From a bacterium (GTDB taxonomy: Bacteria; Patescibacteriota; Minisyncoccia; Moranbacterales; UBA2206): DNA of 64,000 nucleotides. Position numbers and translations under genes: made by a program. Shown here one piece after another: positions 1-64,000 of the stretch. Under the pieces are notes generated by a model. It made no database searches and had not been told where the DNA came from. It worked only from the letters and a program-made list of their open reading frames with translations. Positions within the stretch are counted from its first letter, which is position 1. Every line of letters begins with the position of its first letter. The DNA is taken from positions 41,413-105,412 of the forward strand of contig JAJYGF010000013.1 of NCBI GenBank assembly GCA_021785125.1. The letters are read 5' to 3'.

Positions 1-24
1 TAATCGGCCTGGCATTACGCGGTC

Positions 25-582
25 TTGAATATGAAAATTAAACTTAATCTCATCCCTCAATACAAAAAAGAAGAATTGATCCGAGCCGCGCGTCTCCGGA
101 CTATTTTGAGATGGCAAACTGAAATCGGATTTATTCTGGCTATCTTTCTGGCGCTGCTCGTGAGTTTGAATTACATACTGCAATTCGATTTGACGGCGGC
201 TACCATGCCGATCAATTCCCAAAGCAAAGAAAAACAGGACAAGCTGGTTCAGTTTGCCGCAGAGTTCAAAGCGGTGAATGTCGAAGCGTCTCTGGATGAA
301 AATATCCAAAAAGATCAGCTGTATTGGTCGAGGCTATATATAAAGCTAAGCTCGCTCGCTCCGGACGGAATCAGTATGGCGAAAATGGCCAATAAGGACT
401 ATAAGGTCTTTCTGGCCGGCACCGCGGATACTCGCGATACGTTGATGAATTTTAAAGATAATCTGTCAAAAGATGATTGCTTTTCCGATATCAATCTGCC
501 GCTTTCAGATCTGGTTTTGCAGAACAATGTCGATTTCCAGATGGATTTTAATGTCAAAGAAAGTTGCGTGAAAAACAAATGA
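25..582 (+). CDS. pilN: Type IV pilus assembly protein PilN-like
   Basis: N-terminal motif KIKLNLIP followed by a single TM helix, ~185 aa; typical PilN architecture; followed by PilO-like gene with overlapping stop/start. Confidence 0.5.
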   Translation: MNMKIKLNLIPQYKKEELIRAARLRTILRWQTEIGFILAIFLALLVSLNYILQFDLTAATMPINSQSKEKQDKLVQFAAEFKAVNVEASLDENIQKDQLYWSRLYIKLSSLAPDGISMAKMANKDYKVFLAGTADTRDTLMNFKDNLSKDDCFSDINLPLSDLVLQNNVDFQMDFNVKESCVKNK

Positions 583-1229
583 AAGAATTCATAAGAAAAT
601 ACAAGTTGAATTTGTCGGTCTGCGCCTACCTGGTCGCGGTAGCTCTTGCTTTCTATTTCTTGTTCTTTCCGCTGGTGGACGGCATTCGAAGCAAGGCGGA
701 TGAAATCGAACGTAAGGAGATCGACGCCCAGATATATCAGGCGAAGCTCGACGGTATTCCGTCCATGGAGAAGAAATACGTTCTGGCCAAAGACGGGGAA
801 AGCAAGTTGGATGTGATCGTCCATGCCGACGGAGAAGTCGACATGATAAAAGAATTGGAAACGATGGCCGGGCAGACCGGCAATAAAATCCAATTTCAAG
901 TTCAGGACACCGCCGACGGCGCCGGAAAAAGCAAGCCGGCGGCCGGCAGCATAAAATCGAAGCTGTCGGACCAGAACTATCTTTCCATGCAGATCGCGCT
1001 GGAAGGAAGTTATGACGACCTGATATATTTTTTGCATAAGCTGGAGAATTACAAAGATTATATAAATGTCGTGAGCTTCAGCTCTGAAAAGATCCAGGCC
1101 GATAACGGCAGCGCCGCGCCGGCCGCCAACCAGCCGAATCCGTTTGCCGGTTCGCAGGCTAAAAGTTCCGCGCCAAGCCATGAAATATTGAATACGATAT
1201 TAGACGTCGTTGTTTATTTAAAAAAATGA
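564..1229 (+). CDS. Type IV pilus assembly protein PilO-like
   Basis: N-terminal TM, coiled-coil region then periplasmic domain; ~220 aa; position after PilN-like gene. Confidence 0.4.
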   Translation: MREKQMKEFIRKYKLNLSVCAYLVAVALAFYFLFFPLVDGIRSKADEIERKEIDAQIYQAKLDGIPSMEKKYVLAKDGESKLDVIVHADGEVDMIKELETMAGQTGNKIQFQVQDTADGAGKSKPAAGSIKSKLSDQNYLSMQIALEGSYDDLIYFLHKLENYKDYINVVSFSSEKIQADNGSAAPAANQPNPFAGSQAKSSAPSHEILNTILDVVVYLKK

Positions 1230-1552
1230 AGTTAGAATTTACAAACTTGCAAAACAAAATAAATTCCAAAGATCTCGTGGCCAAGTCGGCAAATTTTTTG
1301 AATCGGCGCGAAAAGGCCATTCTTATCGCGCTGTTTTTGGCCGCGTTGGCATATTGCGTTTATCTATGGTACGCCTATGCATACGATTTCAGCTGGGAAT
1401 CGGCCAAACGGCAGCAGTACATCGCCAGCCAGAACGATCAGACAAATCTTAACGAGGGTAAGCTTAACGGGGTTTTGGGAAATATTGATGCCCGTCAGAA
1501 AGAATTCGGCCAAGATATCAACGGGCCGGCGGATTTTTTCAGGTTGAAATAA
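1226..1552 (+). CDS. Small membrane protein, last gene of pilus assembly operon (PilP position)
   Basis: 4-nt overlap (ATGA) with upstream gene, N-terminal TM segment, followed by hairpin terminator. Confidence 0.35.
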   Translation: MKLEFTNLQNKINSKDLVAKSANFLNRREKAILIALFLAALAYCVYLWYAYAYDFSWESAKRQQYIASQNDQTNLNEGKLNGVLGNIDARQKEFGQDINGPADFFRLK

Positions 1553-1587
1553 AAACAACCCCGGCGCGGAGTTGTTTTTATTTTTTT
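1552..1587. terminator. Rho-independent terminator (AAAACAAC-loop-GTTGTTTT plus T-run), probably bidirectional
   Basis: Perfect 8-bp inverted repeat flanking GC-rich loop followed by T-run; sits between convergent pilus operon and tRNA array. Confidence 0.5.
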
Positions 1588-1588
1588 G

Positions 1589-1661
1589 TGCGCTGGGCAG
1601 GAATCGAACCTGCGACCAATAGCTTAGAAGGCTACTGCTCTATCCACTGAGCTACCAGCGC
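1589..1661 (-). tRNA. tRNA-Arg (anticodon UCU)
   Basis: Reverse complement folds as cloverleaf: acceptor GCGCTGG/CCAGCGC, D-arm GCTCAGTGGATAGAGC, anticodon loop CTTCTAA, T-arm GCAGGTTCGATTCCTGC; CCA not encoded. Confidence 0.85.
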
Positions 1662-1693
1662 TCAATTTTCGCATGCCAAGAAATCTGCAAGGG

Positions 1694-1765
1694 GGCGACT
1701 ACTGGGAATCGGACCCAGGTCCCAAGTGCCACAAACTCGTGTTCTGCCATTGAACTATAGTCGCC
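1694..1765 (-). tRNA. tRNA-His (anticodon GUG) with encoded G-1
   Basis: Acceptor GCGACTA/TAGTCGC, extra 5' G(-1) opposite discriminator C73 (bacterial His identity), anticodon loop TTGTGGC, T-loop TCCGATT; CCA not encoded. Confidence 0.8.
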
Positions 1766-1800
1766 ACTCTGAAGACTTCTTTTTTTGTTCGATCTTAGTG

Positions 1801-1873
1801 TGCATCCAGCTGGACTCGAACCAGCGACCGTTTGCTTAAGAGGCAACTGCTCTACCGACTGAGCTATGGATGC
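1801..1873 (-). tRNA. tRNA-Lys (anticodon CUU)
   Basis: Acceptor GCATCCA/TGGATGC, D-arm GCTCAGTCGGTAGAGC, anticodon loop CTCTTAA, T-arm GCTGGTTCGAGTCCAGC. Confidence 0.8.
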
Positions 1874-1886
1874 GTGATTTATTCGG

Positions 1887-1959
1887 TGCGCTCGGCAGGA
1901 ATCGAACCCACAACACCTTGGTCCGAAGCCAAGTGCTCTATCCGTTGAGCTACGAGCGC
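1887..1959 (-). tRNA. tRNA-Arg (anticodon UCG)
   Basis: Acceptor GCGCTCG/CGAGCGC, D-arm GCTCAACGGATAGAGC, anticodon stem CTTGG/CCAAG with loop CTTCGGA, T-loop TTCGATT. Confidence 0.75.
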
Positions 1960-2036
1960 CTGTCGGATCAAAGAAACCCGAGGACAATATGGCCATATTA
2001 ACAAAAAAAGCGCGGCTAGTCAATCAATGGAGGTTT

Positions 2037-3284
2037 TTAGCGGGATTTTTTCGATGAAGTTTGGTCGGGATGCGGATATTTGCTGGGAGAATCATAATTG
2101 CTGTTGAAGACATCCGCTCGGATAAGTTTGCCGTCGGTTCCGAACACCTGTTGCGTGAAGGTGGCCTTCATGGATCCGTCGGGATTTCTTTCCAGAATTT
2201 TGGGGCCGATCACGTTGACTTTCCTTCCGTCGTCGGTCCCGTAGAATTGAAAAATGAGTTGTGTGCCGGATATCTTCGTTTGGATGAGGATGTATCCCGG
2301 CGTGTCATTGATGAATCGCAGATCGGGCTGGGGGATATATACGGTAGCGTCCATGCCTTGCGGATCGTAGTAGCTGACCGGGTAAGCATGGTTTACTCGC
2401 TCGGTGATTTTCAGTCCGCTGTAGATGGCTGCTCGGAAAGCGGTGGTAGAAACCTGGCAGATCCCGCCTCCGAATTCCGGTTCGGTCTTGTTTTGTTTGA
2501 TTACCAGTTCCGGCAGATAGCCGTGTTCGGCATCCACCGGTCCTAATATTTTCACGAAAGAAAATTCTTCGCCGGGCTTGATGAGCACTCCGTTGAAACG
2601 TTCGGTAGCCACTTGAATATTGAAGACTCTGTTTCTCGGAGAGCCGCGAAAATCGGAATGTCCCTCTCCGATGAGCGAAGTGATGCCCAGGTTGTCGATG
2701 GAATCGGTCGAAATATCCGGATTTTTTTCGACATAAGGCAGAGAGACGGACGGATCCGGCTGTCTTTTGGACAGATAGTCAATCAGAACGGTGACGCTTT
2801 TTGTTTTGTCCAGCTTGATGCCTTTCTGGCTAAGCGAGAAAACAGAAGCCCGTCCGTCCGTTATTGTCAATTTCGCGTCCACCGGATCACGGTCCGCTTG
2901 CCTGGCGATGTCATCGACATATCGACTGACCGCATCTTTATCGACATACAGATGCGTGGCCAATTGAATGTGATTGTCATTTTTGTCACTGAAAGTCAAG
3001 GCGCATACGACAGATTTCTTGTATTTGCAAAAGTCGTCATTTTCTATTTCGGAACGGTAGCTTGGATTGTAATCGAGATCGCTTTTGGACGAGATCCATC
3101 CGGCAATCTCGGAGGCCGGAAGCACGGTTGAAAAGCCCCCGACATTTATGGTTAGGTCGCGCACGAATCCGGTCGGATCGTCGCCGGCAAAAGATCCCAA
3201 TGGAACGGTTTCGGCGCCAGCCGGTTTCATGCTCGGCAAGGCGATGACAAAAAGGAATAAAAAAAGTTTTATCATGTTTCGCAT
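2037..3284 (-). CDS. VanW-family protein (secreted/lipoprotein-like)
   Basis: Conserved VanW motif GGGICQVSTTAFRAAIYSGL; likely start at internal MIKLFLFLFVIALPS signal peptide (the longer ORF to 3338 adds a non-signal extension). Confidence 0.7.
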   Translation of the reverse strand: MRNMIKLFLFLFVIALPSMKPAGAETVPLGSFAGDDPTGFVRDLTINVGGFSTVLPASEIAGWISSKSDLDYNPSYRSEIENDDFCKYKKSVVCALTFSDKNDNHIQLATHLYVDKDAVSRYVDDIARQADRDPVDAKLTITDGRASVFSLSQKGIKLDKTKSVTVLIDYLSKRQPDPSVSLPYVEKNPDISTDSIDNLGITSLIGEGHSDFRGSPRNRVFNIQVATERFNGVLIKPGEEFSFVKILGPVDAEHGYLPELVIKQNKTEPEFGGGICQVSTTAFRAAIYSGLKITERVNHAYPVSYYDPQGMDATVYIPQPDLRFINDTPGYILIQTKISGTQLIFQFYGTDDGRKVNVIGPKILERNPDGSMKATFTQQVFGTDGKLIRADVFNSNYDSPSKYPHPDQTSSKKSR

Positions 3285-3375
3285 GCGTAAAGAATACCGT
3301 AAATCAGCGACGAAATCAATCTCAAAAATAAAAAACACCCCGCGACATGCCGGCAGGATGTTTCAAGCTTTTTAT

Positions 3376-3906
3376 TTAGAAGCCGCGAACCTGTATTTTC
3401 TTGGTTTTGGTGTTGTCGGCTTTCGGCAAGCGGATGGTCAAAATGCCGTTTTTCATCGAAGCTTCAGCCTTGTCCGCCAATACGTCCACTGGCAAAATGA
3501 CCGAGCGGGAAAAAGTGCCCCAATAACATTCCTGGTAATAATAATTTTCTTCTCCGACCATTTCATCATTTTTTCTTTCGCCACGGATGCTGACCATGTC
3601 GTTGTTGATGCTGACATCCAGATCTTCCGGCTTCACTCCGGCTATGGTCGACTTGATGACGATGTCGTTATCTGTCTGATAAACGTCAATCGTAAGCTGG
3701 CCTTCGCTGTCATCTCCGGACGAGAAACTTTCTTCCGACTGGACATTCAGGCTTTTTTTGGATTGGGGGGAGATTATCGTTTCGGCCTCCTCTTCTTCGT
3801 ATATGTTGGCCAGCGGCCTGATCGGCGTTTCATATTCTTCGTTATTGTCTTCGATGCGCGTAGAGCCCGTTAATTTTTCAAAAAATGACCTTTTTACTTT
3901 GACCAT
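3376..3906 (-). CDS. Hsp20/alpha-crystallin family small heat-shock protein
   Basis: ACD core with ...VSINNDMVSIRGER...GILTIRLPK signature, acidic N-terminal region. Confidence 0.85.
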   Translation of the reverse strand: MVKVKRSFFEKLTGSTRIEDNNEEYETPIRPLANIYEEEEAETIISPQSKKSLNVQSEESFSSGDDSEGQLTIDVYQTDNDIVIKSTIAGVKPEDLDVSINNDMVSIRGERKNDEMVGEENYYYQECYWGTFSRSVILPVDVLADKAEASMKNGILTIRLPKADNTKTKKIQVRGF

Positions 3907-3991
3907 TTATTTTTTTTAAAAAGTTATTTGTTATCTGACATTATTATAATTTAGTCTGGCGCATTTGGCAAATATGTTCGGCAGCCGCAAT

Positions 3992-4558
3992 CTAGGCGCT
4001 GTTCGGCTTCAATCTGCGGCCCAAAAACACCAAGAAAAGATAAGTTATCCCCAGGAACGCATAGGTGAAAACGTACGGCTGTTCATAGATCACCATGAGA
4101 TTGTAGGAGAGGTGCCAAATGAAAGCGAAAGAAATGGTTGTTGCCGTGCGCGCGAAAGACCCGTTCCAGCCATGAATTATGGATATGCCGATGAACAAGG
4201 CAGTGGCGATATGCAGGAGTAAGGCGCCGATGATGCCCGGATCAGGATAAGCCGTACGATTGAGCGCGGCATTTGAAAAGGCGAAAAACAATTCGACGGA
4301 AGCAAAACCCAAGCCGGCGAACAAAGCGCCCGAGATTTTTTTTTGGATTTCGCCGGCATAAAATTTTTCGAGCATTATAAATTTCGCGCTTTCTTCCAGG
4401 AGTACGACCACGAGAAGGAAAAGGGTTATCCGATTGAAATAATTGACCTCAATGTCTTGTCCGGACAGAATGAAATAGAGATTGGATACCAGCATTTCAA
4501 AGATCAGCGCTCCGGAAGCGGCGATTATCCCGAATAAAAATGGTTTCAACTTATTCAT
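3992..4558 (-). CDS. Polytopic membrane protein, possibly PrsW/CPBP-like intramembrane protease
   Basis: Multiple TM helices; EESAKF and conserved His residues reminiscent of PrsW EExxK...H motifs; start overlaps tsaD stop by 4 nt. Confidence 0.35.
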   Translation of the reverse strand: MNKLKPFLFGIIAASGALIFEMLVSNLYFILSGQDIEVNYFNRITLFLLVVVLLEESAKFIMLEKFYAGEIQKKISGALFAGLGFASVELFFAFSNAALNRTAYPDPGIIGALLLHIATALFIGISIIHGWNGSFARTATTISFAFIWHLSYNLMVIYEQPYVFTYAFLGITYLFLVFLGRRLKPNSA

Positions 4559-5625
4559 CGGTCTGACATTTTCAAATTAGCGTCGGTCTTGGTGTTTTTC
4601 CAACCGTCCGACAATCCGCGGAGGCCGGTTTTTTGGCAGCGGAAGTACGCGGCCGCTGCGATCATGGCGGCATTGTCCAATTGGAAAGCCGGTTCCGGGC
4701 AAGAAAATAGCGTGTTCGGAAAATTGTGCTTTACGGCTTCTTGCAGCTGTTTCTGCAGTTCGAGATTGGCGCTGACGCCGCCGGCAACAAGAATGCTCCT
4801 TGGTCCGTATTTTTTGGCCGCCGCGATTGTTTTGGCGGTCAGCACATCGATGACAGCTTGCTGAAACTCGCGACTCATGGACGAAATAAAATCAGGATTT
4901 TTCTTGAAGTCTTCATTTTTTTTCGTAGCGTAGAGCGCCGCCGTCTTCAGGCCGGAAAAGGAAAAATTAAAATCTCCGGAATTTATCATTGGGCGAGGAA
5001 GGCTTATGTCGTAATCTCTGGCGAATTTTGACGGCTGTTTTTGTGCTTCCGATGCTATAGCCGGGCCGCCCGGATAGCCCAAATCCAAAATTCTGGCCAC
5101 TTTGTCGAAAGCTTCGCCGACCGCGTCATCTTGCGTTTCGCCGATAATTCTGTAGTCCAGATGGTCTTCCATAAGAATCAGCTGCGTGTGGCCGCCGGAA
5201 ACGACCAGTGTCAAAACGGGAAAAGGGATGTCCGTGTCACGCTTCCCGATAAAGTTGGCGTAGATGTGTCCTTCAATGTGATGAATGCCGATGAGGGGTT
5301 TTTTCCAGGCATAGGCCAACGTTTTGGCGGCGGCGGTGCCGACCAGCAGTGCCGGAATAAGGCCGGGTCCGGAAGTGACGGCAATAAGATCGATCTCGTT
5401 CTTTCCGATTCCGGCCGTATCCAAGGCGGATTCGATCACCGGCAGAATATTTTTCAGATGTTCCCGGGCCGCCAGATTGGGAACCACACCGCCCCAGCGG
5501 GCATGCAACTTGATTTGCGAAGAAACCATGTTGGACAGCGGCTTGGCGAAGCCGTCAGTCCGGCTTATTCGGATGACGGAAGCGGATGTTTCATCGCATG
5601 ATGTTTCGATGCCGAGAATAATCAT
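4555..5625 (-). CDS. tsaD: tRNA N6-adenosine threonylcarbamoyltransferase TsaD (Kae1/Gcp family)
   Basis: N-terminal MIILGIETSCDETSASV, HxxxH metal-binding (HHIEGH), ASKHA fold motifs throughout. Confidence 0.9.
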   Translation of the reverse strand: MIILGIETSCDETSASVIRISRTDGFAKPLSNMVSSQIKLHARWGGVVPNLAAREHLKNILPVIESALDTAGIGKNEIDLIAVTSGPGLIPALLVGTAAAKTLAYAWKKPLIGIHHIEGHIYANFIGKRDTDIPFPVLTLVVSGGHTQLILMEDHLDYRIIGETQDDAVGEAFDKVARILDLGYPGGPAIASEAQKQPSKFARDYDISLPRPMINSGDFNFSFSGLKTAALYATKKNEDFKKNPDFISSMSREFQQAVIDVLTAKTIAAAKKYGPRSILVAGGVSANLELQKQLQEAVKHNFPNTLFSCPEPAFQLDNAAMIAAAAYFRCQKTGLRGLSDGWKNTKTDANLKMSDR

Positions 5626-5755
5626 AAAATTTTAAGTCCGATTAGCGTATGTTTAAGGCGGTCTGTTGGTATTATAGGTTATTCGAGATTCTCATACAAA
5701 TATAGTCCGACCGGCCGACGTAGTGAAATATTTTTTTAATATTTAAGTAATAATT

Positions 5756-6397
5756 ATGTCTAGCGTCAAATTGTCGGATGTGAAGAGAAAAGCTGGTTTG
5801 ATCGTCAGGCCGGAGAGCGATGCAAATGACAATGAAGTGGTGAAATCCGTGCGAGACGGCGAGCGCGAACTGTACGCTGTAATCATTGAAAGATACCAAG
5901 GGAAATTGTTCGCCTATCTTTATCGTTTGGTCGGCGGGCGAGAAGAGGCTGAAGATCTTCTGCAGGACGTTTTCATCAAGGCGTTTAAAAATCTCAACAG
6001 CTATGATTCGAATCGTAAGTTTTCTTCCTGGATATATCGCATCGCTCACAATGAAGCGGTCAACTATATCAAGCGGAAATCTCTGAAAAAATTCATTTCA
6101 TGGGAAGATGTGACTTCGACCAAGGACAAATTGGCTGGCAATAGTACGGAAGAGAGCGTGGATAATATCTGGATGAAAAAAGAGGCGATCCGCGAAGTGA
6201 ACGAAGCAATCGACAAGCTGCCCATCAAGTACAAACAAGTCCTTCTCTTGAGATATTATTCGGAAAAATCTTATGAAGAGATCGGCGAGATTCTGCGCAA
6301 ACCGGTGAATACCGTGGGCACATTGATCAATCGCGCCAAGAAAAAGATGGCCGAAGAGATGGAGCGATTGGAAAATAACAAACTGAAAAAAAGTTAG
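5756..6397 (+). CDS. ECF-type RNA polymerase sigma-70 factor
   Basis: Sigma-70 region 2 (DLLQDVFIKAF...FSSWIYRIAHNEAVNYIKRK) and region 4 HTH (YEEIGEILRKPVNTVGTLINRAKKKM). Confidence 0.85.
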   Translation: MSSVKLSDVKRKAGLIVRPESDANDNEVVKSVRDGERELYAVIIERYQGKLFAYLYRLVGGREEAEDLLQDVFIKAFKNLNSYDSNRKFSSWIYRIAHNEAVNYIKRKSLKKFISWEDVTSTKDKLAGNSTEESVDNIWMKKEAIREVNEAIDKLPIKYKQVLLLRYYSEKSYEEIGEILRKPVNTVGTLINRAKKKMAEEMERLENNKLKKS

Positions 6398-6619
6398 ATG
6401 CGTAACAATGAAATAGAAAAGCGTTATGAAGGGGATGTCTGCGATGCGGTCATGCGCCGGATACGCGAAGAAAATATCAAGATACGTCCGCGTGGATTTT
6501 TTTTGGCAGAAGATCTGATCGCACGCGGCATGATGGTGTTCGGTATGTTTGCCGCAATTTTGCTCGTTTTGGATATTTTTGCGCGTATGTTCGGATATGT
6601 CCATGCCACGGGCTTTTGA
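6398..6619 (+). CDS. Small membrane protein, putative anti-sigma factor
   Basis: Start codon immediately follows sigma factor stop (translational coupling); C-terminal TM helix. Confidence 0.3.
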   Translation: MRNNEIEKRYEGDVCDAVMRRIREENIKIRPRGFFLAEDLIARGMMVFGMFAAILLVLDIFARMFGYVHATGF

Positions 6620-6933
6620 TGATAAAATTTCCGGAAGGCCTGTTCCTGTCATTTAAGAAATAAAAAGCCCGTCCGATTCAATATCGAGCGGGCCTTACTG
6701 TCCTTGCGAACTGTTCTTTTCTAATTCTTTTTCTTCGACCACCTCCTTCTTTTTTTACCCCGGCTATTTTTATTTTCAGCCAGGCGTTTCATGGTTCCAT
6801 AAATCACCTCATTGGTCATTTCGAAGGATATCCTTCCTTTGTTGAAAGCGTGACCCAACGCGATGGCGCAACCTCTGCAAGCCCGTAGTCCTTTCTTTTT
6901 GGTGCTGGCGTAGAGGTTTTTGTTTTCTTATTC

Positions 6934-7482
6934 TCAGATGGGGCAGGTACCGCCTTCTATGAGTACCTTGGCAACGCGCCGGTGGTTTGAACTTTTCATC
7001 GATATGGTGCGATACCTTTCTTTCATCGCTTTTTGCTTTTCTTCTTTTGCCACAATCCGCAAGGGTGTTTCCGGCGGATCTTCCATACAAACATGGGAAT
7101 AAGCGGACCGAATCAAATCGGAAGGTCTGGCTGGTTGGTAAGTGCTTCGCCCTTCTTGTTCGCTTGTGCGGACAATGAGAAAATCTTCTCGTGACATGCA
7201 CATACGATTTACGATTTTAACAAGGTTTGTTTTCGGCAGGCCGATGCAATCGGTCCAGTGGGGAAATCTGCGCCTGAAATATGAGTAAAGCTCATCGATG
7301 CTTTTCGGATAGTTGCTTATGAAGCGTTGGAGCGCTTTCATTCTTATATAACCGATATGCACGAAGTTCCATGCACCACCCAGTTCGCCGAGAACAGCCT
7401 CCTGTTCGTTGTTAAAGATCTTGATGGCGGAAAAATTTTCGTATCCCGTGTAATACTTTATCTTGCCGATCTCTGCCACCAT
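6934..7482 (-). CDS. Hypothetical protein, possibly 5' portion of a frame-disrupted gene
   Basis: AGGAGG RBS precedes internal ATG (MVAEIGK...); downstream, two further frames (6809..7201 and a 32-codon ORF ~6713..6811) continue without intergenic space, suggesting frameshift decay. Confidence 0.3.
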   Translation of the reverse strand: MVAEIGKIKYYTGYENFSAIKIFNNEQEAVLGELGGAWNFVHIGYIRMKALQRFISNYPKSIDELYSYFRRRFPHWTDCIGLPKTNLVKIVNRMCMSREDFLIVRTSEQEGRSTYQPARPSDLIRSAYSHVCMEDPPETPLRIVAKEEKQKAMKERYRTISMKSSNHRRVAKVLIEGGTCPI

Positions 7483-7635
7483 GACTGCCTCCTTTGGCAA
7501 AATGGGGTTCAAGAATTAATGTTTTCTTAATCTTAAGCTAACAGCAAAAGATCTGTCAAATAGATCATCAATCTTATTTTAATGGAAATATCCAACTAAC
7601 AAGTGTTTCTAAGGTATAAAAACAAAGCTTGTCGT

Positions 7636-7666
7636 AGCCTTATTTTAATTTGTACCGCGTAGGGGA
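7636..7666. repeat. Degenerate copy of tRNA-Glu 3' end plus flanking island-end sequence (copy C)
   Basis: agccttattttaatttgtaccgcgtagggga resembles copy at 9747..9782 and the tRNA-Glu 3' end at 11353..11373; marks GC-content transition. Confidence 0.5.
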
Positions 7667-7734
7667 CAAGTTCAGAACTCTCGATTGGGTTAAGATTAGT
7701 AAAGAATTGCGGATATGGATGGATTTGAAAAGTA

Positions 7735-8769
7735 TTACTGCTTAATATTAATGCCAGTATCAGCAATAGTATTCAAAATATCGTTTGAATTGATAACAAA
7801 TCCAATGAACCTTTCGAATCCTACTCCAAATCCACCACGCACTAAATCGCCCTCTTCTTTAAACAAATTAAAGTACTCTTCAAATGGCATTATTGGGTCC
7901 TGATTCTTATCAGCGATAAATTTTCCTATTTTTGAATTCAAAAGATATTTTTTGATTTTATCGCCATCTTCTTCGCGTACTGCGCCACCAACCGTTTCGC
8001 CTAGAGGAGGGAGAAGCAAATCGAAACTAAATGTTTTTTGACCATCCTTTGTGCGTTTCATATTAAAAAATTTCAGCTTTGTTGGGTGATATGTTATAAA
8101 TGTTGGCACATTATTAAATGACTGCAGAATAAATCTTTCTTCCCTAATTCCCATGTCGTCACCGAATTTATAATGATTCAGATACTTTTTATTAAGTATG
8201 TCTATGGCTTGGTCATATGTAATAATGTTGAAAGGAATATGCGTGATTTTCTGCAAATAATCAACATCTCCTCCAAGTAAACTAAGTTCCCTTCGATTTT
8301 TTAATAATAATTCATCCGTAACTGTTTTAATTATTTGTTCTGCCTGCTTTATGATATTATTCAAAACTCTTTCAGGTTTTTGATTGCCATAAGGTCGTTC
8401 CGGTTCAATAAGGGTAAACTCAGAAAGTCTTCGATTTTTTGATTCTGGATCGTCGTAATTTTCTTCTCTAAAGCTATTATTGACAGTATAAAATCCTTTT
8501 CTTAGGCGCAGGACCAGCGCCTCAAGTTGTAGTTGGGCGCTTTGTGACAAATGGGCCTCACGGCCATAATAGTTCAACTTGAACGAGGCGTGAGGATTTT
8601 CGCAAGAGCCTGCAATATTTACTAGTGATGCCGTTGCAACCTCGTTGTATCCCAGCTTGCACAGTTCCTCGCGAAACGCAAGAAGTGCATTCGTTCTTAT
8701 GGAAGTCAGGGCGGCAAATCTGTCTTTGCTGAAAGTTCCCAGCCTTGTGGTAAAATTATCCTTTTGCAT
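7735..8769 (-). CDS. AsnRS/AspRS-like class II catalytic-core paralog lacking anticodon-binding domain (AsnA-like aspartate-ammonia ligase type)
   Basis: Class II motif 2-like FREENYDD...EFTLIEPE and motif 3 GGFGVGFERFIGFV; parallels aspS in this window (FITYHPTKLKFFNMKR vs FLTHYPSAIRPFYSMP) but starts directly in the catalytic domain. Confidence 0.65.
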   Translation of the reverse strand: MQKDNFTTRLGTFSKDRFAALTSIRTNALLAFREELCKLGYNEVATASLVNIAGSCENPHASFKLNYYGREAHLSQSAQLQLEALVLRLRKGFYTVNNSFREENYDDPESKNRRLSEFTLIEPERPYGNQKPERVLNNIIKQAEQIIKTVTDELLLKNRRELSLLGGDVDYLQKITHIPFNIITYDQAIDILNKKYLNHYKFGDDMGIREERFILQSFNNVPTFITYHPTKLKFFNMKRTKDGQKTFSFDLLLPPLGETVGGAVREEDGDKIKKYLLNSKIGKFIADKNQDPIMPFEEYFNLFKEEGDLVRGGFGVGFERFIGFVINSNDILNTIADTGINIKQ

Positions 8770-8937
8770 AATGTTTAAATGAAATTATTTCTTAATAGGG
8801 TAATTATCGAGTCTTAATGTCAAATTAGTCAACACTAATTTTAATTATTTATATTAAATAAGCCAAAATATGCTAATATATAATAAATTGGCGTCAAAAA
8901 TATTGACATTTATTATTTAAAATGCTAACGTTTATCC

Positions 8938-9687
8938 ATGGATATCAAAGCGACTTTACAAAAAATAGGCTTGAGTAAAAAAGAGGCAGATATATATTTG
9001 ACCTGTCTTGAATATGGCCCCACGACCATTACAAATATTGCCAGATTGTCCGGCTATAAACGGCCGACACTTTACAATTTAATGGAAGGATTACTGCAAA
9101 AAGGATTTGTAATTATAGTTAGAAGAAATAGTAAAACATACTATGATGTCGAGAAGCCAAAGCGCTTGCTTACTGTTTTACATGCCAGGGAAAAGGAGTT
9201 AGAGCAAGCGTTGCCAGAGCTGGAAATAATTAAAAATCGCAAACAGCCGCTACCGGAAGTAGAGATATACGATGCTGATGAGGCAATAAAAAATTTATAC
9301 GATGATATTTATAACCAATTAAACAGTCGTACTGAAACTTGTTTTCTTACTTCAATTTCTGATCTAAAAACGTATGCCCCGCATATCCTAGAGTCATATA
9401 TGTCGAAAATTAAAAATAAAAATTATATTATAAGGGAATTAATCTTTGATGATGAACAGGGTTGCAAATATGCCAAGGAAATGAAGGCATTAAATATTAA
9501 ACATGAAATAAGATTATTGCCGAACGATTTTCCAATATACAATGATATTGCTTTATATAATGGGAAGGTTTCAATTTTTTCTTTTAAAATACGCAGTTCA
9601 GCAACTATGATCGATAATTTGGAAATTGCCGCAACACTTAAAAGTCTGTTTGAATGGGCTTGGGTTAATGGAAAAAACATAAAATAA
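8938..9687 (+). CDS. TrmB-family transcriptional regulator
   Basis: N-terminal wHTH LSKKEADIYLTCLEYGPTTITNIARLSGYKRPTLYNLMEGLLQKGFV typical of TrmB; divergent to AsnA-like gene. Confidence 0.65.
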   Translation: MDIKATLQKIGLSKKEADIYLTCLEYGPTTITNIARLSGYKRPTLYNLMEGLLQKGFVIIVRRNSKTYYDVEKPKRLLTVLHAREKELEQALPELEIIKNRKQPLPEVEIYDADEAIKNLYDDIYNQLNSRTETCFLTSISDLKTYAPHILESYMSKIKNKNYIIRELIFDDEQGCKYAKEMKALNIKHEIRLLPNDFPIYNDIALYNGKVSIFSFKIRSSATMIDNLEIAATLKSLFEWAWVNGKNIK

Positions 9688-9746
9688 GCATTCAGCATAA
9701 GAAGTTCTGACATCCCTTTGGGGTATAAAAAAATAAGCCTCAAAAA

Positions 9747-9782
9747 AGCCTTGTTTTAATAGTACCGCCAAGGGGATTCGAA
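9747..9782. repeat. Partial direct repeat of tRNA-Glu 3' end (21/21 nt gtaccgccaaggggattcgaa) with shared upstream extension (copy B)
   Basis: Identical to 11353..11373; preceded by agccttgttttaat also present in copy C. Confidence 0.7.
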
Positions 9783-10101
9783 ACACTAGAAACTTCGTCT
9801 CATCAAGCCTCTATTAGAAGGAAAATTGGCCCATCTAAGCCTCAAGATAAGTTTTCAAGTATCTACAGGCGAAAACAAAAAAGAACTCATTTTACCATTT
9901 TTTTAGTCACAATAGCGTCACAGTTTTTTTGCGCTAAAGAATGACGGGTAGGTTTTTAATGTCTAGCCAAAAGTCACATTGTGCCTTATTCTTTCTATAG
10001 ACCAGGATGTACTTCTTCTATTACTTTTTTGTCAAAATATCTGCAAAAACTCTATTACCGGTTGCAGAAGCATATAAGTTTAGTTATTAACGAAAATAGA
10101 T

Positions 10102-10434
10102 TTACACGTTTGCTCTGGCCGCAAAATTAAAACTATAGAAATAATTCTGCCAGGACTGATCGCCTGAGTGATATTCGTTTGAGAATATAAAATAGTCGGC
10201 TAACATCTCTCTGAGTCTTAATAATTCTCTAAGATGTTTTTTGTTTTTCTTATCGGCGATAGTTAAATCCAAAAGTTCCAAGGCGCGATCAAAAGCCATG
10301 ACGCAATATACTTGATTTCTTTTGTTCTTCCACTTGATAGCTCGCTCGACCTCGCTACCAATATTGGCCATTTGATCAAATAGTTCCATTTCATTCCAGC
10401 GACCAGAAGCTAATTGTTGATGTTGGTGATTCAT
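10102..10434 (-). CDS. Hypothetical small protein (downstream member of pair, possible toxin/HEPN-like)
   Basis: 110 aa, basic, RELLRLREML...H region; operon geometry typical of TA modules. Confidence 0.25.
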   Translation of the reverse strand: MNHQHQQLASGRWNEMELFDQMANIGSEVERAIKWKNKRNQVYCVMAFDRALELLDLTIADKKNKKHLRELLRLREMLADYFIFSNEYHSGDQSWQNYFYSFNFAARANV

Positions 10435-10772
10435 TTTTCTATCAATTTATTTACAATTTTTATAATTTCCTCTTGTATTCTTTCATCATCCACTCCTCGG
10501 CTTCGATTACCCTGAGAAGGACGAAGATTGATCATAGAATCAAATTCAATAAAATCATCACCAGCCATTTCTGGATAGATGTTTATGCCCCACAGATTCT
10601 TCTGTTGTGATCCATTTTCTATAAGCAATGCTTCTTCATCCGCATGAAGTTCGCCATCCACTGCCATAATGTCCTTTTCCACGTCAACTACCGCCTTAAC
10701 TAAATTCCCGAACATCTTTTGTGACATTTCCTTGAGTTCTCCAATTGTTATTTTGTCTTTGATTATTTTCAT
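10431..10772 (-). CDS. Hypothetical small protein (upstream member of overlapping pair, possible antitoxin-like)
   Basis: 113 aa acidic protein; 4-nt ATGA overlap with downstream 110-aa ORF. Confidence 0.3.
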   Translation of the reverse strand: MKIIKDKITIGELKEMSQKMFGNLVKAVVDVEKDIMAVDGELHADEEALLIENGSQQKNLWGINIYPEMAGDDFIEFDSMINLRPSQGNRSRGVDDERIQEEIIKIVNKLIEK

Positions 10773-10919
10773 AAGTTCTTATTTATTAATACATTCTGAT
10801 TCTATTTCATTTTGGTAGTTTTGGAAAGTTTGGCTTAAATAAAAGAAAAAGCCGAGAGAGATTTCTCAGTCGGCTTTATAGGCTTTATTGCATTGGTTAG
10901 TTTCCCTACCGGCTTTTGA

Positions 10920-11243
10920 TCTGAAATTCAATCAGGGTGCCTTCTTCTCTTTACTGTCAGTAAGGAGAAGCCCTATAAAAAAGAGCAGCTGATACCAACA
11001 AAAAGAAAACCCAGTCTCTTCGATAGGAGCCTATTAAGGGATAAACTCCCCGAGGCATTTGTATTCACGAAGATGCGTACAGGCACGCACGACGGGAATG
11101 GTTTGTTATACATTCGGGCAAGATATTATTCACCTTCAATTGGCAGGTTCATAACAAAGGATCCGTTCAAGGGCGATGACAGAAGCACTCAGGGCTTGAA
11201 CAGATATATTTATGCGCTGAATAATCCGGTCCGGTTATTGTGA
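10920..11243 (+). pseudogene. RHS/YD-repeat core C-terminal fragment (no start codon, no toxin tip)
   Basis: Open frame without ATG encodes ...GLLYIRARYYSPSIGRFITKDPFKGD...NRYIYALNNPVRLL*, the hallmark RHS-core terminal motif (YxRARYYDPxxGRFxxxDP). Confidence 0.6.
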
Positions 11244-11353
11244 CAAAGAAGTGATGAAACGGGTCTTTTCCTGCGACGAATAATAATGAGTAAGAATTGA
11301 GATATTGGCTTTAGATAAGACAGAATGCGGTCTGAAGAGTCTTATCTCGTTTG

Positions 11354-11429
11354 TACCGCCAAGGGGATTCGAACCCCTGATTTCCAGGATGAAAACCTGG
11401 CGTCCTGGACCGGGCTAGACGATGGCGGC
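11354..11429 (-). tRNA. tRNA-Glu (anticodon UUC)
   Basis: GCCGCCATCGTCTAG... anticodon stem CCAGG/CCTGG loop TTTTCAT, T-arm CAGGGGTTCGAATCCCCT; strong resemblance to bacterial tRNA-Glu; CCA not encoded. Confidence 0.8.
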
Positions 11430-11563
11430 ATGGTCTGAAACATTCAGAATAACAGTAGGAATCATAGCATAAAACAAAAATAAATCAAGATTCGGCCGGT
11501 TTCATCCATCTGAAGTATATTCCAATCCTAAGAAGATACCGAAATCATAATTGGGGTTTTCGA

Positions 11564-12811
11564 TTAATTTGTTAAACCCCGGTTAATTTTTTTGAATAAT
11601 TCGTCTTTGGCTTGCATCATCTTTTTTCCAAAATCATTATCGCTTTCCGCATAAGCGATTTTATCCAAATCTTCAAAAGTTATTCCCGCTTTCAAATATT
11701 GAGAGGCCTGATCCAGCGACTTGAATTTTTCGTATGGAGTGAGAGTGATGTTGTATTTCTTTCGTATTTTTCCTTTTGCATCAATTCTTTCTTCAGCGAA
11801 CAAGCAGGGCCGGTGATAGTTGAGGTAAACGTTTACGTACGCGCGGTTGAACTCTTCGATCAATGACGCAAACTTTTGATCGATGAAATTTCTGCCGTAC
11901 AATTTTCTCACGATGCTGCCATTCTTTGATTCCACCAGAGCATTGTCATTGGTATGCCTGGCCCGGGATTTGCTTTGTTCGATTAAAAGTTCGGTCAGAA
12001 GCTCGGCCACAATCCTGTTGAGATATTCACTGCCGTTGTCGGAATGAAATTCGTAAACCTTGAAAGGAAACAATCCTAACAATTCTTTAAGCACCGGCTT
12101 CAAAAAATGATGGCTTATGCCCTCGACTGTGGCTATCATCTCATACTGCGTAACTTCGTCAACGAGATTGATATGGTAAACACCCTTCACTTTGTCTAAA
12201 TCACCCTGATGTACGCTGTCTACGCGCAAATAGCCGGGCTTGCCGTAAGGATTGGGCTTTCTCCTGATTCCGATATTTACATTTGTAGTCGGCGTATGCT
12301 TAAAAAACAGAGCCGGAGAACTTTTGTACTGTCGATTGTGATTGCGGAGATTGTACAGATGGGAGATTGAAATCCTGGCAATATTTGCGTATTCTTTTTT
12401 GCCAAAAATTTCTGATTCGCGGCGCAGGATTTCCTTGGTGGCTTTGCCGTTCAAGCATTGGTGGGTGATATCCGTATCAATCAGCCGCTCTATGTCAGTC
12501 GCGAAATATTTTACCGGAAATTTGTTTCGTTTTCTTCCCGGATTCCAGAAAAGAAGTCCTTTGCGCCAACGGTTAACCAATTTTTTGGTGTGTCCTCGGG
12601 AATAGCCGGTTAAAAATTTCAGATACCGGATGACAATTGCTTTTTCTTTTTTTCTAAGCTTAGCATACCCGGTCTTAATCAATACGGTTTTCAAAAACTC
12701 ATATTTTTCCGGATCGCTCCCGATCTCCATTTGGATGAAGTCGTTGGACTTCAAAAACTCCTCCATCTGGCCTATACTGCCAGTAGGCAAGTTATTCATA
12801 TTGATGTTCAT
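11564..12811 (-). mobile_element. DDE transposase, integrase-core (rve) type, IS481-like
   Basis: N-terminal HTH region, then catalytic core YHINLVDEVTQY...HSDNGSEY...NALVESKNGSIVRK (D,D,E triad context). Confidence 0.75.
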
Positions 12812-12924
12812 ACCTCCAATTATGAATATGACTTGCCTTCCTACAAAGTGAGCCTTTTCGGGCTCATTTTGTGTTGGAACGGAAACTCATTTGGGTATCA
12901 TCTTGCATTGAACAAGACTAAAAG

Positions 12925-12953
12925 TTGACATTTTGTGGTAAATAATTTATTAT
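12925..12953 (+). promoter_or_regulatory. Sigma-70-like promoter (TTGACA-17-TATTAT) upstream of MAT-like operon
   Basis: Consensus -35 and near-consensus -10 with 17-nt spacer, ~38 nt upstream of start codon. Confidence 0.45.
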
Positions 12954-12990
12954 CAACTGAAACAAAAAACAGGTAAATATTAATAATCTT

Positions 12991-14286
12991 ATGGACAAGA
13001 ATATATATTTGCATGAGAATTCTTCAATAATAGCCTTAGATCCAAATGAAGCTAGTTTTGAAGTCGTAGAAAGAAAATTCCGTGGTCATCCTGACTCAAT
13101 GGCCGATATGGTGGCACAGTCATTTACACAGAAATATATCAAGAGTGCGTGGGAAAAAATACCTGAACTTTCCAATATTTATTTTCCAAATTTTTCTTCA
13201 GACAAAGTAGTTTTATCTGGTGCAAGTACAAGGTGTGTAAATGGAAAATGCGAAATTATTAAGCCGGTAGATGCTTTGCTCATAGGCAAAATAACAGAGA
13301 AAATTGGAAATATAGAAATAGATATAGATGCAATTTTTAAAGATTCCGTTGAAACTGTATTAAGCAGATGTCTAGGACACAATGATTTCAAGCCATATGT
13401 AAATAGAAAGACATATTCAATATCATTCGCAGGAGCTGACCATGATAAGGGATTTTACAATCCAAGTTCAGTAGCTGATTTGTTGAAAATACTTAAAAAT
13501 GAGACACATGCAAATGATACGGTTTATGTTGTAGCGTATTCACCATTAAGTGTATCAGAAAAGCTTGTAATCTATCTGGATAATCTTACGGCATCAAAAG
13601 AATTCAAAAAGTTATTTCCAGAGATTGGTTCGGATATTAAAGCGATGGTTCGCAGAAGATCATCGGATTTCGAAATCACAATGTGTTTACCGGTTTTTCC
13701 AGAAAAAATTCAAGATAATCAGCTATATAATCGTATCATTAAAGAAGCTACAAAATATATCCATAAAGAAATTATCCTCTTTCTTGAAAAAAACACTCGA
13801 TATTTCAAAAAACCAACAATAAAACTGTGGACTAATACTAAGGATACAAAGGATAAAAAATATTATGCAATTTGGGGTACCGCTCTTTCAAAAGGTGACG
13901 TTGGGGCGGTTGGACGTGGAAATCGGCAACAAGGATTTATAAGTGGCGTGCGGCCAAGCACGAATGAGGCTATGTCGGGAAAAAATCCAAATCATTTTGC
14001 GGGAATTGTGTATCAGCTTGTTGCAGAAAATATCTCAAAATTGATTTTTGACGAACTTGGGCAAAAAAACGCCATATACATTACTGCGAACAATGGAGAT
14101 TTTTTAGAACATCCGAATTCTATAGATGTAATCCTAGAAAAAAATAGCTTATATCAAAAAGAAGCAATTTCTAAAATCGTAAAAAAATCATTAAAGTTGA
14201 TCCCTGAGTTCCGCATGAATTTCATAAATTCTGATCCATACGAGAGATTCATGAGTTCCAATATGCTTTCACGTAAGGTTAAATGA
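12991..14286 (+). CDS. Archaeal-type S-adenosylmethionine synthetase (MAT) homolog
   Basis: VERKFRGHPDSMADMVAQ, HANDTVYVVAYSPLSVSEKLV, GDVGAVGRGNR...GVRPSTNEAMSGKNPNHFAGIVYQ all parallel archaeal MAT (MJ1208-type) motifs. Confidence 0.8.
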   Translation: MDKNIYLHENSSIIALDPNEASFEVVERKFRGHPDSMADMVAQSFTQKYIKSAWEKIPELSNIYFPNFSSDKVVLSGASTRCVNGKCEIIKPVDALLIGKITEKIGNIEIDIDAIFKDSVETVLSRCLGHNDFKPYVNRKTYSISFAGADHDKGFYNPSSVADLLKILKNETHANDTVYVVAYSPLSVSEKLVIYLDNLTASKEFKKLFPEIGSDIKAMVRRRSSDFEITMCLPVFPEKIQDNQLYNRIIKEATKYIHKEIILFLEKNTRYFKKPTIKLWTNTKDTKDKKYYAIWGTALSKGDVGAVGRGNRQQGFISGVRPSTNEAMSGKNPNHFAGIVYQLVAENISKLIFDELGQKNAIYITANNGDFLEHPNSIDVILEKNSLYQKEAISKIVKKSLKLIPEFRMNFINSDPYERFMSSNMLSRKVK

Positions 14287-14430
14287 TTCGATGAGGTTAA
14301 TAGTTATAGCGAAAAGAATCGATTAGATTTTTTTCGCTGCAACTATACTATTTTGATAGTTGGAGTTGATCATTGACAATTTAAAAATAAGACAGTAAAC
14401 AACAAACAACAAAGAAAGGAGTTGAGAGGC

Positions 14431-15900
14431 ATGGCTTACAGAGATGCAGACAAGGTGATATCTAGAATTGGTATAACACCAGTAGGAAGTGCGAAGTATC
14501 GCGTCAATAGATTGCGGTTTCATCTTTTAGCCTATGCAATAACAAGAAAGTTCCAGTTGGCTGGAAAAGAAGCCGCATTTTTTATAAGATGCGATGACAC
14601 TGACAGTAGTAATGTAAATCTTGCATTTCTAGATTCGTATCTGGAAGTGCTGTTCTCATTGGGAGTTGTGCCGAATTTAACCCCCTATGACAAAGATAGT
14701 GGGGGCTTCTCCCTTTTCCAGTCCAAAAGAGGCGATCTTTATAAGATGTTTATAGACCGTCTTTTGGAATCCGGCTTGGCATTTAAGGATTCTACCGGGG
14801 CAATCTTTTTTCACACAGAAGAGTTTTCGAGGAGATTTCAGGGTTTATTAACAGATAATAAACTTGAAGTTGAGGATGCTTCAATCGGAAGCTTCGCTGT
14901 TGATATCCGAACTCCGCTGAAAGAAAAAAGCGGTAAAATTGGGCTGATTTCATTTCCCTTAGTGCGAGCAAATGGAACATATCTCTTCAGTCTGTGTTCG
15001 CCAGTGGACGATGGGGTGATGGGAATTACACATGTTGTAAGGGACCGGGATAAACTCGATTTACTTTCGAGACAGGAAATGGTTAGGATTTCACTGGGAT
15101 TTCCGTCCATAACATATGTCCATGTTCCGTTGCTTGTTAACCAAGACGGCAAGAGATTTGTTTGTGATGAGTACTGGGGAGATGCTACATTTCAGGATTT
15201 TGTAGCCAAAGGAATATTTCCCAAGGCGTTAGTGTCGTATCTTCTTTCTGGATTCTTTGGTCCGTCAGAGAAGTATTACTCATCAATTGAAGATTTTGCT
15301 TCCCAAATAAATCTTGGGCGACTTCATCAGTCCAATACAGTCTTTGATGAGTCGGTTCTTAAGCAACACAACAAAAAAGCATTGGAAGGTTCTTCGGTGC
15401 TGGAGTACGAAACAGCACTAAAAAACTTCCTTGCTGGCGATAACCCAGTGGCCCTTGATTGTCTTAAATCAGATTCAGATATGCTGGAAATGATGATAAG
15501 AATGAAGAGGGGGCTATCAGAAACAGGCGACATTATCCATAGCTTGTCTCAATTTCTGCACGACGATCCGGACATCAAGCACATAAGAATACTAAATACG
15601 ATTATCACCTTCTTTTTACAGAAAGAGAGTGGGATGCGGGATCATTCTTGTGCAAATTTCATGCTTGAAATGGCTACGGAGCATGCGAAAAACCTTGGTA
15701 CTTCCAGAAAGGAATATTATAAGGCGTTAAGATATATTCTTACTGGCAAATACCAAGGGTGTGATTTGCATGAGGTAGTGGGGTATCTGGAAAAGAAGGG
15801 AGTTGTGATGGCGAGGATAAAAGCTACAAGAAACGAGCTGATAAAACGCAATCTCCTAATGGAATCTAGGAGTCACACTTTAAGCAGGAGGTTAGAATGA
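14431..15900 (+). CDS. Glutamyl-tRNA synthetase paralog with degenerate HIGH and KMSKS motifs
   Basis: Collinear with GluRS: RIGITPVG|SAKYR (PSPTG|xxHIG position), FFIRCDDTDSSN (RIEDTDxxR), ITHVVRDRD (THVIRGEDH), LVSYLLSGFFG (LxNYLxxLGWS); KMSKS position reads GKRFV; AAAGGAG RBS 9 nt before ATG at 14431. Confidence 0.7.
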   Translation: MAYRDADKVISRIGITPVGSAKYRVNRLRFHLLAYAITRKFQLAGKEAAFFIRCDDTDSSNVNLAFLDSYLEVLFSLGVVPNLTPYDKDSGGFSLFQSKRGDLYKMFIDRLLESGLAFKDSTGAIFFHTEEFSRRFQGLLTDNKLEVEDASIGSFAVDIRTPLKEKSGKIGLISFPLVRANGTYLFSLCSPVDDGVMGITHVVRDRDKLDLLSRQEMVRISLGFPSITYVHVPLLVNQDGKRFVCDEYWGDATFQDFVAKGIFPKALVSYLLSGFFGPSEKYYSSIEDFASQINLGRLHQSNTVFDESVLKQHNKKALEGSSVLEYETALKNFLAGDNPVALDCLKSDSDMLEMMIRMKRGLSETGDIIHSLSQFLHDDPDIKHIRILNTIITFFLQKESGMRDHSCANFMLEMATEHAKNLGTSRKEYYKALRYILTGKYQGCDLHEVVGYLEKKGVVMARIKATRNELIKRNLLMESRSHTLSRRLE

Positions 15901-16787
15901 AAACCGTGTTAAAGGTTGGTAGGTATAACGTGATGCTTGTAGTTGCAGATAGTCTCAGATATGATCTGGCTCAAAAGGCTAAGACTCCATTTCTGAACAA
16001 GCTCTCGGCACTAAGATTGGCAGAGGCACCTGCGACATACACACTGCCATCACACATGTCTTTCTTTGTTGGCATTCTCCCTGTATTGATTGATGGTAAT
16101 CCCGAATTTTTGCCGGGAATTCGTCAGCTCTGGAGGTCTGTTAATGCCAGGGAAAGCGATAAATCGTCCGCCGTTATTTTTCAGGGAGAAACAATTATCG
16201 ACTACTACGTAAGGAATCAATATGAAGTGCTTGGTGCGGGGGGCGTGTCCTTTTTCAGTGGGGCCAAAGATAATATTTTGCCCAAGCTTTTTCCAAAGTT
16301 TCTTCACTTTGAAAAGCCGGCAAACTTACCAAGGGATGCCAACGTGCCTCGCAACATGAGACAATTTCCACTGGCAAACATCGGAAGACTTATGGATAAT
16401 CTGAATTTTTCAAATCCATTTTTCCTTTTTATTAATTGTCCTGAAACACATATGCCCTATGATTCTCCCGGCGTTGAAATTACGGAGAGTTATAAAATGG
16501 CGATAAAAAAACTTTACGCCATTGACAATGTCAAACATTGTCCGGTAAGGGATCAGGATAAGTTGACGGAAGAGGAGAGGCGGATACTAATGGATGCCCA
16601 GAGACAATCGCTCGAGTGGATAGATCGGATGACTGAGGATCTGCATAGCAGAATACACAACGGACTACCTACGCTCGTGGTTGTCATGGGAGATCATGGT
16701 GATGAATTCGGAGAAGGAGGAAGGTATGGCCATGCTCATTACCATTCTTCAGTAATGCATGTCCCACTTTGGTGTGGTATGCTATGA
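15897..16787 (+). CDS. Alkaline-phosphatase superfamily enzyme, type I phosphodiesterase/nucleotide pyrophosphatase-like
   Basis: VVADSLRYD metal-site Asp, Thr nucleophile context ATYTLPSHMSFF, distal MGDHGDEFGEGGRYGHAHYH metal ligands; 4-nt overlap with upstream gene, GGAGG RBS. Confidence 0.65.
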   Translation: MKTVLKVGRYNVMLVVADSLRYDLAQKAKTPFLNKLSALRLAEAPATYTLPSHMSFFVGILPVLIDGNPEFLPGIRQLWRSVNARESDKSSAVIFQGETIIDYYVRNQYEVLGAGGVSFFSGAKDNILPKLFPKFLHFEKPANLPRDANVPRNMRQFPLANIGRLMDNLNFSNPFFLFINCPETHMPYDSPGVEITESYKMAIKKLYAIDNVKHCPVRDQDKLTEEERRILMDAQRQSLEWIDRMTEDLHSRIHNGLPTLVVVMGDHGDEFGEGGRYGHAHYHSSVMHVPLWCGML

Positions 16788-16800
16788 TAAGGAGTAAGAA

Positions 16801-17416
16801 TATGTTCAACGGAAATATGTATAAAAAGGTCATACTCAACGGTGGTTACCCGGATAGGGCCCCAGATGGCGGACTTGCTTTCTGTAGGGAAGTAACAGGT
16901 GGACTGAGTCAGCCGGTGAAAATTTTGGAATGCCTTTTTGGGCGGGAAAAGAATACTTGGGATTCAGCTCTTAAAAAAGATGTTGAGCTGTTTCACAATG
17001 TATTGGCAGGTGTTCAGGTTGAATTTCAGATAGCCAAAGAAAGAACGCTTGTTGACCAGATTGGATGGGCAGATGTAGTTTACTTTCGTGGAGGTTACAC
17101 CCAAAGACTTTATGATGTTCTTAGTGTCATTCCTCAATGGCAGGATGCGTTAAAGAATAAAGTTGTTGTCGGGTCTTCTGCCGGTGCGTATATACTTTCA
17201 GAAGTATATGTTCATGCTGCAGAAAAGCCTGAGGCAAGAAAGGGATTTGGCCTGGTCCAAATTAAAACAGTTGCCCATTATCGTTCGACATTTTTCCATA
17301 ATGGAGATCACGATAAGGCACGACAATATTGGGACATGGTTGATGAACTTCTTGAAAATTTAGGCCCTCACTTGGAAATGATGAAGCTGGGAGAGGGCGA
17401 ATTCAGAGTTCTGTAA
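16801..17416 (+). CDS. S51-family peptidase (PepE alpha-aspartyl dipeptidase / cyanophycinase-like)
   Basis: Nucleophile elbow VVVGSSAGAY (GxSAG), upstream GGYTQRL; AAGGAG RBS 6 nt before ATG at 16801. Confidence 0.6.
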
Positions 17417-17437
17417 TCCCTTTATTATCAACAATTA

Positions 17438-17477
17438 GGCGGGGTACTTCCTTGGAAGATATCCCGCTTTTATTTTG
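17438..17477. terminator. Rho-independent terminator after S51 peptidase gene
   Basis: GGCGGGG...CCCGC stem with T-run. Confidence 0.5.
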
Positions 17478-17561
17478 TAAATTAAAAAATTGTAGGTTAA
17501 AGTTTTATGTAATTTATGTCTTCAGATTTAAATCTGGAATGTAAACATACTCATTTCTTTT

Positions 17562-17648
17562 CATAAAAATAGTTCTAACATCATTTACTACCCCGTGCTT
17601 TGAAAGTTTTGTCAAAATTGAGGCTTGCAGAAGCCTCTTTTTTGGTTC
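17562..17648 (+). repeat. ~85-nt intergenic repeat element, copy 1 (ends in hairpin GAGGCTTGCAGAAGCCTC + T-run)
   Basis: Shares cataaaa(a)tagttctaac...aaggctt..agcct..ttttt with copy at 19093..19168. Confidence 0.55.
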
Positions 17649-17705
17649 TAACTTTTATAATACTTACTTTAAAAATGCCCGATCTATTGAACCATTACGT
17701 TGCTA

Positions 17706-17735
17706 TTGACAACTTATAAAAATTTATGCTATGGT
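17706..17735 (+). promoter_or_regulatory. Sigma-70-like promoter (TTGACA-18-TATGGT)
   Basis: Consensus -35, ~50 nt upstream of 17788 start with AAGGAGG RBS. Confidence 0.4.
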
Positions 17736-17787
17736 AATGGACTGATTGTGTTGTATCTGAAACAAATCAAAAACCAAGGAGGGACAT

Positions 17788-18342
17788 ATGCAAGACAAAG
17801 AAGAAAGGGTTCTTTCAAAAAAGGAAAAGCGGTTACTGGCAAACGCAAACCTGACACCTAGGGTAGAAAGGTTTGTCCGAGGGATATGGTCCAAAGAAAA
17901 GGAACCTGCTGCCAGCGGAGTGATAGGCGGAATAATAACTTCTGTCATCGCTGTAGCGTTGATACCCACATTGATTTTCATCCTGGGTGCCAACATTTTC
18001 CACTGGGCCTCAGTTCCGAAGGGCTTCGAGAACATAGCCTTTTTCGTAATATGGATACTCTTCGTGGTCGTAGCGCTGATATTTTCTATCGCGCGGTATT
18101 TCATGGTAAATGATATGGAGCCTTCCTCTATTTTGAGCTACCAGTCGATAAAAACCCTGGTGGGCGGCAACATATTCTATGCATATTACTCGAGGCTAAC
18201 GGTCTTAGTTCTCATCTGTCTGATTGCGTATAGAGGAGAGCTAATTACAGCCGCCGCCTTGCTCATAGTGTGGATAATCGGACTTGCATCAAACTCAGCG
18301 CTAAAAGGCAGGATTAAAACGGCAATAGAAGCGCTGGAATAA
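17788..18342 (+). CDS. Hypothetical polytopic membrane protein
   Basis: Strong RBS AAGGAGG; four predicted TM helices; terminator hairpin 18365..18406 downstream. Confidence 0.5.
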   Translation: MQDKEERVLSKKEKRLLANANLTPRVERFVRGIWSKEKEPAASGVIGGIITSVIAVALIPTLIFILGANIFHWASVPKGFENIAFFVIWILFVVVALIFSIARYFMVNDMEPSSILSYQSIKTLVGGNIFYAYYSRLTVLVLICLIAYRGELITAAALLIVWIIGLASNSALKGRIKTAIEALE

Positions 18343-18478
18343 CAGTTTCTGCCCATAACTAAAAAACGGGAAGCTTGGTCAACATTGCCACTTCCCGTTT
18401 TATTTTTGAAAAATAAACTCCTTCGAAGATTCGGAGCGTGTGATTAATAAATTTTAAAGAATATTGTATTATTGTCAT

Positions 18479-19078
18479 ATGAGCAAAATACATACAACCG
18501 ATAAGCTTATAATTTTTGAGGATATTAAGAGTCCGCAAGAGCTGTTGGCTTTTATGAAGAAAAATATAGCATATGGTTTTATTGGGAAAAGCAATCGAAG
18601 GGTATATTCTTCGAAGGATGATATGTATGATAATTTTAGCAATGAATATTTTTTGCAAAGTCCTGAAGAATTGATAAAAAGTGGACACGGGGTTTGTTGG
18701 GATGACGCTGAGCTAGAAAGACATTGGTTTGGAAAAAATGGTTATAATTTTAAAGTATTTTTTATAATCTTTAATAAGGAATATGAAAACAATTTGCCAA
18801 CACATTCTTTTTTGGCTTACATGGAAAGGGATAAGTGGTTTTGGTTTGAATATTCATTTAGTGTCCATAGGGGTATCCATGAGTATGATAGTTTGGAAGA
18901 TTTGATTTCGGATGTAAAGAAAAAACATTTCGATTATGCCATTAAACATCGCGAAGCAACGATTGAAGATGAGAAAGATTTGATGATTTTCGAATTTGAA
19001 AAACCAAAATATGGCTCAAGCCCACAAGGATTTGTTGATCAGGCTATGGGTGGAAAAGTAATTACTTTAGAAAATTAG
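18479..19078 (+). CDS. Hypothetical protein with candidate Cys/His catalytic pair (transglutaminase/papain-like fold?)
   Basis: GHGVCWDDAE Cys context and downstream THSFLAY His; start ambiguous between 18464 and 18479. Confidence 0.3.
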   Translation: MSKIHTTDKLIIFEDIKSPQELLAFMKKNIAYGFIGKSNRRVYSSKDDMYDNFSNEYFLQSPEELIKSGHGVCWDDAELERHWFGKNGYNFKVFFIIFNKEYENNLPTHSFLAYMERDKWFWFEYSFSVHRGIHEYDSLEDLISDVKKKHFDYAIKHREATIEDEKDLMIFEFEKPKYGSSPQGFVDQAMGGKVITLEN

Positions 19079-19092
19079 GCAGTCCTTTTTAC

Positions 19093-19168
19093 TCATAAAA
19101 TAGTTCTAACGTCCCTGACCGTGGTGTGCATTTAAATTCAAGGCTTGTTTGAGCCTTGTTTTTGTTTA
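19093..19168 (+). repeat. ~85-nt intergenic repeat element, copy 2 (ends in hairpin AAGGCTTGTTTGAGCCTT + T-run)
   Basis: Homologous to 17562..17648. Confidence 0.55.
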
Positions 19169-19296
19169 GGGTGGTGGGAAGTTAGAATTAAAATATAAAA
19201 CACTTGCTTTTTTAGTTTTTTTACACTAACCTTTTTGATATGGTAAAGGACATTCCAAACTAAATAAGAGGAGATAAAACGTGGATACGACGGATA

Positions 19297-19626
19297 ATGG
19301 TTAAAATAGACTTGCGTGGGAAGACGGCAGAAGAAGTCGCTGCTTTAGTCAAGAAACACGACTTTGGAACCGGCGAAATCGGCAAGGGAACGCATCTGTG
19401 GTTGCCGCTGTCTCTAGAATACAAAGAAGTCGTTATAGTTTGGCTTAATGACAAGGCGGCAAGTTGCTACAAAAAAGACAAGGGTGATTTGCCAGCCAAA
19501 GTCACCTACACTTTATGGAACGGAAAAGAGTCTCAGCCAAGGCAAGGGGATGACCTTCATGGTTTCATCAAGGTAGATGGCGGCATAGACTGGGGTAAGG
19601 CACATACAATGAACCTTATGCGGTAA
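19297..19626 (+). CDS. Hypothetical protein
   Basis: 109-aa ORF, higher GC than neighbours. Confidence 0.3.
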   Translation: MVKIDLRGKTAEEVAALVKKHDFGTGEIGKGTHLWLPLSLEYKEVVIVWLNDKAASCYKKDKGDLPAKVTYTLWNGKESQPRQGDDLHGFIKVDGGIDWGKAHTMNLMR

Positions 19627-19671
19627 AGTTTATAACCATAAACATTCTATTCTTCCGAAAGGAGACAGGCT

Positions 19672-20373
19672 ATGACTATTAAGAAAGATAAAGGAGGAGT
19701 TGGGGAGGCAGAAACGAAACTGCGTGTAATTGGTGCGGACGAAATGCTCTCGCTGTCTCTGCCAGCAACACTGGTTTTGACAGATAAGACGGATGAGAAA
19801 ACTCCCGCAGGATTTCAGAAAGTCCTTGTGGGCGGCGTGCTGTTTGCTCCTGGGAATATACTCGGCGACGACGATGTGGTCAGGCTGGACTGCCAGATTA
19901 TAATTGTGCCGAAAAGGAGGAGAGGAGGATATAAATACAAAGGCGCAACCCTGGAGATTATCTTGACCGATTCGGAGGCGAGTTTTGCCAAAGATGAGAA
20001 CTGGTCAAGGGAGATGCCTTTTGAAAAGACCTGTGACAAAGGTTTCGATATCGAGAAGGCCGTAGAAGTGGCTGGCAAGATGATGGATAGGTGTATGCGG
20101 GAAAGCCGTGCGAGATATAAGAGGTTATGCGACCTACTTATCCCGCTTCTCACACCCAAGACCGTCAGCAAGATTATAAAAAAGAAAAAGGAGGACTATG
20201 TTTTTTACAAACAGACACCGCCTTCGGATGACAGGCTCTTACGGGACCATCTCGAACATCTGATAAACGAGTTCGACTGCAATATCCACTACCTGGAGGA
20301 TAGCGAGATGGCCGACTTCGCCAAGACGGTTAACAAAAACCATTCGCCTGTTTTCTATGACGGGCTGGATTAA
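19672..20373 (+). CDS. Hypothetical protein
   Basis: AAAGGAGA RBS 7 nt upstream; 233 aa; followed by two hairpin terminators. Confidence 0.45.
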   Translation: MTIKKDKGGVGEAETKLRVIGADEMLSLSLPATLVLTDKTDEKTPAGFQKVLVGGVLFAPGNILGDDDVVRLDCQIIIVPKRRRGGYKYKGATLEIILTDSEASFAKDENWSREMPFEKTCDKGFDIEKAVEVAGKMMDRCMRESRARYKRLCDLLIPLLTPKTVSKIIKKKKEDYVFYKQTPPSDDRLLRDHLEHLINEFDCNIHYLEDSEMADFAKTVNKNHSPVFYDGLD

Positions 20374-20526
20374 GCTTCGGAAGGCAAAACGAAGACAGTT
20401 AGGAGGGATTTGGTTGTAGAATTATTTGCAATTTAGATCCCTCTTTTTATTTTTCTCTAAATATATAGTGAGTAACCCCCGTGAGGCCTCTTTTTTGTTC
20501 CAATTTTTTTGTGATAAAATAGACAC

Positions 20527-21237
20527 ATGAAAACAAAAAAGAGAAAAAGAAAAAATAACAGAAAGGTCATGGCGGTTATTGTCGGAATATCGGTGCTGGC
20601 GGTGATCATCGGCTGGTCGATCTGGTTCAGCTATCGAAAGCCGCAGACTGTCTGGCAAGACCTGTTGTCGCGTGTCGGATATGACAGGCCGGCCGCGGAC
20701 GCATCAAGCCAGACCGTCTTTTTGGGAGACAGCATCACGGCGCATGAGGATTGGGGCGTGCTGTTCGGAGTTACATTCATTATGAATGATGGCATTTCAG
20801 GCGATACGACGGATGATGTTTTGGCCAGATTGGATCCGGCCACGAGTGCCAAGCCCAAAAAATTATTCCTGATGATCGGTATCAATGATTTTTTGCGGGG
20901 AAAAGACGTCGCTTATGTCTGGAACAATTATCAGAAAATAATAAGCGGGATACGGTCGGAATCGCCCGATACGACCGTTTATATGCAAAGCGTTCTGCCG
21001 GTGAATAACGATATTTCAAAATTAAGATATGGGACGGTGGATCCGCAAAAGATTCTGGAGCTGAACAACAAGATTAAGTCATTGGCGGATGGCAACAAGC
21101 TTATCTTTCTTGATTTGTATCCGTCTTTCTGCGGTTCCGACAATAAATTATACCCGCAATACTCCGCGGACGGATTGCATCCCAATTCCCACGGCTATGC
21201 TCTTTGGGAAAAATTGATAGCCCCATATGTGAAATAA
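20527..21237 (+). CDS. SGNH/GDSL-family hydrolase with N-terminal signal anchor
   Basis: Blocks FLGDSIT (Ser), GINDF (Gly/Asn), DGLHPN (Asp-x-x-His). Confidence 0.75.
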   Translation: MKTKKRKRKNNRKVMAVIVGISVLAVIIGWSIWFSYRKPQTVWQDLLSRVGYDRPAADASSQTVFLGDSITAHEDWGVLFGVTFIMNDGISGDTTDDVLARLDPATSAKPKKLFLMIGINDFLRGKDVAYVWNNYQKIISGIRSESPDTTVYMQSVLPVNNDISKLRYGTVDPQKILELNNKIKSLADGNKLIFLDLYPSFCGSDNKLYPQYSADGLHPNSHGYALWEKLIAPYVK

Positions 21238-21288
21238 AGAATCAGGAAATTTTTCCTCACATTAAAAAAGACCTGGCTGTCTTTCTTT

Positions 21289-22428
21289 TCAGTTTTTGCC
21301 AAAAGCCAAATTTATCCTGTTTCGCATCGGCACTTCGAACAGATAATAAGTTAGGGAAGAGACGGAGATGACAATGGCCAGGAAGACCGAGGCGTAGATC
21401 CAAGCGGCAGTCCAGCCGAGATCGCTCATCTTTACCAGGGGATATTTTTTCAGGAAATTGAGAAGAAAGAACATGATGGGCAGGTGCATGAGATAAAGCG
21501 AGTAAGAAATGTCGCCAAGATAGACCAATGGCTTTATATTAAGAATGCGCTTGCCGAAGCCTTCGGCATAGACGCTGACCAAAATAAGGACGGCCAAAGC
21601 GATGATCGGAACAAGGTCTGGCATGGAAAAACTGGTCATAAGCAGGACAATGCCGATCACTGACAGCAGCCAGACGATATCTTTTTTCAAATAGCGCCGG
21701 CCCCAGCCGATGCGGTACAGCTCATATAACAGCATGCCGAAAAAGAAACCGAAGAAAGCGCGCACGAAACCGAAATCATAAGTGACGTCCAGGGTGTATT
21801 TTCTGGGATCGAGCGAGCCGTTGGTGGCGAGTGATAACGGATAGAGATAATAGATTACGAACAAATAGCCAGATATCACCCCGAAAAAAAGAAAGATTTT
21901 TTTCCAGTCGGTAATTTTTCGGAAAGGGATGAGGAGGAACGGAAAGACGACATACATCCACCATTCGACGCTGATCGACCAGGAGGCGCTGACCCAGGAA
22001 AGATTTTTGAACAAGCCCATGGACTGGACAAGCAGAAGCTGGGCCCAAATGGCGTGGAAATTGAAAGTGTAGAGGTAATCGCTCGGGTAAAGGGTGAAGT
22101 TGGTGCGATACCAGAAATATAGGGCAACCATGGTGAGGAGCGAAAATATGTGGAGCGGATAGATGCGGGCGAACCGCGACTGCATGAACTTTTTGAAATT
22201 CCCTCGGACATTTTCTTTAAATGATTCGGAATAGACGTGCATCATGATGAAGCCGGAAAGCAGGAAGAAGAAATCCACCCACAAGTAGCCTCTTTGGATG
22301 AAGCGGTCGAAAGAGCCGTCCCAAGGCGCCAGCGCAAAGCAGAAAACATTGAAATGGAGAAGGATGACCAAAAGCGCGGCAATGCCGCGAAGAGAGGTGA
22401 GTGAAGAGAGATAGTTTGCTTTTTTCAT
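21289..22428 (-). CDS. Acyltransferase family 3 (OafA-like) membrane O-acyltransferase
   Basis: LRGIAALLVILLH N-terminal signature, ~10 TM helices. Confidence 0.75.
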   Translation of the reverse strand: MKKANYLSSLTSLRGIAALLVILLHFNVFCFALAPWDGSFDRFIQRGYLWVDFFFLLSGFIMMHVYSESFKENVRGNFKKFMQSRFARIYPLHIFSLLTMVALYFWYRTNFTLYPSDYLYTFNFHAIWAQLLLVQSMGLFKNLSWVSASWSISVEWWMYVVFPFLLIPFRKITDWKKIFLFFGVISGYLFVIYYLYPLSLATNGSLDPRKYTLDVTYDFGFVRAFFGFFFGMLLYELYRIGWGRRYLKKDIVWLLSVIGIVLLMTSFSMPDLVPIIALAVLILVSVYAEGFGKRILNIKPLVYLGDISYSLYLMHLPIMFFLLNFLKKYPLVKMSDLGWTAAWIYASVFLAIVISVSSLTYYLFEVPMRNRINLAFGKN

Positions 22429-22704
22429 ATCCAGTTTATGTTTAAAATCCTGTTTGCTATTATATAATCCTGGGTCCGAAGAGTAAAGCTTGCCGCAAAA
22501 AGCGCTTCTGTTTTTTTTAAAGGCTTCGGCTATGGTAAAATGAATATAAACCAGAATAAAATTTTCAAGATGAAAAAAATATTAGCCATCGAGATGCAAG
22601 CCTAATGGGGCAGGATTGCTTTTTTGCCAAAGTGTGCTATAGTGAAAAGCTGGTTGAAAAAAGAACGTTTTTTAAAAATCACCAAAACTGCTTAAGGAGG
22701 CAAC

Positions 22705-23052
22705 TTGATAAACCTCAGGCTTTTGGCGCGAATGATCAAGCAAGGTTCGGAAGCGGAGATACACAGCTTTATCCAATATACGCTGAAAAGATGCATTAGG
22801 ATCAAACTTCGCTATCATCTGAAATGCAACGCGAAGCTGGGAATCTCCGCCTTTACTGAGGAAGTGAAAGATCTTCTTGACGTGTTTGAGGAAATAGTCA
22901 GGTGGAGCGGGGAGGAGGATGAACTTATTAAGATACATGCCATATCTCTTATCGAAGAATATGGCATAAAAGTGCCAGGTGAGGCTTTTGAGGGAGCGGT
23001 GGAAAAAATTATCAAAGAGGTATGCAAAGCAAGGAGAAGAAAGGGCCGGTGA
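22705..23052 (+). CDS. Hypothetical protein (TTG start)
   Basis: AAGGAGG RBS 5 nt upstream of TTG; 115 aa. Confidence 0.4.
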   Translation: MINLRLLARMIKQGSEAEIHSFIQYTLKRCIRIKLRYHLKCNAKLGISAFTEEVKDLLDVFEEIVRWSGEEDELIKIHAISLIEEYGIKVPGEAFEGAVEKIIKEVCKARRRKGR

Positions 23053-23412
23053 AAAGTTTTCACGGCCCTTTAAATTTGCCTATTTTGCTTGTGTATATTT
23101 CTAACCGATGCAGTTCCAGATGAGCGACATCATGCTCCTGAACATTTCGACGATGGCCGGCTGTTCGATCAGCTATAACGGTTCGACAGGAGCCTCCGCT
23201 TTCAAGACGCTCGGCAAGGAATACGCCATGTTGTACGCGAGACGAAACCTTTCCTCGGAGCTGTCGATATCGTGTCGGCCCAGGTGTTCTATACCTGGAA
23301 ATAGCTAGAAGTCTTTTAAAAGGCCCTCGCAGGCAACAGTTTTGCGGGGCTTGATTTTTTCATAAAGCTATTTATAATGTAAAATTAAGGATAAATAAAT
23401 TGTATAAAATAT

Positions 23413-23826
23413 ATGCCTATGAATGCATGTAGTAGTACGGAAAATTTTGGTGAGCATGTAATGATTGATGGATATGGCGGAGATCCCGAAAGATTAAACG
23501 ATAAGGATTTGGTAATGCTTTCTCTTGTGGAATTGCCTCATCAGCTTGGAATGAAAAGATTGTCGGATCCATTAGTGCTTGAAGCTCAAAGTAATAACGC
23601 TAAAGACCCTGGAGGATGGAGCGGGATTGTCATTATTGCGGAAAGCCATATTAGTGTTCATACTTTTCCAAAGAGGAAGTTTGTTAGTATTGATGTTTAT
23701 ACATGTATGAATGGTTTGAATCGCGATTTTATTAAAAATTATTTTCGAGAGATATTTAAATTGGAGGATATTGAGGAAAATTTTGTGCGGAGGGGAACGC
23801 GATATCCTATGCACAATCTTTGTTAA
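23413..23826 (+). CDS. speH: S-adenosylmethionine decarboxylase proenzyme (small pyruvoyl type, SpeH-like)
   Basis: MIDGYGGDPERLND, cleavage/pyruvoyl site AESHISVHTFPK, VSIDVYTC. Confidence 0.8.
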   Translation: MPMNACSSTENFGEHVMIDGYGGDPERLNDKDLVMLSLVELPHQLGMKRLSDPLVLEAQSNNAKDPGGWSGIVIIAESHISVHTFPKRKFVSIDVYTCMNGLNRDFIKNYFREIFKLEDIEENFVRRGTRYPMHNLC

Positions 23827-23842
23827 TCTGTGCTAATTATAA

Positions 23843-23878
23843 AGGGGCGTCTACTGTAGACGCCCCTTCTTTTTCTCT
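23843..23878. terminator. Bidirectional terminator AGGGGCGTCTAC-TG-TAGACGCCCCT + T-run
   Basis: Perfect 11-bp inverted repeat between convergent genes; arms resemble the REP element arms. Confidence 0.6.
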
Positions 23879-24356
23879 ACCCGAATTTCAGGGCAAGAAA
23901 GATAACCACGGTGGCCAGGGCTTCAAGTGAAACTTCCATGACCGCCGAATAGAATATGAACCGGGGAAGCTTTCTTCCACCGATAATGAGGAGGTAAGCG
24001 GGACTCACGAAGGAGACGCCTCTATTCATGGCGAACCCTACCCAACCGATAATTCCGATCACATGCATGGTCTTTACATCGAAGTGCTCAACCACGCTGA
24101 AGAATTTTACGACCTCCAGCCTGGTCAGGTCCTGCATGACATTGACTCCCATGGCTGAAAGGATCATCACGACGCCCACTATCCAGAAAACTTCGACCGA
24201 CCCAATCAGGGTTAAGTAGACTTTAAGCGATACGCCCGACTCTTCCCTTATCTCCTTCCTTTTGGCGACGATGCCTAAGGTAATGAACACCACTATGACG
24301 CCGGTAGCCAAAGCCGCACCATCTAGTATGAGCTTCTGAAGCTCGCTTAACTGCAT
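23877..24356 (-). CDS. Hypothetical membrane protein
   Basis: 159 aa, 4-5 TM helices; abuts upstream gene (operon). Confidence 0.45.
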   Translation of the reverse strand: MQLSELQKLILDGAALATGVIVVFITLGIVAKRKEIREESGVSLKVYLTLIGSVEVFWIVGVVMILSAMGVNVMQDLTRLEVVKFFSVVEHFDVKTMHVIGIIGWVGFAMNRGVSFVSPAYLLIIGGRKLPRFIFYSAVMEVSLEALATVVIFLALKFG

Positions 24357-25139
24357 TCAAGCCTCCCTTCTCTGTGGGGATCCCAGAAACAGCAGTTTTC
24401 CTATGAATCGGATTAAGGGTTTAAGAAAAGGCAGAGCCTCGGTGGTCCTATAAAGCGGGTTGCTCCACTTTATCAAGACTCCGTAGTTCAAGCTGTCCGG
24501 GTCGTCCATGTACTCCGGGATTACTTCCACGATCTCGAAGCCGTCCTTCATGTAGAAGTAAAGCTCTGGGTCGAGTGGCTTCCCGTTGGCTCGCTTGCCG
24601 AAAACGTAGTCTTCCACCTTCATGTCCATGTTCTTCCGGTAGCCGGGAATACGCGCGCCCAGGTATACGGCTTTAAGGCCTTGGCCAATGACGCCGTCGA
24701 ATATGGCCGCCAGAACCAGTTTGTCCGAAAGTTTCTTGGGCGCTTCCCGTGTAACCGTCAGGTCCACTCCGAACCCGACGTCGCCTTCCGGCCGGTGGGT
24801 CGTGAGATATCCGTCACCCGTCTTTTCGAGCCACGACTTGTTTCTGTGAAGAAGGTCCTCTGTGGTGAAGATGTTTGTGAGCGTCGCCATCATCTTGCCG
24901 TTTGAAAAGGCACAGTAGATGATGTGCGGGCAGGTATTGAAATGCTTCTTCACGCGTTTCTCGGTCCAGAGATACTCCTCCTTGGTTAATGTTCCCCAGA
25001 CTTCCTGGTTGATCCTCACGAATTCCTTCGCGAGGTAGTCGATCTCGAACCCGCTTGCGAGCAGGTTGCTCACTTTCGCGACAACCAAGCCGCTTTTCGC
25101 CTTCCGGATATTCCAAAAGGCTTGTATTTTATTCCTCAT
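24357..25139 (-). CDS. Hypothetical protein, possibly GNAT-fold acyltransferase-like
   Basis: ~260 aa soluble protein; start likely internal MRNKIQ; no firm motif assignment. Confidence 0.35.
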   Translation of the reverse strand: MRNKIQAFWNIRKAKSGLVVAKVSNLLASGFEIDYLAKEFVRINQEVWGTLTKEEYLWTEKRVKKHFNTCPHIIYCAFSNGKMMATLTNIFTTEDLLHRNKSWLEKTGDGYLTTHRPEGDVGFGVDLTVTREAPKKLSDKLVLAAIFDGVIGQGLKAVYLGARIPGYRKNMDMKVEDYVFGKRANGKPLDPELYFYMKDGFEIVEVIPEYMDDPDSLNYGVLIKWSNPLYRTTEALPFLKPLIRFIGKLLFLGSPQRREA

Positions 25140-25256
25140 AATTTCACCTCCAGTTTGAAAGAACACGACTTTTAATCATACTATATATTTTATGATTTGT
25201 CAAACAAATTATTATATAATATACTTTCACAAAGAGATTAATCAAATCAATTATTT

Positions 25257-26930
25257 ATGGGAAATGACTTCATAACATTTTTATTAGTCGTTATTTTTAT
25301 CTTATCTTTAGGTTGGATTATTTTTTTAAAAAACAGAAAAAATAAAATTGCGCAAGCATTTTTATTTTTTTCAATTACTATGGCAATTTGGGTTTTTAGT
25401 AATTACATGGAGGATGCTGTATCGATTGGGTATATGAAAAATTTTTTGCTAAGAATGGATTTTGTCTCAGCTGCTTTTATGAGTTTCTCATTTTTATTAT
25501 TTTCTTATAATTTTTCAAAAGATTTTTTTAAATTTAAAATAAAGATCTACGGTATTGTTTTTTTAGTTTTGACACTTATTTTTGTCGCTCAGATTTTTTT
25601 TGGTAAACTTGTAATTTCTGGAACAGAGTTATTTTCCGGTGTTATTAATCCAATTTATGGACCTATATATTATTTCTACATCGCATTTAACTTGTTAAAT
25701 ATTTTTTTGGGTTTGTTATTGCTTGTAGTCAAATATAAGAAAGAATCTCGCGATACGAGACATCAAACTTTATTTATTTTCATAGGATTTTTTTTGATGA
25801 TTGTCACTGTATTTATAACCAATGTACTGTTGCCAAATTTTATTGAAACGCAGTCAGACTTTCTATTTATCTCTCGATTGGGTATCTATAGTGGATTAAT
25901 TCTGGCTGGTTTTATGAGTTATTCTGTAGCGAAAACTAGTTTTTTGAATATGAAAGTAATTTCCGCCCAATTGTTTTCGGTGGCAATGGTCTTGGTCTTT
26001 TTTCTTCAATTATTTTCTTTACAAACTAAATCAGATTTATTTTTTAAGGTTGTATTTTTATTTATAGTAATTTATTTTTCAAAAATGATTGTATCCTCAG
26101 TTAAATCTGAAGTTCAGCGAAAGGAAGAGCTTCAATTGATGTCCGACAAGCTGGCGCAGGCCAATGACCAATTGCGTAAACTGGACAATGCCAAGTCGGA
26201 ATTTATTTCCATCGCCTCGCACCAGCTACGCACGCCGCTGACAGCCATCAAGGGCTTCATCTCGCTCATGCTGGAAGGCTCATACGGCAAAATGGCGCCG
26301 GAGCAGGTGGATGTCTTGAACAAGGTATATTCCAGCAACGAGCGTTTGGTCAATCTGGTCGAGGACCTCTTGAACATCTCCCGCATCGAATCCGGTCGCA
26401 TGGAATTCCAATTCGACAAATGGCAGATCGAGAATATCTGCCAAGAAGTGATCGACACTTTCGTTCTGAAGGCGAAGGAACACAAATTGTACTTGGAATA
26501 CAAAAAACCGAACCAGCCGTTGCCGGAACTGATCATTGACGGCGTGAAAGTCAGGGAGGTCATTTCCAATCTGGTGGACAATGCCATCAAGTATACTTTG
26601 GAAGGCAAGGGCGGCGTCACTTTGAAGGTGGAACAGCGAGGAGAAAGCATCCGGGTGACAGTTTCCGACACGGGCATCGGCATCCCGGAGAGCGAATTGC
26701 CATATCTGTTCGCCAAGTTCTCGCGCGGCAAAGACACGTCGCGTCTCAACACGGGCGGCACCGGATTGGGACTCTATGTCGGCAAGACCATGATTGAGAA
26801 CAACGGCGGCAAGATCTGGGCCGAATCGGACGGCCAAGGCCTGGGCTCGCGCTTCATCATCGAACTGCCGATCGTCAAGCACAAGGAAGAAGCGGAAGAG
26901 CGCCTGCAGAAGTTTATCAATAAGATTTAA
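25257..26930 (+). CDS. Sensor histidine kinase with multi-TM N-terminal sensor domain
   Basis: ~8 TM helices then HisKA (SIASHQLRTPLTAIKGF) and HATPase_c (N, G1 DTGIGI, G2 GGTGLGL boxes). Confidence 0.85.
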   Translation: MGNDFITFLLVVIFILSLGWIIFLKNRKNKIAQAFLFFSITMAIWVFSNYMEDAVSIGYMKNFLLRMDFVSAAFMSFSFLLFSYNFSKDFFKFKIKIYGIVFLVLTLIFVAQIFFGKLVISGTELFSGVINPIYGPIYYFYIAFNLLNIFLGLLLLVVKYKKESRDTRHQTLFIFIGFFLMIVTVFITNVLLPNFIETQSDFLFISRLGIYSGLILAGFMSYSVAKTSFLNMKVISAQLFSVAMVLVFFLQLFSLQTKSDLFFKVVFLFIVIYFSKMIVSSVKSEVQRKEELQLMSDKLAQANDQLRKLDNAKSEFISIASHQLRTPLTAIKGFISLMLEGSYGKMAPEQVDVLNKVYSSNERLVNLVEDLLNISRIESGRMEFQFDKWQIENICQEVIDTFVLKAKEHKLYLEYKKPNQPLPELIIDGVKVREVISNLVDNAIKYTLEGKGGVTLKVEQRGESIRVTVSDTGIGIPESELPYLFAKFSRGKDTSRLNTGGTGLGLYVGKTMIENNGGKIWAESDGQGLGSRFIIELPIVKHKEEAEERLQKFINKI

Positions 26931-26934
26931 ATAC

Positions 26935-27615
26935 ATGATTCTGACGATGATCCATCTCATCCTGGCTTTAGCCATGCTTCTGGCGGCTATCGCCGTCTTT
27001 TTCAAATGGCGGTCGGACAAATTCGACCGGCAGTCGCCGGTGAAATATTTTTTCTGGTTCTTCGCCTTCTTCGCGGTCGCGCATTTTTCGCTGTCATTGC
27101 CACTCATCCTGACCGGTGACCCGGAGGCCATGCGCTGGGGATATGATCTTTCCATCTTCTTCGTGTTTGTGATGATCGCGATCTTTTCCCGGATCTGGGT
27201 CTATTTCTCCGGCTTTTCCATGAAAAAGACCCTGCATGCGCCGTTTGCGATCATGGCCGTGGGCTTGGTGGTCCTTCTGATCGAAGCCAGATATGCAGGC
27301 TTGCCGTCCATCGATGGAAACATGGTTGTTTGGAATGCGGCACCGGCAGCTTCTCTACTCATTGTGTCGCTCGCGTTTCTGAGCAGTTTTGCTTTGTCAT
27401 ATTCCTTAATCCGCAGTCTGATGAAGGGAATCGATCCGACATCTCGGCTGAAGCTTTTTCTCATCAATCTCAGCGTGATCAGCATCGGCATCTCCGGATT
27501 GTATTTCATCGCCAGCGGCTGGACGGCCATCATAACCGCGCTGGCTTTCAATTTCCTCGGCGCCATCTCCGCCGCCAGCGCGTTCATGATGAAGGAGGAA
27601 AAAGTGAAGGCATAG
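26935..27615 (+). CDS. Hypothetical polytopic membrane protein
   Basis: Starts 5 nt after the kinase stop; six TM helices. Confidence 0.45.
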   Translation: MILTMIHLILALAMLLAAIAVFFKWRSDKFDRQSPVKYFFWFFAFFAVAHFSLSLPLILTGDPEAMRWGYDLSIFFVFVMIAIFSRIWVYFSGFSMKKTLHAPFAIMAVGLVVLLIEARYAGLPSIDGNMVVWNAAPAASLLIVSLAFLSSFALSYSLIRSLMKGIDPTSRLKLFLINLSVISIGISGLYFIASGWTAIITALAFNFLGAISAASAFMMKEEKVKA

Positions 27616-27685
27616 CGATCGGATCGCAATTTTTTGAAAAGGTATTTTGCTTGGCAAGTGCCTTTTTTTGTATTAAAATACGCAT

Positions 27686-27973
27686 ATGCCCGGTAGTGAA
27701 ACTTCAAGCGCGATTATGTTCTATATTTATGTGTTAGAGAGCTTGAAAAGTAAAAATTTATATACAGGCTATACCAAAGATTTAAGAAATAGATTGAAAG
27801 AACATAATCGCGGATTAAATGAATCAACTAAGCCATATTTGCCATGGAAAGTTATTTACTACGAGGCTTGTTTAAATGAAAAAGACGCAAAAAGAAGAGA
27901 AAAATATTTAAAAACAACACACGGAAGGAGATTATTAAAAAGAAGACTCAAGGAATATTTTTATGAAAAATAA
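27686..27973 (+). CDS. GIY-YIG nuclease-domain protein (UPF0213-like)
   Basis: FYIYVLES...LYTGYTKDLRNRLKEHN GIY-YIG signature; apparently leaderless start. Confidence 0.7.
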   Translation: MPGSETSSAIMFYIYVLESLKSKNLYTGYTKDLRNRLKEHNRGLNESTKPYLPWKVIYYEACLNEKDAKRREKYLKTTHGRRLLKRRLKEYFYEK

Positions 27974-29234
27974 ACTTGAAGTTCTACTACCGGGTATGAA
28001 ACAATCAAAATTATTCACCAAAACTACCAAGGATGCGCCGAAAGACGAGGTGAGCGTGAATGCTCAGCTTCTGATCCGTGCCGGATTCATCGACAAAGAA
28101 ATGGCTGGCGTCTATACGCTTTTGCCATTGGGACTCAGAACGCTGAAAAAGATCGAGAATATCATCCGCGAAGAGATGAACGCGATCGGCGGCCAAGAGA
28201 TTTTGATGCCATCGCTTCATCCGAAAGAAAATTGGCTGAAAACCGGACGCTGGGATACCATGGATGATCTATACAAGGTGAAGGATGCGAGCGGACGCGA
28301 AATGGCACTCGGTCCGACGCATGAAGAAGTGGTCGTGCCGCTCATGCAAAGATTCATCAATTCCTACAAAGACCTGCCATTTGCCGCCTATCAGTTCCAG
28401 ACGAAATTCAGGATGGAACTGCGCGCGAAATCCGGCATCTTGCGCGGGCGAGAATTTGTCATGAAAGATTTATATTCTTTTCATCTGACGGAAAAAGATC
28501 TGGATGAATATTATGAAAAATCCAAGGAAGTGTATTTTAAAATTTTTACCCGTGTCGGATTGAAAGATGTGACGCACCTGACTTTCGCTTCCGGCGGATC
28601 TTTTTCCAAATATTCGCATGAGTTTCAAACAGTAACTCCGGCCGGCGAGGATACGATTTATGTCTGCAGTAAGTGCGGCTTGGCGATCAACAAAGAGATC
28701 AAGGACGAGGTGCATGAATGTCCGGAATGTCAGAACAAGGATTTTATCGAAGAGAAGTCGATTGAAGTGGGAAATATATTCAAATTAATGAACAAGTATT
28801 CCGCGCCTTTTGATCTCAGTGTGAAGGATGAATCCGGCGAAAAGAAAAATGTTCTGATGGGGTGCTATGGCATCGGATTGGGACGCCTGATGGGAACGGT
28901 GGTGGAGGTGCATCATGATGAGAAGGGAATGATCTGGCCGGAAGCGGTCGCGCCGTTCAAAGTGCATCTTTTGAGCTTGAATCAAAACGATAAATCGCAA
29001 GAAATATATGATGCGCTGGCAGAAGCGGGAATCGAAGTTCTGTTTGATGATCGCGAGGCGAATCCGGGTGTGAAGTTTGCGGATGCGGATCTCATCGGCC
29101 TGCCATATCAATTGATCGTGAGCGAAAAGAATCTGAAAGAAAATAAGGTCGAAGTTAAAAATAGAAAAACCGGTGAAGTGGAATATATATCTTTGAGCAG
29201 TTCTGAAGTAGTGAAATATTTTCAGAATAAATAA
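27963..29234 (+). CDS. proS: Prolyl-tRNA synthetase
   Basis: Class II motifs; ProRS-typical catalytic core, zinc-binding CSKCG...CPEC, C-terminal anticodon-binding domain. Confidence 0.85.
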   Translation: MKNKLEVLLPGMKQSKLFTKTTKDAPKDEVSVNAQLLIRAGFIDKEMAGVYTLLPLGLRTLKKIENIIREEMNAIGGQEILMPSLHPKENWLKTGRWDTMDDLYKVKDASGREMALGPTHEEVVVPLMQRFINSYKDLPFAAYQFQTKFRMELRAKSGILRGREFVMKDLYSFHLTEKDLDEYYEKSKEVYFKIFTRVGLKDVTHLTFASGGSFSKYSHEFQTVTPAGEDTIYVCSKCGLAINKEIKDEVHECPECQNKDFIEEKSIEVGNIFKLMNKYSAPFDLSVKDESGEKKNVLMGCYGIGLGRLMGTVVEVHHDEKGMIWPEAVAPFKVHLLSLNQNDKSQEIYDALAEAGIEVLFDDREANPGVKFADADLIGLPYQLIVSEKNLKENKVEVKNRKTGEVEYISLSSSEVVKYFQNK

Positions 29235-29286
29235 AAAGGATATTTGCCGCTCCGCCGAAAACGGGGCGGTTATTTTTATTAAGCCT

Positions 29287-30273
29287 ATGAAAAAAGCGAT
29301 AATCGAAGTTAGAAAATTGAATAAGACGTATGAATATTCCAATAAGAAGGAGGGTTTGAAAAATTCTTTCCGGGATCTTTTTAAACGGAAGAAGCTTTAT
29401 AAGCATGCCGTGAAAGATGTCAGTTTTGATATTCAAGAGGGTGAGTTGGTGGGTTTTTTGGGGCCTAATGGGGCGGGGAAAACCACGACTCTCAAGATGC
29501 TTTCCGGAATTCTGACTCCATCAAGCGGAGAGATGAAAATTATGGGATTTGATCCCTCTAAGCGTGAAGAAAAATATCAGATGCAATTCGCGTTTGTAAT
29601 GGGTCAGAAAAGCCAATTGTGGTGGGATTTGCCTGCTATGGAGAGCTTCATCTTGAATAAAGAAATTTATGAGATAAGTGACAAAGATTTTAAGGAACGA
29701 TTGGATGAATTTGTGGAGCTTCTGGATGTGAAGGATGTCATTTACAAGCAGGTGCGCCAGCTTTCTTTGGGCGAACGGATGAAATGCGAACTGATCGCCT
29801 CGCTTCTGCATGCTCCGAAAGTTTTGTTCTTGGATGAGCCGACGATCGGCATGGATGTGGTGGCGCAGAAAAACATCCGTGATTTCATAAAGAAATATAA
29901 CAAAGAGAAAAAAGTTACGATCATACTGACTTCTCACTATATGGAAGATATATTGCAGCTTTGTGAGCGCATCATTATCATCAATCTGGGCCAAGTAATC
30001 TATGACGGTCCGATGGATGCTTTGATAAGGAAATACGCGGCCAATAAATTGATCAGCGTTTCTTTTGAAAATGAGGTAAAATCCGAGGATGTGGAAAAAT
30101 TTGAATTTTTGAAGAAGTTTGAAGGAGCACAAGCATCTTTCGATGTACCCAGGGAAAAAGTCAAGGATGTGGCAAGAGAAATCTTATCTTCAAATCTACC
30201 GGTCAAGGACATCGATATCAGTGAAGAAGATGTTGACGCGATAATAAGAAATATTTATGTGGAAAAGAAATAA
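29287..30273 (+). CDS. ABC transporter ATP-binding protein
   Basis: Walker A GPNGAGKTT, signature LSLGERMK, Walker B LFLDEPT. Confidence 0.85.
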   Translation: MKKAIIEVRKLNKTYEYSNKKEGLKNSFRDLFKRKKLYKHAVKDVSFDIQEGELVGFLGPNGAGKTTTLKMLSGILTPSSGEMKIMGFDPSKREEKYQMQFAFVMGQKSQLWWDLPAMESFILNKEIYEISDKDFKERLDEFVELLDVKDVIYKQVRQLSLGERMKCELIASLLHAPKVLFLDEPTIGMDVVAQKNIRDFIKKYNKEKKVTIILTSHYMEDILQLCERIIIINLGQVIYDGPMDALIRKYAANKLISVSFENEVKSEDVEKFEFLKKFEGAQASFDVPREKVKDVAREILSSNLPVKDIDISEEDVDAIIRNIYVEKK

Positions 30274-31060
30274 AAAATATATCCATGTGGCTAAGAATAG
30301 TTTCCAGGAAGCGATAATTTATCGAGTTAGTACGCTGGCCTTTTTCTTTTCGGAAATTTTCTCTTTTATCTTTATTTTCTATCTTTGGACTTCAATTTAT
30401 AAACAAGGCGGTCAAATTGGAAATTATGAATTGAAAGATTTGATTCTGTATTATTTCGTATCAAATTTTTTATGGATAACCATCAAGGGGACTGACATAG
30501 CTTGGGATGTTGGGGATGAAATACGAATGGGCCAAATAACTAATGTATTGCTTAGGCCCATGAGATATGCAAGATATAAGTTTTCACAGATGTTGGGAGG
30601 ATTGGCTTATCGAACCAGCGTATTCATGGTGGTTTTTATGCTGATTGGAATTTTTTTAAGTTCTTATATCAATTTCAATATTGAATTGAAAAATATTTTA
30701 TTTTTTATAATTTTCTTTGCAATCGGTTACGTTATTAATTATTTTATTTTTTACACTTTAGGATTGACCACATTTTGGCTTGGCCTGGTGCGTGGATTTA
30801 ATTTCTCGCTTAGTGTGATTACTGGATTTATGGATGGAAGTGTCATCCCGGTTGATTTGTTGCCTAGAATTGTCCGAAACATAAATGATTTTTTGCCATT
30901 TAAATATATCATCTTTACTCCGGTATCTGTTTTTAATGGAAAAATACAGGTCACTTGGGAAACCTTGGTCATACCGATTGCTTGGATTATTGTTTTATAT
31001 TTATTGGCTAAATTTGTTTTGAATAAAGGAATAAAAGTTTATGAGGGATATGGTGCGTAA
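30257..31060 (+). CDS. ABC-2 type transporter permease
   Basis: 6 TM helices; overlaps ATPase gene end. Confidence 0.6.
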   Translation: MWKRNKKYIHVAKNSFQEAIIYRVSTLAFFFSEIFSFIFIFYLWTSIYKQGGQIGNYELKDLILYYFVSNFLWITIKGTDIAWDVGDEIRMGQITNVLLRPMRYARYKFSQMLGGLAYRTSVFMVVFMLIGIFLSSYINFNIELKNILFFIIFFAIGYVINYFIFYTLGLTTFWLGLVRGFNFSLSVITGFMDGSVIPVDLLPRIVRNINDFLPFKYIIFTPVSVFNGKIQVTWETLVIPIAWIIVLYLLAKFVLNKGIKVYEGYGA

Positions 31061-31856
31061 AATTAAGAAATATTTCAGAGTATTTTTGCATTTCCAGAAA
31101 ATCGGTTTTATGAATAGGATGCAGTACAGAATTAATTTTGTGGTTATAATAGCCACCGTCTTTATTCAGATTGCTATTAATCTGGCTTTCATACGAGTGG
31201 TTTTCGGATTTGTGAATAATATTTCAGGGTGGGGCTATTACCAGACTCTCATCGTACTTGCCTCATATCTGATTATCGATGGTGCCACATGGGCACTCAC
31301 CGCTTATGTTAACGGAATTGATAGTCATGTAAGAATGGGAACGCTCGATGGAATCATCTTGAAGCCGATAAATACTCAGTTTATAGTTTCATTTTGGAGA
31401 GGCGACACAGAAAATTTGGGGGAGTTGGCTACGGGTGTTGGCTTGGCCGTATATAGCTTGAGCCATTTGAAAATAAATACGAGAATTCTTCTTGAAAATA
31501 TATCCGCTTATGTGCTATTAATTATTTTGGCGCTGGTCATAATCTATAGCTTGAGTATCCTTGTTAGATCAGCTGTATTTTGGCTAATGAATAGTGGCGG
31601 ACTTTTCTCTATCGTTATGAAAATTACCGAATCTTCCAAATATCCTATAGATATCTTTTTTCATAAAATAGTTCGAGGATTTTTCACTTTCATCATTCCC
31701 TTAGCTTTCGTAGCTACCGTTCCAGCCGAAATTTTGACCAAGGGAATTGACTTGAAATTGATCGCCATGTCGGTTATAATGGCAACGCTTTTCTTTGTCG
31801 TGAGTCGCAAGTTTTTTAACTTCGCGCTCAGGCATTATTCAAGCGCTAGTAGTTGA
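31041..31856 (+). CDS. ABC-2 type transporter permease (second subunit)
   Basis: 6 TM helices; overlaps preceding permease. Confidence 0.6.
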   Translation: MRDMVRKIKKYFRVFLHFQKIGFMNRMQYRINFVVIIATVFIQIAINLAFIRVVFGFVNNISGWGYYQTLIVLASYLIIDGATWALTAYVNGIDSHVRMGTLDGIILKPINTQFIVSFWRGDTENLGELATGVGLAVYSLSHLKINTRILLENISAYVLLIILALVIIYSLSILVRSAVFWLMNSGGLFSIVMKITESSKYPIDIFFHKIVRGFFTFIIPLAFVATVPAEILTKGIDLKLIAMSVIMATLFFVVSRKFFNFALRHYSSASS

Positions 31857-31923
31857 CAGAAGGTTTTGACAAGCTGAGAGGGCGCTCCGGTATTCTTATT
31901 TTTTTAAAATAGATAAGTTATAA

Positions 31924-32595
31924 TTGATTTATATTTTCATGAAAAACGAAGACATTATTAAAAAAACTGCTGATTTTGTAAAAAAAGAACTAGATGGAGA
32001 ATCAACCGGACATGATTGGTTGCATACCTATAGGGTTTGGAAAATGTCGATGAAAATAGCAAAAAGCGAAAAAAATGTTGATAAATTCATTGTTCAATTA
32101 GCTGCCTTACTTCACGATGTTGCAGATTGGAAATTTAATCAGGAAAACAGTTTGATTGGCTCAAGATTAGCAGGTAAATGGCTTAGAAAAATGAAAGTTG
32201 ATACTAGAATTATTATCGATGTTTGTAATATTATAGACAACATGTCTTTTAAGGGCATGAAAGTAAGCTCACGAATGTTAACCAAGGAAGGAATGATAGT
32301 TCAGGATGCTGATAGGTTGGATGCTATAGGTGCAATTGGCATTGCAAGAACATTTGCATTTGGAGGACATGTAAAAAGGGAAATATATAATCCAAAGTTA
32401 GAAATTATTCAGCATAAATCATTTCAGGAATATAAAAAAACGCAAACAACCTCTATAAACCATTTTTATGAAAAACTTCTTTTGTTGAAAGATTTAATGA
32501 ATACTAGTTTGGCAAAAAAAATTGCGAGAAAAAGACACAAATTTTTAGAAAATTTTTTGGAAGAATTTTTTAGTGAATGGCATGATTCGAATTAA
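31924..32595 (+). CDS. HD-domain phosphohydrolase
   Basis: H...HD motif (HDWLHTYRV...LLHDVADWK), downstream D. Confidence 0.7.
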   Translation: MIYIFMKNEDIIKKTADFVKKELDGESTGHDWLHTYRVWKMSMKIAKSEKNVDKFIVQLAALLHDVADWKFNQENSLIGSRLAGKWLRKMKVDTRIIIDVCNIIDNMSFKGMKVSSRMLTKEGMIVQDADRLDAIGAIGIARTFAFGGHVKREIYNPKLEIIQHKSFQEYKKTQTTSINHFYEKLLLLKDLMNTSLAKKIARKRHKFLENFLEEFFSEWHDSN

Positions 32596-32706
32596 GCTCT
32601 TGAACTCACCTGCTAAACACTTGACTAGGTTTTATAGATGTGATTAAATAGGATGTGCTGTTGTCATTTTCGAGAATCTTGAAAACTTAACAAAGGAGGC
32701 TGGGCA

Positions 32707-33642
32707 ATGAGTATGAAGCGAGAATTGCGTTTTGTTGTAACGCAACGATGTATTTACGAATGCTCGTTTTGTCATGGTGAAGGGCTGCAAACAGTCAAGC
32801 GTGACGCATTAAGTATAGAAGATTTTCGCTTCATATTTAATGTTGCACGATCGCAGTTTGGTTTTGATTATACAACCCTGAGCGGCGGTGAGCCATTGGT
32901 GCGTAGCGACATAGTTGAAATTGCTGCCGGATTGTATTATGATTCTGGCAAGACAACTCTAACGACTAATGGTTTTTTTCTTGATGAAAAACTTTACATC
33001 GGCAACTATATAAAGCGCTTAAACGTTTCTATACACAGTTTCAATAGAGATGTTTATGAGTCTATAGTTGGAAGATCGAATGTTTTTCATAGGGTAATCT
33101 ATGGGCTGAAGAAGTTTCGCTCAAAATATCCGGAGGTGGAGATAAGACTAAACACCACTGTGGTAAGGGGGTTGAATTCCGGCGAGAAGGACATTGATGA
33201 CTTATTGAAGTTTGCTTCTAGATTAGGAGCTTCAATAAAATTCGTCGAGCTTTATCCTTCATCGTGTTCAGGATTCTTTCCTATAAAGGAAGTGGAGATT
33301 ATGCTTATGCAACGCGGATTTAAGCAATTCATTTCACCTACTCGTAAGCGTGACTACTCCGATGGAGTTATTGAGGTAGGATTAACTAAGATTTTTTGTG
33401 CTGCTGCGGCTGATAGCGAAATCCCATCTCGGTTTTGCAATGAGAATAACGATCTCTTTGTATCGCCTGATGGTATGCTTAAGCCTTGCAGACACAACTT
33501 GATGGAGGTAGATATATTGCCTGAAGTTCGTGAACGTGATGCAGAAAAATTATTTCTAAAGCTCAAAAAGGCTTTTGAGCTTTTGGGAAAAAACTGCGTT
33601 GCTACTGGTACGAATATGGTTCAGCGTGACTCAAGCATCTAA
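32707..33642 (+). CDS. Radical SAM enzyme, MoaA-like (GTP 3',8-cyclase family)
   Basis: CIYECSFC (CX3CX2C), GGEPL, NTTVVRG; C-terminal Cys triad FCAAA...FCNENNDLFVSPDGMLKPC like MoaA auxiliary cluster. Confidence 0.7.
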   Translation: MSMKRELRFVVTQRCIYECSFCHGEGLQTVKRDALSIEDFRFIFNVARSQFGFDYTTLSGGEPLVRSDIVEIAAGLYYDSGKTTLTTNGFFLDEKLYIGNYIKRLNVSIHSFNRDVYESIVGRSNVFHRVIYGLKKFRSKYPEVEIRLNTTVVRGLNSGEKDIDDLLKFASRLGASIKFVELYPSSCSGFFPIKEVEIMLMQRGFKQFISPTRKRDYSDGVIEVGLTKIFCAAAADSEIPSRFCNENNDLFVSPDGMLKPCRHNLMEVDILPEVRERDAEKLFLKLKKAFELLGKNCVATGTNMVQRDSSI

Positions 33643-33660
33643 TTTTGTAAGGAGAAGAAC

Positions 33661-34110
33661 ATGGAGAGACATTTCAATGTGACCGTTTACATCTTTAACC
33701 CTGAAAATGGGAAATTCCTTTTCTTGAGACATAAGAAGCTCAAGAAGTGGCTTTCTCCCGGGGGACATATAGATGCAAACGAAAATCCGGAGGTTGCCGC
33801 CCTGCGTGAAGTTATGGAAGAAACCGGTATCGAGACAAGGTTGATTGGTGAACGCTTGCCAAGCGAAGATGACTTAATCTGTCCATTTGGAATCCAGCTA
33901 AACGTGATTGCGCCTGGTGAACATGAGCACATGGATTTGATTTATTTGTCCATTCCTGTAGGAAGTACTGAGGAAAGGTTGAATAAAGAAGAATCCAATG
34001 ATATCGCTTGGTTTAGCTTGGATCAGATTTTGGCACCAGAATTTGATTCCTTTGAAAAAAACAAAAAATGGTGCGCATTTTTCCATGAGTTCATGGAAAA
34101 AAACCGCTAA
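33661..34110 (+). CDS. NUDIX hydrolase
   Basis: Nudix box GGHIDANENPEVAALREVMEETGIE. Confidence 0.8.
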   Translation: MERHFNVTVYIFNPENGKFLFLRHKKLKKWLSPGGHIDANENPEVAALREVMEETGIETRLIGERLPSEDDLICPFGIQLNVIAPGEHEHMDLIYLSIPVGSTEERLNKEESNDIAWFSLDQILAPEFDSFEKNKKWCAFFHEFMEKNR

Positions 34111-34118
34111 TATTATTT

Positions 34119-34148
34119 ACCCCCAGCTAACGCTGGGGGTTTCTTTTT
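34119..34148. terminator. Rho-independent terminator ACCCCCAGC-TAACG-CTGGGGGT + T-run
   Basis: Perfect 9-bp stem with T-run after NUDIX gene. Confidence 0.65.
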
Positions 34149-34228
34149 AAGGCATAGATTCCGGTGGGTAAGCTTTGTTTTTTATGATTAAGTTTGGCAA
34201 CAAGCTTTTTTTGTATTAAAATAGTTAG

Positions 34229-35086
34229 ATGAAAATCACCCTCAGTCAATTTGCCGGGTTTTGTGACGGCGTACGACGGGCCTTTGACATCGTCAATAAT
34301 CTGGATGAGGCGAAGACAAAAAAGCCTGTTTTTGTGCTGGGATCTTTGGTGCATAACCAGGACGTGGTGGACAGGATCGAGGAAAAGGGCATCCGGAAGA
34401 TCGACATGCAGAAATTTCTGGACGCCGAGCCGGGAGAGATCGGCACGCTTATCATAACCGCGCATGGCGTCGGGCCGCAGATTTATGAAACCGCCAAAGA
34501 AAAAAATATCGAACTGATCGACACGACCTGTCCGCGGGTCATCAAAGTTCAGCGCCTGGCCCAGCTGTATGTCAAAAAAGGCTATTCCATAGTTCTGGTC
34601 GGCGACAAGGACCACAAAGAAGTAAGAAGTATTTTTGAATGGGGTGGAGAAAAAGCGGCCATAGTGTCCGATGAGGATGATTTGGCCAGGCTGAATCTTG
34701 GACAGACTGAAAAGATCATTATCTTGTCGCAGACGACTCAGAGCAAGGATTTTTTGGAGTTGGTGCATAGCCGTCTCAGGGAAAGATATCCGTCCGTCGA
34801 AATCATGGACACGATCTGCCTGACGACGGATCAGCGCCAGGACGAGATCAAGAAATTGGCGGCCGAGAATGAGGCGGTGGTTGTGATCGGCGGCAAAGAA
34901 AGCGCCAATTCGAACCGGCTGTTTGAGATCGCCAAAAGCATCAATGAAAAGACAGTCTTCATCGAAAGAGTGGATCAGCTCGAAGATTCCTTCTTGCAGG
35001 GGGCGCAAAGCGTGGCAGTGACGGCCGGGGCGTCGACTCCCGATTGGATCATCGAAGGTGTCATGAAGCGCCTGGAAAGGTTGTAA
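34229..35086 (+). CDS. ispH: 4-hydroxy-3-methylbut-2-enyl diphosphate reductase IspH/LytB
   Basis: GFCDGVRRA N-terminal Cys motif, TTCPRV, ICLTT Cys ligands. Confidence 0.9.
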   Translation: MKITLSQFAGFCDGVRRAFDIVNNLDEAKTKKPVFVLGSLVHNQDVVDRIEEKGIRKIDMQKFLDAEPGEIGTLIITAHGVGPQIYETAKEKNIELIDTTCPRVIKVQRLAQLYVKKGYSIVLVGDKDHKEVRSIFEWGGEKAAIVSDEDDLARLNLGQTEKIIILSQTTQSKDFLELVHSRLRERYPSVEIMDTICLTTDQRQDEIKKLAAENEAVVVIGGKESANSNRLFEIAKSINEKTVFIERVDQLEDSFLQGAQSVAVTAGASTPDWIIEGVMKRLERL

Positions 35087-35143
35087 AATTGCGCCAAAGG
35101 CTGTATGATACATTCATAACAAGCCTTTTTATCAAATAAAAAA

Positions 35144-35950
35144 ATGACCAAGATCGCCATCGTCGAGGATGACCCGATGATATCCGAGATATATTACAAG
35201 AAGTTCACAGACTCGGGATTCGAAGTTCTGACCGCCGCTTCCGGCGACCAGCTTTTGAATCTGCTCAAAGATCAAAAAGTCGACGTGGTCATGACCGATC
35301 TGATCATGCCCAAGATGGACGGCTTCCAGCTGATCGAGAAATTGCGCGGCGGTGAATATAATCCGGACATCAAGATCATCGTCGCGAGCAATCTGAGCCA
35401 GAGGGAGGATCGTGAAAAGGCTATCAATCTGGGCGCCAACGGATTCGTCGCCAAGGCGGAATATAGTCCGAGCGAATTGGTCAAGGAAATTCAAAGGCTT
35501 TTGAATCAATTCCAGGAACAGCAGAAGAACGAGTATCGCGAGAATGCCAAAGCGTCGGGGGTGGACATGGCCGATTCCGGGCCGAAGAAAAAGATCCTGA
35601 TGATCGAAGACGAGGAGATCTTCATCGACATGTTTGGATCGAAGATGAAGCAGGATGGCTATGATGTGGATGCGGCGAGAAACGGTGCATGGGGCATCAA
35701 GGAAGCGCTGAACGGGGAATATGACCTGTTTGTCATCGATATGGTGATGCCGGCCATGACAGGCGACGAGATCGTGGCGAAATTGAAATTGGAAGACAAG
35801 ACCAAAAATATTCCGATCATCGTGCTGTCGGCTTCGGTTGACGACGGGGTGGCGAAGAAGGTCAAGGATTTGGGCGTGCAGGAATTTTTCGTGAAGACGC
35901 AGATCACGCCGAGCGAATTGTCCAAAAAGATCGCAGAAATTTTAGTATAA
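35144..35950 (+). CDS. Tandem-receiver (REC-REC) response regulator protein without output domain
   Basis: Two CheY-like domains each with DD...D phospho-acceptor (VVMTDLIMP and LFVIDMVMP) and K. Confidence 0.75.
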   Translation: MTKIAIVEDDPMISEIYYKKFTDSGFEVLTAASGDQLLNLLKDQKVDVVMTDLIMPKMDGFQLIEKLRGGEYNPDIKIIVASNLSQREDREKAINLGANGFVAKAEYSPSELVKEIQRLLNQFQEQQKNEYRENAKASGVDMADSGPKKKILMIEDEEIFIDMFGSKMKQDGYDVDAARNGAWGIKEALNGEYDLFVIDMVMPAMTGDEIVAKLKLEDKTKNIPIIVLSASVDDGVAKKVKDLGVQEFFVKTQITPSELSKKIAEILV

Positions 35951-35973
35951 GAAATTAAGTAAGAATCAATCAG

Positions 35974-37293
35974 ATGGAAAGAACATTGATCAGCGAGACT
36001 CCGCAATCGGTCGGACAAATAGTGAAGCTCAAAGGATGGGTGAATATCCGCCGCGACCATGGCAAGCTCATCTTCATCGATCTTCGCGACCGGTCGGGCA
36101 TGATCCAGATGGTCATCATTCCGGACAAGGAGGAGGCATATAAAGTTGCCAAAGACGTGCGCAACGAATTTGTGATTGAAGTGGAGGGATTGGTGAAGCA
36201 AAGGCCCGGAGGCGCGACCAAAGAGGGATCGGCGACCGGCGGAGTGGAGATTGAAGTCGAAAAGATGGCAGTCATATCACAGCCGGAGGATGTATTACCT
36301 TTGGACGTTTCTGAAAATGATATGAATGTTAATCTTGATACATTATTAAATCTTCGCCATCTGACTTTACGAAATAAAAAAATCAAATCTATTTTCAAAG
36401 TCTATGCGGAAGTTATAAATGCTTATGCAAAGATAATGAATCGTGAGGAATTTACGGAAATAAAAACTCCTAAAATCTTAAATTCAGCAACTGAAGGGGG
36501 CGCCAATTTTTTCAAGATAAAATATTTCGAGAAAGAGGCGTTTCTGGCGCAGAGCCCGCAATTCTACAAGCAGGCGGGAGCCGGTATATTCGAGCGTGTT
36601 TTTGAGATTGGTACGGTTTTCCGAGCAGAACCGCATTTTACTACGAGGCATGTCAATGAATATACAAGTTTGGATGCGGAGATGGCTTTCATCGACGGGT
36701 TTGAGGATGTGATGGATGAGCTAGAAAAAGTTATGAAATTTATGATGGAGTCAGTTAATGAACATTGCCGGGAAGAATTGGCGATGTTTGGCGCGGAAAT
36801 CCTGCCGGTCAAATCCATCCCGCGCATAAAATTGACCGAAGCGTTGAGCATTCTGGAAAAGGAATATGGCAAGAAGATGGAAGAGGTCGACATCGATGCG
36901 GAAGGCGAGCGCATGATATGTGAATGGGCCAGAAAGAATTATGATTCGGATTTCGTCTTTCTGACGCATTATCCATCCGCCATCCGGCCGTTCTATTCCA
37001 TGCCGAGCGCCGATCCGCAATATACGGAAACCTTCGACCTTCTTTTCATGGGCGTGGAAATTGCTAGCGGCGGGCAAAGAATACATGATTACAATCAATT
37101 GATTTCTAGTATAAAGAAACATAAGCTGAATCCGGATGATTTTGAGCATTATCTGGATATTTTCAAATACGGCATGCCGCCGCATGGAGGCTGGGGACTC
37201 GGTTCAGAAAGGATCGTCCAGAAGATTCTTGGATTGGGCAGTATCAAGGAAGCTATCCTTTTCCCAAGAGACGTGAAAAGATTGACCCCGTAG
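35974..37293 (+). CDS. aspS: Aspartyl-tRNA synthetase, archaeal/type-2 (possibly non-discriminating)
   Basis: N-terminal OB fold, class II motifs 1-3 (FRAEPHFTTRH..., GGQRIHD, GMPPHGGWGLGSERIV). Confidence 0.85.
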   Translation: MERTLISETPQSVGQIVKLKGWVNIRRDHGKLIFIDLRDRSGMIQMVIIPDKEEAYKVAKDVRNEFVIEVEGLVKQRPGGATKEGSATGGVEIEVEKMAVISQPEDVLPLDVSENDMNVNLDTLLNLRHLTLRNKKIKSIFKVYAEVINAYAKIMNREEFTEIKTPKILNSATEGGANFFKIKYFEKEAFLAQSPQFYKQAGAGIFERVFEIGTVFRAEPHFTTRHVNEYTSLDAEMAFIDGFEDVMDELEKVMKFMMESVNEHCREELAMFGAEILPVKSIPRIKLTEALSILEKEYGKKMEEVDIDAEGERMICEWARKNYDSDFVFLTHYPSAIRPFYSMPSADPQYTETFDLLFMGVEIASGGQRIHDYNQLISSIKKHKLNPDDFEHYLDIFKYGMPPHGGWGLGSERIVQKILGLGSIKEAILFPRDVKRLTP

Positions 37294-37326
37294 TTTTCTA
37301 TACTTCATAAAATAAAAACAAAATCG

Positions 37327-38550
37327 ATGAAGACCGACCATGTCGAAAGGCTGGATCGCAAGCGCATAGAAATTGCAAATATCGTTTCTCTTCTGATGGG
37401 TTTTTCCCAATCCATCTTGGCCTATGTCTTGTCATCCTATTTCAAGATCGCATCCGGCAGTGAGAATGTCGGCACTTTCTACATGGTTGCGTATGTCATA
37501 TCCCTCGTCATCCTTCTCAATCTGCACAAGATCGTGCGCCTGATCGGCAAAGCGAATGTGTATTATTTCGCCCTGATCGCAAAAATCATCTCGGTCACCC
37601 TGCTGATTTTTCTGGATCCGTCCCGGCTGGGCATCGCTCTTTTGATGATTTATCTTATCGCGGTCAATGTCGAATGGACGACGCTGGACGTGATTTTGGA
37701 ATCATATTCGACCGACAAAAAATCCGGCCGCATCAGGGGACTGCATCTGACCATTCTCAACGCGGGATTCTTGTTCGGGCCGCTGATCTCGGCCAAGATT
37801 CTGGATGTCATGAGCTATCAAGGAATCTTCTTCTTCGCGCTGGTTTCCAGCGCCTTGACCCTTGCCTTCGCTCTGCCGGCTTTTCGCAACATCAACCACC
37901 GGTTCGAACAGAAGCTGAAGGTGGCAGAAATGATCCGCAAAGTAATTTCCAGAAAAGATCTGCTCCGGATCTATTATGTCTCATTTTCCTTGGAATTTTT
38001 CTATGCCTTGATGGTTGTCTACACCCCACTCTATCTTCTGGACCTGGGCTATTCCTGGGACAAGATCGGCATCATCTTCACAATCATGCTCGTCCCGTTC
38101 GTCGTCTTGCAATATCCGATGGGCATTTTGGCTGACAAGAAATTCGGAGAGAAGGAATTTCTGATCTTTTCCGTTTTCCTGATGGGCATCTCGACTTTCA
38201 TGATATTTTTCATCGGCGCGGCCAGCGTGGCGGTCTGGGCGTCGATACTTTTCATCACGCGGGTCGGGGCGGCGCTCGTCGAGATCCTGCGCGATTCATA
38301 TTTTTTCAAGCGGATCGACGGCTATGACGTGGATATGATCAATTTTTTCCGGACAGCCGTGCCGATGGCATACATTTTGGGAACTATGGTCGCCACTTTG
38401 GCCGTGTTTTTCTTTTCGACCAGATTCATCTTTCTGATCATCGCGGCCGTGGTGCTGTCGGCACTCTATCCGGCTTTCAAGCTGGCGGACAACAAGTCGG
38501 AGAAAGAGATGGCGCATGAGCAATATGTCCTGGCGGAAGAGAGGCAATAG
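37327..38550 (+). CDS. MFS transporter
   Basis: 12 TM helices in two 6-TM halves, 407 aa. Confidence 0.65.
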   Translation: MKTDHVERLDRKRIEIANIVSLLMGFSQSILAYVLSSYFKIASGSENVGTFYMVAYVISLVILLNLHKIVRLIGKANVYYFALIAKIISVTLLIFLDPSRLGIALLMIYLIAVNVEWTTLDVILESYSTDKKSGRIRGLHLTILNAGFLFGPLISAKILDVMSYQGIFFFALVSSALTLAFALPAFRNINHRFEQKLKVAEMIRKVISRKDLLRIYYVSFSLEFFYALMVVYTPLYLLDLGYSWDKIGIIFTIMLVPFVVLQYPMGILADKKFGEKEFLIFSVFLMGISTFMIFFIGAASVAVWASILFITRVGAALVEILRDSYFFKRIDGYDVDMINFFRTAVPMAYILGTMVATLAVFFFSTRFIFLIIAAVVLSALYPAFKLADNKSEKEMAHEQYVLAEERQ

Positions 38551-38697
38551 GACTACTTGATTTAATTACGTAATTAAATATGTAATTCCGCGCTCGGGAG
38601 AAAAGCGGTTTTTTTTGTCTATGGTATAATAAAATCACAAAAATCTTGATCCGTCTTGGCGGGTCGCGTATTTTTCTTGAAACAAAAATAACATCAT

Positions 38698-41031
38698 ATG
38701 GAAAACAAGGGACTCACGAGCAAAGAGGCTGGGAAAAAATTGCGGGCGATCGGGCCTAACAAGATCGAAGAGAAAAAGCCGGGATTTTTCGCGAAATTTT
38801 TCAAATGGCTGATCTCGCCGATCTCGCTCATGCTGTTGGCGGCGGCCGGACTGTCCTTTTTTTCCGGCAAGATCTTCGATTTCTATTTCATCCTTTTCTT
38901 GATGGCGCTCAATTTCTTCGTCAGCTTCTGGCAGGAGAAGAAAGCCGACAATGCCATCCAGAAATTGCAGGAAACTCTCTTGGTCAAAGTCAAGGTCATG
39001 CGGGACGGCGCTTGGACGACTTTGGATTCGGCCTTTCTGGTGCCGGGCGATGTCATCCAGATCGGAGTGGGCAACATCATTCCGGCCGACATCCGGATCC
39101 TTTCTGCATCGAACCTTTTCATCAACGAGGCGGCGCTGACCGGCGAATCTCTGCCGCAGGAAAAATTGCCCAAAGACAATGTCTATTCCGGCGCGTTCGT
39201 CGTGACCGGCATGGCGGAAGCCGAGGTGCAGGCGACCGGCAAGAACACATATTTCAACAAGACGCTCCTCATGGTGGACAACGTCGCACAGAGGAGCTTG
39301 CTGGAACAGGACATTTTGCGCATCGCCAAATTCCTTTCTATCTTGAGCCTTGTTGCGGTGGTCATTTTGACTGCAGTGTTTATGCTGACCAAGGCAAGCT
39401 TTCTCGACACTCTGACGCTCGATCTGAGTCTGGTCATCGCCGGCATTCCGATCTCTCTGCCGACGGTCATCACTTTGATCATCAGCCTTGGCATTGTCGC
39501 GCTGACCAAGAAGGGCGCGGTCGTGAGAAGGCTGTCATCGCTCCAGGATCTGGCCAATGTGGATCTTCTGTTCACGGACAAGACTGGCACGCTGACCAAA
39601 AACGAGATCACGGTGCACGGAGTGAAGGCATATGATGCCAATGAGGAAAAAGTCATTTTGTATGCGCTCCTGGCGGAAGCCGAGGACAAGGATAATCCGA
39701 TCACCCGGGCCATTTCAAAAAAAGCGGATGAATTGAAACTGGAAGCCGGAACATATGAGACGCTGAATTTCATCCCGGCTGATTCGACGCGCAAAAGAAG
39801 CTCGGCTTCGGTGGAATCAAAAAGCGATGGCAAGATCTTCATCTCTTCCGGGGCGCCGCAGATCATTGAAAAGTTCTGTGCGCTGGATGAAGAACGGAAG
39901 AAAAGATTCGAAAAAGACATCGAAGAGGCGGCGCAAGCCGGCTATCGGTCTTTGGCGGTCGCCATCAACACGAAGGATAATGTCGAAAAAGATATGCAGT
40001 TGGTCGGATTGGTCATGCTCTCCGACACTTTGAGAAAAGAAGCTAAAAGCGTTATCAGATTTCTGGATGAGAACGGAGTCGATGTGCGGATGCTGACCGG
40101 TGATCACAAAGCGATCGGCGAAAGAGTCGGCAAAGAATTGGGTTTGGCGCCCGAGCAGATATTTTCCGAGATTTTGCCGGAGGACAAGTATAATTTTGTG
40201 AATGCGGCCAAAGGCAAGCATATCGTGGCGGTGACCGGCGACGGCGTGAACGATCTGCCGGCCGTCAAAAGCGCGGACGTGGGAATTGCAGTCTCGAATG
40301 CGGTGGATGCGCTCAAAAGCTCGGCCGACATCGTCCTGCTTCTGTCCAGCATCTCGGTCATTAAAGACGCCATCATCGAAGCCAGAAAGATTTTCGCCCG
40401 CGTCTATAGCTATTCCGTTTATCGTATCTCAGAAAGCTTCCGGCTGATCATCACGATCGCGGTTTTGGGACTCATCTATCACGACTATCCGCTGTTGCCG
40501 ATCCAATTGATCCTTTTGGCGCTTCTCAACGACATTCCGATCATTTCTTTGGCCTATGACCGCGTGAAAGTGGCGACCAAGCCGGCCAAGATCAATGTCA
40601 GGGAAAGATTCATCTTGAGCACCTTGTTTGGCCTGACCGGCGTGGCGAACAGCTTGATCCTGTTTTTCATTATGCTGCATTGGACGCATCTGAGTTGGGA
40701 CATGATTCAGACGATCTTTTTTCTCAAGCTGGCCATCTCTGGACATCTTCTGATCTATGTGGCGCACACCAAAGAACGCTGGTGGAAATTCCTGCCGAGC
40801 AGGCAGGTCATTCTGGCGACGTTGGGAACGCAGGCGGTCGCGACCGTCCTGGCTCTGACCGGAACATTTGTATCTAAAGTGCCCATTGAATGGGTCATAA
40901 TTGTATGGATTTGGTCTTTCTTTTGGATGCAGGTCAGCGAAGTGACGAAGGTCCTCGCCGACCGGATCTTCAAAAAAAGAGACGCGGATGAAGTCGCTTT
41001 GGCTTCAGTTCTGGCAAATCCGGGTAAATAA
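38698..41031 (+). CDS. Cation-transporting P-type ATPase (P2/P3-type)
   Basis: DKTGTLT phosphorylation site, TGES, MLTGDH, VTGDGVNDLPAVKSADVGIAV hinge. Confidence 0.85.
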   Translation: MENKGLTSKEAGKKLRAIGPNKIEEKKPGFFAKFFKWLISPISLMLLAAAGLSFFSGKIFDFYFILFLMALNFFVSFWQEKKADNAIQKLQETLLVKVKVMRDGAWTTLDSAFLVPGDVIQIGVGNIIPADIRILSASNLFINEAALTGESLPQEKLPKDNVYSGAFVVTGMAEAEVQATGKNTYFNKTLLMVDNVAQRSLLEQDILRIAKFLSILSLVAVVILTAVFMLTKASFLDTLTLDLSLVIAGIPISLPTVITLIISLGIVALTKKGAVVRRLSSLQDLANVDLLFTDKTGTLTKNEITVHGVKAYDANEEKVILYALLAEAEDKDNPITRAISKKADELKLEAGTYETLNFIPADSTRKRSSASVESKSDGKIFISSGAPQIIEKFCALDEERKKRFEKDIEEAAQAGYRSLAVAINTKDNVEKDMQLVGLVMLSDTLRKEAKSVIRFLDENGVDVRMLTGDHKAIGERVGKELGLAPEQIFSEILPEDKYNFVNAAKGKHIVAVTGDGVNDLPAVKSADVGIAVSNAVDALKSSADIVLLLSSISVIKDAIIEARKIFARVYSYSVYRISESFRLIITIAVLGLIYHDYPLLPIQLILLALLNDIPIISLAYDRVKVATKPAKINVRERFILSTLFGLTGVANSLILFFIMLHWTHLSWDMIQTIFFLKLAISGHLLIYVAHTKERWWKFLPSRQVILATLGTQAVATVLALTGTFVSKVPIEWVIIVWIWSFFWMQVSEVTKVLADRIFKKRDADEVALASVLANPGK

Positions 41032-41050
41032 AGAGTGGAAATGTCTTTGC

Positions 41051-41081
41051 GGCGCGCCTGGAACAGGCGCGCCTTTATGTT
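41051..41081. terminator. Rho-independent terminator GGCGCGCCTG-GAA-CAGGCGCGCC + T-run
   Basis: Perfect 10-bp GC stem after P-type ATPase. Confidence 0.65.
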
Positions 41082-41135
41082 GAAATATGCAAACAAATCT
41101 GCTAAAATACGTATTTACATGTGTAATATCCAATC

Positions 41136-41711
41136 ATGGCGGAAGCAAAAGAAAAGTCCGATTCTGAACTGATCGGTCTGGCCAAAGAAAATCCGGAGTC
41201 TTTCGGATTGCTGATGGAGCGGTATCAAGGCCCGTTGTTTCATTATGTCCGCCGCCTTACCCAGGGCACGCACGAGGAGATCGAGGATCTCCTGCAGGAA
41301 ATTTTCATCAAGATATATCAGCATCTCAATGAGTATGAATCATCGCTGAAATTCTCCAGTTGGGCGTACCGCGTGGCGCACAACCATGTGGTCGACCATT
41401 TCAGAAAGATCAGTGCCCGTCCGAAAGCGGATGCGCTGGAAGAAAAAGAGTGGGAAACTTTGATCCGCGCCAGCATCGATCCGGAAAAGGATTTTTCCAA
41501 CCGCGATTGCCTCGACCGCATCAAGGAGTGTCTGGAAGATCTGCCTCTGCAGTACAAAGAAATCCTGATCCTCAGATTTTTGGAAGAGAAAAGCTATGAT
41601 GAAATCATGGATATTTTGAAAAAACCCAAAGGCAGTGTGGCGACGCTCATCGCGCGCGGACGGGGAAAACTGTTGGACAAGATGCGGGAGAAAAATATAA
41701 ATTGTTTTTAA
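41136..41711 (+). CDS. ECF-type RNA polymerase sigma-70 factor (paralog of 5756..6397)
   Basis: Regions 2 and 4 conserved; same ERYQGxLF...EDLLQ...FSSWxYRxAHN pattern as first ECF sigma. Confidence 0.85.
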   Translation: MAEAKEKSDSELIGLAKENPESFGLLMERYQGPLFHYVRRLTQGTHEEIEDLLQEIFIKIYQHLNEYESSLKFSSWAYRVAHNHVVDHFRKISARPKADALEEKEWETLIRASIDPEKDFSNRDCLDRIKECLEDLPLQYKEILILRFLEEKSYDEIMDILKKPKGSVATLIARGRGKLLDKMREKNINCF

Positions 41712-41715
41712 ATAT

Positions 41716-42600
41716 ATGGATAGCAATAACCTGATCAAAAATACATTGGCGGAGATTGAGAAGAAGCACATCAAGCCGGAACCGAAAAGCAAGTATCTTC
41801 TGAAAAAATATTCTCGCTGGGGGATGTTTTCGGCAGTGGCATTGGCTGCGGCGTTGGTGGGCGCGGTCATGTATGATCTTTTGTCGCAATTGGACTGGAG
41901 CACGTATCAATTTTCGCACGCGAATTTTTTCAGCTATGCGCTGTCGCTTTTGCCATATCTGTGGGTAGTCATTTTTATCATTCTGGCGGGGCTGGCTTTC
42001 TGGGTGATCCGGAAAACGAACAGCGGATATCGTTTCGGACGCATGCAGATCATTTTGATCGTGGGCGGCGCTATTTTGGCAGCCGGCACGGTTTTGGCAG
42101 TTTCCAATTTTGGCGGCAATTTGAATTCCGCGATGGTACAGGATTTTCCGAACTACGCGCGGATGGTGCCGACCAAAGAGTCGCAGTGGTCGCAGCCGCA
42201 AAGCGGACTCTTGTCCGGCACGATTGAAAATGTTCAAGGAAACATCATCACACTTCAAGATTTCCAAGGCCAAGAATGGCAGGTGGATCTGGATCAGAAT
42301 ACTTTGGTCCGGCCGACGGCGGACATGCAGGCGGGGGAACTGATCAAAATTATCGGTACGGTTTCCGGCCAGAATATTTTCAAGGCGACTGAGATCCGGC
42401 CATGGGGCGGCATGGGCAGCATGATGCAAAATATGATGGGAAGCGGCGGCGGATGCGCGACTGGCGGCGATGTATGTCAATTGCCGGGCGGAAATATCAA
42501 TGGTGACGGACCGCAAGGCCCGGCGCAAGGCAATGGTTATGGTCCGGAGGGAAATGGTCCGCGCGGCATGATGCAGGGCGGCGGCATGATGGGACGCTAG
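41716..42600 (+). CDS. Membrane protein with Met/Gly-rich C-terminal tail, putative anti-sigma factor
   Basis: 5 nt after sigma stop; TM helices; C-terminus GMGSMMQNMMGSGGG...GMMQGGGMMGR. Confidence 0.4.
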   Translation: MDSNNLIKNTLAEIEKKHIKPEPKSKYLLKKYSRWGMFSAVALAAALVGAVMYDLLSQLDWSTYQFSHANFFSYALSLLPYLWVVIFIILAGLAFWVIRKTNSGYRFGRMQIILIVGGAILAAGTVLAVSNFGGNLNSAMVQDFPNYARMVPTKESQWSQPQSGLLSGTIENVQGNIITLQDFQGQEWQVDLDQNTLVRPTADMQAGELIKIIGTVSGQNIFKATEIRPWGGMGSMMQNMMGSGGGCATGGDVCQLPGGNINGDGPQGPAQGNGYGPEGNGPRGMMQGGGMMGR

Positions 42601-42681
42601 GCGAAATGAAAACTTTTCCGTTCCGTTACGTCCTATAGATTGCTAGCGTTTCAAATCAAATAAGAATTAATAATCATAACT

Positions 42682-43005
42682 ATGAAAAAAACAGGATATA
42701 TCGTTGCGGGAGTTGTCGGAGCTTTGGCGATCGGAGTTTTGGCAACAGCCGGCGCCTTCGCGTATCGCGGCAATCCGACGCAATTCGGCCCGAACCATCC
42801 GTACGGATACGGATATCAAAATCAGGCTCAGAACAATTCCGACAATCAAAATTTTTTTGATGAGATGAGATCATACATGTTCGGCAACCGTTACGGCAAC
42901 AACAATGCTGATCCGGATGGTGATCGCGCGCCGGTGAATCAAGGACAAGGCTACGGTCCCGGTTACGGCTACGGCGGCGGCTTCGGTTGTCCGATGTGGA
43001 ACTAA
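42682..43005 (+). CDS. Small secreted Gly/Tyr/Asn-rich low-complexity protein
   Basis: Signal peptide MKKTGYIVAGVVGALAIGVLATAGAFA then YGYGYQNQAQNN...GYGPGYGYGGGFGCPMWN; terminator hairpin 43025..43052. Confidence 0.45.
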   Translation: MKKTGYIVAGVVGALAIGVLATAGAFAYRGNPTQFGPNHPYGYGYQNQAQNNSDNQNFFDEMRSYMFGNRYGNNNADPDGDRAPVNQGQGYGPGYGYGGGFGCPMWN

Positions 43006-43104
43006 AATATTTCGAACAACAAAGCAGGATGCAAAATCCTGTTTTTGTTTTGCAAAAATTTTTTGTTTGTAATAAATTATATAAATAACAAATAAGCTAA
43101 AGTT

Positions 43105-43683
43105 ATGGAAAAATTGGAAATCGACAAAAACAGCACGGCTCTGGTGGTTATCGATCTGCAAAAAGGCATCGCCGGCATGCCGACCCAGCCGTATGCGGCC
43201 GAGGCGGTGATTGCGAACGCGGCTAAATTGGCGCAGGCATTCCGTCAAAATGACATGCCGGTCTTTTTGGTGCGGGTGAAACCTTCCGCCGATGCGCGCG
43301 ACGCGCTTAAGCCGGAAGCGGATGTGAAGATGCAGATGAATGCTTCCGCCATGCCGGCCGATTGGAGCGAGATCGTGCCGGAGATGGGGCCGGAGCCGAC
43401 GGATTTTCTGATCACCAAAAAACAATGGGGCGCTTTCTATGGCACCGAGCTGGATCTGCAGCTCAGAAGACGCAAGATCGGGGCGATCGTCCTATGCGGC
43501 ATCGCCACCAGCATTGGCGTGGAAAGCACGGCCCGGTTCGCGTATGAATACGGCTATGAGCAGATATTCGCCGAAGACGCGATGGCCAGCCGCTCAAAAG
43601 AAGAACATGACAGCACGATCAAAAATATTTTTCCGCGCATGGGCCGCGTCCGGAAGACGGAAGAAATTCTGGCGGAATTATAG
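43105..43683 (+). CDS. Isochorismatase-family cysteine hydrolase
   Basis: ALVVIDLQ Asp, Lys, and catalytic Cys in IVLCGIATSIGVEST. Confidence 0.75.
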   Translation: MEKLEIDKNSTALVVIDLQKGIAGMPTQPYAAEAVIANAAKLAQAFRQNDMPVFLVRVKPSADARDALKPEADVKMQMNASAMPADWSEIVPEMGPEPTDFLITKKQWGAFYGTELDLQLRRRKIGAIVLCGIATSIGVESTARFAYEYGYEQIFAEDAMASRSKEEHDSTIKNIFPRMGRVRKTEEILAEL

Positions 43684-43780
43684 AATTGAAAGATCCGTCG
43701 TTTGCGGGTGGTTTTTTATACACAGGGACAAAAGAGAGAAATAGTGATATGATAACACTATAATAAATAAAAACAAAAAA

Positions 43781-44329
43781 ATGATTGAAACAAAGCCGCA
43801 ATCAAGGCCCGGCTATGAATATCTGACCACCTACATGTTGGGGAAAGTCATCCAAGACCTGACCGTGGAATTTTGCAATCGCTGGATCGACAGGAAAAGC
43901 AGGACACATGATCAGATGGTCCAAGCGGCCAGGAGCAATCCGCAGAACATCGCCGAAGGGTACACGGTCGAATCACTCAAGAGCTACATCATGCTTGTCG
44001 GCGTCGCGCACGGTTCAAACGAAGAATTGGCCAAGGATTATCAAGATTTTCTACGGCAGAGAAATTTTCATATCTGGAGCAAGGACGATCCGCGAGTTAG
44101 GGTGTTTAGGGAATTTAGGGTGATTTGGGTTTCCCCAACATCCCTAAACACCCCAAAGTTGCCCAACAATCCCGAACAAGCCGCAAATTTTTTGCTCACT
44201 CTTTGCAATCTTGAAGGCTTCTTGATCAAGCGTCATGTCGATTCATTGAAGCTGAAACATGAGCGCGAAGGCGGTTTCTCGGAAAATCTTTACAGGAAAA
44301 GGATCGAATTCAGAAGAAGCGGCGATTAG
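43781..44329 (+). CDS. Four-helix-bundle protein (23S rRNA intervening-sequence protein family) with internal insertion
   Basis: QMVQAARSNPQNIAEGY...SYIMLVGVAHGSNEEL pattern; ~60 aa longer than typical due to G-tract/C-tract insert. Confidence 0.6.
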   Translation: MIETKPQSRPGYEYLTTYMLGKVIQDLTVEFCNRWIDRKSRTHDQMVQAARSNPQNIAEGYTVESLKSYIMLVGVAHGSNEELAKDYQDFLRQRNFHIWSKDDPRVRVFREFRVIWVSPTSLNTPKLPNNPEQAANFLLTLCNLEGFLIKRHVDSLKLKHEREGGFSENLYRKRIEFRRSGD

Positions 44330-44641
44330 TCATGTGCTATAATATAAACAATAACTATTAACAAACAAGTATGTCTATCGAAGCGATCATATTTTATCTC
44401 TTGCTCATCGATAGTATCTCGTGCAACCTGATCGTCCTGTTCGGCGAGAAATGGTACGTGAAGCATTTCCGCATCGTCTCGCGCCTGTTTCCGCCGGCCA
44501 AAGGCTGGGCCGCGTATTATCTGGTCCTGGTGCTGTGGATCGGAACGCTCATATATCGGGCCGGATTGTTCTAAGCAAAAAAGAGCTTTGGCTCTTTGCG
44601 GATAATATAAAAACAAAAAAAGAGAGGAGGTGTGATAACAC

Positions 44642-44893
44642 ATGGCAAAATTGAGCATCAAGGGATTGGCGTTGGGCTTCGGCCTCGCGTGGGGATTGTA
44701 TATGCTTTGCTTGGGCTGGGTCTCCGTGACCGGCTGGGGCGCCGGAATAGTGAGTAATTTTTCTTCTCTGTATATCGGATTTGCACCCGGATTTGTCGGT
44801 GGCATCGTCGGCGCCCTGTGGGGATTTTTGGACGGGGCGGTCGGCGGCATCCTGATTGCGTATTTCTATAACATGTTTGCGGCGAAAAAATAA
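44642..44893 (+). CDS. Small glycine-zipper (GxxxG-rich) membrane protein
   Basis: GAGGAGG RBS 11 nt upstream; 83 aa; two hydrophobic Gly-rich helices; terminator after. Confidence 0.4.
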   Translation: MAKLSIKGLALGFGLAWGLYMLCLGWVSVTGWGAGIVSNFSSLYIGFAPGFVGGIVGALWGFLDGAVGGILIAYFYNMFAAKK

Positions 44894-44981
44894 GCCGCGC
44901 CTCAGAACAACAAAAAGCTCGCAATTTTCTGCGGGCTTTTTGTTTCGAGCGCGTGAAGCGTGGTAGAATATAAATGTAATT

Positions 44982-46037
44982 GTGAAAAAAAGAGAGATGA
45001 TCTATCAGTTGATAATTTTTATTATTTCCGGCGCGTTTGTCTGGCTGGCCGGCACGACATTGACTAAGACGACTGATTCTTTGGATTGCCGCTTCAAGAT
45101 CGGAGAAGCTTTCGGCGGCCTGATCCTTCTGGGCATTACCGGCAATCTGACGGACATCGCGGTGGCCATCAGTGCCGCTTGGCGCGGACATATTCCGGTC
45201 GTCATCGGCAACTTGATCGGCGGCATTGCGATCCAGACGCTTTTGATCGTGATTTTTGATTTCGCAGTCAGGGGCAAGCGGCCGTTGTCATATCTGGCTG
45301 GATCGATGACCTTGTTTTTTGAAACGGTTTTCGCGATCGCGCTGGTCGTGATGGCGCTCGTCGGCACGTATATTCCCGCCAAAGATTCGATCTGGCACAT
45401 GAATCCGTTTTCAATCCTGATTCTGGCGGCGTGGTTCGTCGGACTGTATCTGGTCGACAAGGCGCACAAAATCAGGCGCTTCAACGAAGTGGAGAATGAT
45501 GCCGATCCTGGCCGGTCGCATGACGAATGCCGGACGACGGAGAACAGCGCTTTCTATTCCGGAAAGAAGACGTTCTATGTGATCAAAGTTTTTGTCCTGG
45601 CTTCCGCCGTCACTTTAGTCGCCGGCTATTTTTTGGAAGAATCGGGCGCAGCCTTGGCGGAATCGCTGGGTCTGAATGCGGGAATTTTCGCGGCTACGAT
45701 CTTGGCCTTGGTCACTTCCTTGCCCGAGCTCAGCACCGGCTTGGAAGCGGTCTTGATCGGCGACAATCATCTGGCCTTCAGTGATATCTGGGGCGGCAAC
45801 GCGTTCATGATGGTGCCGTTTTTTGCGGCCGATCTTCTGGTCGGCAAGCCGGTTTTGTCATACGCCCAAAACTCGGACCGTTTGGTCGCATTTTTGGGCG
45901 TCGCCATGATGGCGGCATACGCGGCCGCTTTTCTGGCGAGATGGCACAAGCGATATTTCCGTCTGGGTCTCGATTCCATCCTTGAGATCCTTATTTTCGC
46001 CGGCGGAATGGCGGTTTTGTTTGGAATCGTGAAATGA
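44982..46037 (+). CDS. CaCA-family Na+/Ca2+ (cation) antiporter
   Basis: Two alpha-repeats (GNLTDIAVAIS.. and LVTSLPELSTG), ~10 TM. Confidence 0.7.
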   Translation: MKKREMIYQLIIFIISGAFVWLAGTTLTKTTDSLDCRFKIGEAFGGLILLGITGNLTDIAVAISAAWRGHIPVVIGNLIGGIAIQTLLIVIFDFAVRGKRPLSYLAGSMTLFFETVFAIALVVMALVGTYIPAKDSIWHMNPFSILILAAWFVGLYLVDKAHKIRRFNEVENDADPGRSHDECRTTENSAFYSGKKTFYVIKVFVLASAVTLVAGYFLEESGAALAESLGLNAGIFAATILALVTSLPELSTGLEAVLIGDNHLAFSDIWGGNAFMMVPFFAADLLVGKPVLSYAQNSDRLVAFLGVAMMAAYAAAFLARWHKRYFRLGLDSILEILIFAGGMAVLFGIVK

Positions 46038-46125
46038 TATTTTGGGAGAAGGCGGATAATGTGCAGCTGATTGAAAAAACCGCCTGAAGATGCTATTATG
46101 ATGGAGAGATAAAATAGGCGAAAAC

Positions 46126-46842
46126 ATGACCTATCACGTCAAAACCGACAAATTTGAAGGACCTTTGGACCTGCTTTTGGAGCTGATTGAGAAAGAAAAA
46201 TTAAATATTACGGAATTGAGCTTGGCGCATGTAGCCGACCAGTATTTGGATCATATCCGCGACAACGAGAACATCCATTTAGAAAATCTGGCCGAATTTT
46301 TGTCAGTCGCTGCCAAATTGATCTTGATCAAGTCGCGCGCGCTTCTGCCGCTTCTGGAATTCACGGAGGAAGAGGAAGAAGAGATCAAAGATCTGGCCAA
46401 ACAGCTGGAAGAATACAAGAAATTCAAAGAAGCTTCGCTCGTTCTGGGCAAGATCGCTGAGTCGGGCATGATCAGCTATTCGCGTTCCGGCTATCTCGGC
46501 GTGCAGCCACTTTTTTATCCGCCGGAAAATTTCAACGTGTTCGATTTCAAAAAATATTTCCAAGCGGTATTGGCTGAAATTCCTATCATTGAAAAGTTGG
46601 AAGAAGAGGTTGTGCGGGAAGTTGTGACCCTGGAAGAGCGGATAAATGATTTGCAAAATACGCTTCGACGGAGGGTAGAAACATCCTTTAGTGAAATAAC
46701 GCATAATGCTTCGGACAAGATCGATGTAATCCTTTCTTTTTTAGCGATGTTGGAGATGGTAAAGCAAAGAATAATCGAGGCTGAACAACAGGAACTGTTT
46801 CATGATATAAAATTAAAAAATAAAAGCGTAATTTCAGCATAA
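46126..46842 (+). CDS. scpA: Segregation and condensation protein A
   Basis: FEGPLDLLLELIEKEKLNITELSLAHVADQYL kleisin N-terminus. Confidence 0.85.
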   Translation: MTYHVKTDKFEGPLDLLLELIEKEKLNITELSLAHVADQYLDHIRDNENIHLENLAEFLSVAAKLILIKSRALLPLLEFTEEEEEEIKDLAKQLEEYKKFKEASLVLGKIAESGMISYSRSGYLGVQPLFYPPENFNVFDFKKYFQAVLAEIPIIEKLEEEVVREVVTLEERINDLQNTLRRRVETSFSEITHNASDKIDVILSFLAMLEMVKQRIIEAEQQELFHDIKLKNKSVISA

Positions 46843-46844
46843 CT

Positions 46845-47411
46845 ATGGAACTCGGAAAATTAAAATCAATCATTGAAAGCGTATTGTTTATCAGCGGCGA
46901 ACCGGTCAGTCTGGCCAAGATCGCCAAGATTACGCAAGTGCCGATGCCGGAAATCGAAAATGCAGTCATGCTTATGCAGGGGGAATATGCCGAAAACAGC
47001 AGAGGGCTGGTCATAATCAAAAAAGAAAATGAGATTCAGATGGCGACCAATTCGGACAATGCGACGATCTTGGACCAGCTGGTCAAAAGCGAGATCCAGG
47101 AAAACCTGAGCAAAGCGGCTCTGGAAGTTTTGGCGATCATCGCGTATCGCGGTCCGATTTCGCGCGTCGAAGTGGAGGCTATCCGCGGGGTCAATTGCAG
47201 TTTCACCGTCCGCTCTCTCATGATGCGCGGTCTTTTGGAGAGGGTCGACAACCCGAAAGACAATCGCGGCTATCTGTACAAGGTATCTTTTGATTTTCTC
47301 AAAAAGCTCGGCTTGGACGGCATCGAGAAACTGCCGGATTATGAAGCTTTGTCCCAGGATGAGAGGATCGACAGCATAATCGACAAAGAAAACAAAGGAA
47401 GCGATGCTTAA
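46845..47411 (+). CDS. scpB: Segregation and condensation protein B
   Basis: IESVLFISGEPVSLAKIAKI, tandem wHTH domains. Confidence 0.8.
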   Translation: MELGKLKSIIESVLFISGEPVSLAKIAKITQVPMPEIENAVMLMQGEYAENSRGLVIIKKENEIQMATNSDNATILDQLVKSEIQENLSKAALEVLAIIAYRGPISRVEVEAIRGVNCSFTVRSLMMRGLLERVDNPKDNRGYLYKVSFDFLKKLGLDGIEKLPDYEALSQDERIDSIIDKENKGSDA

Positions 47412-48426
47412 TCTGATTTTTACATTATTTATAATTCCGTTCATACCTTTCTGGCTGTTCGGCCATCTGATCAGCAATGCAAGCGGAGGTGCGAACATTA
47501 CATGCCAAGGAAGCATCTGCGATTTATCCGCCAAGATGGCTGATTCCAGCGATTTCATAGTTAAAAATCTGTTTCCCGTGGATTCCGCTTTGGCTTCCGG
47601 CTATGTGCCTGTCAGAACTACCAACGCGGATGATATAAAATTATGGGCCGGTTCTTCTGCGGCTATCGATGCTGATTCAGGCACGATACTGCACTATGAC
47701 CAGGGGCGCAAGCATGTGCAGATCGCTTCGCTCACCAAAATGATGACGGCTATTTTGGCTGTTGAAAATATCCAAGATCTTGATAGCGCGGTCGTAACCA
47801 TAAATGCGGAAGACTTGGATGTGGATGGGACGAAAGTTGGCTGTCCGACCAGCGTATATTGCAACGGTAATCGGATGTTTGTGGGAGAAAAAGTCAAAGC
47901 TATCGATCTTTTGCGCGTGATGCTGATGAACAGCGCCAATGACGCCGCCACGGCTCTGGGTTCGTACATTGGTGGCAGTCCGAAAAAATTCGTGGACATG
48001 ATGAACGCTAAAGCCAAAGACATGGGTCTGACCGATACGCATTTTTGCACGCCGAGCGGACTGGAAATTGACGGTCATGAAGACGAATGTTATTCTTCTG
48101 CCTATGATATAGCCAGGATCGCGGCCTATTCGATGCGTTATGATACGATTTGGAATATAATGCGGACTCTTGACGGCCAATTTTACTCCGTTGACGGAAG
48201 AACCATGCATATCTTGCAGAATACGGATATGCTTCTGAATACTCTGCCCGGCTGTATCGGAGGCAAAACCGGGTTTACGCCGCTGGCCGGAAAATCACTT
48301 CTTTTGGGCGCGGCTGATCCGACCGGCAAACATAAGATAATCGCGGTTGTACTAAACGATGATCAGCGCTGGAGCGACATGAAAAGTTTGGTGGATTGGA
48401 TTTTCAACAATTATAAATGGCAGTAG
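47404..48426 (+). CDS. D-alanyl-D-alanine carboxypeptidase (S11, PBP5-like)
   Basis: SxxK (SLTKMMT), SxN (SANDAA), KTG (KTGFT) motifs, signal/TM at N-terminus. Confidence 0.8.
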   Translation: MLNLIFTLFIIPFIPFWLFGHLISNASGGANITCQGSICDLSAKMADSSDFIVKNLFPVDSALASGYVPVRTTNADDIKLWAGSSAAIDADSGTILHYDQGRKHVQIASLTKMMTAILAVENIQDLDSAVVTINAEDLDVDGTKVGCPTSVYCNGNRMFVGEKVKAIDLLRVMLMNSANDAATALGSYIGGSPKKFVDMMNAKAKDMGLTDTHFCTPSGLEIDGHEDECYSSAYDIARIAAYSMRYDTIWNIMRTLDGQFYSVDGRTMHILQNTDMLLNTLPGCIGGKTGFTPLAGKSLLLGAADPTGKHKIIAVVLNDDQRWSDMKSLVDWIFNNYKWQ

Positions 48427-48429
48427 CTT

Positions 48430-49536
48430 ATGGTGATATCACAGATACAAAATATTCCGGCGGTGGTTAACATACTCAAAATCTTGGTGACTGGAGTCGG
48501 CGCTTTTATCCTAGCTCTTTTGGGCGCGCCGGTCCTGACTAATTTTCTGTATAAGAAAAAGATCGGAATAAAGATTAAAAACAACTCTGTCGACGGTGAC
48601 AAGCTGATGTATGTCAACAATCTGCATCGGAACAAGAATGGGACTCCGACCATGGGCGGTTTGCTGGTGTGGGTGACGGTATTGGTCTTAATTTTGCTGT
48701 CGCATTATATTTTTCCGGATATCGCCAGGCTGCTGTATGTAAATTTCATAGCCCGTTTGGATTTTTTCAGCCGTTCGCAGACATGGCTTCCGCTGTTTGC
48801 GCTGGTGTCAGCCGGCATATTGGGATTATTCGACGATTGGATGAGTGTGCGCGGCATCGGAAGCAACAAAGGGGGCGGCATGCGCTTCGCCATGCGCTTC
48901 GGATGGCTGATCGCCATTTCCATCCTGGGGGGATGGTGGTTCTATTTTAAATTGAACAGGCATATTGTCCACATTCCGGCGGTCGGAAATTTCGATGTGG
49001 GAATGTGGTCTATTCCGCTGTTTGTCCTGGTCATTCTTTTTACGGCTGTTTCTTCCAATGAGACGGACGGGCTGGACGGTTTGAATGGCGGCATCCTCCT
49101 GATCGCGTTCAGTTCGTTCGCGGCCATCTCATTTTTCCACAATATGATCGATCTGGCTTCTTTTTGCGCGGCCATCGCCGGAGCGCTGATGGCTTTTTTG
49201 TGGTTCAATATTTATCCGGCTAGATTTTTCATGGGTGATACTGGCGCGGTGGCGCTGGGAACGACCTTGGGCGTGGTGGCGCTTCTGACCGATTCGGTTC
49301 TAGCCATGTTTTTCATCGTTTTCATCTATCTGATCGAGTCTGGTTCGGTAGTTATCCAATTGTTGTCAAAAAAACTGTTCAAGCGTAAAGTTTTTCTGGC
49401 GGCTCCGATCCATCACCATTTCGAGGCCAAAGGCTGGCCGGAAACGAAAGTGACGATGCGCGCTTGGATACTTTCTTTGGCGATGGCGCTTGTCGGAGTG
49501 ATTGTGGCCATAATGGGAATGGGCAAGATACATTGA
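48430..49536 (+). CDS. mraY: Phospho-N-acetylmuramoyl-pentapeptide transferase
   Basis: KNGTPTMGG, DDW, NETDGLDGL, 10 TM helices. Confidence 0.85.
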   Translation: MVISQIQNIPAVVNILKILVTGVGAFILALLGAPVLTNFLYKKKIGIKIKNNSVDGDKLMYVNNLHRNKNGTPTMGGLLVWVTVLVLILLSHYIFPDIARLLYVNFIARLDFFSRSQTWLPLFALVSAGILGLFDDWMSVRGIGSNKGGGMRFAMRFGWLIAISILGGWWFYFKLNRHIVHIPAVGNFDVGMWSIPLFVLVILFTAVSSNETDGLDGLNGGILLIAFSSFAAISFFHNMIDLASFCAAIAGALMAFLWFNIYPARFFMGDTGAVALGTTLGVVALLTDSVLAMFFIVFIYLIESGSVVIQLLSKKLFKRKVFLAAPIHHHFEAKGWPETKVTMRAWILSLAMALVGVIVAIMGMGKIH

Positions 49537-49611
49537 CCGCTCGATCTATTTCAAAACTAATAATTATTTTTTTTGCTACAGATTACAGTATATTGTAGCA
49601 GTTAAATAAGT

Positions 49612-50664
49612 ATGGAAATAAAAAAAATACAGGATTTGGATGTTGCGGGCAAAAAGGTTTTGCTGCGCGTGGATTTCAATGTGGCGATCGAAAATGGAAA
49701 GGTGCAGGAATCTTTCAAGATCGCGGCCGCTAAAGAGACATTGGATTATCTTTTGAACCGCAACTGCAAAGTAGCAATGATCTCACACTTGGGAAGGCCG
49801 GAAGGGAAAGCGGATCCAAAATTCTCTTTGGCGCAGATCGTGTCCGATGCGGAAAATATTTTGGCTTCGAAAATAACATTTGTTCCGGATTGCATCGGAG
49901 AAAAAGTGAAAGAAGCCCTTGAATCGGATGTAGAGACGCAAGGCATTGCGTCTGTACTGCTTCTGGAAAATGTGCGTTTCTATCAGGGTGATGAAGCAAA
50001 TGATTCTGAATTTTCCCGGAAGTTGGTGGAAAATTTCGATGTGTTTGTAAATGACGCATTCAGCGCGTCGCACCGCGATCATGCTTCAGTCTCCGGTGTG
50101 GCAAAGATTCTTCCGAGTGCGGCCGGCTTGCGTTTGCAGGAAGAGATTCATGAGATGACCATTATCAAGGACCATCCGGTGAGTCCGGCGGTGGCCATCA
50201 TCGGAGGAGCCAAGATCGAAACCAAGCTGCCCGTCATAAAATTTTTCGAGGAAAAATATGATCATATCCTGGTCGGTGGCAAAATTGCCAATGAAGCGAT
50301 CGATCAGAAGATTGGATTTTCAGAGAAAGTTATTTTGCCGGTTGATTTCGTTGATGACAGGTTGGATATCGGGCTGGAAACCGTTTCTAAATTCAAAGAG
50401 ATAATCGCGACGGCCAAGACGATCGCCTGGAACGGACCGACCGGAAAATTTGAAGATGAAAAATACGCCAAAAGTTCCAATGAGATTCTGGAAGCGGTCA
50501 TTGCCAGCGGTGCATATGTTCTGGTGGGCGGTGGCGAAACTTTGGAAATTTTGGAAAAGAACCATGCGATGGATGAGATTTCTTTCGTTTCGACCGGCGG
50601 GGGCGCGATGCTGGATTATCTGGCGGGCAACCCGATGCCGGGCATCGAGGTTTTGGAAAAATAG
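49612..50664 (+). CDS. pgk: Phosphoglycerate kinase (short form)
   Basis: LLRVDFNV, ISHLGRP, C-terminal GGGA...LEGK nucleotide-binding motifs. Confidence 0.8.
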   Translation: MEIKKIQDLDVAGKKVLLRVDFNVAIENGKVQESFKIAAAKETLDYLLNRNCKVAMISHLGRPEGKADPKFSLAQIVSDAENILASKITFVPDCIGEKVKEALESDVETQGIASVLLLENVRFYQGDEANDSEFSRKLVENFDVFVNDAFSASHRDHASVSGVAKILPSAAGLRLQEEIHEMTIIKDHPVSPAVAIIGGAKIETKLPVIKFFEEKYDHILVGGKIANEAIDQKIGFSEKVILPVDFVDDRLDIGLETVSKFKEIIATAKTIAWNGPTGKFEDEKYAKSSNEILEAVIASGAYVLVGGGETLEILEKNHAMDEISFVSTGGGAMLDYLAGNPMPGIEVLEK

Positions 50665-50677
50665 ATATTGAATTGTG

Positions 50678-50706
50678 GTAGAGACGCCCCGCCGGGGCGT
50701 CTCTAC
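50678..50706. repeat. REP palindrome GTAGAGACGCCCCG-C-CGGGGCGTCTCTAC (copy 1)
   Basis: Perfect 14-bp arms; identical copy at 51002..51030. Confidence 0.8.
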
Positions 50707-50716
50707 GTTTCAATGT

Positions 50717-51283
50717 ATGCAACCAAAATTCAAAAACAAATACAAAATAAAATCCGCCAGATTATCGGGATATGATTATTCCCACAATGGGATGTATTTT
50801 ATAACCATCTGCACCAAGGATAGGCAGGAATTTTTTGGACGCGTTGAAAATGGGGAAATGGTTTTATCGGATATGGGGAAAATCATTCAAGATGAATTAT
50901 TGCAAACGCCGAAAATCCGTCCGAATGTAAAATTGGACGAATGGGTGATAATGCCAAACCATATCCATGTGATTATTGAAATATGCAATGCAAGGGTTCC
51001 CGTAGAGACGCCCCGCCGGGGCGTCTCTACGAATGGAAACAAACGTGGTGGTTATAATCCTAAATGGAAACCAAATTCGATCGGTTCAATTATTAATCAA
51101 TTAAAATCCATTTGCACAAAACGCATTTTAAAATTAGAAAATGTTACATTCGCCTGGCAATCGCGGTTCTACGACCACATCATCCGCAATGAAATTTCTT
51201 TGGACAAGATCCGCGAATATATACGAACCAATCCCCAGATGTGGGAACGGGACAGAAATAATATTGAGAATCTCTGGATCTAA
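50717..51283 (+). mobile_element. REP-associated tyrosine transposase (RAYT, IS200/IS605 Y1-transposase fold)
   Basis: HuH motif HIHVII and catalytic-Tyr block WQSRFYDHIIRNE; start likely ATG 50717 (longer ORF from GTG 50675 translates REP copy 1). Confidence 0.75.
51002..51030. repeat. REP palindrome copy 2, in-frame inside RAYT coding sequence
   Basis: 29/29 identical to copy 1; encodes VETPRRGVST within ORF. Confidence 0.8.
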
Positions 51284-51287
51284 ATAA

Positions 51288-51312
51288 AGGCTCGAAAAAG
51301 CCTTATTTTTTA
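51288..51312. terminator. Rho-independent terminator AAGGCT-CGAAAA-AGCCTT + T-run
   Basis: After RAYT stop. Confidence 0.6.
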
Positions 51313-51436
51313 TGTCTTACTGTTAACCTTGACTTTTGGGTTGATTTGGAGTATAATGTAAAATTACTGTGAAGTTGTTTTAAAATTCAAAACCCGCTTT
51401 TCCGACGGCTAAAATATCGGATAGGAGGTGCGACAA

Positions 51437-51712
51437 ATGAAAAAGGTGCTTAGTGAAGACAAGTATAGGGGTTGGAATGTATGGCTGGAAGAAGGCTTTT
51501 GTGCTGTCTATGCGAGATTTCACTATACGCTTCAATATCCCAATCCAAATTGGGGAAAAGTAGTTTCCTACATCGAAAGTGTGGATATTGGCGAGGAGGA
51601 ATATCGTCGCCTCTATGATGGTGAGGATCCGGCAATTGTTCTGGCTTCTTGGGAAGAAACTAAAGAGAGAATAAAAAGGGAAATATATTCTTTCTTTACC
51701 TTGCAGAAGTAA
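51437..51712 (+). CDS. Hypothetical small protein
   Basis: AGGAGGT RBS 7 nt before ATG at 51437. Confidence 0.45.
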   Translation: MKKVLSEDKYRGWNVWLEEGFCAVYARFHYTLQYPNPNWGKVVSYIESVDIGEEEYRRLYDGEDPAIVLASWEETKERIKREIYSFFTLQK

Positions 51713-51729
51713 ATATTAAAAAAGATATC

Positions 51730-51935
51730 TATCCATCTTAAAACTGGGATAGGAAAGTTGGACATAATAACTGCAAATGTCCCGCTCTGAAGGCAGGTAA
51801 CTCAGAGTTGTAGAAGAAAACACCCGTGAGCCACAATAAATTTGTTGGCCATAGATCAGGTGTTCCTGCATCCCTTTTGGGATCCAAGGGTTTTGATTAT
51901 AGTATCGAAGCCCTTTTTTGTTTGGTTTTTGCATA
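51730..51935 (+). ncRNA. Candidate structured small RNA upstream of eno (unclassified)
   Basis: Series of local hairpins (GGACAT..ATGTCC; CTCTGA..TCAGAG; ACACC..GGTGT; CCCTT..AAGGG) ending with GGG..CCC stem + T-run. Confidence 0.25.
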
Positions 51936-51976
51936 TGATATAATAACTATAAGTAAAAATTAACACTTTTAAATTT

Positions 51977-53245
51977 ATGTCTGCGATCAAGAAAATATTT
52001 GCCAGAGAAATTTTAGATTCACGAGGCAATCCGACGGTGGAAGTTGAAGTTGAATTGGAATCAGGAACAAAAGCGTTGGCGGCGGTGCCATCTGGCGCTT
52101 CGACCGGAACATATGAAGCCTTGGAGCTGCGCGACGGAGACAAAAAAAGATATAACGGGCTTGGAGTTTTGCGGGCGGTGGAAAATGTGAATAAAAAGAT
52201 CCAGCCGGAAGTTGTCGGCATGGAAGTTTCGGATCAAGAATTGATTGATAAAAAAATGCTGGAACTGGACGGCACCGAAAACAAAACTAACTTGGGTGCC
52301 AATGCGATTCTCGGAGTCTCTTTGGCAGTATGTCGCGCTGCAGCGACCGAAACTGGATTGCCGCTATATAAATATATTGCACAGGCCTACAAACTACCAA
52401 CTAAAAACTACAAGCTTCCTATCCCTATGTTCAACGTGATCAACGGCGGCAAGCATAGTGATTCAGGCTTGGCTATCCAGGAATATAAAATTGTGCCAAA
52501 CGGCATCAAGACTTTCAAGGAACAATATCGCGCCGGCAGTGAAATTTTCCACAAACTGAAAGAGTTGATCGTGGCCGAAGGCGGCAGTGTCGGAGTGGGT
52601 GACGAGGGCGGCTTTGCACCGCACTTGGAAAGCAATTCCAAGCCATTGGAGCTGATGAACCGCGCTATCGAGGAAGCCGGATACAAAAAGGGCGAACAAG
52701 TGAGTTGCGGCGTGGATGCCGCGGCCTCCTCATTTTTCGATGAAAAAGAAAATCAATATATATTCAAGCCGGACAGCAACGGCATCTTGCGTGAAATGCT
52801 GGTCAACATATACAACGAATGGATTTCCAAGTATCATGTGATTTCGGTCGAGGATGGCCTGAATGAGAATGATTGGGAAGGTTGGCGCGCGATGAACGAA
52901 AAGATCGGCGGAAAAATCATGCTGATCGGGGACGATCTTCTGGTGACCAATGTCAAAAGACTGCAGAAAGCGATCGAAGAAAAGGCTTGTAACGCGGTCT
53001 TGATCAAGGTCAATCAGATCGGTTCGCTTTCTGAAACGATCGATTGTATCAAGCTGGCCAAGAAGAACAAGATGAAAATCGTCATCTCTCACCGCAGTGG
53101 CGAGACGACTGATGATTTCATCGCGGATCTGGCGGTGGGAACCGGCGCGGAATATATCAAGTCCGGTTCGCTTTCGAGAGGCGAAAGAATCTGCAAATAC
53201 AATAGGCTTTTGAGGATTGAAGAAGAATTAAAAAATAAAAAGTAA
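51977..53245 (+). CDS. eno: Enolase
   Basis: SRGNPTVEVEVELESG, catalytic loops, DDL, KVNQIGSLSET signature. Confidence 0.95.
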   Translation: MSAIKKIFAREILDSRGNPTVEVEVELESGTKALAAVPSGASTGTYEALELRDGDKKRYNGLGVLRAVENVNKKIQPEVVGMEVSDQELIDKKMLELDGTENKTNLGANAILGVSLAVCRAAATETGLPLYKYIAQAYKLPTKNYKLPIPMFNVINGGKHSDSGLAIQEYKIVPNGIKTFKEQYRAGSEIFHKLKELIVAEGGSVGVGDEGGFAPHLESNSKPLELMNRAIEEAGYKKGEQVSCGVDAAASSFFDEKENQYIFKPDSNGILREMLVNIYNEWISKYHVISVEDGLNENDWEGWRAMNEKIGGKIMLIGDDLLVTNVKRLQKAIEEKACNAVLIKVNQIGSLSETIDCIKLAKKNKMKIVISHRSGETTDDFIADLAVGTGAEYIKSGSLSRGERICKYNRLLRIEEELKNKK

Positions 53246-53270
53246 AGACGCTCCGGCGGAGCGTCTCTAC
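53242..53270. repeat. REP-like palindrome copy 3 (GTAAAGACGCTCCG-G-CGGAGCGTCTCTAC) with compensatory substitutions
   Basis: Same architecture as REP copies 1/2; C>T and G>A changes preserve the stem; eno-gpmI intergenic. Confidence 0.7.
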
Positions 53271-53275
53271 GGGAC

Positions 53276-54835
53276 ATGGAAAACAAAAAATCACCTACAG
53301 TATTAGTGATCCTGGATGGCTACGGCGTGGCTCCGGCCGGACCGGGCAATGCCATTGCGCTTGCCAAAAAACCGAACATCGATCGGCTGTTTGAAATTTA
53401 TCCGTCAACGACGCTCGGCGCGACGGGTGAAGATGTCGGATTGGAAGATCACAAGATGAGCGGCTCCGAAGCTGGACATATGAATATCGGCGCGGGCCGG
53501 ATTATCATCCAAGATTCCAAGATTATCAGTGACACGATCCGTGACGGAAGTTTTTTCACGAATCCGGCCATGGTTGGGGCGATAGTGCATGCCAAAAAAT
53601 TCGGCGGCAAGCTGCACGTCATGGGACTCATGGGCGATTCCGATAGTCCGCATAGCGATCCGGAGCATTTACGTGCTATCTTGAAACTGGCCAAACAAGG
53701 CGATGTTTCGGAAGTTTTTTGCCATCTTTTTACTGACGGCCGCGATTCGTATCCAAGAAGCGCGTCGGAACATCTGAAGCATTTTCGAAAGATAATGGAA
53801 GAAGAAGGGATCGGCAAGATCGCCACGATGAGCGGCCGGTTCTATGCCATGGATCGGGCCAAAAATTGGACGCGCCTGACCAAAGCGTATGACGCGATGG
53901 TTTTTGCTCGCGGCGAAAAAGCCGGAAGCGCGGAAGAGGCGATCGAGAATACCTACAAAAATAATTTGACAGATGAATATCTGTTGCCGACGGTAATCAT
54001 GGAAGACGGTTCTCCGGTGGCCAAGATAGGAAGAGATGATTCACTCATATTTTTCAATCTGCGTTCCGATCGGGCGCGACAGATGAGCAAACTTTTTGTC
54101 GCTATGGACAAGGAAAGTATCATTCGTGACAACATGCCGGTCCTTGATAAGATAGAAAATATGTATTTTGTGGCCATGACTGATTTCGGGCCGGGCCTGG
54201 ATGAGCATACGGCTTTTCCGGAAGTTATGGTGCTGGCTACTTTACCGATGTTGTTGGGAAAACGGATGAAACAGCTTTATATCGCGGAATCCGAAAAATT
54301 CGCCCATATCACGTATTTTTTCAACGGCGGCTATGCCGATCCGGTGGATGACGAGGAAAGAATCATGATTCCGTCGCCGGTCGTCGAATCTTATGCAAAA
54401 ATTCCGCAAATGTCAGCGGCAAAAATAACAGAAACAGTTTTGGAAAAGATCAAAAATGAAGAATTTGATTTTATTGCTATAAATTATGCGAATGCAGACA
54501 TGGTTGGACACACCGGAAATTTGCCAGCCACTGTCAGGGCAGTGGAAATCTTGGATGAACAGATCGGCATCCTGTCTCAAGAAGTCTTGGAACGCGGCGG
54601 CAATCTGATAATTACGGCCGATCATGGCAACGCGGACAACATGCTGGATGAAAATTCCGACCAGCCGAACACTTTCCACACCAAAAATCCGGTGCCGTTC
54701 CTGTTGGTCAGCGACAGATTCAAGGGAGCGAAATTGAGAGCGGACGGGGTGCTGGGCGATATCGCGCCGACCATTTTGGATGTTTTGGACATCGACAAGG
54801 CAAACATCATGATCGATTCGCTTCTAATAAAATAA
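53276..54835 (+). CDS. gpmI: 2,3-bisphosphoglycerate-independent phosphoglycerate mutase
   Basis: VLVILDGYG N-terminus, Ser phosphoenzyme region, C-terminal metal-binding DHGN. Confidence 0.9.
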   Translation: MENKKSPTVLVILDGYGVAPAGPGNAIALAKKPNIDRLFEIYPSTTLGATGEDVGLEDHKMSGSEAGHMNIGAGRIIIQDSKIISDTIRDGSFFTNPAMVGAIVHAKKFGGKLHVMGLMGDSDSPHSDPEHLRAILKLAKQGDVSEVFCHLFTDGRDSYPRSASEHLKHFRKIMEEEGIGKIATMSGRFYAMDRAKNWTRLTKAYDAMVFARGEKAGSAEEAIENTYKNNLTDEYLLPTVIMEDGSPVAKIGRDDSLIFFNLRSDRARQMSKLFVAMDKESIIRDNMPVLDKIENMYFVAMTDFGPGLDEHTAFPEVMVLATLPMLLGKRMKQLYIAESEKFAHITYFFNGGYADPVDDEERIMIPSPVVESYAKIPQMSAAKITETVLEKIKNEEFDFIAINYANADMVGHTGNLPATVRAVEILDEQIGILSQEVLERGGNLIITADHGNADNMLDENSDQPNTFHTKNPVPFLLVSDRFKGAKLRADGVLGDIAPTILDVLDIDKANIMIDSLLIK

Positions 54836-54870
54836 TGATTCCTAAAACTCGGTTTTAGGAAAAAAAATTT

Positions 54871-55854
54871 ATGGCAAAAATAATCTGCATCGGTTCATCC
54901 ACCAAGGATATCATTTTTCCGATCACTGACGGATGGGTGGTGGAAACACCTGAGGATATTGAAGCGCAGGAAAAAATAATTTTTGAGCTGGGCGCGAAAT
55001 ACCAAGTTTCCGAAGAGCGCCATGAAACGATCGGCGGCTGCGCGGCCAATGTGTCGTGCGGATTGGCCAAACTTGGTCTTGCGGCATATTGTTGCACGCG
55101 AGTCGGAAGTGACATCTCCGGCAATTGGATAAAAAAAGAACTGGAAAAATTCGGCGTAAAACCCGATCTGGTTCAGACCGGCGAGCACAGAAGTGATCTT
55201 TCTGCGATTATTGCCAATATTCCAAGCGAGGATCGGATAGTTTTTTCCGACCGCGATGCCAATGAAAAATTGAAAATCACGGAAGAAATTAAAAATCATC
55301 AAGCCGAATTCATTTTCATAAGTTCGTTGAACGGAAACGGTGATGAGAGTTGGGATAAAAAATTGGATAAGATCTTGTCATTGTTGTCGTCTGAAAAAAT
55401 TATTTTCAACCCCGGGCAGAAAAATATTAAGACTCATCCGGAAAAAATCATTGAAACGATCCGGAAATCCCATATGCTGATCATCAATAAGGATGAGGCG
55501 ATCGAAGTTGTCGACAAATTGGACGGATTTTCCGAAGAACAGCTGAATGATGAAAAATTCTTGGCGGAAAAATTAAATGAGCTTGGAGCTAAGATCGTGG
55601 CGCTGACGGACGGTTTACGCGGAGCGTGGGCCTTTGATGGAAAAGAATTTTTGCATGTGGAGGCCAGGAAAGAAAAAGTGGCGGACAGTCTGGGTGCGGG
55701 GGATGCTTTTTCCAGCGGATTTATCGCGGCGCATCTGAAAGGAAAAAACTTAGAAGAATGTTTGGAATGGGGAATTGCCAATGCCTCTAGCGTAGTGAAA
55801 TATTACGGAGCTGTAGAAGGCTTGCTGACAGAAGAAAAAATAAAACAAGCATGA
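54871..55854 (+). CDS. PfkB-family carbohydrate/nucleoside kinase
   Basis: GG motif GGCAANVSCGLAKLG and C-terminal DSLGAGDAFSSGFIAA. Confidence 0.8.
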   Translation: MAKIICIGSSTKDIIFPITDGWVVETPEDIEAQEKIIFELGAKYQVSEERHETIGGCAANVSCGLAKLGLAAYCCTRVGSDISGNWIKKELEKFGVKPDLVQTGEHRSDLSAIIANIPSEDRIVFSDRDANEKLKITEEIKNHQAEFIFISSLNGNGDESWDKKLDKILSLLSSEKIIFNPGQKNIKTHPEKIIETIRKSHMLIINKDEAIEVVDKLDGFSEEQLNDEKFLAEKLNELGAKIVALTDGLRGAWAFDGKEFLHVEARKEKVADSLGAGDAFSSGFIAAHLKGKNLEECLEWGIANASSVVKYYGAVEGLLTEEKIKQA

Positions 55855-57917
55855 AAAATTTAGAAAAATTGTTCAATCCGCAATCGATCGCCATCGTCGG
55901 AGCCTCGCAGGAACGCGGCAAGGTCGGTTATGTTATAAGCAAAAATTTGCTCGAGCTTGGTTATGACGGCAAGATTTTTTTGGTTAACCCGAAGCATGAC
56001 AAACTTTTTGATCATCGAAGCTACAAGAGCTTGACGGATATTACGGAAAAAGTCGATCTGGCTATCATTGCTATTCCGTCCAAGATTGTGGTGCCGACCA
56101 TCCGTGCGGCTTCCGATCGCATCAAAAATTTTGTGGTAATTTCGGCCGGTTTTGCCGAAACGGATGAAAAAGGAAAACAGCGGGAAAAAGAGTTGCAACA
56201 ATTGGCGGAAGAAAAAAAATTGAATATTCTGGGGCCGAATTGTCTCGGCTTCATCGTTCCGAAATTGAAGCTCAACGCGTCCTTTGCCGGCGGATTGCCG
56301 AAGGCGGGCAACATCTCATTCATCTCCCAATCCGGCGCGCTGGCGGTGGCCATCATGGACATCGCCCACAAGGAGAATATCAGATTTTCCAATATTGTTT
56401 CAGTCGGCAACAAGATGCAGATCGACGAATCGCGCCTGTTGGAATACTTGGCTCAAGATGCAGACACGAAAGTCATCGGGATGTATCTGGAAGGCATTTA
56501 TGACGGACAAAAATTTCTAGAAATCTCGCAAAAAGTTTCCAAGGAAAAACCGATTGTGATCCTGAAGGCGGGCAAGACGGAAAAGGCGCAGAAAGCCATT
56601 TCGTCGCATACCGGCGCCTTGGCCGGAAGCGATGACATCATGAGCGCGGCCTTTGCGAAAGCCGGCATATTGCGGGCGGAAAATCTGGAAGATTTTTTCG
56701 CGTTGTTGCAATTGATTTCCGCCAGTAAAGTTCCGGAAAACAACAAAGTTGCCGTGGTTACCAATGCCGGCGGACCCGGAGTTCTGACGACGGACGCTTT
56801 TCGCCAAAAGTCGATCGAGCCGGCCAATTTAAGCGACAAAACCAAATCGGCTTTGCGCAGTTTTTTGCCGCTTGAATCTTCCGTGGAAAATCCGATCGAT
56901 CTTCTGGGCGATGCGATGGAGGACAGATATGAAAAAGCTTTGGAAATTCTGGATGAAGAAAAAGAGGTCGGTTCCATCCTGTGCGTCCTGACGCCGCAGG
57001 ACCAAACACCGGTCGCGAAAATTGCGGACAAAATAATCAAATTCAAAAAACGATCCAGAAAATCCGTTCTTACGATTTTTATCGGAGGAGAACGGGTTGA
57101 AAAAGAAATTATGCGGCTAAAGGAAAATGATGTGCCTAATTTTTCTTTTCCGGACCAAGCGGTGGATGCGTTGAGCAAATATTATTCCTGGAAAGCGCGA
57201 GCCGTAGCGACCGAATCGCCACAAAAAGAAAAGGTAAACGCGGAGCGGCGTAAAAAAGTTTTGGAAATTATTAAAAAATCCAAAGAAGAAAAGCGAGGAG
57301 CCTTGCTGTTTTCAGAAGCGCAGGAAATTATGTCGCTTTATGGCATCAGAACCCCGGACATAAAGAATGTCAAAGTGGGCGAGTCTTTGCCGCAAGATTT
57401 GGAATTTCCGGTAGTTATGAAAGTGGATAGTGACAAAGTTTTGCACAAAACCGACCGCCAGGGAATTATTCTTGGCATAAGAAATCGCAGTGATTTGGAA
57501 AAAGCGTTTGAAACGATGCGGACAAATTTTCCGGGAGAAAATTTCCTGATCCAAAAGATGCTCCCGATCAAAACCGAGCTCATTCTGGGCATCAAGCGGG
57601 ATGCGACCTTCGGGCCGATCGTGGTCTATGGGCTGGGAGGAATATATACCGAGATCTTGAAAATGGTCGATTTTTTAGTTCCGCCGCTGTCGGAAGAAGA
57701 AATAAAAAATGCACTTCTGGAGAGCCGGATAAAATTTTTGTTTTCTGAAACGCGCGGACAGGAGTCATATGACGCGGATGAGATGGCCAGGATACTGCAT
57801 GATATGTCGCGCCTGGCGCAAGAAGCCGAGGATATCAAGGAATTGGATATCAACCCGCTTCTGGCCTATAATGACGGCAAGGAGGCGGTCGCGATCGATG
57901 TCAAAATCATAATTTAA
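55851..57917 (+). CDS. ADP-forming acetyl-CoA (acyl-CoA) synthetase, fused alpha/beta
   Basis: CoA-binding Rossmann (IAIVGASQERGKVGY), succinyl-CoA-synthetase-like ligase domain, C-terminal ATP-grasp. Confidence 0.8.
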   Translation: MKNLEKLFNPQSIAIVGASQERGKVGYVISKNLLELGYDGKIFLVNPKHDKLFDHRSYKSLTDITEKVDLAIIAIPSKIVVPTIRAASDRIKNFVVISAGFAETDEKGKQREKELQQLAEEKKLNILGPNCLGFIVPKLKLNASFAGGLPKAGNISFISQSGALAVAIMDIAHKENIRFSNIVSVGNKMQIDESRLLEYLAQDADTKVIGMYLEGIYDGQKFLEISQKVSKEKPIVILKAGKTEKAQKAISSHTGALAGSDDIMSAAFAKAGILRAENLEDFFALLQLISASKVPENNKVAVVTNAGGPGVLTTDAFRQKSIEPANLSDKTKSALRSFLPLESSVENPIDLLGDAMEDRYEKALEILDEEKEVGSILCVLTPQDQTPVAKIADKIIKFKKRSRKSVLTIFIGGERVEKEIMRLKENDVPNFSFPDQAVDALSKYYSWKARAVATESPQKEKVNAERRKKVLEIIKKSKEEKRGALLFSEAQEIMSLYGIRTPDIKNVKVGESLPQDLEFPVVMKVDSDKVLHKTDRQGIILGIRNRSDLEKAFETMRTNFPGENFLIQKMLPIKTELILGIKRDATFGPIVVYGLGGIYTEILKMVDFLVPPLSEEEIKNALLESRIKFLFSETRGQESYDADEMARILHDMSRLAQEAEDIKELDINPLLAYNDGKEAVAIDVKIII

Positions 57918-57921
57918 AAAT

Positions 57922-58488
57922 ATGGAAAAAATAAAAATTCTTCTGGTGGATGATGACGAGTCTATCCGCGGGATGTATGCGGAGATCTTCAAGCGGGAAA
58001 ATTTCGAGGTGTCCGAGGCGGCGGATGGCGTAGCGGGTCTGGATATGGCCGTGAAAAATGTTCCGGATGTCATCTTCACCGGAATCGTCATGCCGACGAT
58101 GGACGGCTTCGCTCTGATGGAAGCGCTCAAGAAAAATGTCATTACGGCGAAGATTCCAGTCGTGATCTCTTCACATCTCGGCCGCGAAGAAGACCAGCGG
58201 CGGGCCGACGAGCTTGGCGCCAAAGGTTTTTTTGTCCGCGGATTCTACACACCGAACGAGATCGTGGAGAAGATCCGCGCCATCTTCAACCTGGCGGAGT
58301 ATCGGCTGAAATTCTCGCCGAGTGAAGCTGACGCGCCGCAGTTGGCCAAAGATATGCATTTCCAGGAAAATTTCAAATGCGCGAGCTGCGGTGGCGAGCT
58401 GGTTTTGTCACTCAAGCTGACTGACGTCGAAGGGCATAATTTCAATGCCCGATTCATCTGTTCGAAATGCAACAAAGTCCAGGAGTAA
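57922..58488 (+). CDS. Single-domain response regulator with C-terminal CxxC...CxxC zinc ribbon
   Basis: REC domain (LLVDDDE...DVIFTGIVMP...K) followed by CASCGG...CSKCN. Confidence 0.7.
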   Translation: MEKIKILLVDDDESIRGMYAEIFKRENFEVSEAADGVAGLDMAVKNVPDVIFTGIVMPTMDGFALMEALKKNVITAKIPVVISSHLGREEDQRRADELGAKGFFVRGFYTPNEIVEKIRAIFNLAEYRLKFSPSEADAPQLAKDMHFQENFKCASCGGELVLSLKLTDVEGHNFNARFICSKCNKVQE

Positions 58489-58537
58489 TGTCTGTAAAAT
58501 TATATTTTGAAGCGGGGTTTCCAGGCCTCGCTTTAGA

Positions 58538-60265
58538 TTGAAAGAATATATGACACACAAGATTTGGAACGTAAAAGATAAAATTTCAGAGATAAGTTCC
58601 GGATTGAGGGATAAATTCCATCCGGTCGTCCTCCAGCTTCTTCACAATCGCGGCATTCTGACCGATCAAGCGATTGAAAAATTCTTCAACTTTAGCTATG
58701 ACGCCGACGTGCATAACCCGTTTTTATTCAAGGATATGCAAAAAGCCGTCGGTCGGATCATCCAGGCCAAAGAAAAAGGTGAGAAAATCGCCGTTTTCGG
58801 CGATTATGACGCGGATGGTGTGACAGCCACGGCTCTTCTTTTCGAAGCCTTGTCGGATCTGGGCTTCAAAGATGTCGTCGCGTATATTCCGGATCGGCAG
58901 AGCGAAGGATATGGCATGAACACGTCGGCTGTCGGATATTTGTCAAAAGAAGGCGTCCGATTGATTGTTACGGTCGATTGCGGCATCACTAATATGGCCG
59001 AAGTGAAAAAAGCCGAAAGCCTTGGAATCGATGTGATCGTAACCGATCATCATCATGTGCCGAAAGATCTGCCGCAAGCCGTCGCTCTAATCAATCCGCA
59101 CAGGGAAAATTGTGGCTATCCTTTTACCGATCTGGCCGGCGTAGGCGTGGCTTTCAAATTGGCGCAGGCATTATATATGAAGATGGAACCGGCCAAGATC
59201 GACCGATTGAAGTGGCTTTTGGACTTGGTGGTGATCGGCACGGTGGCGGATTGCGTGCCCTTGATCGGAGAAAATCGGGTGTTGGTGAAATACGGATTAG
59301 TCGTGCTATCAAAAACTCGCCGGGCGGGGCTTTTGGAAATGTTCAAAGTTGGGCGGATTTCGATCGATGAAAATAACGTTCCGGATACGCGGAAGATCGC
59401 TTTCCAGATCGCTCCGCGCATCAACGCAGCCGGACGGATGGATCATGCCAGCATATCATATAGACTGATGATTGAAAAAAATACGGTCATGGGCCGTGAT
59501 ATGGCGCTGGAAGTCGAAAAGAAGAATCAGGATCGCCAAAAAATCACCGGTGAGATCGCCAGAGAAGTGCGGACCTTGGCGGAAAATTCTTTCAAGGATA
59601 GGAAATTGATCTTTGCATCAAACGAGCATTGGCAGGTTGGAATTCTCGGCCTCATTGCCGGTCGGATCGCGGATGAATTCAATAAACCGACGGCTATCTT
59701 CCAGAAGCAGGGTGGGGAATTTGTCGGATCCTTCCGCAGTATCGATCAAGTCAATATCATTGAAGCGCTTGAAAAATGTTCGGATCTTCTGATTCGCTTC
59801 GGCGGACATTCGCAGGCGGCCGGCGTGACCGTCAAAGAAGAAAATATGGAAAAATTATATGAAAAATTGTCCGATCTGATCGAAAAAGAATTGGCTGGCA
59901 AGGATATCGCGCCGAGCATTGATGTCGATGCGGAGATATCCGCTGGAGATGTCGATTGGAACTTGCTCCAAGAAATAAAAATGATGGAACCGTTCGGCGA
60001 AGGCAATGAAGAGCCGGTCTTTCTGATGAAGAACCTCCTGGTTGAAGATGTGAAGACTGTCGGCAATGGCAGCAAACACATGAAGCTCGGCTTGCGTTCC
60101 GAGGGCGTTCCGAAGCTGTTTGAATCGATCGGATTCGGATTGGGCGAAAATGCCTTGGACTTGAAAGCCGGTGATTCAATCGATATCGTTTGCAATCTGC
60201 AGGAGGATGAATGGAATGGGAACAAAAAGATACAGTTCAATCTTGTGGATATAAAAAGAACTTGA
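58538..60265 (+). CDS. recJ: Single-stranded-DNA-specific exonuclease RecJ
   Basis: DHH motifs (GDYDADGVTA, DHH), DHHA1 domain, C-terminal OB. Confidence 0.85.
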   Translation: MKEYMTHKIWNVKDKISEISSGLRDKFHPVVLQLLHNRGILTDQAIEKFFNFSYDADVHNPFLFKDMQKAVGRIIQAKEKGEKIAVFGDYDADGVTATALLFEALSDLGFKDVVAYIPDRQSEGYGMNTSAVGYLSKEGVRLIVTVDCGITNMAEVKKAESLGIDVIVTDHHHVPKDLPQAVALINPHRENCGYPFTDLAGVGVAFKLAQALYMKMEPAKIDRLKWLLDLVVIGTVADCVPLIGENRVLVKYGLVVLSKTRRAGLLEMFKVGRISIDENNVPDTRKIAFQIAPRINAAGRMDHASISYRLMIEKNTVMGRDMALEVEKKNQDRQKITGEIAREVRTLAENSFKDRKLIFASNEHWQVGILGLIAGRIADEFNKPTAIFQKQGGEFVGSFRSIDQVNIIEALEKCSDLLIRFGGHSQAAGVTVKEENMEKLYEKLSDLIEKELAGKDIAPSIDVDAEISAGDVDWNLLQEIKMMEPFGEGNEEPVFLMKNLLVEDVKTVGNGSKHMKLGLRSEGVPKLFESIGFGLGENALDLKAGDSIDIVCNLQEDEWNGNKKIQFNLVDIKRT

Positions 60266-60284
60266 AATATGCTAGAATATAATC

Positions 60285-60716
60285 ATGGATGAAAAAATAA
60301 CCATGTTCACCGACGGCGGTTCAAGGAACAATCCGGGTCCGGCGGCGATCGGTGTCTATATTGAAACGCTCGGTAAAAAATATTCGGAATATATCGGTGA
60401 AAAAACCAATAATGAAGCCGAATATATGGCGCTTATCTTCGGCCTGCAGAAATTGAAACAGCTTCTGGGCAAAGAGAAGATGAAGCAAGCGGAGGTCGAT
60501 TGCTATTTGGACAGCGAACTGGTTGTGAAGCAGTTGAACCACGAATATAAATTAAAAGAAAAACATATCCAGGAGTTTTTCATCGATATCTGGAATCTGA
60601 TGTTGGATTTCAAGTCGGTTCGGTTCACCCATGTTTTGCGGGAAAAAAATAAGATTGCCGATGCTTTGGTGAATGAGGCGTTGGACGCGAGGAAAAAACA
60701 AAATAATTTGTTCTAA
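60285..60716 (+). CDS. rnhA: Ribonuclease HI
   Basis: DGGSRNNPGPAAIGV, NNEAEYMALIFGL, catalytic DEDD context. Confidence 0.85.
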   Translation: MDEKITMFTDGGSRNNPGPAAIGVYIETLGKKYSEYIGEKTNNEAEYMALIFGLQKLKQLLGKEKMKQAEVDCYLDSELVVKQLNHEYKLKEKHIQEFFIDIWNLMLDFKSVRFTHVLREKNKIADALVNEALDARKKQNNLF

Positions 60717-60790
60717 AATAAATATTTCAAGACATTGGATGTCCGACGCGCCGAAAGGTTAAAGACATCCGATGTCCAGCGTTAGCAAAT

Positions 60791-61798
60791 ATGACAAAAA
60801 AACGCATAATCTGGCTGATCATAATCATCGCCGTGATCATCAGCGGATATCTGATGCTTCGCAAGAAGCCAGTCAGTCCGTACACGACGGAAGCGGCAAC
60901 GCGGGGAAATTTAAAACAGACCGTCTCTTCGACCGGAACTTTGAAAGCGGAGCAGGAGATAGATCTGAACTATAAAGCGGTCGCGAAGATCGACAGCATC
61001 TTGGTGAATGTGGGCGATGCGGTCAAGAAAGGGCAATTATTGGCTGTCATCGATCAAGAGACTTTGCCCGAACAATTGGTCCAGGCTCGGGCCAATTTCG
61101 TCACCCAGAAACAGACTTTGATAAATATGAAAAGAAGGGATGATCTGTACAATGGCGCTCAGGTGGAAGCGCAAAGAGCGGTGGTTGATTCGGCCCAAGC
61201 CGGCATCGATTCGATCCTGACTCAGATCGCGAATACGAAAATAATTTCTCCGATCGACGGCATCGTCACTCAGAAAAACGGCGATGTCGGAGAGCTGACC
61301 TCATTGACGACGCCGATCCTGACCGTGGCCAGCCCCGGACAATTGCATATCGAGTCGAACATCTCGGAATCGGATATTGCCAAAGTGGCGGTCGGGCAAA
61401 CCGCCCAGGTGACTTTTGACGCGTTCGGGCAGAATCAGATCTTCAATGCGACAGTGACTGATATCGATCCGGCGGCAACTGTGATTTCGGACGTGGTCTA
61501 TTATCGCGTGAAACTTAATCTGGACAACAATGACCCGCGCTTGAAATCCGGAATGAGCGCCAATGTCGATATTTTGACGGCGGAAAAAGACAATGTTTTA
61601 ATGATTCCGCAAAGGGCGGTCAAGACGGACAATAATGGCCAGCAATACGTAGACGTTTTGATAGGAACGGACGTGAAAACGCAAACCACACAGAGAAAAA
61701 ATGTTGAAACGGGATTGTCCGGCGATGACGGGATGATTGAAATAAAATCCGGATTGAATGAAGGGGATAAGGTGGTAACATTCACGAAGGCTTCTTAG
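60791..61798 (+). CDS. HlyD/MacA-family periplasmic adaptor subunit
   Basis: N-terminal TM, coiled-coil, beta-barrel and MP domains. Confidence 0.75.
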   Translation: MTKKRIIWLIIIIAVIISGYLMLRKKPVSPYTTEAATRGNLKQTVSSTGTLKAEQEIDLNYKAVAKIDSILVNVGDAVKKGQLLAVIDQETLPEQLVQARANFVTQKQTLINMKRRDDLYNGAQVEAQRAVVDSAQAGIDSILTQIANTKIISPIDGIVTQKNGDVGELTSLTTPILTVASPGQLHIESNISESDIAKVAVGQTAQVTFDAFGQNQIFNATVTDIDPAATVISDVVYYRVKLNLDNNDPRLKSGMSANVDILTAEKDNVLMIPQRAVKTDNNGQQYVDVLIGTDVKTQTTQRKNVETGLSGDDGMIEIKSGLNEGDKVVTFTKAS

Positions 61799-61993
61799 AC
61801 ATTGGATGTCTAAGTGTTAGGCGGCCTGTCCGCTGCATCTCAAAAGCTGAGCTTTAAAGAATCCTTAAAGGAAACTCAAAAGCTCAGCTTTGGGATACTC
61901 GGCGGACAGGCCGCTTGAATTGAAAGTATTTTTGAAAATAAAAAGCCCGCTTACTTTCCACGAATGTTATCGTAGATTTTCAGCGGAGCTTCA

Positions 61994-62146
61994 CTAAAGG
62001 AGGCCACCCACGGATAATATAGTGCCAAAACAAAACATAAGTATTTTGTTAGGTGCTTGCATGTGGGTGCAAAAGGTAAGGACTAAAGTCAGCATGATGC
62101 AAATTGAAAACATCATGACGTCTAACTTTGTGTATCTCTCGCTCAT
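61994..62146 (-). CDS. Unannotated 50-aa Cys-rich hydrophobic peptide with strong RBS
   Basis: AGGAGG 6 nt upstream of ATG; MSERYTKLDVMMFSICIMLTLVLTFCTHMQAPNKILMFCFGTILSVGGLL; below the ORF-track length cutoff. Confidence 0.4.
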   Translation of the reverse strand: MSERYTKLDVMMFSICIMLTLVLTFCTHMQAPNKILMFCFGTILSVGGLL

Positions 62147-62214
62147 TGCGTGCCTCCTGTAAACGGTGAATGTGATTTTTAAGGTGTTTTAAATTATACT
62201 CTTTATTTTATTAA

Positions 62215-62940
62215 ATGTCAAGTTCAATAATCCAAGTTAAAAATCTTCAAAAGACGTACGATAGCGACGGCGTTTTGACTCCCGCGGTGAAAGGAGTTTC
62301 TTTTGGAATTGAAAAAGGCGAGTTTGTCTCGATCATGGGTCCGAGCGGATCCGGCAAATCGACGCTCATGCAGATGCTGGGTTTTTTGGATCGGCCGAGC
62401 GGCGGGGAATATATTTTTGATGGCACGAACACGGAGAATTTTTCTGATGATCAGTTGGCCACGATCCGTAATGAAAAGATCGGATTCGTTTTTCAGACTT
62501 TCAACCTTCTGCCGAAAACGACCGTCTTTGAAAATGTGGAATTGCCGTTGATGTATGATCCGCATATCTCAAAGATAAACGAAGAACAGGTTCTGGATGC
62601 TTTGAAAAGCGTGGGGATGGACCATCGCAAAGATTATTTTTCCAACCAGCTGTCCGGCGGGGAAAGACAGCGGGTGGCGATCGCCCGCGCCTTGGTCAAC
62701 AATCCGAGCGTGATTTTTGCGGACGAGCCGACCGGCAACTTGGATTCCAAATCCGGCACGCAGGTGATGAAAATTCTTCAAGCTTTGAATGACGCCGGCA
62801 ACACAATCGTGCTTGTCACGCACGAAACTTTCACAGCCGAGCATGGAAAGAGAATGATCCAAATGAAAGATGGAGAAATTGTTTCTGATCAGAAAATAAC
62901 CAACCGCCGCTTCGCGACAGATGGAGAGTTGTTGAAATAA
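62215..62940 (+). CDS. MacB/LolD-type ABC transporter ATP-binding protein
   Basis: Walker [19 protein letters not shown], Walker B IFADEPT. Confidence 0.85.
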
Positions 62941-64000
62941 ATGCAATTTACAGATCCTGTCAAAATCGCATACAGAAATCTGGCGGCGAATAAGTTTCGC
63001 TCGTTTTTGACTATTTTGGGAATCATCATCGGTGTCGGTTCTGTCATTTTAATCATGGCCATCGGCCAATCGGCGCAAGGCTTGATCCTGGACCAGATCA
63101 AAGGTGTCGGATCGAATCTGGTCGTGGTCATGCCGGGCGGTAGCGATGAAAAGGGACCGCCGGCGGAAGCGATGGGAATCAAGATTACCACTTTGAAATA
63201 CGACGACTTTCTGGCAGTGACTGACACTAACAACGTGCCGGAAGTGCAGGACGGCGCGGCGTATGTGCAGGCGAACGAGATCGTGGACTACAACGGCAAT
63301 GAGATGTCATATTCCATAAACGGCGTGACGCATGATTATGCCAATGTCGAGAATATCGACATCCAAAAAGGCCGTTCGTTTCTGCCGGAAGAAGATACGA
63401 ATATGGCGCGTGTGGCCGTCATCGGCGCGAATGTGCAACGCGATCTTTTCAATAGGGATGACGCAGTCGGCAAACAGATTAAAATCAACGATCAATTGTT
63501 TACGGTGGTCGGAGTTTTCAAGGTCAAAGGCGGCGCTGGCTTCGGCGGCGGAGCGACGGACGACATGATTCTTCTGCCGTTTCGGACGACGCAGAAGTTA
63601 ATTTTGGGCATTGATTACATCGACATAATGCGTCTGCGGATCACGGATGCGTCGCAGATCCAGGCGGCCAAGGATGACATCGCCAAAACTTTGCGTATCC
63701 GGCACAATATTTCCGATCCGACAAATGATGATTTTTCCGTGCGCGACATCGCCTCGGCCCTGTCGGCTGTCACGAGCGTCACGGACGTCTTGCGCTATTT
63801 TCTTTTGGCAGTGGCTTCCATTTCTCTTTTGGTCGGCGGAGTCGGCATCATGAATATCATGCTTATCTCCGTCAATCAACGCATCCATGAAGTGGGTCTC
63901 CGGAAAGCGGTAGGGGCCAAAAACTCCGATATCCTCGAGCAATTTTTGATCGAATCGGCCACGATCACTCTGGTCGGAGGATTGGTCGGCATAATTTGGG
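62941..64000 (+). CDS. MacB-type FtsX-family ABC permease (3' end beyond window)
   Basis: N-terminal TM FRSFLTILGIIIGVGSVI, large periplasmic domain, no stop before window end. Confidence 0.7.
   Translation, partial: MQFTDPVKIAYRNLAANKFRSFLTILGIIIGVGSVILIMAIGQSAQGLILDQIKGVGSNLVVVMPGGSDEKGPPAEAMGIKITTLKYDDFLAVTDTNNVPEVQDGAAYVQANEIVDYNGNEMSYSINGVTHDYANVENIDIQKGRSFLPEEDTNMARVAVIGANVQRDLFNRDDAVGKQIKINDQLFTVVGVFKVKGGAGFGGGATDDMILLPFRTTQKLILGIDYIDIMRLRITDASQIQAAKDDIAKTLRIRHNISDPTNDDFSVRDIASALSAVTSVTDVLRYFLLAVASISLLVGGVGIMNIMLISVNQRIHEVGLRKAVGAKNSDILEQFLIESATITLVGGLVGIIW

Follow-up and report, generated by a model that had tools for sequence, protein, structure and literature searches.

Probable remnants of small integrative islands at the 3' end of a tRNA-Glu gene in a CPR bacterium

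The region from 7.6 to 11.35 kb of the 64-kb window (the whole stretch of DNA that was analysed, from a CPR, or Patescibacteria, host) is probably an array of small integrative islands, now decayed, that had used the 3' end of a tRNA-Glu(UUC) gene as their target for site-specific recombination. Starting from the tRNA gene, the region comprises segment 1 (9.78–11.35 kb), an exact repeat of the tRNA 3' end (copy B), segment 2 (7.67–9.75 kb) and a degenerate repeat (copy C), so that copy B lies between the two segments as an internal copy; both copies are oriented like the tRNA gene. A preliminary description of this DNA had proposed successive integrations at the tRNA. For copy B and segment 1, this reading is borne out by homologous elements that have an integrase and share the 21-nt core, whereas for copy C and segment 2 integration is probable on sequence grounds but not demonstrated.

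The tRNA-Glu gene, related elements and segment 1

The attachment gene is the intact tRNA-Glu(UUC), without an encoded CCA (11354–11429, minus strand; Rfam tRNA model, 61.3 bits), the only tRNA-Glu(ttc) called by ARAGORN and Rfam at the locus (11353/4–11429). Its 3' 21 nt (11353–11373), the 21-mer GTACCGCCAAGGGGATTCGAA, constitute the repeat core and span the T-loop, the 3' half of the T-stem, the 3' acceptor strand, the discriminator and one further base. The intact gene thus marks one island boundary, and the direct repeat of its 3' end that marks the other is copy B, an attR-type scar at 9762–9782 (minus strand), beyond which looser similarity to the tRNA continues to about 9789. These are the only two occurrences of the 21-mer in the 64 kb, and none of 100 shuffles yielded a match with up to three mismatches, so that a chance origin of this repeat, which the preliminary description had reported, is not expected. 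The tRNA with 60 nt of its 5' flank (11350–11489) is 85–89% identical to six orthologous loci. Among the 106 metagenome stretches with the 21-nt core (L025–L130), most contain a full tRNA-Glu and several contain internal fragments. A scan of the viral_contigs collection with the core gave no match, leaving a phage origin without evidence.

Three of the metagenome sequences, J (L074+L057, contig Ga0334722_10000151, with the same tRNA-Glu), L029 and L040, contain intact elements that combine this core with an adjacent tyrosine integrase. CPR relatives carry a family of small elements that encode a tyrosine integrase, sometimes an HTH_17 excisionase-like protein, and a few cargo genes. In the attP of this family, at least the last 21 nt of this tRNA-Glu precede a terminator that belongs to the element. 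In J, the tRNA-Glu is followed by a terminator, the integrase gene (PF00589, E = 1e-34), 5.3 kb of cargo encoding membrane proteins unrelated to the window genes, and the 21-nt repeat; beyond the repeat come another terminator and a structured sequence, X, the 3' end of which is a third partial copy. The order in L029 is motif, HTH_17 ORF, motif, 108 nt, core, terminator, motif and integrase, which shows that the family includes a core with an arm on either side, and in L040 it is integrase, motif, terminator, core, 94 nt and motif. The core hence occurs in both orientations relative to the arms and integrase (L029 and J versus L040). In two other stretches, L079 and L102, this tRNA-Glu has a large serine recombinase directly beside it.

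The window shares with J, L029 and L040 the core, the homologous arm motifs (CTGTGACRCTATWGTGACAAAGAAGTG) and the motif-to-core spacing, but these elements, unlike the window, retain the integrase and, in L029, also the HTH_17 gene. No Phage_integrase or Resolvase ORF was found between 7.6 and 11.35 kb, and tblastn of the window at an E threshold of 50 returned nothing for the integrases of J and L029 or for the excisionase-like protein of L029. The earlier remark that no integrase remains thus holds for tyrosine and serine recombinases across the window, which contains remnants rather than a functional member of the family, so that integration at this locus is inferred from the scars.

Both ends of segment 1 consist of element-derived att arms at the appropriate distance from a core. 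The arm that leads into copy B (9783–9929, minus strand) aligns, with the same spacing, with the attR arm of J and the attP arms of L029; its motif CTGTGACGCTATTGTGAC lies at 9906–9923 (minus strand), about 120 nt before core B, and positions 9876–9929 are 80% identical to L029 200–252 (blastn). Judging from these alignments, copy B and about 150 nt on its tRNA side are the attR-type junction of a J/L029-type element. The other arm (11236–11352, plus strand) abuts the tRNA 3' end and starts with the motif TATTGTGACAAAGAAGTGATGAAA at 11236–11259, which is unique within the window, matches J in all of its 24 nt (L057 3100–3123 region) and is 96% identical to L040; a 93-nt spacer comes next. This arm matches that of L040, including the GTTT beside the tRNA end and the motif-to-core spacing (~94 nt), which identifies, by sequence comparison, the ~115 nt adjoining the tRNA gene at its 3' end as the arm of an L040-type variant, whose core is inverted with respect to its arms.

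The arms at the two ends point outward and come from two element variants; segment 1, which contains no internal core, is therefore probably the fused remnant of two elements and not, as initially described, a single island. Its gene content agrees with the preliminary description, which listed an RHS fragment and a toxin–antitoxin-like pair, save for the toxin–antitoxin label. The RHS repeat-associated core domain fragment (11073–11243, plus strand) is readily identified (NCBIfam TIGR03696, Rhs_assc_core, E = 2.4e-15, above cut-off, profile positions 25–69 of 76; PHROG 10385); it is truncated at both ends, has neither YD repeats nor a toxin tip, and is cut exactly where the arm motif begins. 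The pair consists of a 113-aa DUF5674 cargo protein (10431–10772, minus strand; Pfam PF18924, E = 2e-38), with no NCBIfam, PHROG or PADLOC family, and a 110-aa ORF (10102–10434, minus strand) that overlaps the DUF5674 gene by 4 nt, has no match in Pfam, NCBIfam or PHROGs, and only weakly matches the PADLOC candidate system PDC-S49 (E = 0.0018). Neither protein belongs to a toxin–antitoxin family in Pfam, NCBIfam or PHROGs, and with PADLOC included, a toxin–antitoxin or defence role for the pair is unsupported.

The arrangement of segment 1 would have arisen from two elements that resided in tandem at tRNA-Glu, after an internal deletion had removed both integrase genes along with the middle att copy, leaving the RHS-core fragment, the DUF5674 gene and the 110-aa ORF between two outward-facing arms. 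This tandem-plus-deletion history is a reconstruction, not an observation.

Segment 2, copy C and element X

Segment 2 contains, as the preliminary description stated and Pfam searches bear out, a TrmB-family regulator (249 aa; 8938–9687, plus strand; PF01978, E = 1.2e-14) and an AsnA-like ligase. The latter is a 344-aa paralogue of the AsnRS/AspRS catalytic core (7735–8769, minus strand; Pfam tRNA-synt_2, E = 9e-34) that lacks the anticodon-binding domain and resembles the archaeal-type asparagine synthetase; the NCBIfam AsnRS and AsnA models match it far under cut-off. The AsnRS-like family occurs in CPR and DPANN at 55–69% identity, and the module is patchily distributed there. The two genes form a conserved divergent module that recurs in L131, L139 and L140/L141. 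In L139, the module adjoins a large serine recombinase; in L140, it has a low GC content relative to its flanks and is found 1.5 kb downstream of tRNA-Glu, with gene order and orientation as in the window. A search for att repeats around the module in L131 and L140 found none. The TrmB and AsnRS-like pair is a mobile low-GC module. In the window, the GC content drops at copy C, as had been noticed before, from about 0.46 to 0.31–0.37: it is 0.41–0.48 to the left of 7.5 kb and 0.31–0.37 from 7.4 to 10.8 kb. The composition of the region is thus unlike that of the flanking chromosome to the left, where the GC content spans 0.41–0.55 overall.

Copy C (7652–7685, minus strand) is a degenerate version of the tRNA-Glu 3' end. 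Its core, GTACCGCGTAGGGGA at 7652–7666, matches the tRNA 3' end in 13 of 15 bases, and the similarity reaches about 7685 if a 4-nt insertion is allowed. The acceptor strand of copy C does not pair with the 5' strand of the present tRNA, and copy C therefore cannot have been displaced from the end of this very gene; its acceptor part, ACGCGGTAC, is that of the tRNA-Glu in a Moraniibacteriota MAG (L010). No att arm motif was found at copy C. Taken separately, its core and flank score within the range of shuffle maxima (20 versus 19–26 and 24 versus 21–28, respectively), whereas the joint core and flank unit scores 36 versus 24–33, above all 30 simulated maxima. Copy C alone is not significant genome-wide and is significant only as this joint unit, and in that form the degenerate copy noted earlier at this position is real.

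Each copy is followed, in the tRNA direction, by a terminator-like hairpin with a T run. The one after copy B (9722–9761, minus strand; fold z = −3.1) contains the 'extension' AGCCTTRTTTTAAT and resembles the one after copy C (7612–7651, minus strand; 11-bp stem, z = −2.0); the similarity between the two flanks spans about 39 nt (GGTATAAAAA...AGCCTT.TTTTAAT). The preliminary description held this extension of some 14 nt to be common to the two copies and absent from the tRNA. It does adjoin both copies directly (9747–9760 at B and 7636–7649 at C) and occurs nowhere else in the window with up to one mismatch, but the flank of the tRNA itself is weakly similar (44-nt register, 77%), and terminators of the same type (AAGGCTC..AGCCTT and a T run) lie near 51.28 kb and 19.1 kb, so that the extension is in part a generic terminator arm.

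Syntenic relatives that share the sigma/antisigma/TsaD locus (L101, L097, L053, L082 and L010) lack all the segment genes; their tRNA-Glu is followed by a terminator, X and a glycosyltransferase gene. Even the nearest relatives are distant (TsaD 57–74% identical), no empty-site allele was found, and all contigs of this population share the same arrangement. A 259-aa protein in the left flank was considered as the counterpart of the gene downstream of tRNA-Glu in L010 and rejected, the two proteins being unrelated. X is a structured sequence of 100–170 nt that lies directly downstream of tRNA-Glu and its terminator in J and ten other loci; its beginning copies the tRNA 3' end in antisense, and its end, ...AATCCCCTTGGCGGTAC, copies it in sense and is followed by a terminator of its own. 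Neither ARAGORN nor Rfam identified X as a tmRNA or another known RNA. The conserved body of X is absent from the window, where a degenerate match of uncertain status to the X 5' end (CCCCAAAGGGATGTCAGAAC; 9700–9721, minus strand) occupies the position of X in relatives; it is the best minus-strand match in the window, and its score is within the shuffle range.

The nature of copy C and segment 2 can be read in several ways. As part of the island array, segment 2 is probably the remnant of an older island and copy C its distal scar, which would derive from an allele of tRNA-Glu that differed in the acceptor stem. We consider it unlikely that only segment 1 is integrase-derived, with copy C and the sequence at 9700–9721 being the two ends of a native X and the TrmB and AsnRS-like module having been inserted into, or having replaced, the X body. 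The place of X behind tRNA-Glu and its terminator in relatives and the sequence in which it ends would fit, as would the same serial pattern in J (tRNA, island, repeat, terminator and X with the third partial copy), the location of the 9700–9721 match, and a derived TTCTGA/TCAGAA change that is shared by both putative ends, which could pair. Apart from the unremarkable score of that match and the missing body, however, no relative has a gene-interrupted X, and the P' arms of J and L029 also have a degenerate X 5'-like sequence after their terminators, so that a native flank and an element arm cannot be told apart by this feature. As a long shot, copy C and the sequence after the copy B terminator might be the two ends of a conserved, undescribed X with termini that imitate, one in antisense and one in sense, the tRNA-Glu 3' end; X would then be a second, hairpin-ended landing pad or gene-capture site that took up the TrmB and AsnRS-like cassette, and the near-palindromic T-arm core would let the same integrase family work in both orientations.

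Copy C could also be a fortuitous match next to an ordinary terminator, which would make copy B the sole scar and segment 2 either native or horizontally acquired with no surviving att scar. A 13/15 match is expected about 0.1 times in the 128 kb of both strands, and the separate scores and the similar terminators elsewhere are compatible with coincidence; we nevertheless find this reading quite improbable, given that copy C has the orientation of copy B and the tRNA, abuts its terminator in an identical register, coincides with the GC break, continues with T-loop-like sequence, exceeds all simulations as a joint unit and, in its two differences, reproduces the acceptor sequence of a related tRNA-Glu (L010). 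Hardly any credence can be given to an origin of the copies by local tRNA gene duplication (as pseudo-tRNAs) or through a neighbouring DDE transposase. An insertion sequence (IS) does lie close to the tRNA, and L140 has a 5' tRNA-Glu-like fragment beside its tRNA-Glu, but the repeats in the window cover only the 3' 21–30 nt and never the 5' part, which led us to reject duplication, the att arm in front of copy B is homologous to those of integrase elements, and the IS, with base-exact ends and its own 5-bp target duplications, is on the other side of the tRNA.

Comparison with known tRNA-targeted islands

tRNA-targeted integration is a well-known, textbook mechanism, to which this locus, a real but ordinary finding, adds an example, not a principle. 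Tandem island arrays and swapped attP halves have been described at tRNA and tmRNA genes (PMC9580842). In common with tyrosine-integrase islands that target tRNAs (P4-like, SaPI-like, Islander/TIGER-type and tandem arrays), the locus has an intact tRNA at one end and a direct repeat of its 3' end at the other, a replacement 3' end supplied by the element, repeated motifs in the att arms, deviant GC, decay by deletion, and mosaic attP halves (PMC9580842). The differences are the very small size of the elements (5.3 kb intact in J, 1.6–2.1 kb for the remnants in the window), the CPR host, the loss of the integrases and, among the related elements, the two orientations of the core with respect to arms and integrase. 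The locus suggests that small CPR genomes, too, gain genes via tRNA-targeted islands, here including an asparagine-synthetase-like enzyme and its regulator, and that integration scars stay readable once the integrases are lost. The comparison further delineates a group of very small elements that target tRNA-Glu in CPR bacteria, and the conserved structured element X beside tRNA-Glu may merit a study of its own.

An insertion sequence and an inversion beside the tRNA gene

A DDE (rve) IS 85 nt upstream of the tRNA 5' end, together with an IS-mediated inversion, had been overlooked in the preliminary description. The IS is 1406 bp long (11514–12919, minus strand), with ends set by 100% identity over exactly this span in three other stretches (L136, L137 and L138), where the flank is different, and encodes a 415-aa rve transposase (11564–12811). 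The matches of the transposase to the NCBIfam IS481 model (E = 1.7e-11) and to Pfam rve (E = 1.2e-5) are both under the curated cut-offs, and with 44 bits against the NCBIfam cut-off of 224 bits, it is a distant member of the IS481 family at best. Like that family, it has an rve DDE transposase, defined ends with terminal inverted repeats and short target duplications, exists as multiple identical copies and has given rise to an inversion through recombination between them. It was rejected as the 'missing integrase', since it is present in multiple copies, has ends and target duplications of its own and lies 5' of the tRNA, and it had no role in making the tRNA fragments.

The IS lies outside the islands but at a rearrangement breakpoint. 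Its 5-bp flanks, TCTGA (11509–11513) and AAAAG (12920–12924), match as target duplications once the flanks are swapped. At a later stage, the IS inserted upstream of the tRNA, and recombination between IS copies then inverted a chromosome segment, so that the tRNA no longer adjoins the glycosyltransferase gene that used to lie next to it. The low-GC AdoMet synthetase region to the right of the IS was considered as a part of the island and rejected because, before the inversion, it was not adjacent to the tRNA.

Copies of the tRNA-Glu 3' end

The window contains exactly two occurrences of the 21-mer GTACCGCCAAGGGGATTCGAA, one in the tRNA-Glu gene (11354–11429, minus strand) and one at 9762–9782 (copy B); shuffles gave no match. 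A degenerate repeat at 7652–7666 (copy C) matches at 13 of 15 bases, and T-loop-like sequence continues past a 4-nt insertion. Both copies had been reported in the preliminary description and are confirmed here, as is the drop in GC content at copy C, the outermost repeat. A hairpin lies 3' (in the tRNA direction) of all three copies, and those at copies B and C are terminator-like because each is followed by a T run. The 14-nt extension is indeed found only beside copies B and C, whose flanks are similar over ~39 nt, but terminators of this AAGGCT..AGCCTT type, a hairpin with a T run, are common in this genome; similar AAGGCTC...AGCCTT hairpins lie at ~51280–51310 (plus strand) and ~19090–19125 (minus strand). 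For copy C, the core alone and the flank alone both fall inside the range of shuffled maxima, and only the core and flank taken as one unit score above 30 of 30 simulations.

Gene order in this region runs from a 259-aa gene (6721–7500, minus) through copy C, an AsnRS-like gene (7735–8769, minus), a TrmB gene (8938–9687, plus), copy B, a 110-aa ORF (10102–10434, minus), a DUF5674 gene (10431–10772, minus) and an RHS-core fragment (11073–11243, plus) to tRNA-Glu, followed by an insertion sequence (IS) with an rve transposase (11514–12919) and an archaeal-type AdoMet synthetase gene. The DNA between copy B and tRNA-Glu is referred to as segment 1, and that between copies C and B as segment 2. 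The "TA-like pair" previously assigned to segment 1 was not borne out.

Integrase-bearing elements and the scars in segment 1

A scan of metagenome contigs for the 21-nt core yielded 106 loci, most of which hold a full tRNA-Glu and several of which hold internal 3' fragments. In contig Ga0334722_10000151 (J, comprising L074 and L057), a tRNA-Glu that shares its anticodon arm with that of the window is followed by a terminator, a tyrosine integrase (PF00589, E = 1e-34) and four cargo genes, after which, 5.3 kb beyond, the 21-nt repeat appears again. A second contig stretch, L029, carries, in order, an arm motif, an HTH_17 (excisionase-like) ORF, an arm motif, 108 nt, the core, a terminator, an arm motif and an integrase, which makes it an attP-like or a tandem junction. 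A third, L040, encodes an integrase homologous to that of L029 and has the same arms, with the core flipped relative to them. Comparison of L029 (700–1700) with L040 (1–770) shows that the tRNA-derived core points in opposite directions with respect to the arms and the integrase. The near-palindromic T-arm core GGGGTTCGAATCCCC, with its palindromic T-loop TTCGAA, may explain why both core orientations are seen. In the attP region of L040, ARAGORN calls a spurious "tRNA-Arg". Genes for large serine recombinases adjoin the 3' end of tRNA-Glu in two further contigs (L079, 3736–5289; L102, 316–1870), and, taken with the tyrosine-integrase elements, they show that integration has repeatedly targeted this tRNA gene in these bacteria. 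In three contigs, a second 21-nt core lies close 3' of tRNA-Glu, at 135 nt (L027, 13745–13900; L108, 1623–1778) or 312 nt (L118, 494–826); these pairs may represent the minimal scars left by islands since deleted.

The window retains the arms of such elements, that is, the motif-bearing DNA that flanks the core. Towards the tRNA from copy B, ~150 nt can be aligned to the P arms of L029 and J, and both the motif CTGTGACGCTATTGTGAC and its distance from the core match those arms. Next to the 3' end of tRNA-Glu, ~115 nt align with the L040 arm at the same spacing, share with it the GTTT beside the tRNA end and include 24 nt that match J exactly. The present 3' flank of tRNA-Glu is therefore element-derived, and copy B is a junction of attR type. 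In segment 1, the two arms face outward and come from two different element variants; the earlier segmentation was wrong. The simplest history would be that two elements sat in tandem and that a later deletion took out the middle core along with both integrases. The RHS-associated core domain is cut off after profile position 69 of 76, at the very point at which the arm motif begins. As previously stated, no integrase is left; neither an integrase nor an excisionase remnant is detectable across the 64-kb window.

Successive site-specific integration at tRNA-Glu, the reading originally proposed, is thus right in kind. It is demonstrated for copy B and segment 1, where the arms align with J, L029 and L040, and is only probable for copy C, which lacks such an arm, and for segment 2. 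Islands that target tRNA genes, and tandem arrays of them, are well known (PMC9580842), and the locus is a further example of modest significance.

Copy C, element X and the segment 2 module

No att arm accompanies copy C, and its acceptor part, ACGCGGTAC, differs from the tRNA-Glu of the window and is identical to that of the relative L010. Copy C therefore derives from another allele and is not the displaced end of the present gene. In a rival reading, it could be the 3' end of a conserved structured sequence, here called X, that is found in eleven relatives as a GC-rich element of 100–170 nt directly 3' of tRNA-Glu and its terminator (for example, L075, 1822–1975; L053, 5075–5235, minus strand; L057, 3290–3450; also L101, L097, L088, L034, L093 and L130). 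The 5' end of X is an antisense copy of the tRNA-Glu 3' end (CCAAGGGGATTCGAACGGGCAG...), and at the 3' end the copy is in sense orientation (...AATCCCCTTGGCGGTAC, in some cases with CA after it), followed by a terminator that belongs to X; the two ends accordingly form a closing stem of 12–14 bp, and the internal hairpins covary. In an alignment of only 6 sequences, 91% of cells are paired and 10 pairs changed on both sides; the observed value was reached by 0 of 500 shuffles, with slid controls far lower. There is no match to X in Rfam or to tmRNA, and X is a candidate for a new ncRNA or for a structure related to att sites. A degenerate sequence resembling the X 5' end directly after the copy B terminator would suit an origin of copy C from X; however, J and L029 likewise have such a sequence in their P' arms, and the body of X is absent from the window. 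Integration remains the probable reading of copy C and segment 2.

The TrmB and AsnRS-like genes of segment 2 form a conserved divergent module, with 68% nucleotide identity to L131 over 1.4 kb, and are paired in every case (L131, L139 and L140/L141); the AsnRS-like ligase family is patchily distributed across CPR and DPANN. In L139, the module adjoins an rve gene and a large serine recombinase gene (3547–5232) whose product is 28% identical to those of L079 and L102. In L140, 1.5 kb separate it from a tRNA-Glu gene upstream; order and orientation match those in the window, and the GC content of the module is 0.36 vs 0.455 in the flanks. Given this recombinase neighbour, the position at tRNA-Glu and the low GC content, the module is consistent with mobile cargo that has a preference for tRNA-Glu, yet no att repeat surrounds it in L131 or L140. 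L140 is a distant CPR contig; in it (3402–3436 and 3498–7026), a 5' fragment resembling tRNA-Glu is located 94 nt upstream of the intact gene.

IS-mediated inversion next to tRNA-Glu

The preliminary description missed both the IS and the inversions. The IS, 1406 bp long and IS481-like, is bounded exactly at 11514 and 12919 and exists as two or more identical copies, being 100% identical in L136 (2893–4298), L137 (652–2057) and L138. There, it adjoins a glycosyltransferase gene orthologous to the one downstream of tRNA-Glu in L053, L082, L034 and L101 (76–79% amino acid identity in the first three, across the whole protein or most of it; 60% in a 161-aa partial match to L101). The window copy is flanked by TCTGA (11509–11513) and AAAAG (12920–12924), the other by AAAAG and TCTGA, so that the 5-bp target duplications match only with the flanks swapped. 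This indicates that recombination between two inverted IS copies inverted a chromosome segment and parted tRNA-Glu from the glycosyltransferase gene. Before the inversion, the 5' flank of tRNA-Glu would have faced that gene, and the low-GC AdoMet synthetase region would not have adjoined tRNA-Glu. In addition, the block from tRNA-Glu to the 259-aa gene (6620–11513) is inverted relative to the sigma, antisigma and TsaD genes in comparison with L101, L097, L053, L082 and L010. L075 and L096 show another arrangement again, tRNA-X-TsaD. Homology to the tRNA-Glu 5' flank of relatives ends at 11489. The flank of the second IS copy (L137, 2114–2228) has 79% identity to window sequence around 19.1 kb.

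Positions 1–11654 of the window are 99.98–100% identical to metagenome contigs from several samples, all of which end at 11654, within the repeated IS. The sole base differences from all these contigs, at 6930 and 6934, create stop codons (TAA and TGA) in the 259-aa gene, making the window copy a pseudogene. The window stems from an uncultured member of the CPR (Patescibacteria); among GTDB genomes, the best TsaD relatives are MAGs of Candidatus Moraniibacteriota and Ca. Elulimicrobium (57–60% identity). After the low-GC archaeal-type methionine adenosyltransferase gene (12991–14286) comes a divergent GluRS/GluQRS-like paralogue (14422–15900), with scores far under the NCBIfam cut-offs and with TTG as an unusual start codon.

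Follow-up and report, generated by a model that had tools for sequence, protein, structure and literature searches.

Truncated paralogs of the aminoacyl-tRNA synthetases (aaRSs), such as AsnA, AS-AR, EpmA, HisZ, GluQRS and the amino acid:carrier protein (CP) ligases, have repeatedly revealed new biochemistry. AsnA and AS-AR activate the β-carboxyl of aspartate, and the divergent asnC–asnA pair of E. coli has become the paradigm for the control of an asparagine synthetase. These two enzymes are class IIb cores that act as asparagine synthetases (reviewed in PMC9437257), and AsnA is described, in passages of PMC11606122 and PMC12174568, as often the sole amino-acid-synthesis enzyme kept by genome-reduced organisms. 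AS-AR of Pyrococcus abyssi (PDB 3p8t/1nnh) provides the functional precedent for a core without an anticodon-binding domain working as an ammonia-dependent asparagine synthetase. EpmA (GenX, PoxA), a class IIb core derived from LysRS, has likewise lost the anticodon-binding domain and gained a non-tRNA acceptor.

The window, i.e., the whole 64-kb stretch of DNA that was analysed, contains a real and intact two-gene cassette, composed of a shortened relative of AsnRS without the tRNA-reading parts and its own regulator. The features are as follows:

7735..8769, minus strand: AsnRS-derived catalytic-core-only protein of 344 aa, with motifs 2 and 3 of class II and, for the amino acid, a pocket of the AsnRS type
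8770..8937, no strand: divergent control region, 168 bp, 20% GC, with promoter-like sites for both genes, aligned with four other loci (alignment A2)
8818..8835, minus strand: two direct TTGAC half-sites 9 bp apart (GTGTTGACTAATTTGACA), putative second operator overlapping the −35 of the AsnRS-like promoter
8893..8907, no strand: inverted repeat GTCAA-N5-TTGAC (GTCAAAAATATTGAC), putative TrmB auto-operator between −35 and −10 of the putative trmB promoter
8938..9687, plus strand: TrmB-family winged-helix regulator of 249 aa (Pfam TrmB)

Both ORFs lie exactly where the initial annotation had placed them, and the low-GC island it had described is compositionally foreign DNA, with 33–37% GC in the cassette genes and 20% between them versus ~47% in the flanks.

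The only Pfam match of the enzyme is tRNA-synt_2 (PF00152), with 117 bits against a cutoff of 25 over residues 9–336, and this score together with motif 2 (fRxE) and motif 3 (GxGxGxxR) places it among the subclass IIb cores. The NCBIfam asnS models NF003037 and TIGR00457 give 165 and 160 bits, below their curated cutoffs of 414 and 343, and align over positions 127–440 of 451 only, thus without the N-terminal OB anticodon-binding domain; a mere ~15 residues precede the catalytic core of the protein. The annotated class IIb aaRS-like core lacking that domain is therefore what was found. All of the ~100 family-invariant residues are present, so the gene is intact. When a profile of the family was compared with PDB sequences, true AsnRS was matched at E 8e-43, and AsnRS is by far the closest relative of the enzyme in sequence and fold.

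Two more specific assignments had been offered, AsnA or an amino acid:carrier ligase, and neither survived. The check proposed with them, AsnA (PF03590) against tRNA-synt_2, came out wholly on the side of tRNA-synt_2, as no PF03590 match was present in the enzyme. On the NCBIfam archaeal AsnA models (PRK06462) the enzyme reached 66.8 bits at best, where the cutoff is 368, and was outscored by the window's own canonical AspRS (122 bits). The family profile reached archaeal AS-AR at only E 0.16 (3p8t) and E 0.05 (1nnh), and E. coli AsnA not at all among the PDB sequences. Pfam, NCBIfam and the profile search thus rule out a known AsnA of either type, and with no orthology to a housekeeping AsnA the gene remains an uncharacterised paralog. 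As for the carrier ligases (e.g., Bll0957), the enzyme has neither their class IIa SerRS-like core nor an adjacent carrier-protein gene, and no other sign of such a context was seen.

Compared with the archaeal/eukaryal AsnRS of Pyrococcus horikoshii (PDB 1x54), the enzyme lacks the OB domain, has a motif-2 loop that is four residues longer and acidic, and carries FFNM in place of AFYM, CEN in place of CEG and R-G-G in place of PH-G-G; the motif-1 proline is also lost. The residues for ATP and amino acid are nevertheless invariant in the family (R101 and E103 of motif 2, R320 of motif 3, E57, SQSxQ at 75–79, and R265), as are FREE (motif 2) and GFGVGFER (motif 3), and L82 and E122, discriminators of the AsnRS type, have been retained. 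From its sequence the pocket looks like that of an α-carboxyl-activating AsnRS, not like the rearranged pockets of AsnA and AS-AR. Three further invariant residues (N58, N236 and R311) are specific to the family.

The motif-2 loop contacts the acceptor end of the tRNA in the structures of yeast AspRS with its tRNA. In full-length AsnRS this loop is a 5-aa xSxTx, and its net charge is +1.0 in 39 full-length class IIb sequences, whereas in the family it is the 9-aa NYDDPExxG with a net charge of −2.65 (Mann-Whitney p 1e-9 for core-only versus full-length). This loop alone discriminates, for whole-core net charge, as a proxy of tRNA binding, does not (−9 against −7). The canonical C-terminal FPR is also missing, being replaced by ...SNDILxTIA.... 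Searches by tblastn and with an HMM of 39 N-terminal domains found no free-standing anticodon-binding domain in the window except that of the canonical AspRS itself, and no ORF for one within ±10 kb in 42 family loci; a split AsnRS with a separately encoded anticodon domain was rejected on these grounds.

The family is tight (46–69% identity) and forms a lineage of its own, derived from AsnRS, for which no curated model exists. In a pattern scan of 185,579 species genomes, 30 were carriers, and these were spread among CPR, DPANN, Alphaproteobacteria, Planctomycetota and Ignavibacteriota; the GC of the gene is below that of its flanks in 17 of 20 family loci. One contig (L060) has, 3.7 kb from the family member, a canonical AsnRS that scores 495 bits against a cutoff of 414. 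These observations show that the family is not housekeeping but rare, laterally spread and uncharacterised, and the canonical AsnRS on L060, with the rarity, contradicts the idea of a stand-in for a missing AsnRS. Full-text literature searches yielded no description of an AsnRS-derived core-only family. Public annotation pipelines label its members “asparaginyl-tRNA synthetase”, a routine mis-annotation in CPR and DPANN that bears on metabolic reconstructions in which the aaRSs of ultra-small symbionts are counted or their asparagine auxotrophy is inferred. A phage-borne gene was considered and set aside, given that no relative turned up in IMG/VR and the PHROG matches were weak only. A known anti-phage defence component was set aside as well, PADLOC having returned no significant match for either protein, only marginal ones at HTH level (the wHTH versus CasR, E 8e-6; E 0.004 to Cas10a). 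Some relatives lie near AIPR, Shedu or NACHT genes.

TrmB regulators are usually sugar sensors, and their motif is TATCAC-N5-GTGATA. The annotated divergent TrmB-family regulator was upheld across a spacer of 168 bp, with PF01978 matching at 54.4 bits (cutoff 25.6) over residues 7–69. Like Pyrococcus TrmB, TrmBL1 and TrmBL2 it has an N-terminal winged helix and a dimerisation helix, residues 3–130 being the only part that aligns to PDB 3qph (residues 7–134), and its putative operator is palindromic. Unlike TrmB it has no recognisable sugar-binding effector domain; no ligand domain was recognised in the C-terminal ~120 aa, and the TrmB and TrmBL1 equivalog models align to the first ~75–97 residues only, with 38 bits (cutoff 650) and 30 bits (cutoff 600), so that it is not an ortholog of the sugar-sensing regulators. 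Its putative half-sites, moreover, are GTCAA/TTGAC instead of the TrmB motif.

The pair and the conserved operator recur in 8 independent loci. Homologs of the regulator occupy the equivalent divergent position at 52–57% identity in L001, L005/L072 and L018, and more distant ones do so in L006/L049, L046, L065 and L088. Where upstream sequence is available (56 family loci), 23 loci show a divergent regulator no more than 700 nt away, which is of the Lrp/AsnC type in 15 (archaea) and of the TrmB type in 8 (CPR), and the AsnA–AsnC arrangement, in which a divergent Lrp/AsnC regulator sits beside the enzyme gene, is mirrored in 15–16 archaeal family loci. By consensus match only, a sigma-70-like promoter (10/12) is predicted for the AsnRS-like gene at TTGACT 8832–8827 / GATAAT 8808–8803, and one for trmB at TTGGCG 8888–8893 / TATTAT 8911–8916. 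The GTCAA/TTGAC half-sites are invariant in all five aligned intergenic regions of A2, and the repeat at 8893..8907 is the only exact match within the window. Its consensus, TGTCAAYWTTTYNGWC, was confined to TrmB-bearing loci, where it keeps its relative position; L018 has one further copy, ahead of a second TrmB paralog. As this paralog shows, the TrmB subfamily is not exclusive to the enzyme gene. A second conserved block in A2, “TGTTGACAAAATTGACAT” at 8818..8835, overlaps the best promoter match and, judged by its half-sites, may be a second operator. An RNA leader or T-box as the means of control was discarded, since Rfam gave tRNAs only in the window.

The reading favored here, to which a probability of roughly 0.4 is given, is that of an amino-acid ligase that is regulated and works without tRNA, in the simplest case an analogue of asparagine synthetase, and that was acquired laterally as a two-gene cassette. 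It would descend from an AsnRS of the archaeal/eukaryal type that lost the anticodon-binding domain and the loop that reads the acceptor stem. The enzyme would still bind ATP and a small polar L-amino acid of the size of Asn or Asp and form an acyl-adenylate, and the acyl group would then be passed to a small nucleophile instead of a tRNA. The simplest candidate for this acceptor is ammonia, which would make the enzyme a third, independently derived asparagine-synthetase-A-like invention on the class IIb scaffold, supplying free asparagine in organisms with almost no amino-acid biosynthesis; a rare biosynthetic capacity would then have been traded laterally between domains. The TrmB-family regulator would set expression via the GTCAA/TTGAC half-sites that overlap both promoters, with an Lrp/AsnC-type regulator in its place in archaeal carriers.

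This reading is based on the core-only architecture, with AsnRS as the closest relative and invariant residues for ATP and amino acid; on the evidence that the family is not housekeeping and has a dedicated regulator and operators, together with an amino-acid permease in the operon of the most divergent family subgroup; and on the precedent of AsnA and AS-AR, the latter being similar in size and likewise a class IIb core without an anticodon-binding domain, and E. coli AsnA (PF03590; 11as/12as) a class II-like core that acts on Asp/Asn. Neighbouring core-only clades, which are fused to MGS, DHO_dh or PRTase domains or lie within a biosynthetic operon, add small-molecule contexts to this. That the enzyme probably works independently of tRNA follows from the lack of an anticodon-binding domain in cis or nearby, the acidic 9-aa motif-2 loop and the replaced FPR. 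Several observations weaken the asparagine-synthetase part: the pocket is AsnRS-like and the similarity to AsnA and AS-AR negligible (E 0.05–0.16 or none); N58, N236 and R311 are left unexplained; such a role does not predict the operon partners seen in subsets of the family (a thioredoxin, 9 loci; a GTP-cyclohydrolase-II-like protein, 6 loci); and the regulator belongs to a usually sugar-sensing family, in a subfamily that also occurs apart from the gene.

A rival reading is a tRNA-independent ligase whose acceptor is something other than ammonia (a metabolite, cofactor, thiol or carrier). Its product would be a small molecule that is aminoacylated or carries an amide link, in analogy with MshC, the amino acid:carrier-protein ligases and the aaRS-like enzymes of natural-product clusters. 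This is possible, though it is held with some doubt. The retained α-carboxyl-activating type of pocket would fit it, the invariant polar N58, N236 and R311 could form the acceptor site, and the fusions and biosynthetic operon of the neighbouring clades point the same way, as do the partners just named and a permease, a metallophosphoesterase and two unknown proteins in 5–7 loci. If a new conjugate is indeed made, the thioredoxin and the GTP-cyclohydrolase-II-like protein would hint at chemistry that involves redox steps or nucleotides, and the acceptor would represent new, uncharted chemistry. The NJ tree is rough. A wider proposal, as tentative as this rival, is that the enzyme stands for a mobile, uncharted family that crosses domains and is nested in a much larger superclade of AsnRS-like enzymes that lack the anticodon domain and have in common FFNM and CEN, both derived, as well as acidic motif-2 loops. 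Its product may then not be asparagine but a new conjugate of the aminoacyl or amide kind, or else a metabolite or signal derived from the adenylate, which CPR and DPANN symbionts would make when needed, with a regulator that senses a ligand in control. The conserved regulator–operator–enzyme cassette is small and lends itself to direct tests in vitro.

That the protein is a working minimal AsnRS, charging tRNA-Asn via the acceptor stem alone or with an anticodon-binding domain in trans, as a back-up or an inhibitor-resistant form, is improbable. It would account for AsnRS being the closest relative by far, for the retention of all adenylation residues with L82 and E122, and for the label given by the public pipelines. 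However, no anticodon-binding domain is present in cis or near any of the 42 loci, the xSxTx loop has given way to a longer acidic one and the FPR is lost, the rarity and patchiness of the family go far beyond what a translation enzyme would show, a canonical AsnRS is on the same contig in L060, and dedicated ligand-type regulators are atypical of aaRS genes, this one being a rare accessory gene under such a regulator.

Aminoacylation of a protein, as carried out by the LysRS paralog EpmA on EF-P, is quite improbable: EpmA resembles the enzyme as a class IIb core devoid of the anticodon-binding domain, but the enzyme is AsnRS-related and matched neither the EpmA/GenX models TIGR00462 and NF006828 (NCBIfam, E ≤ 0.01) nor, with the family profile, E. 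coli EpmA among the PDB sequences; no efp, epmB or other conserved gene for a protein substrate was found among the conserved neighbours of the family loci; the family is found in bacteria and archaea, which share no such target; and the acidic loop and regulator pairing are unlike EpmA.

The initial annotation had also joined the AsnRS-like gene to a nearby operon in one pathway of Asp/Asn/Glu-based metabolite chemistry, which is very improbable. In its favor, the two units lie about 3.3–4.2 kb apart in generally low-GC DNA. The co-occurrence analysis that the annotation had proposed contradicts it: across 70 independent family loci, with 642 kb of flanking DNA in all and 5 kb or more at 47 of them, no homolog of any of the four operon genes turned up. 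On the 1.05-Mb contig of the closest relative, which is 69% identical, the TrmB partner is present but none of the four is. The cassette is not functionally tied to that operon, which lies at 12991..17416 as annotated and comprises an archaeal-type MAT, a GluRS-like gene, a sulfatase-family (STM4013-like) gene and the S51 peptidase. Between the two units lie DUF5674, a small ORF, a tRNA-Glu and an IS481/rve-type transposase, the last being the point where other assemblies break. The canonical AspRS of the window, of the archaeal type, was located at 35974..37293 in agreement with the annotation, and scores 546 bits against a cutoff of 353.

The initial annotation had described an accessory AsnRS-like catalytic core with a divergent TrmB-family gene in low-GC DNA, and this observation was confirmed by the two ORFs, which lie at exactly the coordinates claimed, by their Pfam matches, and by a GC content of 33-37% in the gene pair vs about 47% in the flanks. 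The elements of the pair are as follows, along with the window's canonical class IIb enzyme.

7735..8769 (-): AsnRS-like protein, 344 aa; sole Pfam match tRNA-synt_2, 117 bits
8818-8835 (-): two TTGAC half-sites 9 bp apart, putative operator (conserved block 2)
8893-8907: inverted repeat TGTCAA-N5-TTGAC, putative operator (conserved block 1)
8938..9687 (+): TrmB-type regulator, 249 aa; N-terminal TrmB-type winged helix, 54 bits (Pfam)
35974..37293: archaeal-type AspRS, 546 bits (cutoff 353)

The two genes are separated by a 168-bp spacer of 20% GC. Against curated AsnRS models, the AsnRS-like protein scored 165 bits (cutoff 414), and since only model positions 127-440 of 451 were covered, it is a catalytic core that lacks the OB anticodon-binding domain (ABD) at the N-terminus, i.e., "core-only". 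The nearest solved structure by sequence was the AsnRS of Pyrococcus horikoshii (1x54, E 8e-36), and a profile built from an alignment of 28 family members matched AsnRS (E 8e-43) and AspRS (about 1e-24 to 1e-13). This profile reached AS-AR, the characterised asparagine synthetase of archaea (3p8t, 1nnh), at E 0.05-0.16 only, through motif 3 alone, and among the structures neither E. coli AsnA nor EpmA/GenX appeared at E <= 1. With the archaeal AsnA NCBIfam models the protein scored 67 bits (cutoff 368), whereas the ordinary AspRS of the window scored 122 bits with the same model. These negligible scores place the protein outside both known AsnA families, so that the AsnA identity named as one option by the initial annotation did not hold; judged by its sequence, the protein is of an AsnRS-derived lineage.

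Several residues are retained and invariant in the family: the Arg and Glu of motif 2 (FREE), the Arg of motif 3 (GFGxGFER), the Glu of the flipping loop (E57) and SQSxQ, as well as the AsnRS-vs-AspRS discriminators, namely a Leu (Lys in AspRS), a Glu (Asp in AspRS) and the GGxxRE arginine. The family differs from AsnRS in AFYM, which is replaced by FFNM, and CEG, replaced by CEN, both changes being common to most core-only clades. A further three differences, the replacement of the His before motif 3 by Arg and the loss of the motif-1 Pro and of the C-terminal FPR, are confined to the family and its nearest sisters.

In a large protein database, 251 relatives were found at E <= 1e-5, the best 120 of which are nearly all 333-369 aa long and 54-69% identical, with source names that include Peregrinibacteria, Uhrbacteria, Micrarchaeota, Aenigmarchaeota, Pacearchaeota and Woesearchaeota. 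Bacterial and archaeal members share a mean column identity of 63%, and the window protein has all of the roughly 100 invariant positions. An exhaustive search over 50%-identity representatives yielded three layers: the tight family (representatives at 44-53% identity), a wide cloud of other core-only proteins (300-360 aa, 30-40% identity) and, interleaved with that cloud, full-length AsnRS of 430-470 aa. None of 10 sampled core-only proteins reached the curated cutoffs, and in a rough neighbor-joining tree the core-only proteins formed one large clade separate from full-length AsnRS. A pattern scan of 185,579 genomes (one per species) found 30 carriers, a lower bound because the scan uses invariant peptides; these were CPR bacteria, DPANN archaea and isolated Alphaproteobacteria, Rhizomicrobium, Gemmataceae, Phycisphaerae and Melioribacteraceae. 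The family was found in no viral contig, and in 17 of 20 loci the GC of the family gene was below that of its flanks. Taken together, distribution, conservation, lack of viral carriers and low GC indicate an accessory gene that is rare, spreads laterally, across domains as well, and is under strong purifying selection. In the literature searched, no account of a core-only family derived from AsnRS was found, and a 2022 review of aaRS-like proteins has, under asparagine, only the AspRS-like AS-A (PMC9437257). The family, sharply defined by its sequence signatures, is without a curated model, and annotations of CPR and DPANN genomes wrongly call it AsnRS.

Exact-protein look-ups and scans of genomes and metagenomes yielded, when pooled, 71 independent loci; upstream sequence of 900 nt or more is available for 56 of them and downstream sequence of 500 nt or more for 52. 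A divergent regulator lies within 700 nt upstream in 23/56, as a tandem Lrp/AsnC type (15 loci, or 16 with one that overlaps the gene start) and as a TrmB type (8 loci, the window included); three further loci have TrmB homologs within 2 kb, and a few others small XRE-type or HTH-CBS regulators nearby. Directly downstream, nine CPR-type loci (L013, L015, L024, L046, L047, L049, L050, L052, L065) have a small thioredoxin-like gene that overlaps the family gene or starts within 35 nt of it and may be operonic with it. Six others (L020, L053, L064, L079, L081, L082), mostly with an Lrp/AsnC regulator as well, have a divergent GTP-cyclohydrolase-II-like gene on the same strand 0-36 nt after the family gene (e.g., L081 1479-2153; Pfam 72 bits, NCBIfam RibA 75 bits, below the cutoff of 148). 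The most divergent members (40-58% identity; Gemmataceae, Melioribacteraceae, Phycisphaerae and soil contigs; L036, L038, L042, L055, L080, L083, L090) lie in a conserved cluster ordered metallophosphoesterase, amino-acid permease, unknown 255-355-aa protein, membrane protein, AsnRS-like gene. Some members lie in variable regions (L008 1021-16691, L006 13718-17044) with toxin/defence-type genes (SpvB/RHS toxin, nSTAND and NACHT NTPases, AIPR, a Shedu SduA_C domain); the family itself had no PADLOC match.

An alignment of five TrmB-bearing loci across their intergenic regions shows two conserved blocks in sequence that is otherwise rich in AT and varies widely. The first, the inverted repeat at 8893-8907, is the sole exact match within the 64 kb and sits between the -35 and -10 of the best predicted trmB promoter, and the half-sites of the second overlap the -35 of the best predicted promoter of the AsnRS-like gene. 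The derived consensus was confined to TrmB-bearing loci, at a constant relative position, and occurred once more in L018 (4359-4374), upstream of a second TrmB paralog (4469-5215) that is divergent to an unrelated MTS-type methyltransferase operon. The motif thus tracks the regulator and very probably serves as operator for this TrmB subfamily; the L018 paralog shows that the subfamily, as predicted from the motif, is not exclusive to the AsnRS-like enzyme and also controls other genes. The regulator itself aligned with TrmB structures over its first ~130 residues only and is far below the equivalog cutoffs of TrmB and TrmBL1, and Rfam found no leader RNA in the window. The pair with its putative operators makes a compact regulator-operator-enzyme cassette that is open to testing.

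The reading we favor, at a probability of about 0.7, is that the family enzyme is a regulated, tRNA-independent small-molecule amino-acid ligase, whatever its acceptor. The enzyme would bind ATP and an Asn/Asp-sized amino acid, convert the latter to an adenylate and pass the acyl group on to a small nucleophile. Ammonia would be the simplest acceptor and, tentatively, the leading one, in which case the enzyme would be functionally analogous to AsnA and AS-AR. Consistent with this, regulators of the amino-acid type (Lrp/AsnC) have been recruited in a divergent layout like that of E. coli asnC-asnA, the most divergent subgroup has a permease in its operon, and in L060 (an 84-kb contig) the family gene (6001-7038, +) lies 3.7 kb from a canonical full-length AsnRS (1024-2304, +; 495 bits, cutoff 414), a consumer of free Asn. 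Two other class IIb cores already act as asparagine synthetases (PMC9437257), and genome-reduced organisms tend to keep an AsnA-type enzyme (PMC11606122; PMC12174568). However, the pocket resembles that of the alpha-carboxyl-activating AsnRS rather than the rearranged pockets of known Asn synthetases, the invariant N58, N236 and R311 have no explanation, and such a role predicts neither the thioredoxin nor the GTP-cyclohydrolase-II-like partners. For these reasons a different small-molecule acceptor is possible and nearly as likely. Neighbouring core-only clades favor it: in one with ~32% identity to the window protein (P0168, P0151), the core occurs in fusion with MGS-like, dihydroorotate-dehydrogenase and PRTase-CE domains, and that of Psychrobacillus (P0147, L043 9001-10101) lies beside a phage integrase in an operon with sugar epimerase, DegT aminotransferase, NUDIX, ATP-grasp, DHOase-like amidohydrolase and PEP-utilizer genes, which suggests aspartate- or pyrimidine-like small-molecule chemistry.

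Residual tRNA charging is improbable. In the complex of yeast AspRS with tRNA, the motif-2 loop reaches the discriminator base and the first base pair through its Ser and Thr. Full-length AsnRS has xSxTx as this loop (5 aa; mean net charge +1.0; 5% of loops acidic), whereas the loop is N[YF]DDP[ED]xxG in the family (9 aa; -2.65; 100% acidic) and mostly xxVDD-like in other core-only clades (net -0.75; core-only vs full-length, Mann-Whitney p = 1e-9). The acidic insertion in place of Ser/Thr would argue against binding of a tRNA acceptor. The ABD of full-length AsnRS is absent from the family, and a free-standing one was found neither in the window, where only the canonical AspRS has an ABD, nor within +/-10 kb at 42 loci. 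In L060, the family gene is not a stand-in for a missing AsnRS, since the canonical enzyme is on the same contig. A protein acceptor is rated lower still. The AsnRS-like protein would work like known truncated class II paralogs, yet it fits none of the families tested (AsnRS, both AsnA families, EpmA, aa:CP ligases).

Least probable is a joint Asp/Asn/Glu chemistry with the operon at 12991..17416 (+), as the initial annotation had proposed. All four operon genes were found there, and between the pair and the operon lie DUF5674, a small ORF and the following.

11353-11429 (-): tRNA-Glu(UUC), adjoining the transposase
11564-12811 (-): IS481/rve-type transposase, directly upstream of the operon with the GluRS-like paralog

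Homologs of the four genes were near none of 70 other family loci (642 kb of flank; 47 loci with at least 5 kb), and in the closest full-length relative (69% identity, on a 1.05-Mb contig) the 249-aa TrmB partner is present and the operon genes are not; with the intervening genes and IS, the joint chemistry is therefore unsupported. The transposase is a repeat, because other assemblies of the organism end there. The operon encodes an archaeal-type methionine adenosyltransferase (MAT; 252 bits, cutoff 481), the GluRS-like protein (131 bits vs 290; GluQRS models match more weakly), an STM4013-like hydrolase of the sulfatase family and an S51 peptidase; each is a sub-threshold paralog, and none is linked elsewhere to the AsnRS-like family.

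Just downstream of the AsnRS-like gene, a gene at 6721-7512 (-), whose protein has no family match, encodes 192 aa here, whereas its counterpart in a different assembly of this population (L010 4155-4934) encodes 259 aa; substitutions five bases apart at 6934 and 6930 (TGC to TGA, GAA to TAA) introduce stops that delete a zinc-ribbon-like tail (CxxC...CxxC). Other low-GC patches, at 25001-26000 (30%) and 30001-33000 (34-36%), one spanning a histidine-kinase gene start and another ABC-transporter and radical-SAM genes, may be additional islands.

Follow-up and report, generated by a model that had tools for sequence, protein, structure and literature searches.

A MAT-like/GluRS-like accessory gene cassette in CPR/Patescibacteria and its possible role in an adenosyl-amino-acid pathway

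Cyclodipeptide synthases (CDPSs) retain a class I synthetase Rossmann fold from which the ATP signature motifs have been lost, and they act as ATP-independent transferases using aminoacyl-tRNA. They are of TyrRS/TrpRS-type derivation, about 230 to 300 aa in length, and have no anticodon-binding domain, unlike the GluRS paralog described here. GluQRS (YadB) presents the reverse of the paralog's pattern, with ATP motifs present and the anticodon domain missing, and the TM score between the two is only 0.43 (query length). For adenosyl transfer, the closest described enzymes are the archaeal methionine adenosyltransferases (MATs), for which the published pocket residues of MjMAT provide a reference for mapping substitutions (PMC9298006). 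In the thuringiensin pathway, Thu1 is assigned formation of the adenosine-glucose bond and a MAT is not among the 11 thu genes (PMC4147579). We found no description in the literature of the cassette reported below.

The window, the whole 64,000-nucleotide stretch of DNA that was analysed, carries four co-oriented open reading frames on the plus strand at positions 12991 to 17416, identified by ORF calls and Pfam as MAT-like, GluRS-like, alkaline-phosphatase-superfamily hydrolase, and S51 peptidase genes. This is the four-gene group proposed by a sequence-only reading, and the Pfam families that it had named for three of the products (PF01941, PF00749, and PF03575) all match:

11353-11429, minus strand: tRNA-Glu(UUC)
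11564-12811, minus strand: IS481/rve-type transposase
12925-12953, plus strand: candidate sigma-70-like promoter (TTGACA, 17 nt, TATTAT), 38 nt 5' of the MAT-like start codon; a consensus match only
12991-14286, plus strand: divergent archaeal-type methionine adenosyltransferase-like protein, 431 aa (PF01941, 1.5e-60)
14300-14346, plus strand: stable hairpin in the 144-nt MAT-like/GluRS-like spacer (fold z-score -4.06)
14431-15900, plus strand: full-length bacterial-type GluRS paralog, 489 aa (PF00749, 4.6e-15)
15897-16787, plus strand: soluble alkaline-phosphatase-superfamily phosphoesterase, 296 aa (PF00884 Sulfatase, 2.4e-7, 30.8 bits, above the cut-off)
16802-17416, plus strand: S51-family serine hydrolase, 204 aa (PF03575, 2.7e-8)
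17439-17476, plus strand: terminator-like element 3' of the S51 stop, read by eye as the inverted repeat GCGGG...CCCGC, rich in GC, and then TTTTATTTT

The window is chromosomal, with genes for enolase, iPGM, RecJ, TsaD, and AspRS, and the group lies beside tRNA-Glu and the transposase in the AT-rich setting that had been claimed for it (GC of 0.38 in 7000-19200 and 0.46 elsewhere in the window). An RHS fragment, an AdoMet decarboxylase gene (23413-23826), and a radical SAM gene (32707-33642) are also present. The GluRS-like stop and the hydrolase start do share a 4-nt ATGA (15897-15900), with AGGAGG ahead of the hydrolase start. Two start codons were corrected. Translation of the GluRS-like gene begins at ATG 14431, with AAAGGAG upstream and an identical protein on record; a TTG start at 14422 was rejected, as that version of the protein has no record. 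For the S51 gene the likeliest start is ATG 16802, preceded by AAGGAG. The predicted promoter is the highest-scoring site in the region (11/12 consensus matches), but the claim of a consensus promoter is tempered by the number of such sites, 16 against the 14.8 expected from shuffled sequence, which is no excess. The spacer hairpin has no Rfam family match. Locus L007, with a MAT-like protein of 69% identity, keeps both its sequence and its stem, and the element is a possible attenuator or processing site. A terminator scan did not return the element at 17439-17476 and gave another hairpin and T-run at 17620-17637.

The MAT-like protein shares with archaeal MATs the GHPD motif, the GDxGxVGRGNR triphosphate loop, the adenine-binding Asp and Tyr, the ANDT motif, and the predicted fold (AF2 model with pLDDT 84.6; TM 0.81/0.87 to P. 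furiosus MAT), and motif comparison with the Mj, Pf, and Ss enzymes shows that ATP, triphosphate, and adenine residues are preserved throughout its clade. It differs from them in being bacterial and accessory with a GluRS paralog as constant partner, in its identity of only ~25%, and in falling under every NCBIfam MAT equivalog cut-off (at most 252 bits, cut-off 481). By its aligned residues the methionine pocket is remodelled from hydrophobic to polar: in Mj numbering H58, the Met-carboxylate ligand of archaeal MATs, is replaced by Asn, L147 by His or Arg, and I351 by Asn, uniformly across the clade. After the adenine-binding Asp come 13 inserted residues, among them a conserved FYNP; the alignment there is less sure than at ANNGD/SQIG. 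A further 6-aa insertion precedes PNFS. The assignment as an archaeal-type SAM synthetase thus stands for the family and the ATP side, but with the pocket remodelled SAM is perhaps not the product, although a pocket with these polar residues might still accept methionine.

Remote bacterial homologs of the MAT-like protein are located in nucleoside/sugar gene clusters. These are the thuringiensin cluster of B. thuringiensis pCT127, a Streptomyces cassette (glycosyltransferase, MAT, epimerase, oxidoreductase, carbamoyltransferase, and NUDIX), a Parageobacillus cluster (HAD, inositol-phosphate synthase, MAT, AAA ATPase, SurE, and NUDIX), and a B. thuringiensis PEP-mutase cluster. The homolog in the thuringiensin (beta-exotoxin) cluster carries a long insertion at the equivalent loop position (WFNP rather than FYNP), and it and those in related cassettes sit in an adenosine-metabolite pathway setting with kinase, Nudix, or HAD-type accessory genes. 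It is ~29% identical to our protein, the link being one of identity and gene context only; it retains HH and Ile at the pocket positions, unlike the cassette protein, and it is accompanied by sugar enzymes and an NRPS, with neither a GluRS paralog nor an S51 gene.

Homologous end to end to bacterial GluRS (gltX), the GluRS paralog shares its predicted fold (AF2 model with pLDDT 91.3; TM 0.73/0.80 to GluRS 8jpv over 482 columns), its helical anticodon-binding domain, the RxDDT, QSxR, and DD motifs, and equivalents of Arg5 and Arg205. In contrast, family alignments show KYRxNRLRFH in place of HIGH and GKRFVxD in place of KMSKS, the connective-peptide insertion is ~30 residues shorter, and the score against TIGR00464 is 131 bits (cut-off 290). 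The motif degeneracy noticed earlier extends to the whole clade, as HIGH and KMSKS are missing from all 31 + 39 (~70) cluster representatives in a motif census in which canonical GluRS matches carry both. The replacement residues are themselves conserved (R24, R29, H31, K208, and QEMxR), as is a C-terminal LTG motif, and the Glu-site arginines R12 and R204 are retained; this invariance of the replacement motifs and the arginines fits a ligand-binding or catalytic site.

The hydrolase had been read as nucleotide pyrophosphatase-like. It does belong to the alkaline-phosphatase superfamily, but its nearest relatives and top PDB profile matches are sulfatases and phosphoethanolamine transferases, and PF01663 reaches 17.2 bits, under the cut-off of 23. 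It has the family and metal-ligand motifs of that branch (GDHGDEFGEGGRYGHAH), and an invariant Thr at the nucleophile position (TYTLPSH), as in EptA and MCR-1; this T49 aligns to the formylglycine Cys position of iduronate sulfatase. It departs from the branch in being soluble, with neither a membrane domain nor a formylglycine motif. Against NF038075 (STM4013-family) it scores 110.9 bits (6.9e-32), under the cut-off of 250, and it differs from the STM4013/SEN3800 hydrolases in having MAT-like and GluRS-like neighbors; the Salmonella STM4013-family genes adjoin radical SAM genes and are not known to adjoin MAT or GluRS paralogs. The S51 assignment holds, and the protein shares with Peptidase E/cyanophycinase (MEROPS S51) the PF03575 domain and the GxSAG nucleophile (here GSSAG), with His (VAHY) and Glu (LGEGEF) conserved across 12 orthologs; the top PDB match is the cyanophycinase-like exopeptidase 6nqc. 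It is nonetheless short at 204 aa, scores 16 bits against the cyanophycinase equivalog (cut-off 126.6), and represents a tiny subfamily confined to the cassette, with only 12 clusters among 5.8 billion proteins.

The cassette occurs in several CPR/Patescibacteria lineages, and its gene combination is not random, as the neighborhood comparison suggested in the sequence-only reading confirms. Within the main family the GluRS-like gene is adjoined by the S51 gene in 12/12 loci, by the MAT-like gene in 10/10 loci with enough upstream DNA to be assessed, and by the hydrolase in 8/12, in at least four distinct gene orders; the MAT-like and GluRS-like genes have start/stop overlaps in L011, L017, and L018. 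The alkaline-phosphatase-type hydrolase is dispensable: it is missing from four loci, in two of which a HAD hydrolase and a P-loop protein substitute for it, and HAD, Nudix, and P-loop accessory genes recur among the CPR loci. In the extended family of distant relatives the MAT-like/GluRS-like pair is kept in three of four loci (L019, L021, and L022), L020 has a radical SAM gene in place of the MAT-like gene, and L019 has no S51 gene. Integrases are present at L019, and recombinase, Fic, and GNAT genes at L018. The MAT-like proteins show far higher conservation, at 54 to 70% identity, than the GluRS paralogs at 28 to 55%. Adjacency to tRNA-Glu is not conserved, as in L007 and L009 the gene immediately upstream, in the same orientation, is tRNA-Asp, and most loci have no tRNA neighbor. 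The paralog family is very rare (only tens of clusters among 5.8 billion proteins) despite the abundance of CPR genomes, and a canonical gltX with intact motifs adjoins the paralog in L019 and L020, so the paralog is not the housekeeping enzyme. Together with the clade motifs, these observations bear out the earlier proposal that the cassette is something other than housekeeping metK/gltX.

The explanation that we tentatively favor is a dedicated adenosyl-amino-acid pathway, which would make or process an adenosine-amino acid compound. The sequence-only reading had suggested aminoacyl-nucleotide, tRNA-dependent, or SAM-derived chemistry, any of which may apply. The chemical steps that we infer would run as follows. 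The MAT-like enzyme and the GluRS paralog would form an obligatory two-enzyme core. Conservation of GHPD, GRGNR, Asp, and Tyr suggests that the former binds ATP, transfers the adenosyl group from C5', and releases triphosphate; its polar pocket and 13-aa loop insertion suggest that it probably adenosylates a polar or acidic nucleophile instead of methionine, or makes SAM for its partner only. The paralog would be incapable of canonical ATP-dependent adenylation because both signature motifs are replaced by other conserved residues. Its likeliest role is to bind an acidic amino acid, either free or in the form of Glu-tRNA, alongside the adenosyl compound at what was once the ATP/Glu-AMP site, and it would then join or present the two as a transferase that needs no ATP. 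The CDPSs, likewise class I aaRS-like and without ATP motifs, follow this logic; the likeness is one of mechanism, and we claim no homology. The S51 Ser-His-Glu hydrolase would cleave an alpha-linked acidic aminoacyl group in maturation, recycling, or self-protection, and the interchangeable phosphohydrolases (Thr-nucleophile alkaline-phosphatase-type, HAD, and Nudix) and the small P-loop kinase would process a phosphorylated intermediate or by-product. The clusters that hold the remote MAT homologs offer precedents through their gene context, and their accessory gene types (HAD, Nudix, and P-loop) return in the CPR loci. The L020 paralog with no MAT-like gene and the lack of S51 in L019 speak against such a pathway.

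It is somewhat unlikely, but worth weighing, that the system is instead directed at tRNA, with the paralog recognizing tRNA-Glu (or tRNA-Asp/Gln) by its anticodon domain and, together with the MAT-like enzyme, modifying, blocking, repairing, or trans-acylating the tRNA or aminoacyl group, while kinase, phosphatase, and Nudix proteins act at RNA ends and the S51 enzyme deacylates. The retained anticodon-binding domain is no less suited to this role than to one with small molecules, and the complete predicted GluRS architecture and the LTG motif are consistent with it, but the connective peptide, through which GluRS touches the acceptor arm, is shortened. The neighboring tRNA-Asp genes, and tRNA-Glu close to the window copy, also point this way; most loci have no adjacent tRNA, however, and adjacency in some is explicable by island integration at tRNA genes. 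The HAD and P-loop combination resembles polynucleotide kinase-phosphatase end-healing, and the top NCBIfam match of the L006 P-loop protein is Ser-tRNA(Sec) kinase (PSTK), but at just 27.6 bits, far under the cut-off of 290. Moreover, no ligase, methyltransferase, or nuclease was found in the cassette, and the remote MAT-like homologs occur in small-molecule clusters rather than RNA systems.

A loose association of genes seems unlikely. Here the MAT-like protein would be an extra, horizontally acquired SAM synthetase, the paralog a dead regulator or stabilizer (much as the Rossmann-fold subunit MAT2B is to human MAT2A) or a sensor of Glu or uncharged tRNA, and the hydrolases passengers. The intact ATP-side residues, the SAM users elsewhere in the window (the AdoMet decarboxylase and radical SAM genes), the paralog's loss of catalytic motifs, and the higher identity among MAT-like proteins than among paralogs are all consistent with this, but the change of all three pocket positions to polar residues across the clade and the invariance of the paralog's replacement motifs and Glu-site arginines are not, and retention of the S51 gene in every main-family locus despite rearrangements argues against passenger status.

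Less probable again is a self-protected antimetabolite or defense module, a special case of the adenosyl-amino-acid pathway likened to Trojan-horse aaRS inhibitors, in which a Glu-AMP or SAM mimic would poison the GluRS or methyltransferases of host, competitor, or phage; the motif-less GluRS would be a decoy, a carrier, or the immunity protein, and the S51 peptidase would serve for immunity or activation. CPR bacteria are episymbionts, the settings are mobile or variable (the IS and RHS fragment in the window and the genes named above for L018 and L019), L019 and L020 have a canonical gltX alongside the paralog, and a remote MAT homolog belongs to the gene cluster of thuringiensin, which is a toxic analogue of an adenine nucleoside. 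Nevertheless, a PADLOC search for defense systems gave zero matches, no conserved exporter was found in the cassette, and no cassette copies were found on the viral contigs searched. An ordinary housekeeping metK-gltX operon in a reduced genome is highly improbable, as the Pfam families of MAT and GluRS and the chromosomal window would fit one, but scores far under the NCBIfam equivalog cut-offs, clade-wide loss of HIGH and KMSKS, rarity, co-occurring canonical gltX, and the AT-rich, IS-flanked island contradict it.

The adenosyl-amino-acid pathway is thus our preferred, if tentative, reading, and CPR/Patescibacteria may carry it on a horizontally mobile accessory cassette.

The cassette consists of four co-oriented open reading frames at window positions 12991 to 17416, all on the plus strand, which confirms the observation of the sequence-only reading; of the Pfam families named there, PF01941, PF00749, and PF03575 are matched by the expected genes. 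None of the four proteins reaches the cutoff of an NCBIfam equivalog model.

Genes of the cassette
12991-14286, plus strand: MAT-like gene, PF01941 (archaeal-type AdoMet synthetase), 1.5e-60
From ATG 14431, plus strand: GluRS-like gene, second in order, PF00749 (GluRS/GlnRS catalytic domain), 4.6e-15
15897-16787, plus strand: hydrolase gene, PF00884 (Sulfatase), above cutoff
From ATG 16802 to 17416, plus strand: S51 gene, PF03575 (peptidase S51), 2.7e-8

The start of the GluRS-like gene is corrected here to ATG 14431, 9 nt past AAAGGAG; the resulting 489-residue protein matches public assembly records exactly, and a 492-residue version starting at TTG is on record nowhere among them. For the S51 gene, ATG 16802, behind AAGGAG, is the most plausible start. 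The GluRS-like stop and the hydrolase start share ATGA, preceded by AGGAGG, in agreement with the 4-nt overlap reported previously. The proposed promoter is present as a sequence (TTGACA-17-TATTAT, 38 nt upstream of the first gene) and no other site in the region fits the consensus better, but sites of this kind are no commoner here than in shuffled sequence. No riboswitch or T-box was found with Rfam (E up to 1) either upstream of the cassette or in the 144-nt spacer that separates the MAT-like from the GluRS-like gene. The spacer does contain a stable hairpin (14300 to 14346, plus strand; z = -4.06) with no Rfam match, and both its sequence and its stem are kept in L007 (around 4445 to 4500), a related locus whose MAT-like protein is only 69% identical.

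The AT-rich setting is confirmed, with a GC content of 0.38 in the 12 kb around the cassette versus 0.46 elsewhere, as are the flanking IS481/rve-type transposase (11564 to 12811) and tRNA-Glu(UUC) (11353 to 11429), both on the minus strand. Public contigs with identical proteins end 67 to 212 nt upstream of the first cassette gene, as expected beside a repeated IS. The remainder of the window is an ordinary small-genome bacterial chromosome, coding for enolase, iPGM, RecJ, TsaD, and AspRS, the last a complete enzyme of the nondiscriminating type at 35974 to 37293. The AT-rich island also has a second synthetase paralog (7735 to 8769, minus strand; 344 residues), whose class II catalytic core is of the AsnRS/AspRS type and lacks the OB anticodon-binding domain; its scores are 165 bits with asnS (below cutoff) and 67 bits with AsnA-type asparagine synthetase. 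It may be an AsnA-like amidating enzyme. At 10102 to 10772 (minus strand), genes for a DUF5674 protein (113 residues, 2e-38) and a 110-residue protein overlap by 4 nt and look like a two-gene module of the island. Between the DUF5674 genes and tRNA-Glu is an orphan RHS repeat-associated core end (11061 to 11243, plus strand; …GLLYIRARYYSPSIGRFITKDPFKGDD…NRYIYALNNPVRLL, then the stop), with both the upstream repeats and the toxin tip absent.

Downstream of the cassette (17788 to 21237, plus strand) are genes for a protein with four transmembrane segments (184 residues), a transglutaminase-like DUF553 protein (weak match), two further proteins, and a GDSL lipase, followed by an Acyl_transf_3 gene on the opposite strand. 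Synteny of the 17788 to 21237 genes is limited to contigs of the same species (L001 to L004), and they are therefore probably outside the functional unit. An S-adenosylmethionine decarboxylase gene (PF02675; 23413 to 23826, plus strand), 6 kb beyond the cassette, and a radical SAM gene (32707 to 33642, plus strand) indicate that the organism uses SAM; neither is kept beside the cassette in other genomes.

The cassette holds up as a genuine, conserved, and previously undescribed grouping. Queried with the GluRS-like protein, a set of 5.8 billion proteins gave only 31 close clusters before a sharp fall to canonical GluRS; the few named sources are Patescibacteria/Saccharibacteria metagenome-assembled genomes and one binned as 'Deltaproteobacteria'. 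The MAT-like protein gave about 50 clusters, many from contigs of equal length, and the S51 protein only 12. We gathered 11 further distinct loci, to which a metagenome contig scan contributed only two, and scored them by tblastn and by clustering of all open reading frames. Counting the window, the S51 gene is present in all 12 loci and the hydrolase gene in eight, and the MAT-like gene is found in each of the 10 loci with sufficient upstream DNA, so that the grouping is conserved across genomes. Several arrangements occur.

Gene order among the loci
MAT, GluRS, hydrolase, S51: the window, L007, L009, L011, L017
Hydrolase divergent from MAT, GluRS, S51: L015
MAT, hydrolase, S51, GluRS: L016
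MAT, GluRS, S51: L018

A HAD hydrolase and a small AAA_18-type P-loop protein take the place of the hydrolase in L006 and L008, the former with an additional Nudix gene. Others of the Nudix family lie close to the cassette in L011, L014, and L018, and clustering revealed no further recurring gene family. In most loci other than the window and L007, the MAT-like and GluRS-like genes have no spacer and overlap at stop and start. Co-occurrence that is maintained despite rearrangement, among proteins only 28 to 70% identical, strongly supports a functional unit. The linkage to tRNA-Glu does not extend beyond the window; L007 and L009 have an upstream tRNA-Asp, and the remaining loci have no adjacent tRNA. 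Within the extended family (L019 to L022), the MAT-like/GluRS-like pair is kept in L019, L021, and L022, L020 has a radical SAM gene at the upstream position instead of the MAT-like gene, and L019 lacks the S51 gene. The pair is thus the invariant core.

A phage origin is rejected: IMG/VR contigs yielded no relative, and what matches in the phage collection is GluRS of the canonical type, at 20 to 26% identity. A known antiphage defense system is rejected, as none of the four proteins has a meaningful match to the PADLOC-DB 2.0 component models. A literature search for the combination of GluRS paralog, SAM synthetase, S51, and CPR (Patescibacteria) returned nothing relevant.

The GluRS-like protein has 55.8 bits against PF00749 (cutoff 23.4), no match to PF19269, and 131.4 bits against the bacterial gltX model TIGR00464, under its cutoff of 289.95. 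The class I signature motifs for ATP handling are replaced. In the family alignment the HIGH position reads K-Y-R-x-N-R-L-R-F-H with a two-residue insertion, and the KMSKS position reads G-K-R-F-V-x-D, or is deleted in the representatives P0030 and P0031. The replacement residues are themselves kept, with R24, R29, and H31 invariant and D246 almost so. A profile search of 1.84 billion representatives regained those of the main family and added 39 more (P0113 to P0151; weakest 183 bits). By regular expression both HIGH and KMSKS are absent from all 31 main-family clusters and from all 39 additions, and canonical HxGx and KxSKx motifs are back from the very next match onward. The extended clade retains the RxDDT, QSxR, and DD motifs together with R12 and R204, which are invariant in the family and correspond, from the structures of the Thermus thermophilus enzyme, to its glutamate-binding Arg5 and Arg205. 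At the positions of Tyr187, Asn191, and Trp209 the family has F, S, and K, and K208, QEMxR, and SY are clade-specific invariants. Four extended-clade representatives (P0132, P0144, P0150, and P0155) have Trp where relatives have conserved Gly (e.g., WNLWIWALRSH), a pattern that UGA-encoded Gly read as Trp would give, and the clade probably reaches Gracilibacteria/Absconditabacteria-type lineages using genetic code 25.

The GluRS-like profile aligns end to end (positions 7 to 463) with Thermotoga maritima GluRS2, with a connective-peptide region some 30 residues shorter than in canonical GluRS. The AlphaFold (AF2) model has a pLDDT of 91.3 and a pTM of 0.86, and full-length bacterial GluRS structures account for every one of its 42 best PDB matches (top 8jpv, TM 0.73/0.80 over 482 columns). 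As modeled, the paralog is a complete GluRS body, including the anticodon-binding domain, with a rebuilt ATP site, and it is thus neither a decaying pseudogene nor GluQRS. The latter (YadB, tRNA glutamyl-Q34 synthetase) is rejected on NCBIfam scores of 36 to 69 bits against cutoffs of at least 250 and a TMq of 0.43; GluQRS has about 300 residues, no anticodon-binding domain, and intact ATP motifs, whereas the paralog has 489 residues, a C-terminal domain, and neither motif.

Canonical gltX genes lie directly beside the paralog in two extended-family loci, suggesting that it arose by tandem duplication of gltX. L019 has the order P-loop protein, MAT-like, GluRS-like, hydrolase, and then a convergent canonical GluRS gene (581 residues; 9351 to 11096, minus strand) with LMHIGVLRT and KLSKRHG, and in L020 the paralog is immediately upstream of a 479-residue gltX (6942 to 8381, plus strand) with HIGH and KMSKS intact. 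Two phage-type integrases lie 3 kb away in L019. The prediction that the cassette is not a housekeeping metK/gltX operon holds well, and the housekeeping alternative is extremely improbable given the lost motifs, the rarity of the family, and the adjoining gltX in L019 and L020. That these are simply the only metK and gltX of the genome is excluded, as far as can be checked, by the adjacent gltX, the family rarity, and the AT-rich, IS-flanked setting; tblastn detected no bacterial-type metK in the small amount of DNA collected, a result that is uninformative at that coverage.

The MAT-like protein matches PF01941 over its full length (205.6 bits; cutoff 27), and its model has the archaeal MAT fold (6s81 by Foldseek, TM 0.81/0.87), with bacterial MetK structures reaching only about 0.5. 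In the Methanocaldococcus jannaschii enzyme, adenine is bound by Tyr273 and Asp146, the methionine carboxylate by His58, and Leu147 and Ile351 form a hydrophobic pocket (PMC9298006). We aligned about 60 clade members with the M. jannaschii, Pyrococcus furiosus, and S. solfataricus MATs. The ATP side is kept in all of them (GHPD, the GDxGxVGRGNR loop, and the equivalents of Asp146 and Tyr273). On the methionine side, HHNxD is PNFSxDK throughout (His58 to Asn), D-L is D-H or D-R (Leu147 to His or Arg), and SQIG(K/R)P is ANNGDxL (Ile351 to Asn). A true SAM synthetase, as had been assumed, is not supported, as these residues are replaced and all MAT equivalog cutoffs are missed (the best, NF003362, at 252.3 bits under a cutoff of 481). 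As read from the alignment, the ATP side of the site is preserved and the methionine side has become polar, from which we infer that the nucleophile may be something other than methionine. Glutamate, nearly isosteric with methionine and with its carboxylate where the S-methyl sits, is a speculative candidate. A 13-residue insertion with a conserved FYNP follows the adenine-binding Asp; it is a low-confidence coil in the model (residues 144 to 160), in a segment that differs between the M. jannaschii and P. furiosus sequences and that may be a gating loop.

Remote homologs of the MAT-like protein occur on plasmids of other bacteria. By tblastn, archaeal-type MAT homologs of about 29% identity turned up in 28 plasmid records, among them 11 Bacillus and five Streptomyces plasmids. 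On pCT127 of B. thuringiensis CT-43 (L023), the homolog (WP_000028781; 11974 to 13215) lies within the thuringiensin cluster, where the genes run Gfo/Idh/MocA oxidoreductase, MAT, hypothetical protein, glycosyltransferase, MFS transporter, NRPS, and nucleotide-sugar dehydrogenase. A review of thuringiensin assigns the bond between adenosine ribose C5 and glucose C4 to Thu1 and lists 11 thu genes, with the MAT not among them (PMC4147579). The pCT127 homolog is a candidate for forming this adenosine C5'-glucose C4 bond. The closest non-CPR homolog (P0099, 44% identity) is on a B. thuringiensis contig of GCA_007665345 (L010).

Clusters with remote MAT-like homologs
L024, Streptomyces sp. NBC_00015 plasmid, 7973-15114: glycosyltransferase, MAT, sugar-phosphate epimerase, Gfo/Idh/MocA oxidoreductase, carbamoyltransferase, NUDIX
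L025, Parageobacillus plasmid, 6856-18771: HAD-IIB, myo-inositol-1-phosphate synthase, MAT, AAA ATPase, SurE, NUDIX
L010, B. thuringiensis contig, 1-18285: PEP-mutase (phosphonate) cluster with HpcH/HpaI aldolase, transketolase-like subunits, NTP_transf_5, APH kinases, HAD, ATP-grasp, carrier protein

The L024 and L025 cassettes look like uncharacterized nucleoside or sugar pathways; the literature on ScmC and the B. thuringiensis phosphonate cluster gave no lead. The remote homologs have the loop insertion in common with the CPR proteins (WFNP in the thuringiensin copy), and their clusters resemble the CPR cassettes in the types of accessory gene present (HAD, Nudix, and P-loop). Together these suggest, short of proof, that the MAT-like proteins of bacteria serve secondary metabolism as adenosyl transferases and are not SAM synthetases.

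The S51 protein scores 34.2 bits against PF03575 (cutoff 23.9). GSSAG, the His of VAHY, and the Glu of LGEGEF are shared by all 12 orthologs, giving by position a putative Ser-His-Glu triad. Among solved structures the best match is a cyanophycinase-like exopeptidase, and cyanophycinase itself is rejected (TIGR02069, 16.1 bits against a cutoff of 126.6). S51 enzymes cut after N-terminal or beta-linked Asp, which fits a substrate bearing an acidic aminoacyl group. The third gene had been interpreted as a nucleotide pyrophosphatase, an assignment that fails (PF01663, 17.2 bits against a cutoff of 23, over residues 13 to 59 only); the Thr-x-P-x-H motif nevertheless resembles the nucleophile motif of those enzymes. 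The hydrolase matches PF00884 (30.8 bits; cutoff 25) and has the metal ligands DHG...GH.H, with an invariant Thr (TLPSH) at the sulfatase formylglycine motif C/S-x-P-x-R. A profile search of the PDB gives phosphoethanolamine transferases (EptA and MCR-1) and sulfatases as best matches; these and the invariant Thr point to phosphoryl rather than sulfuryl transfer. The STM4013/SEN3800 family is rejected (NF038075, 110.9 bits against a curated cutoff of 250). That a HAD enzyme stands in for this hydrolase in some loci supports a role as a phosphatase, useful yet not essential.

The general idea of a dedicated pathway stands. The reading we favor, tentatively, is a pathway devoted to a conjugate of adenosine with an amino acid. 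An adenosyl compound would come from the MAT-like enzyme. The GluRS paralog, incapable of adenylation, would act as a transferase or presenter that holds this compound along with an acidic amino acid, either free or tRNA-borne. Cutting the acidic aminoacyl bond would fall to the S51 enzyme, and the phosphohydrolases and kinase would deal with phosphate esters. The main rival, a tRNA-directed function, is somewhat unlikely, and is favored by retention of the anticodon-binding domain in the paralog. A looser arrangement, in which an extra SAM synthetase is accompanied by a pseudoenzyme regulator, is quite unlikely, and an antimetabolite or immunity function, a special case of the adenosine-amino-acid pathway, is more doubtful still.

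We read the cassette as a repurposed synthetase paralog with partner enzymes, with a real chance that it is something categorically new. Repurposed aminoacyl-tRNA synthetase paralogs are a repeated source of new chemistry, as in GluQRS, the cyclodipeptide synthases, MshC, PoxA, and AsnA. The clade described here is unusual in that the tRNA-binding body is whole, both class-defining ATP motifs are gone, and it is tied to a MAT-like enzyme with a rebuilt methionine pocket. A bolder reading, unlikely as specified, is a new kind of enzyme system in which a MAT-fold enzyme would move adenosyl from ATP to an O or N nucleophile (e.g., an acidic side chain) and the tRNA-Glu-bound GluRS paralog, its adenylate chemistry abandoned, would be an ATP-independent transferase acting on that adenosyl-amino-acid compound. 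If so, the bacterial MAT-like proteins, including the thuringiensin one, would be an unrecognized family of enzymes forming 5'-adenosyl ethers or esters, and no synthetase paralog before the CPR GluRS clade would have combined a complete tRNA-binding architecture with the loss of both signature motifs. With only three or four genes, the cassette is directly testable by heterologous expression. Adenosylation of nonsulfur nucleophiles by MAT-like proteins could explain the ribose-5'/glucose-4 bond of thuringiensin and would provide a new enzyme family for nucleoside natural products. Episymbiotic CPR bacteria have almost no known secondary metabolism; if such adenosylation occurs, they would gain a dedicated small-molecule or tRNA-targeting pathway, which may bear on their interaction with host cells.
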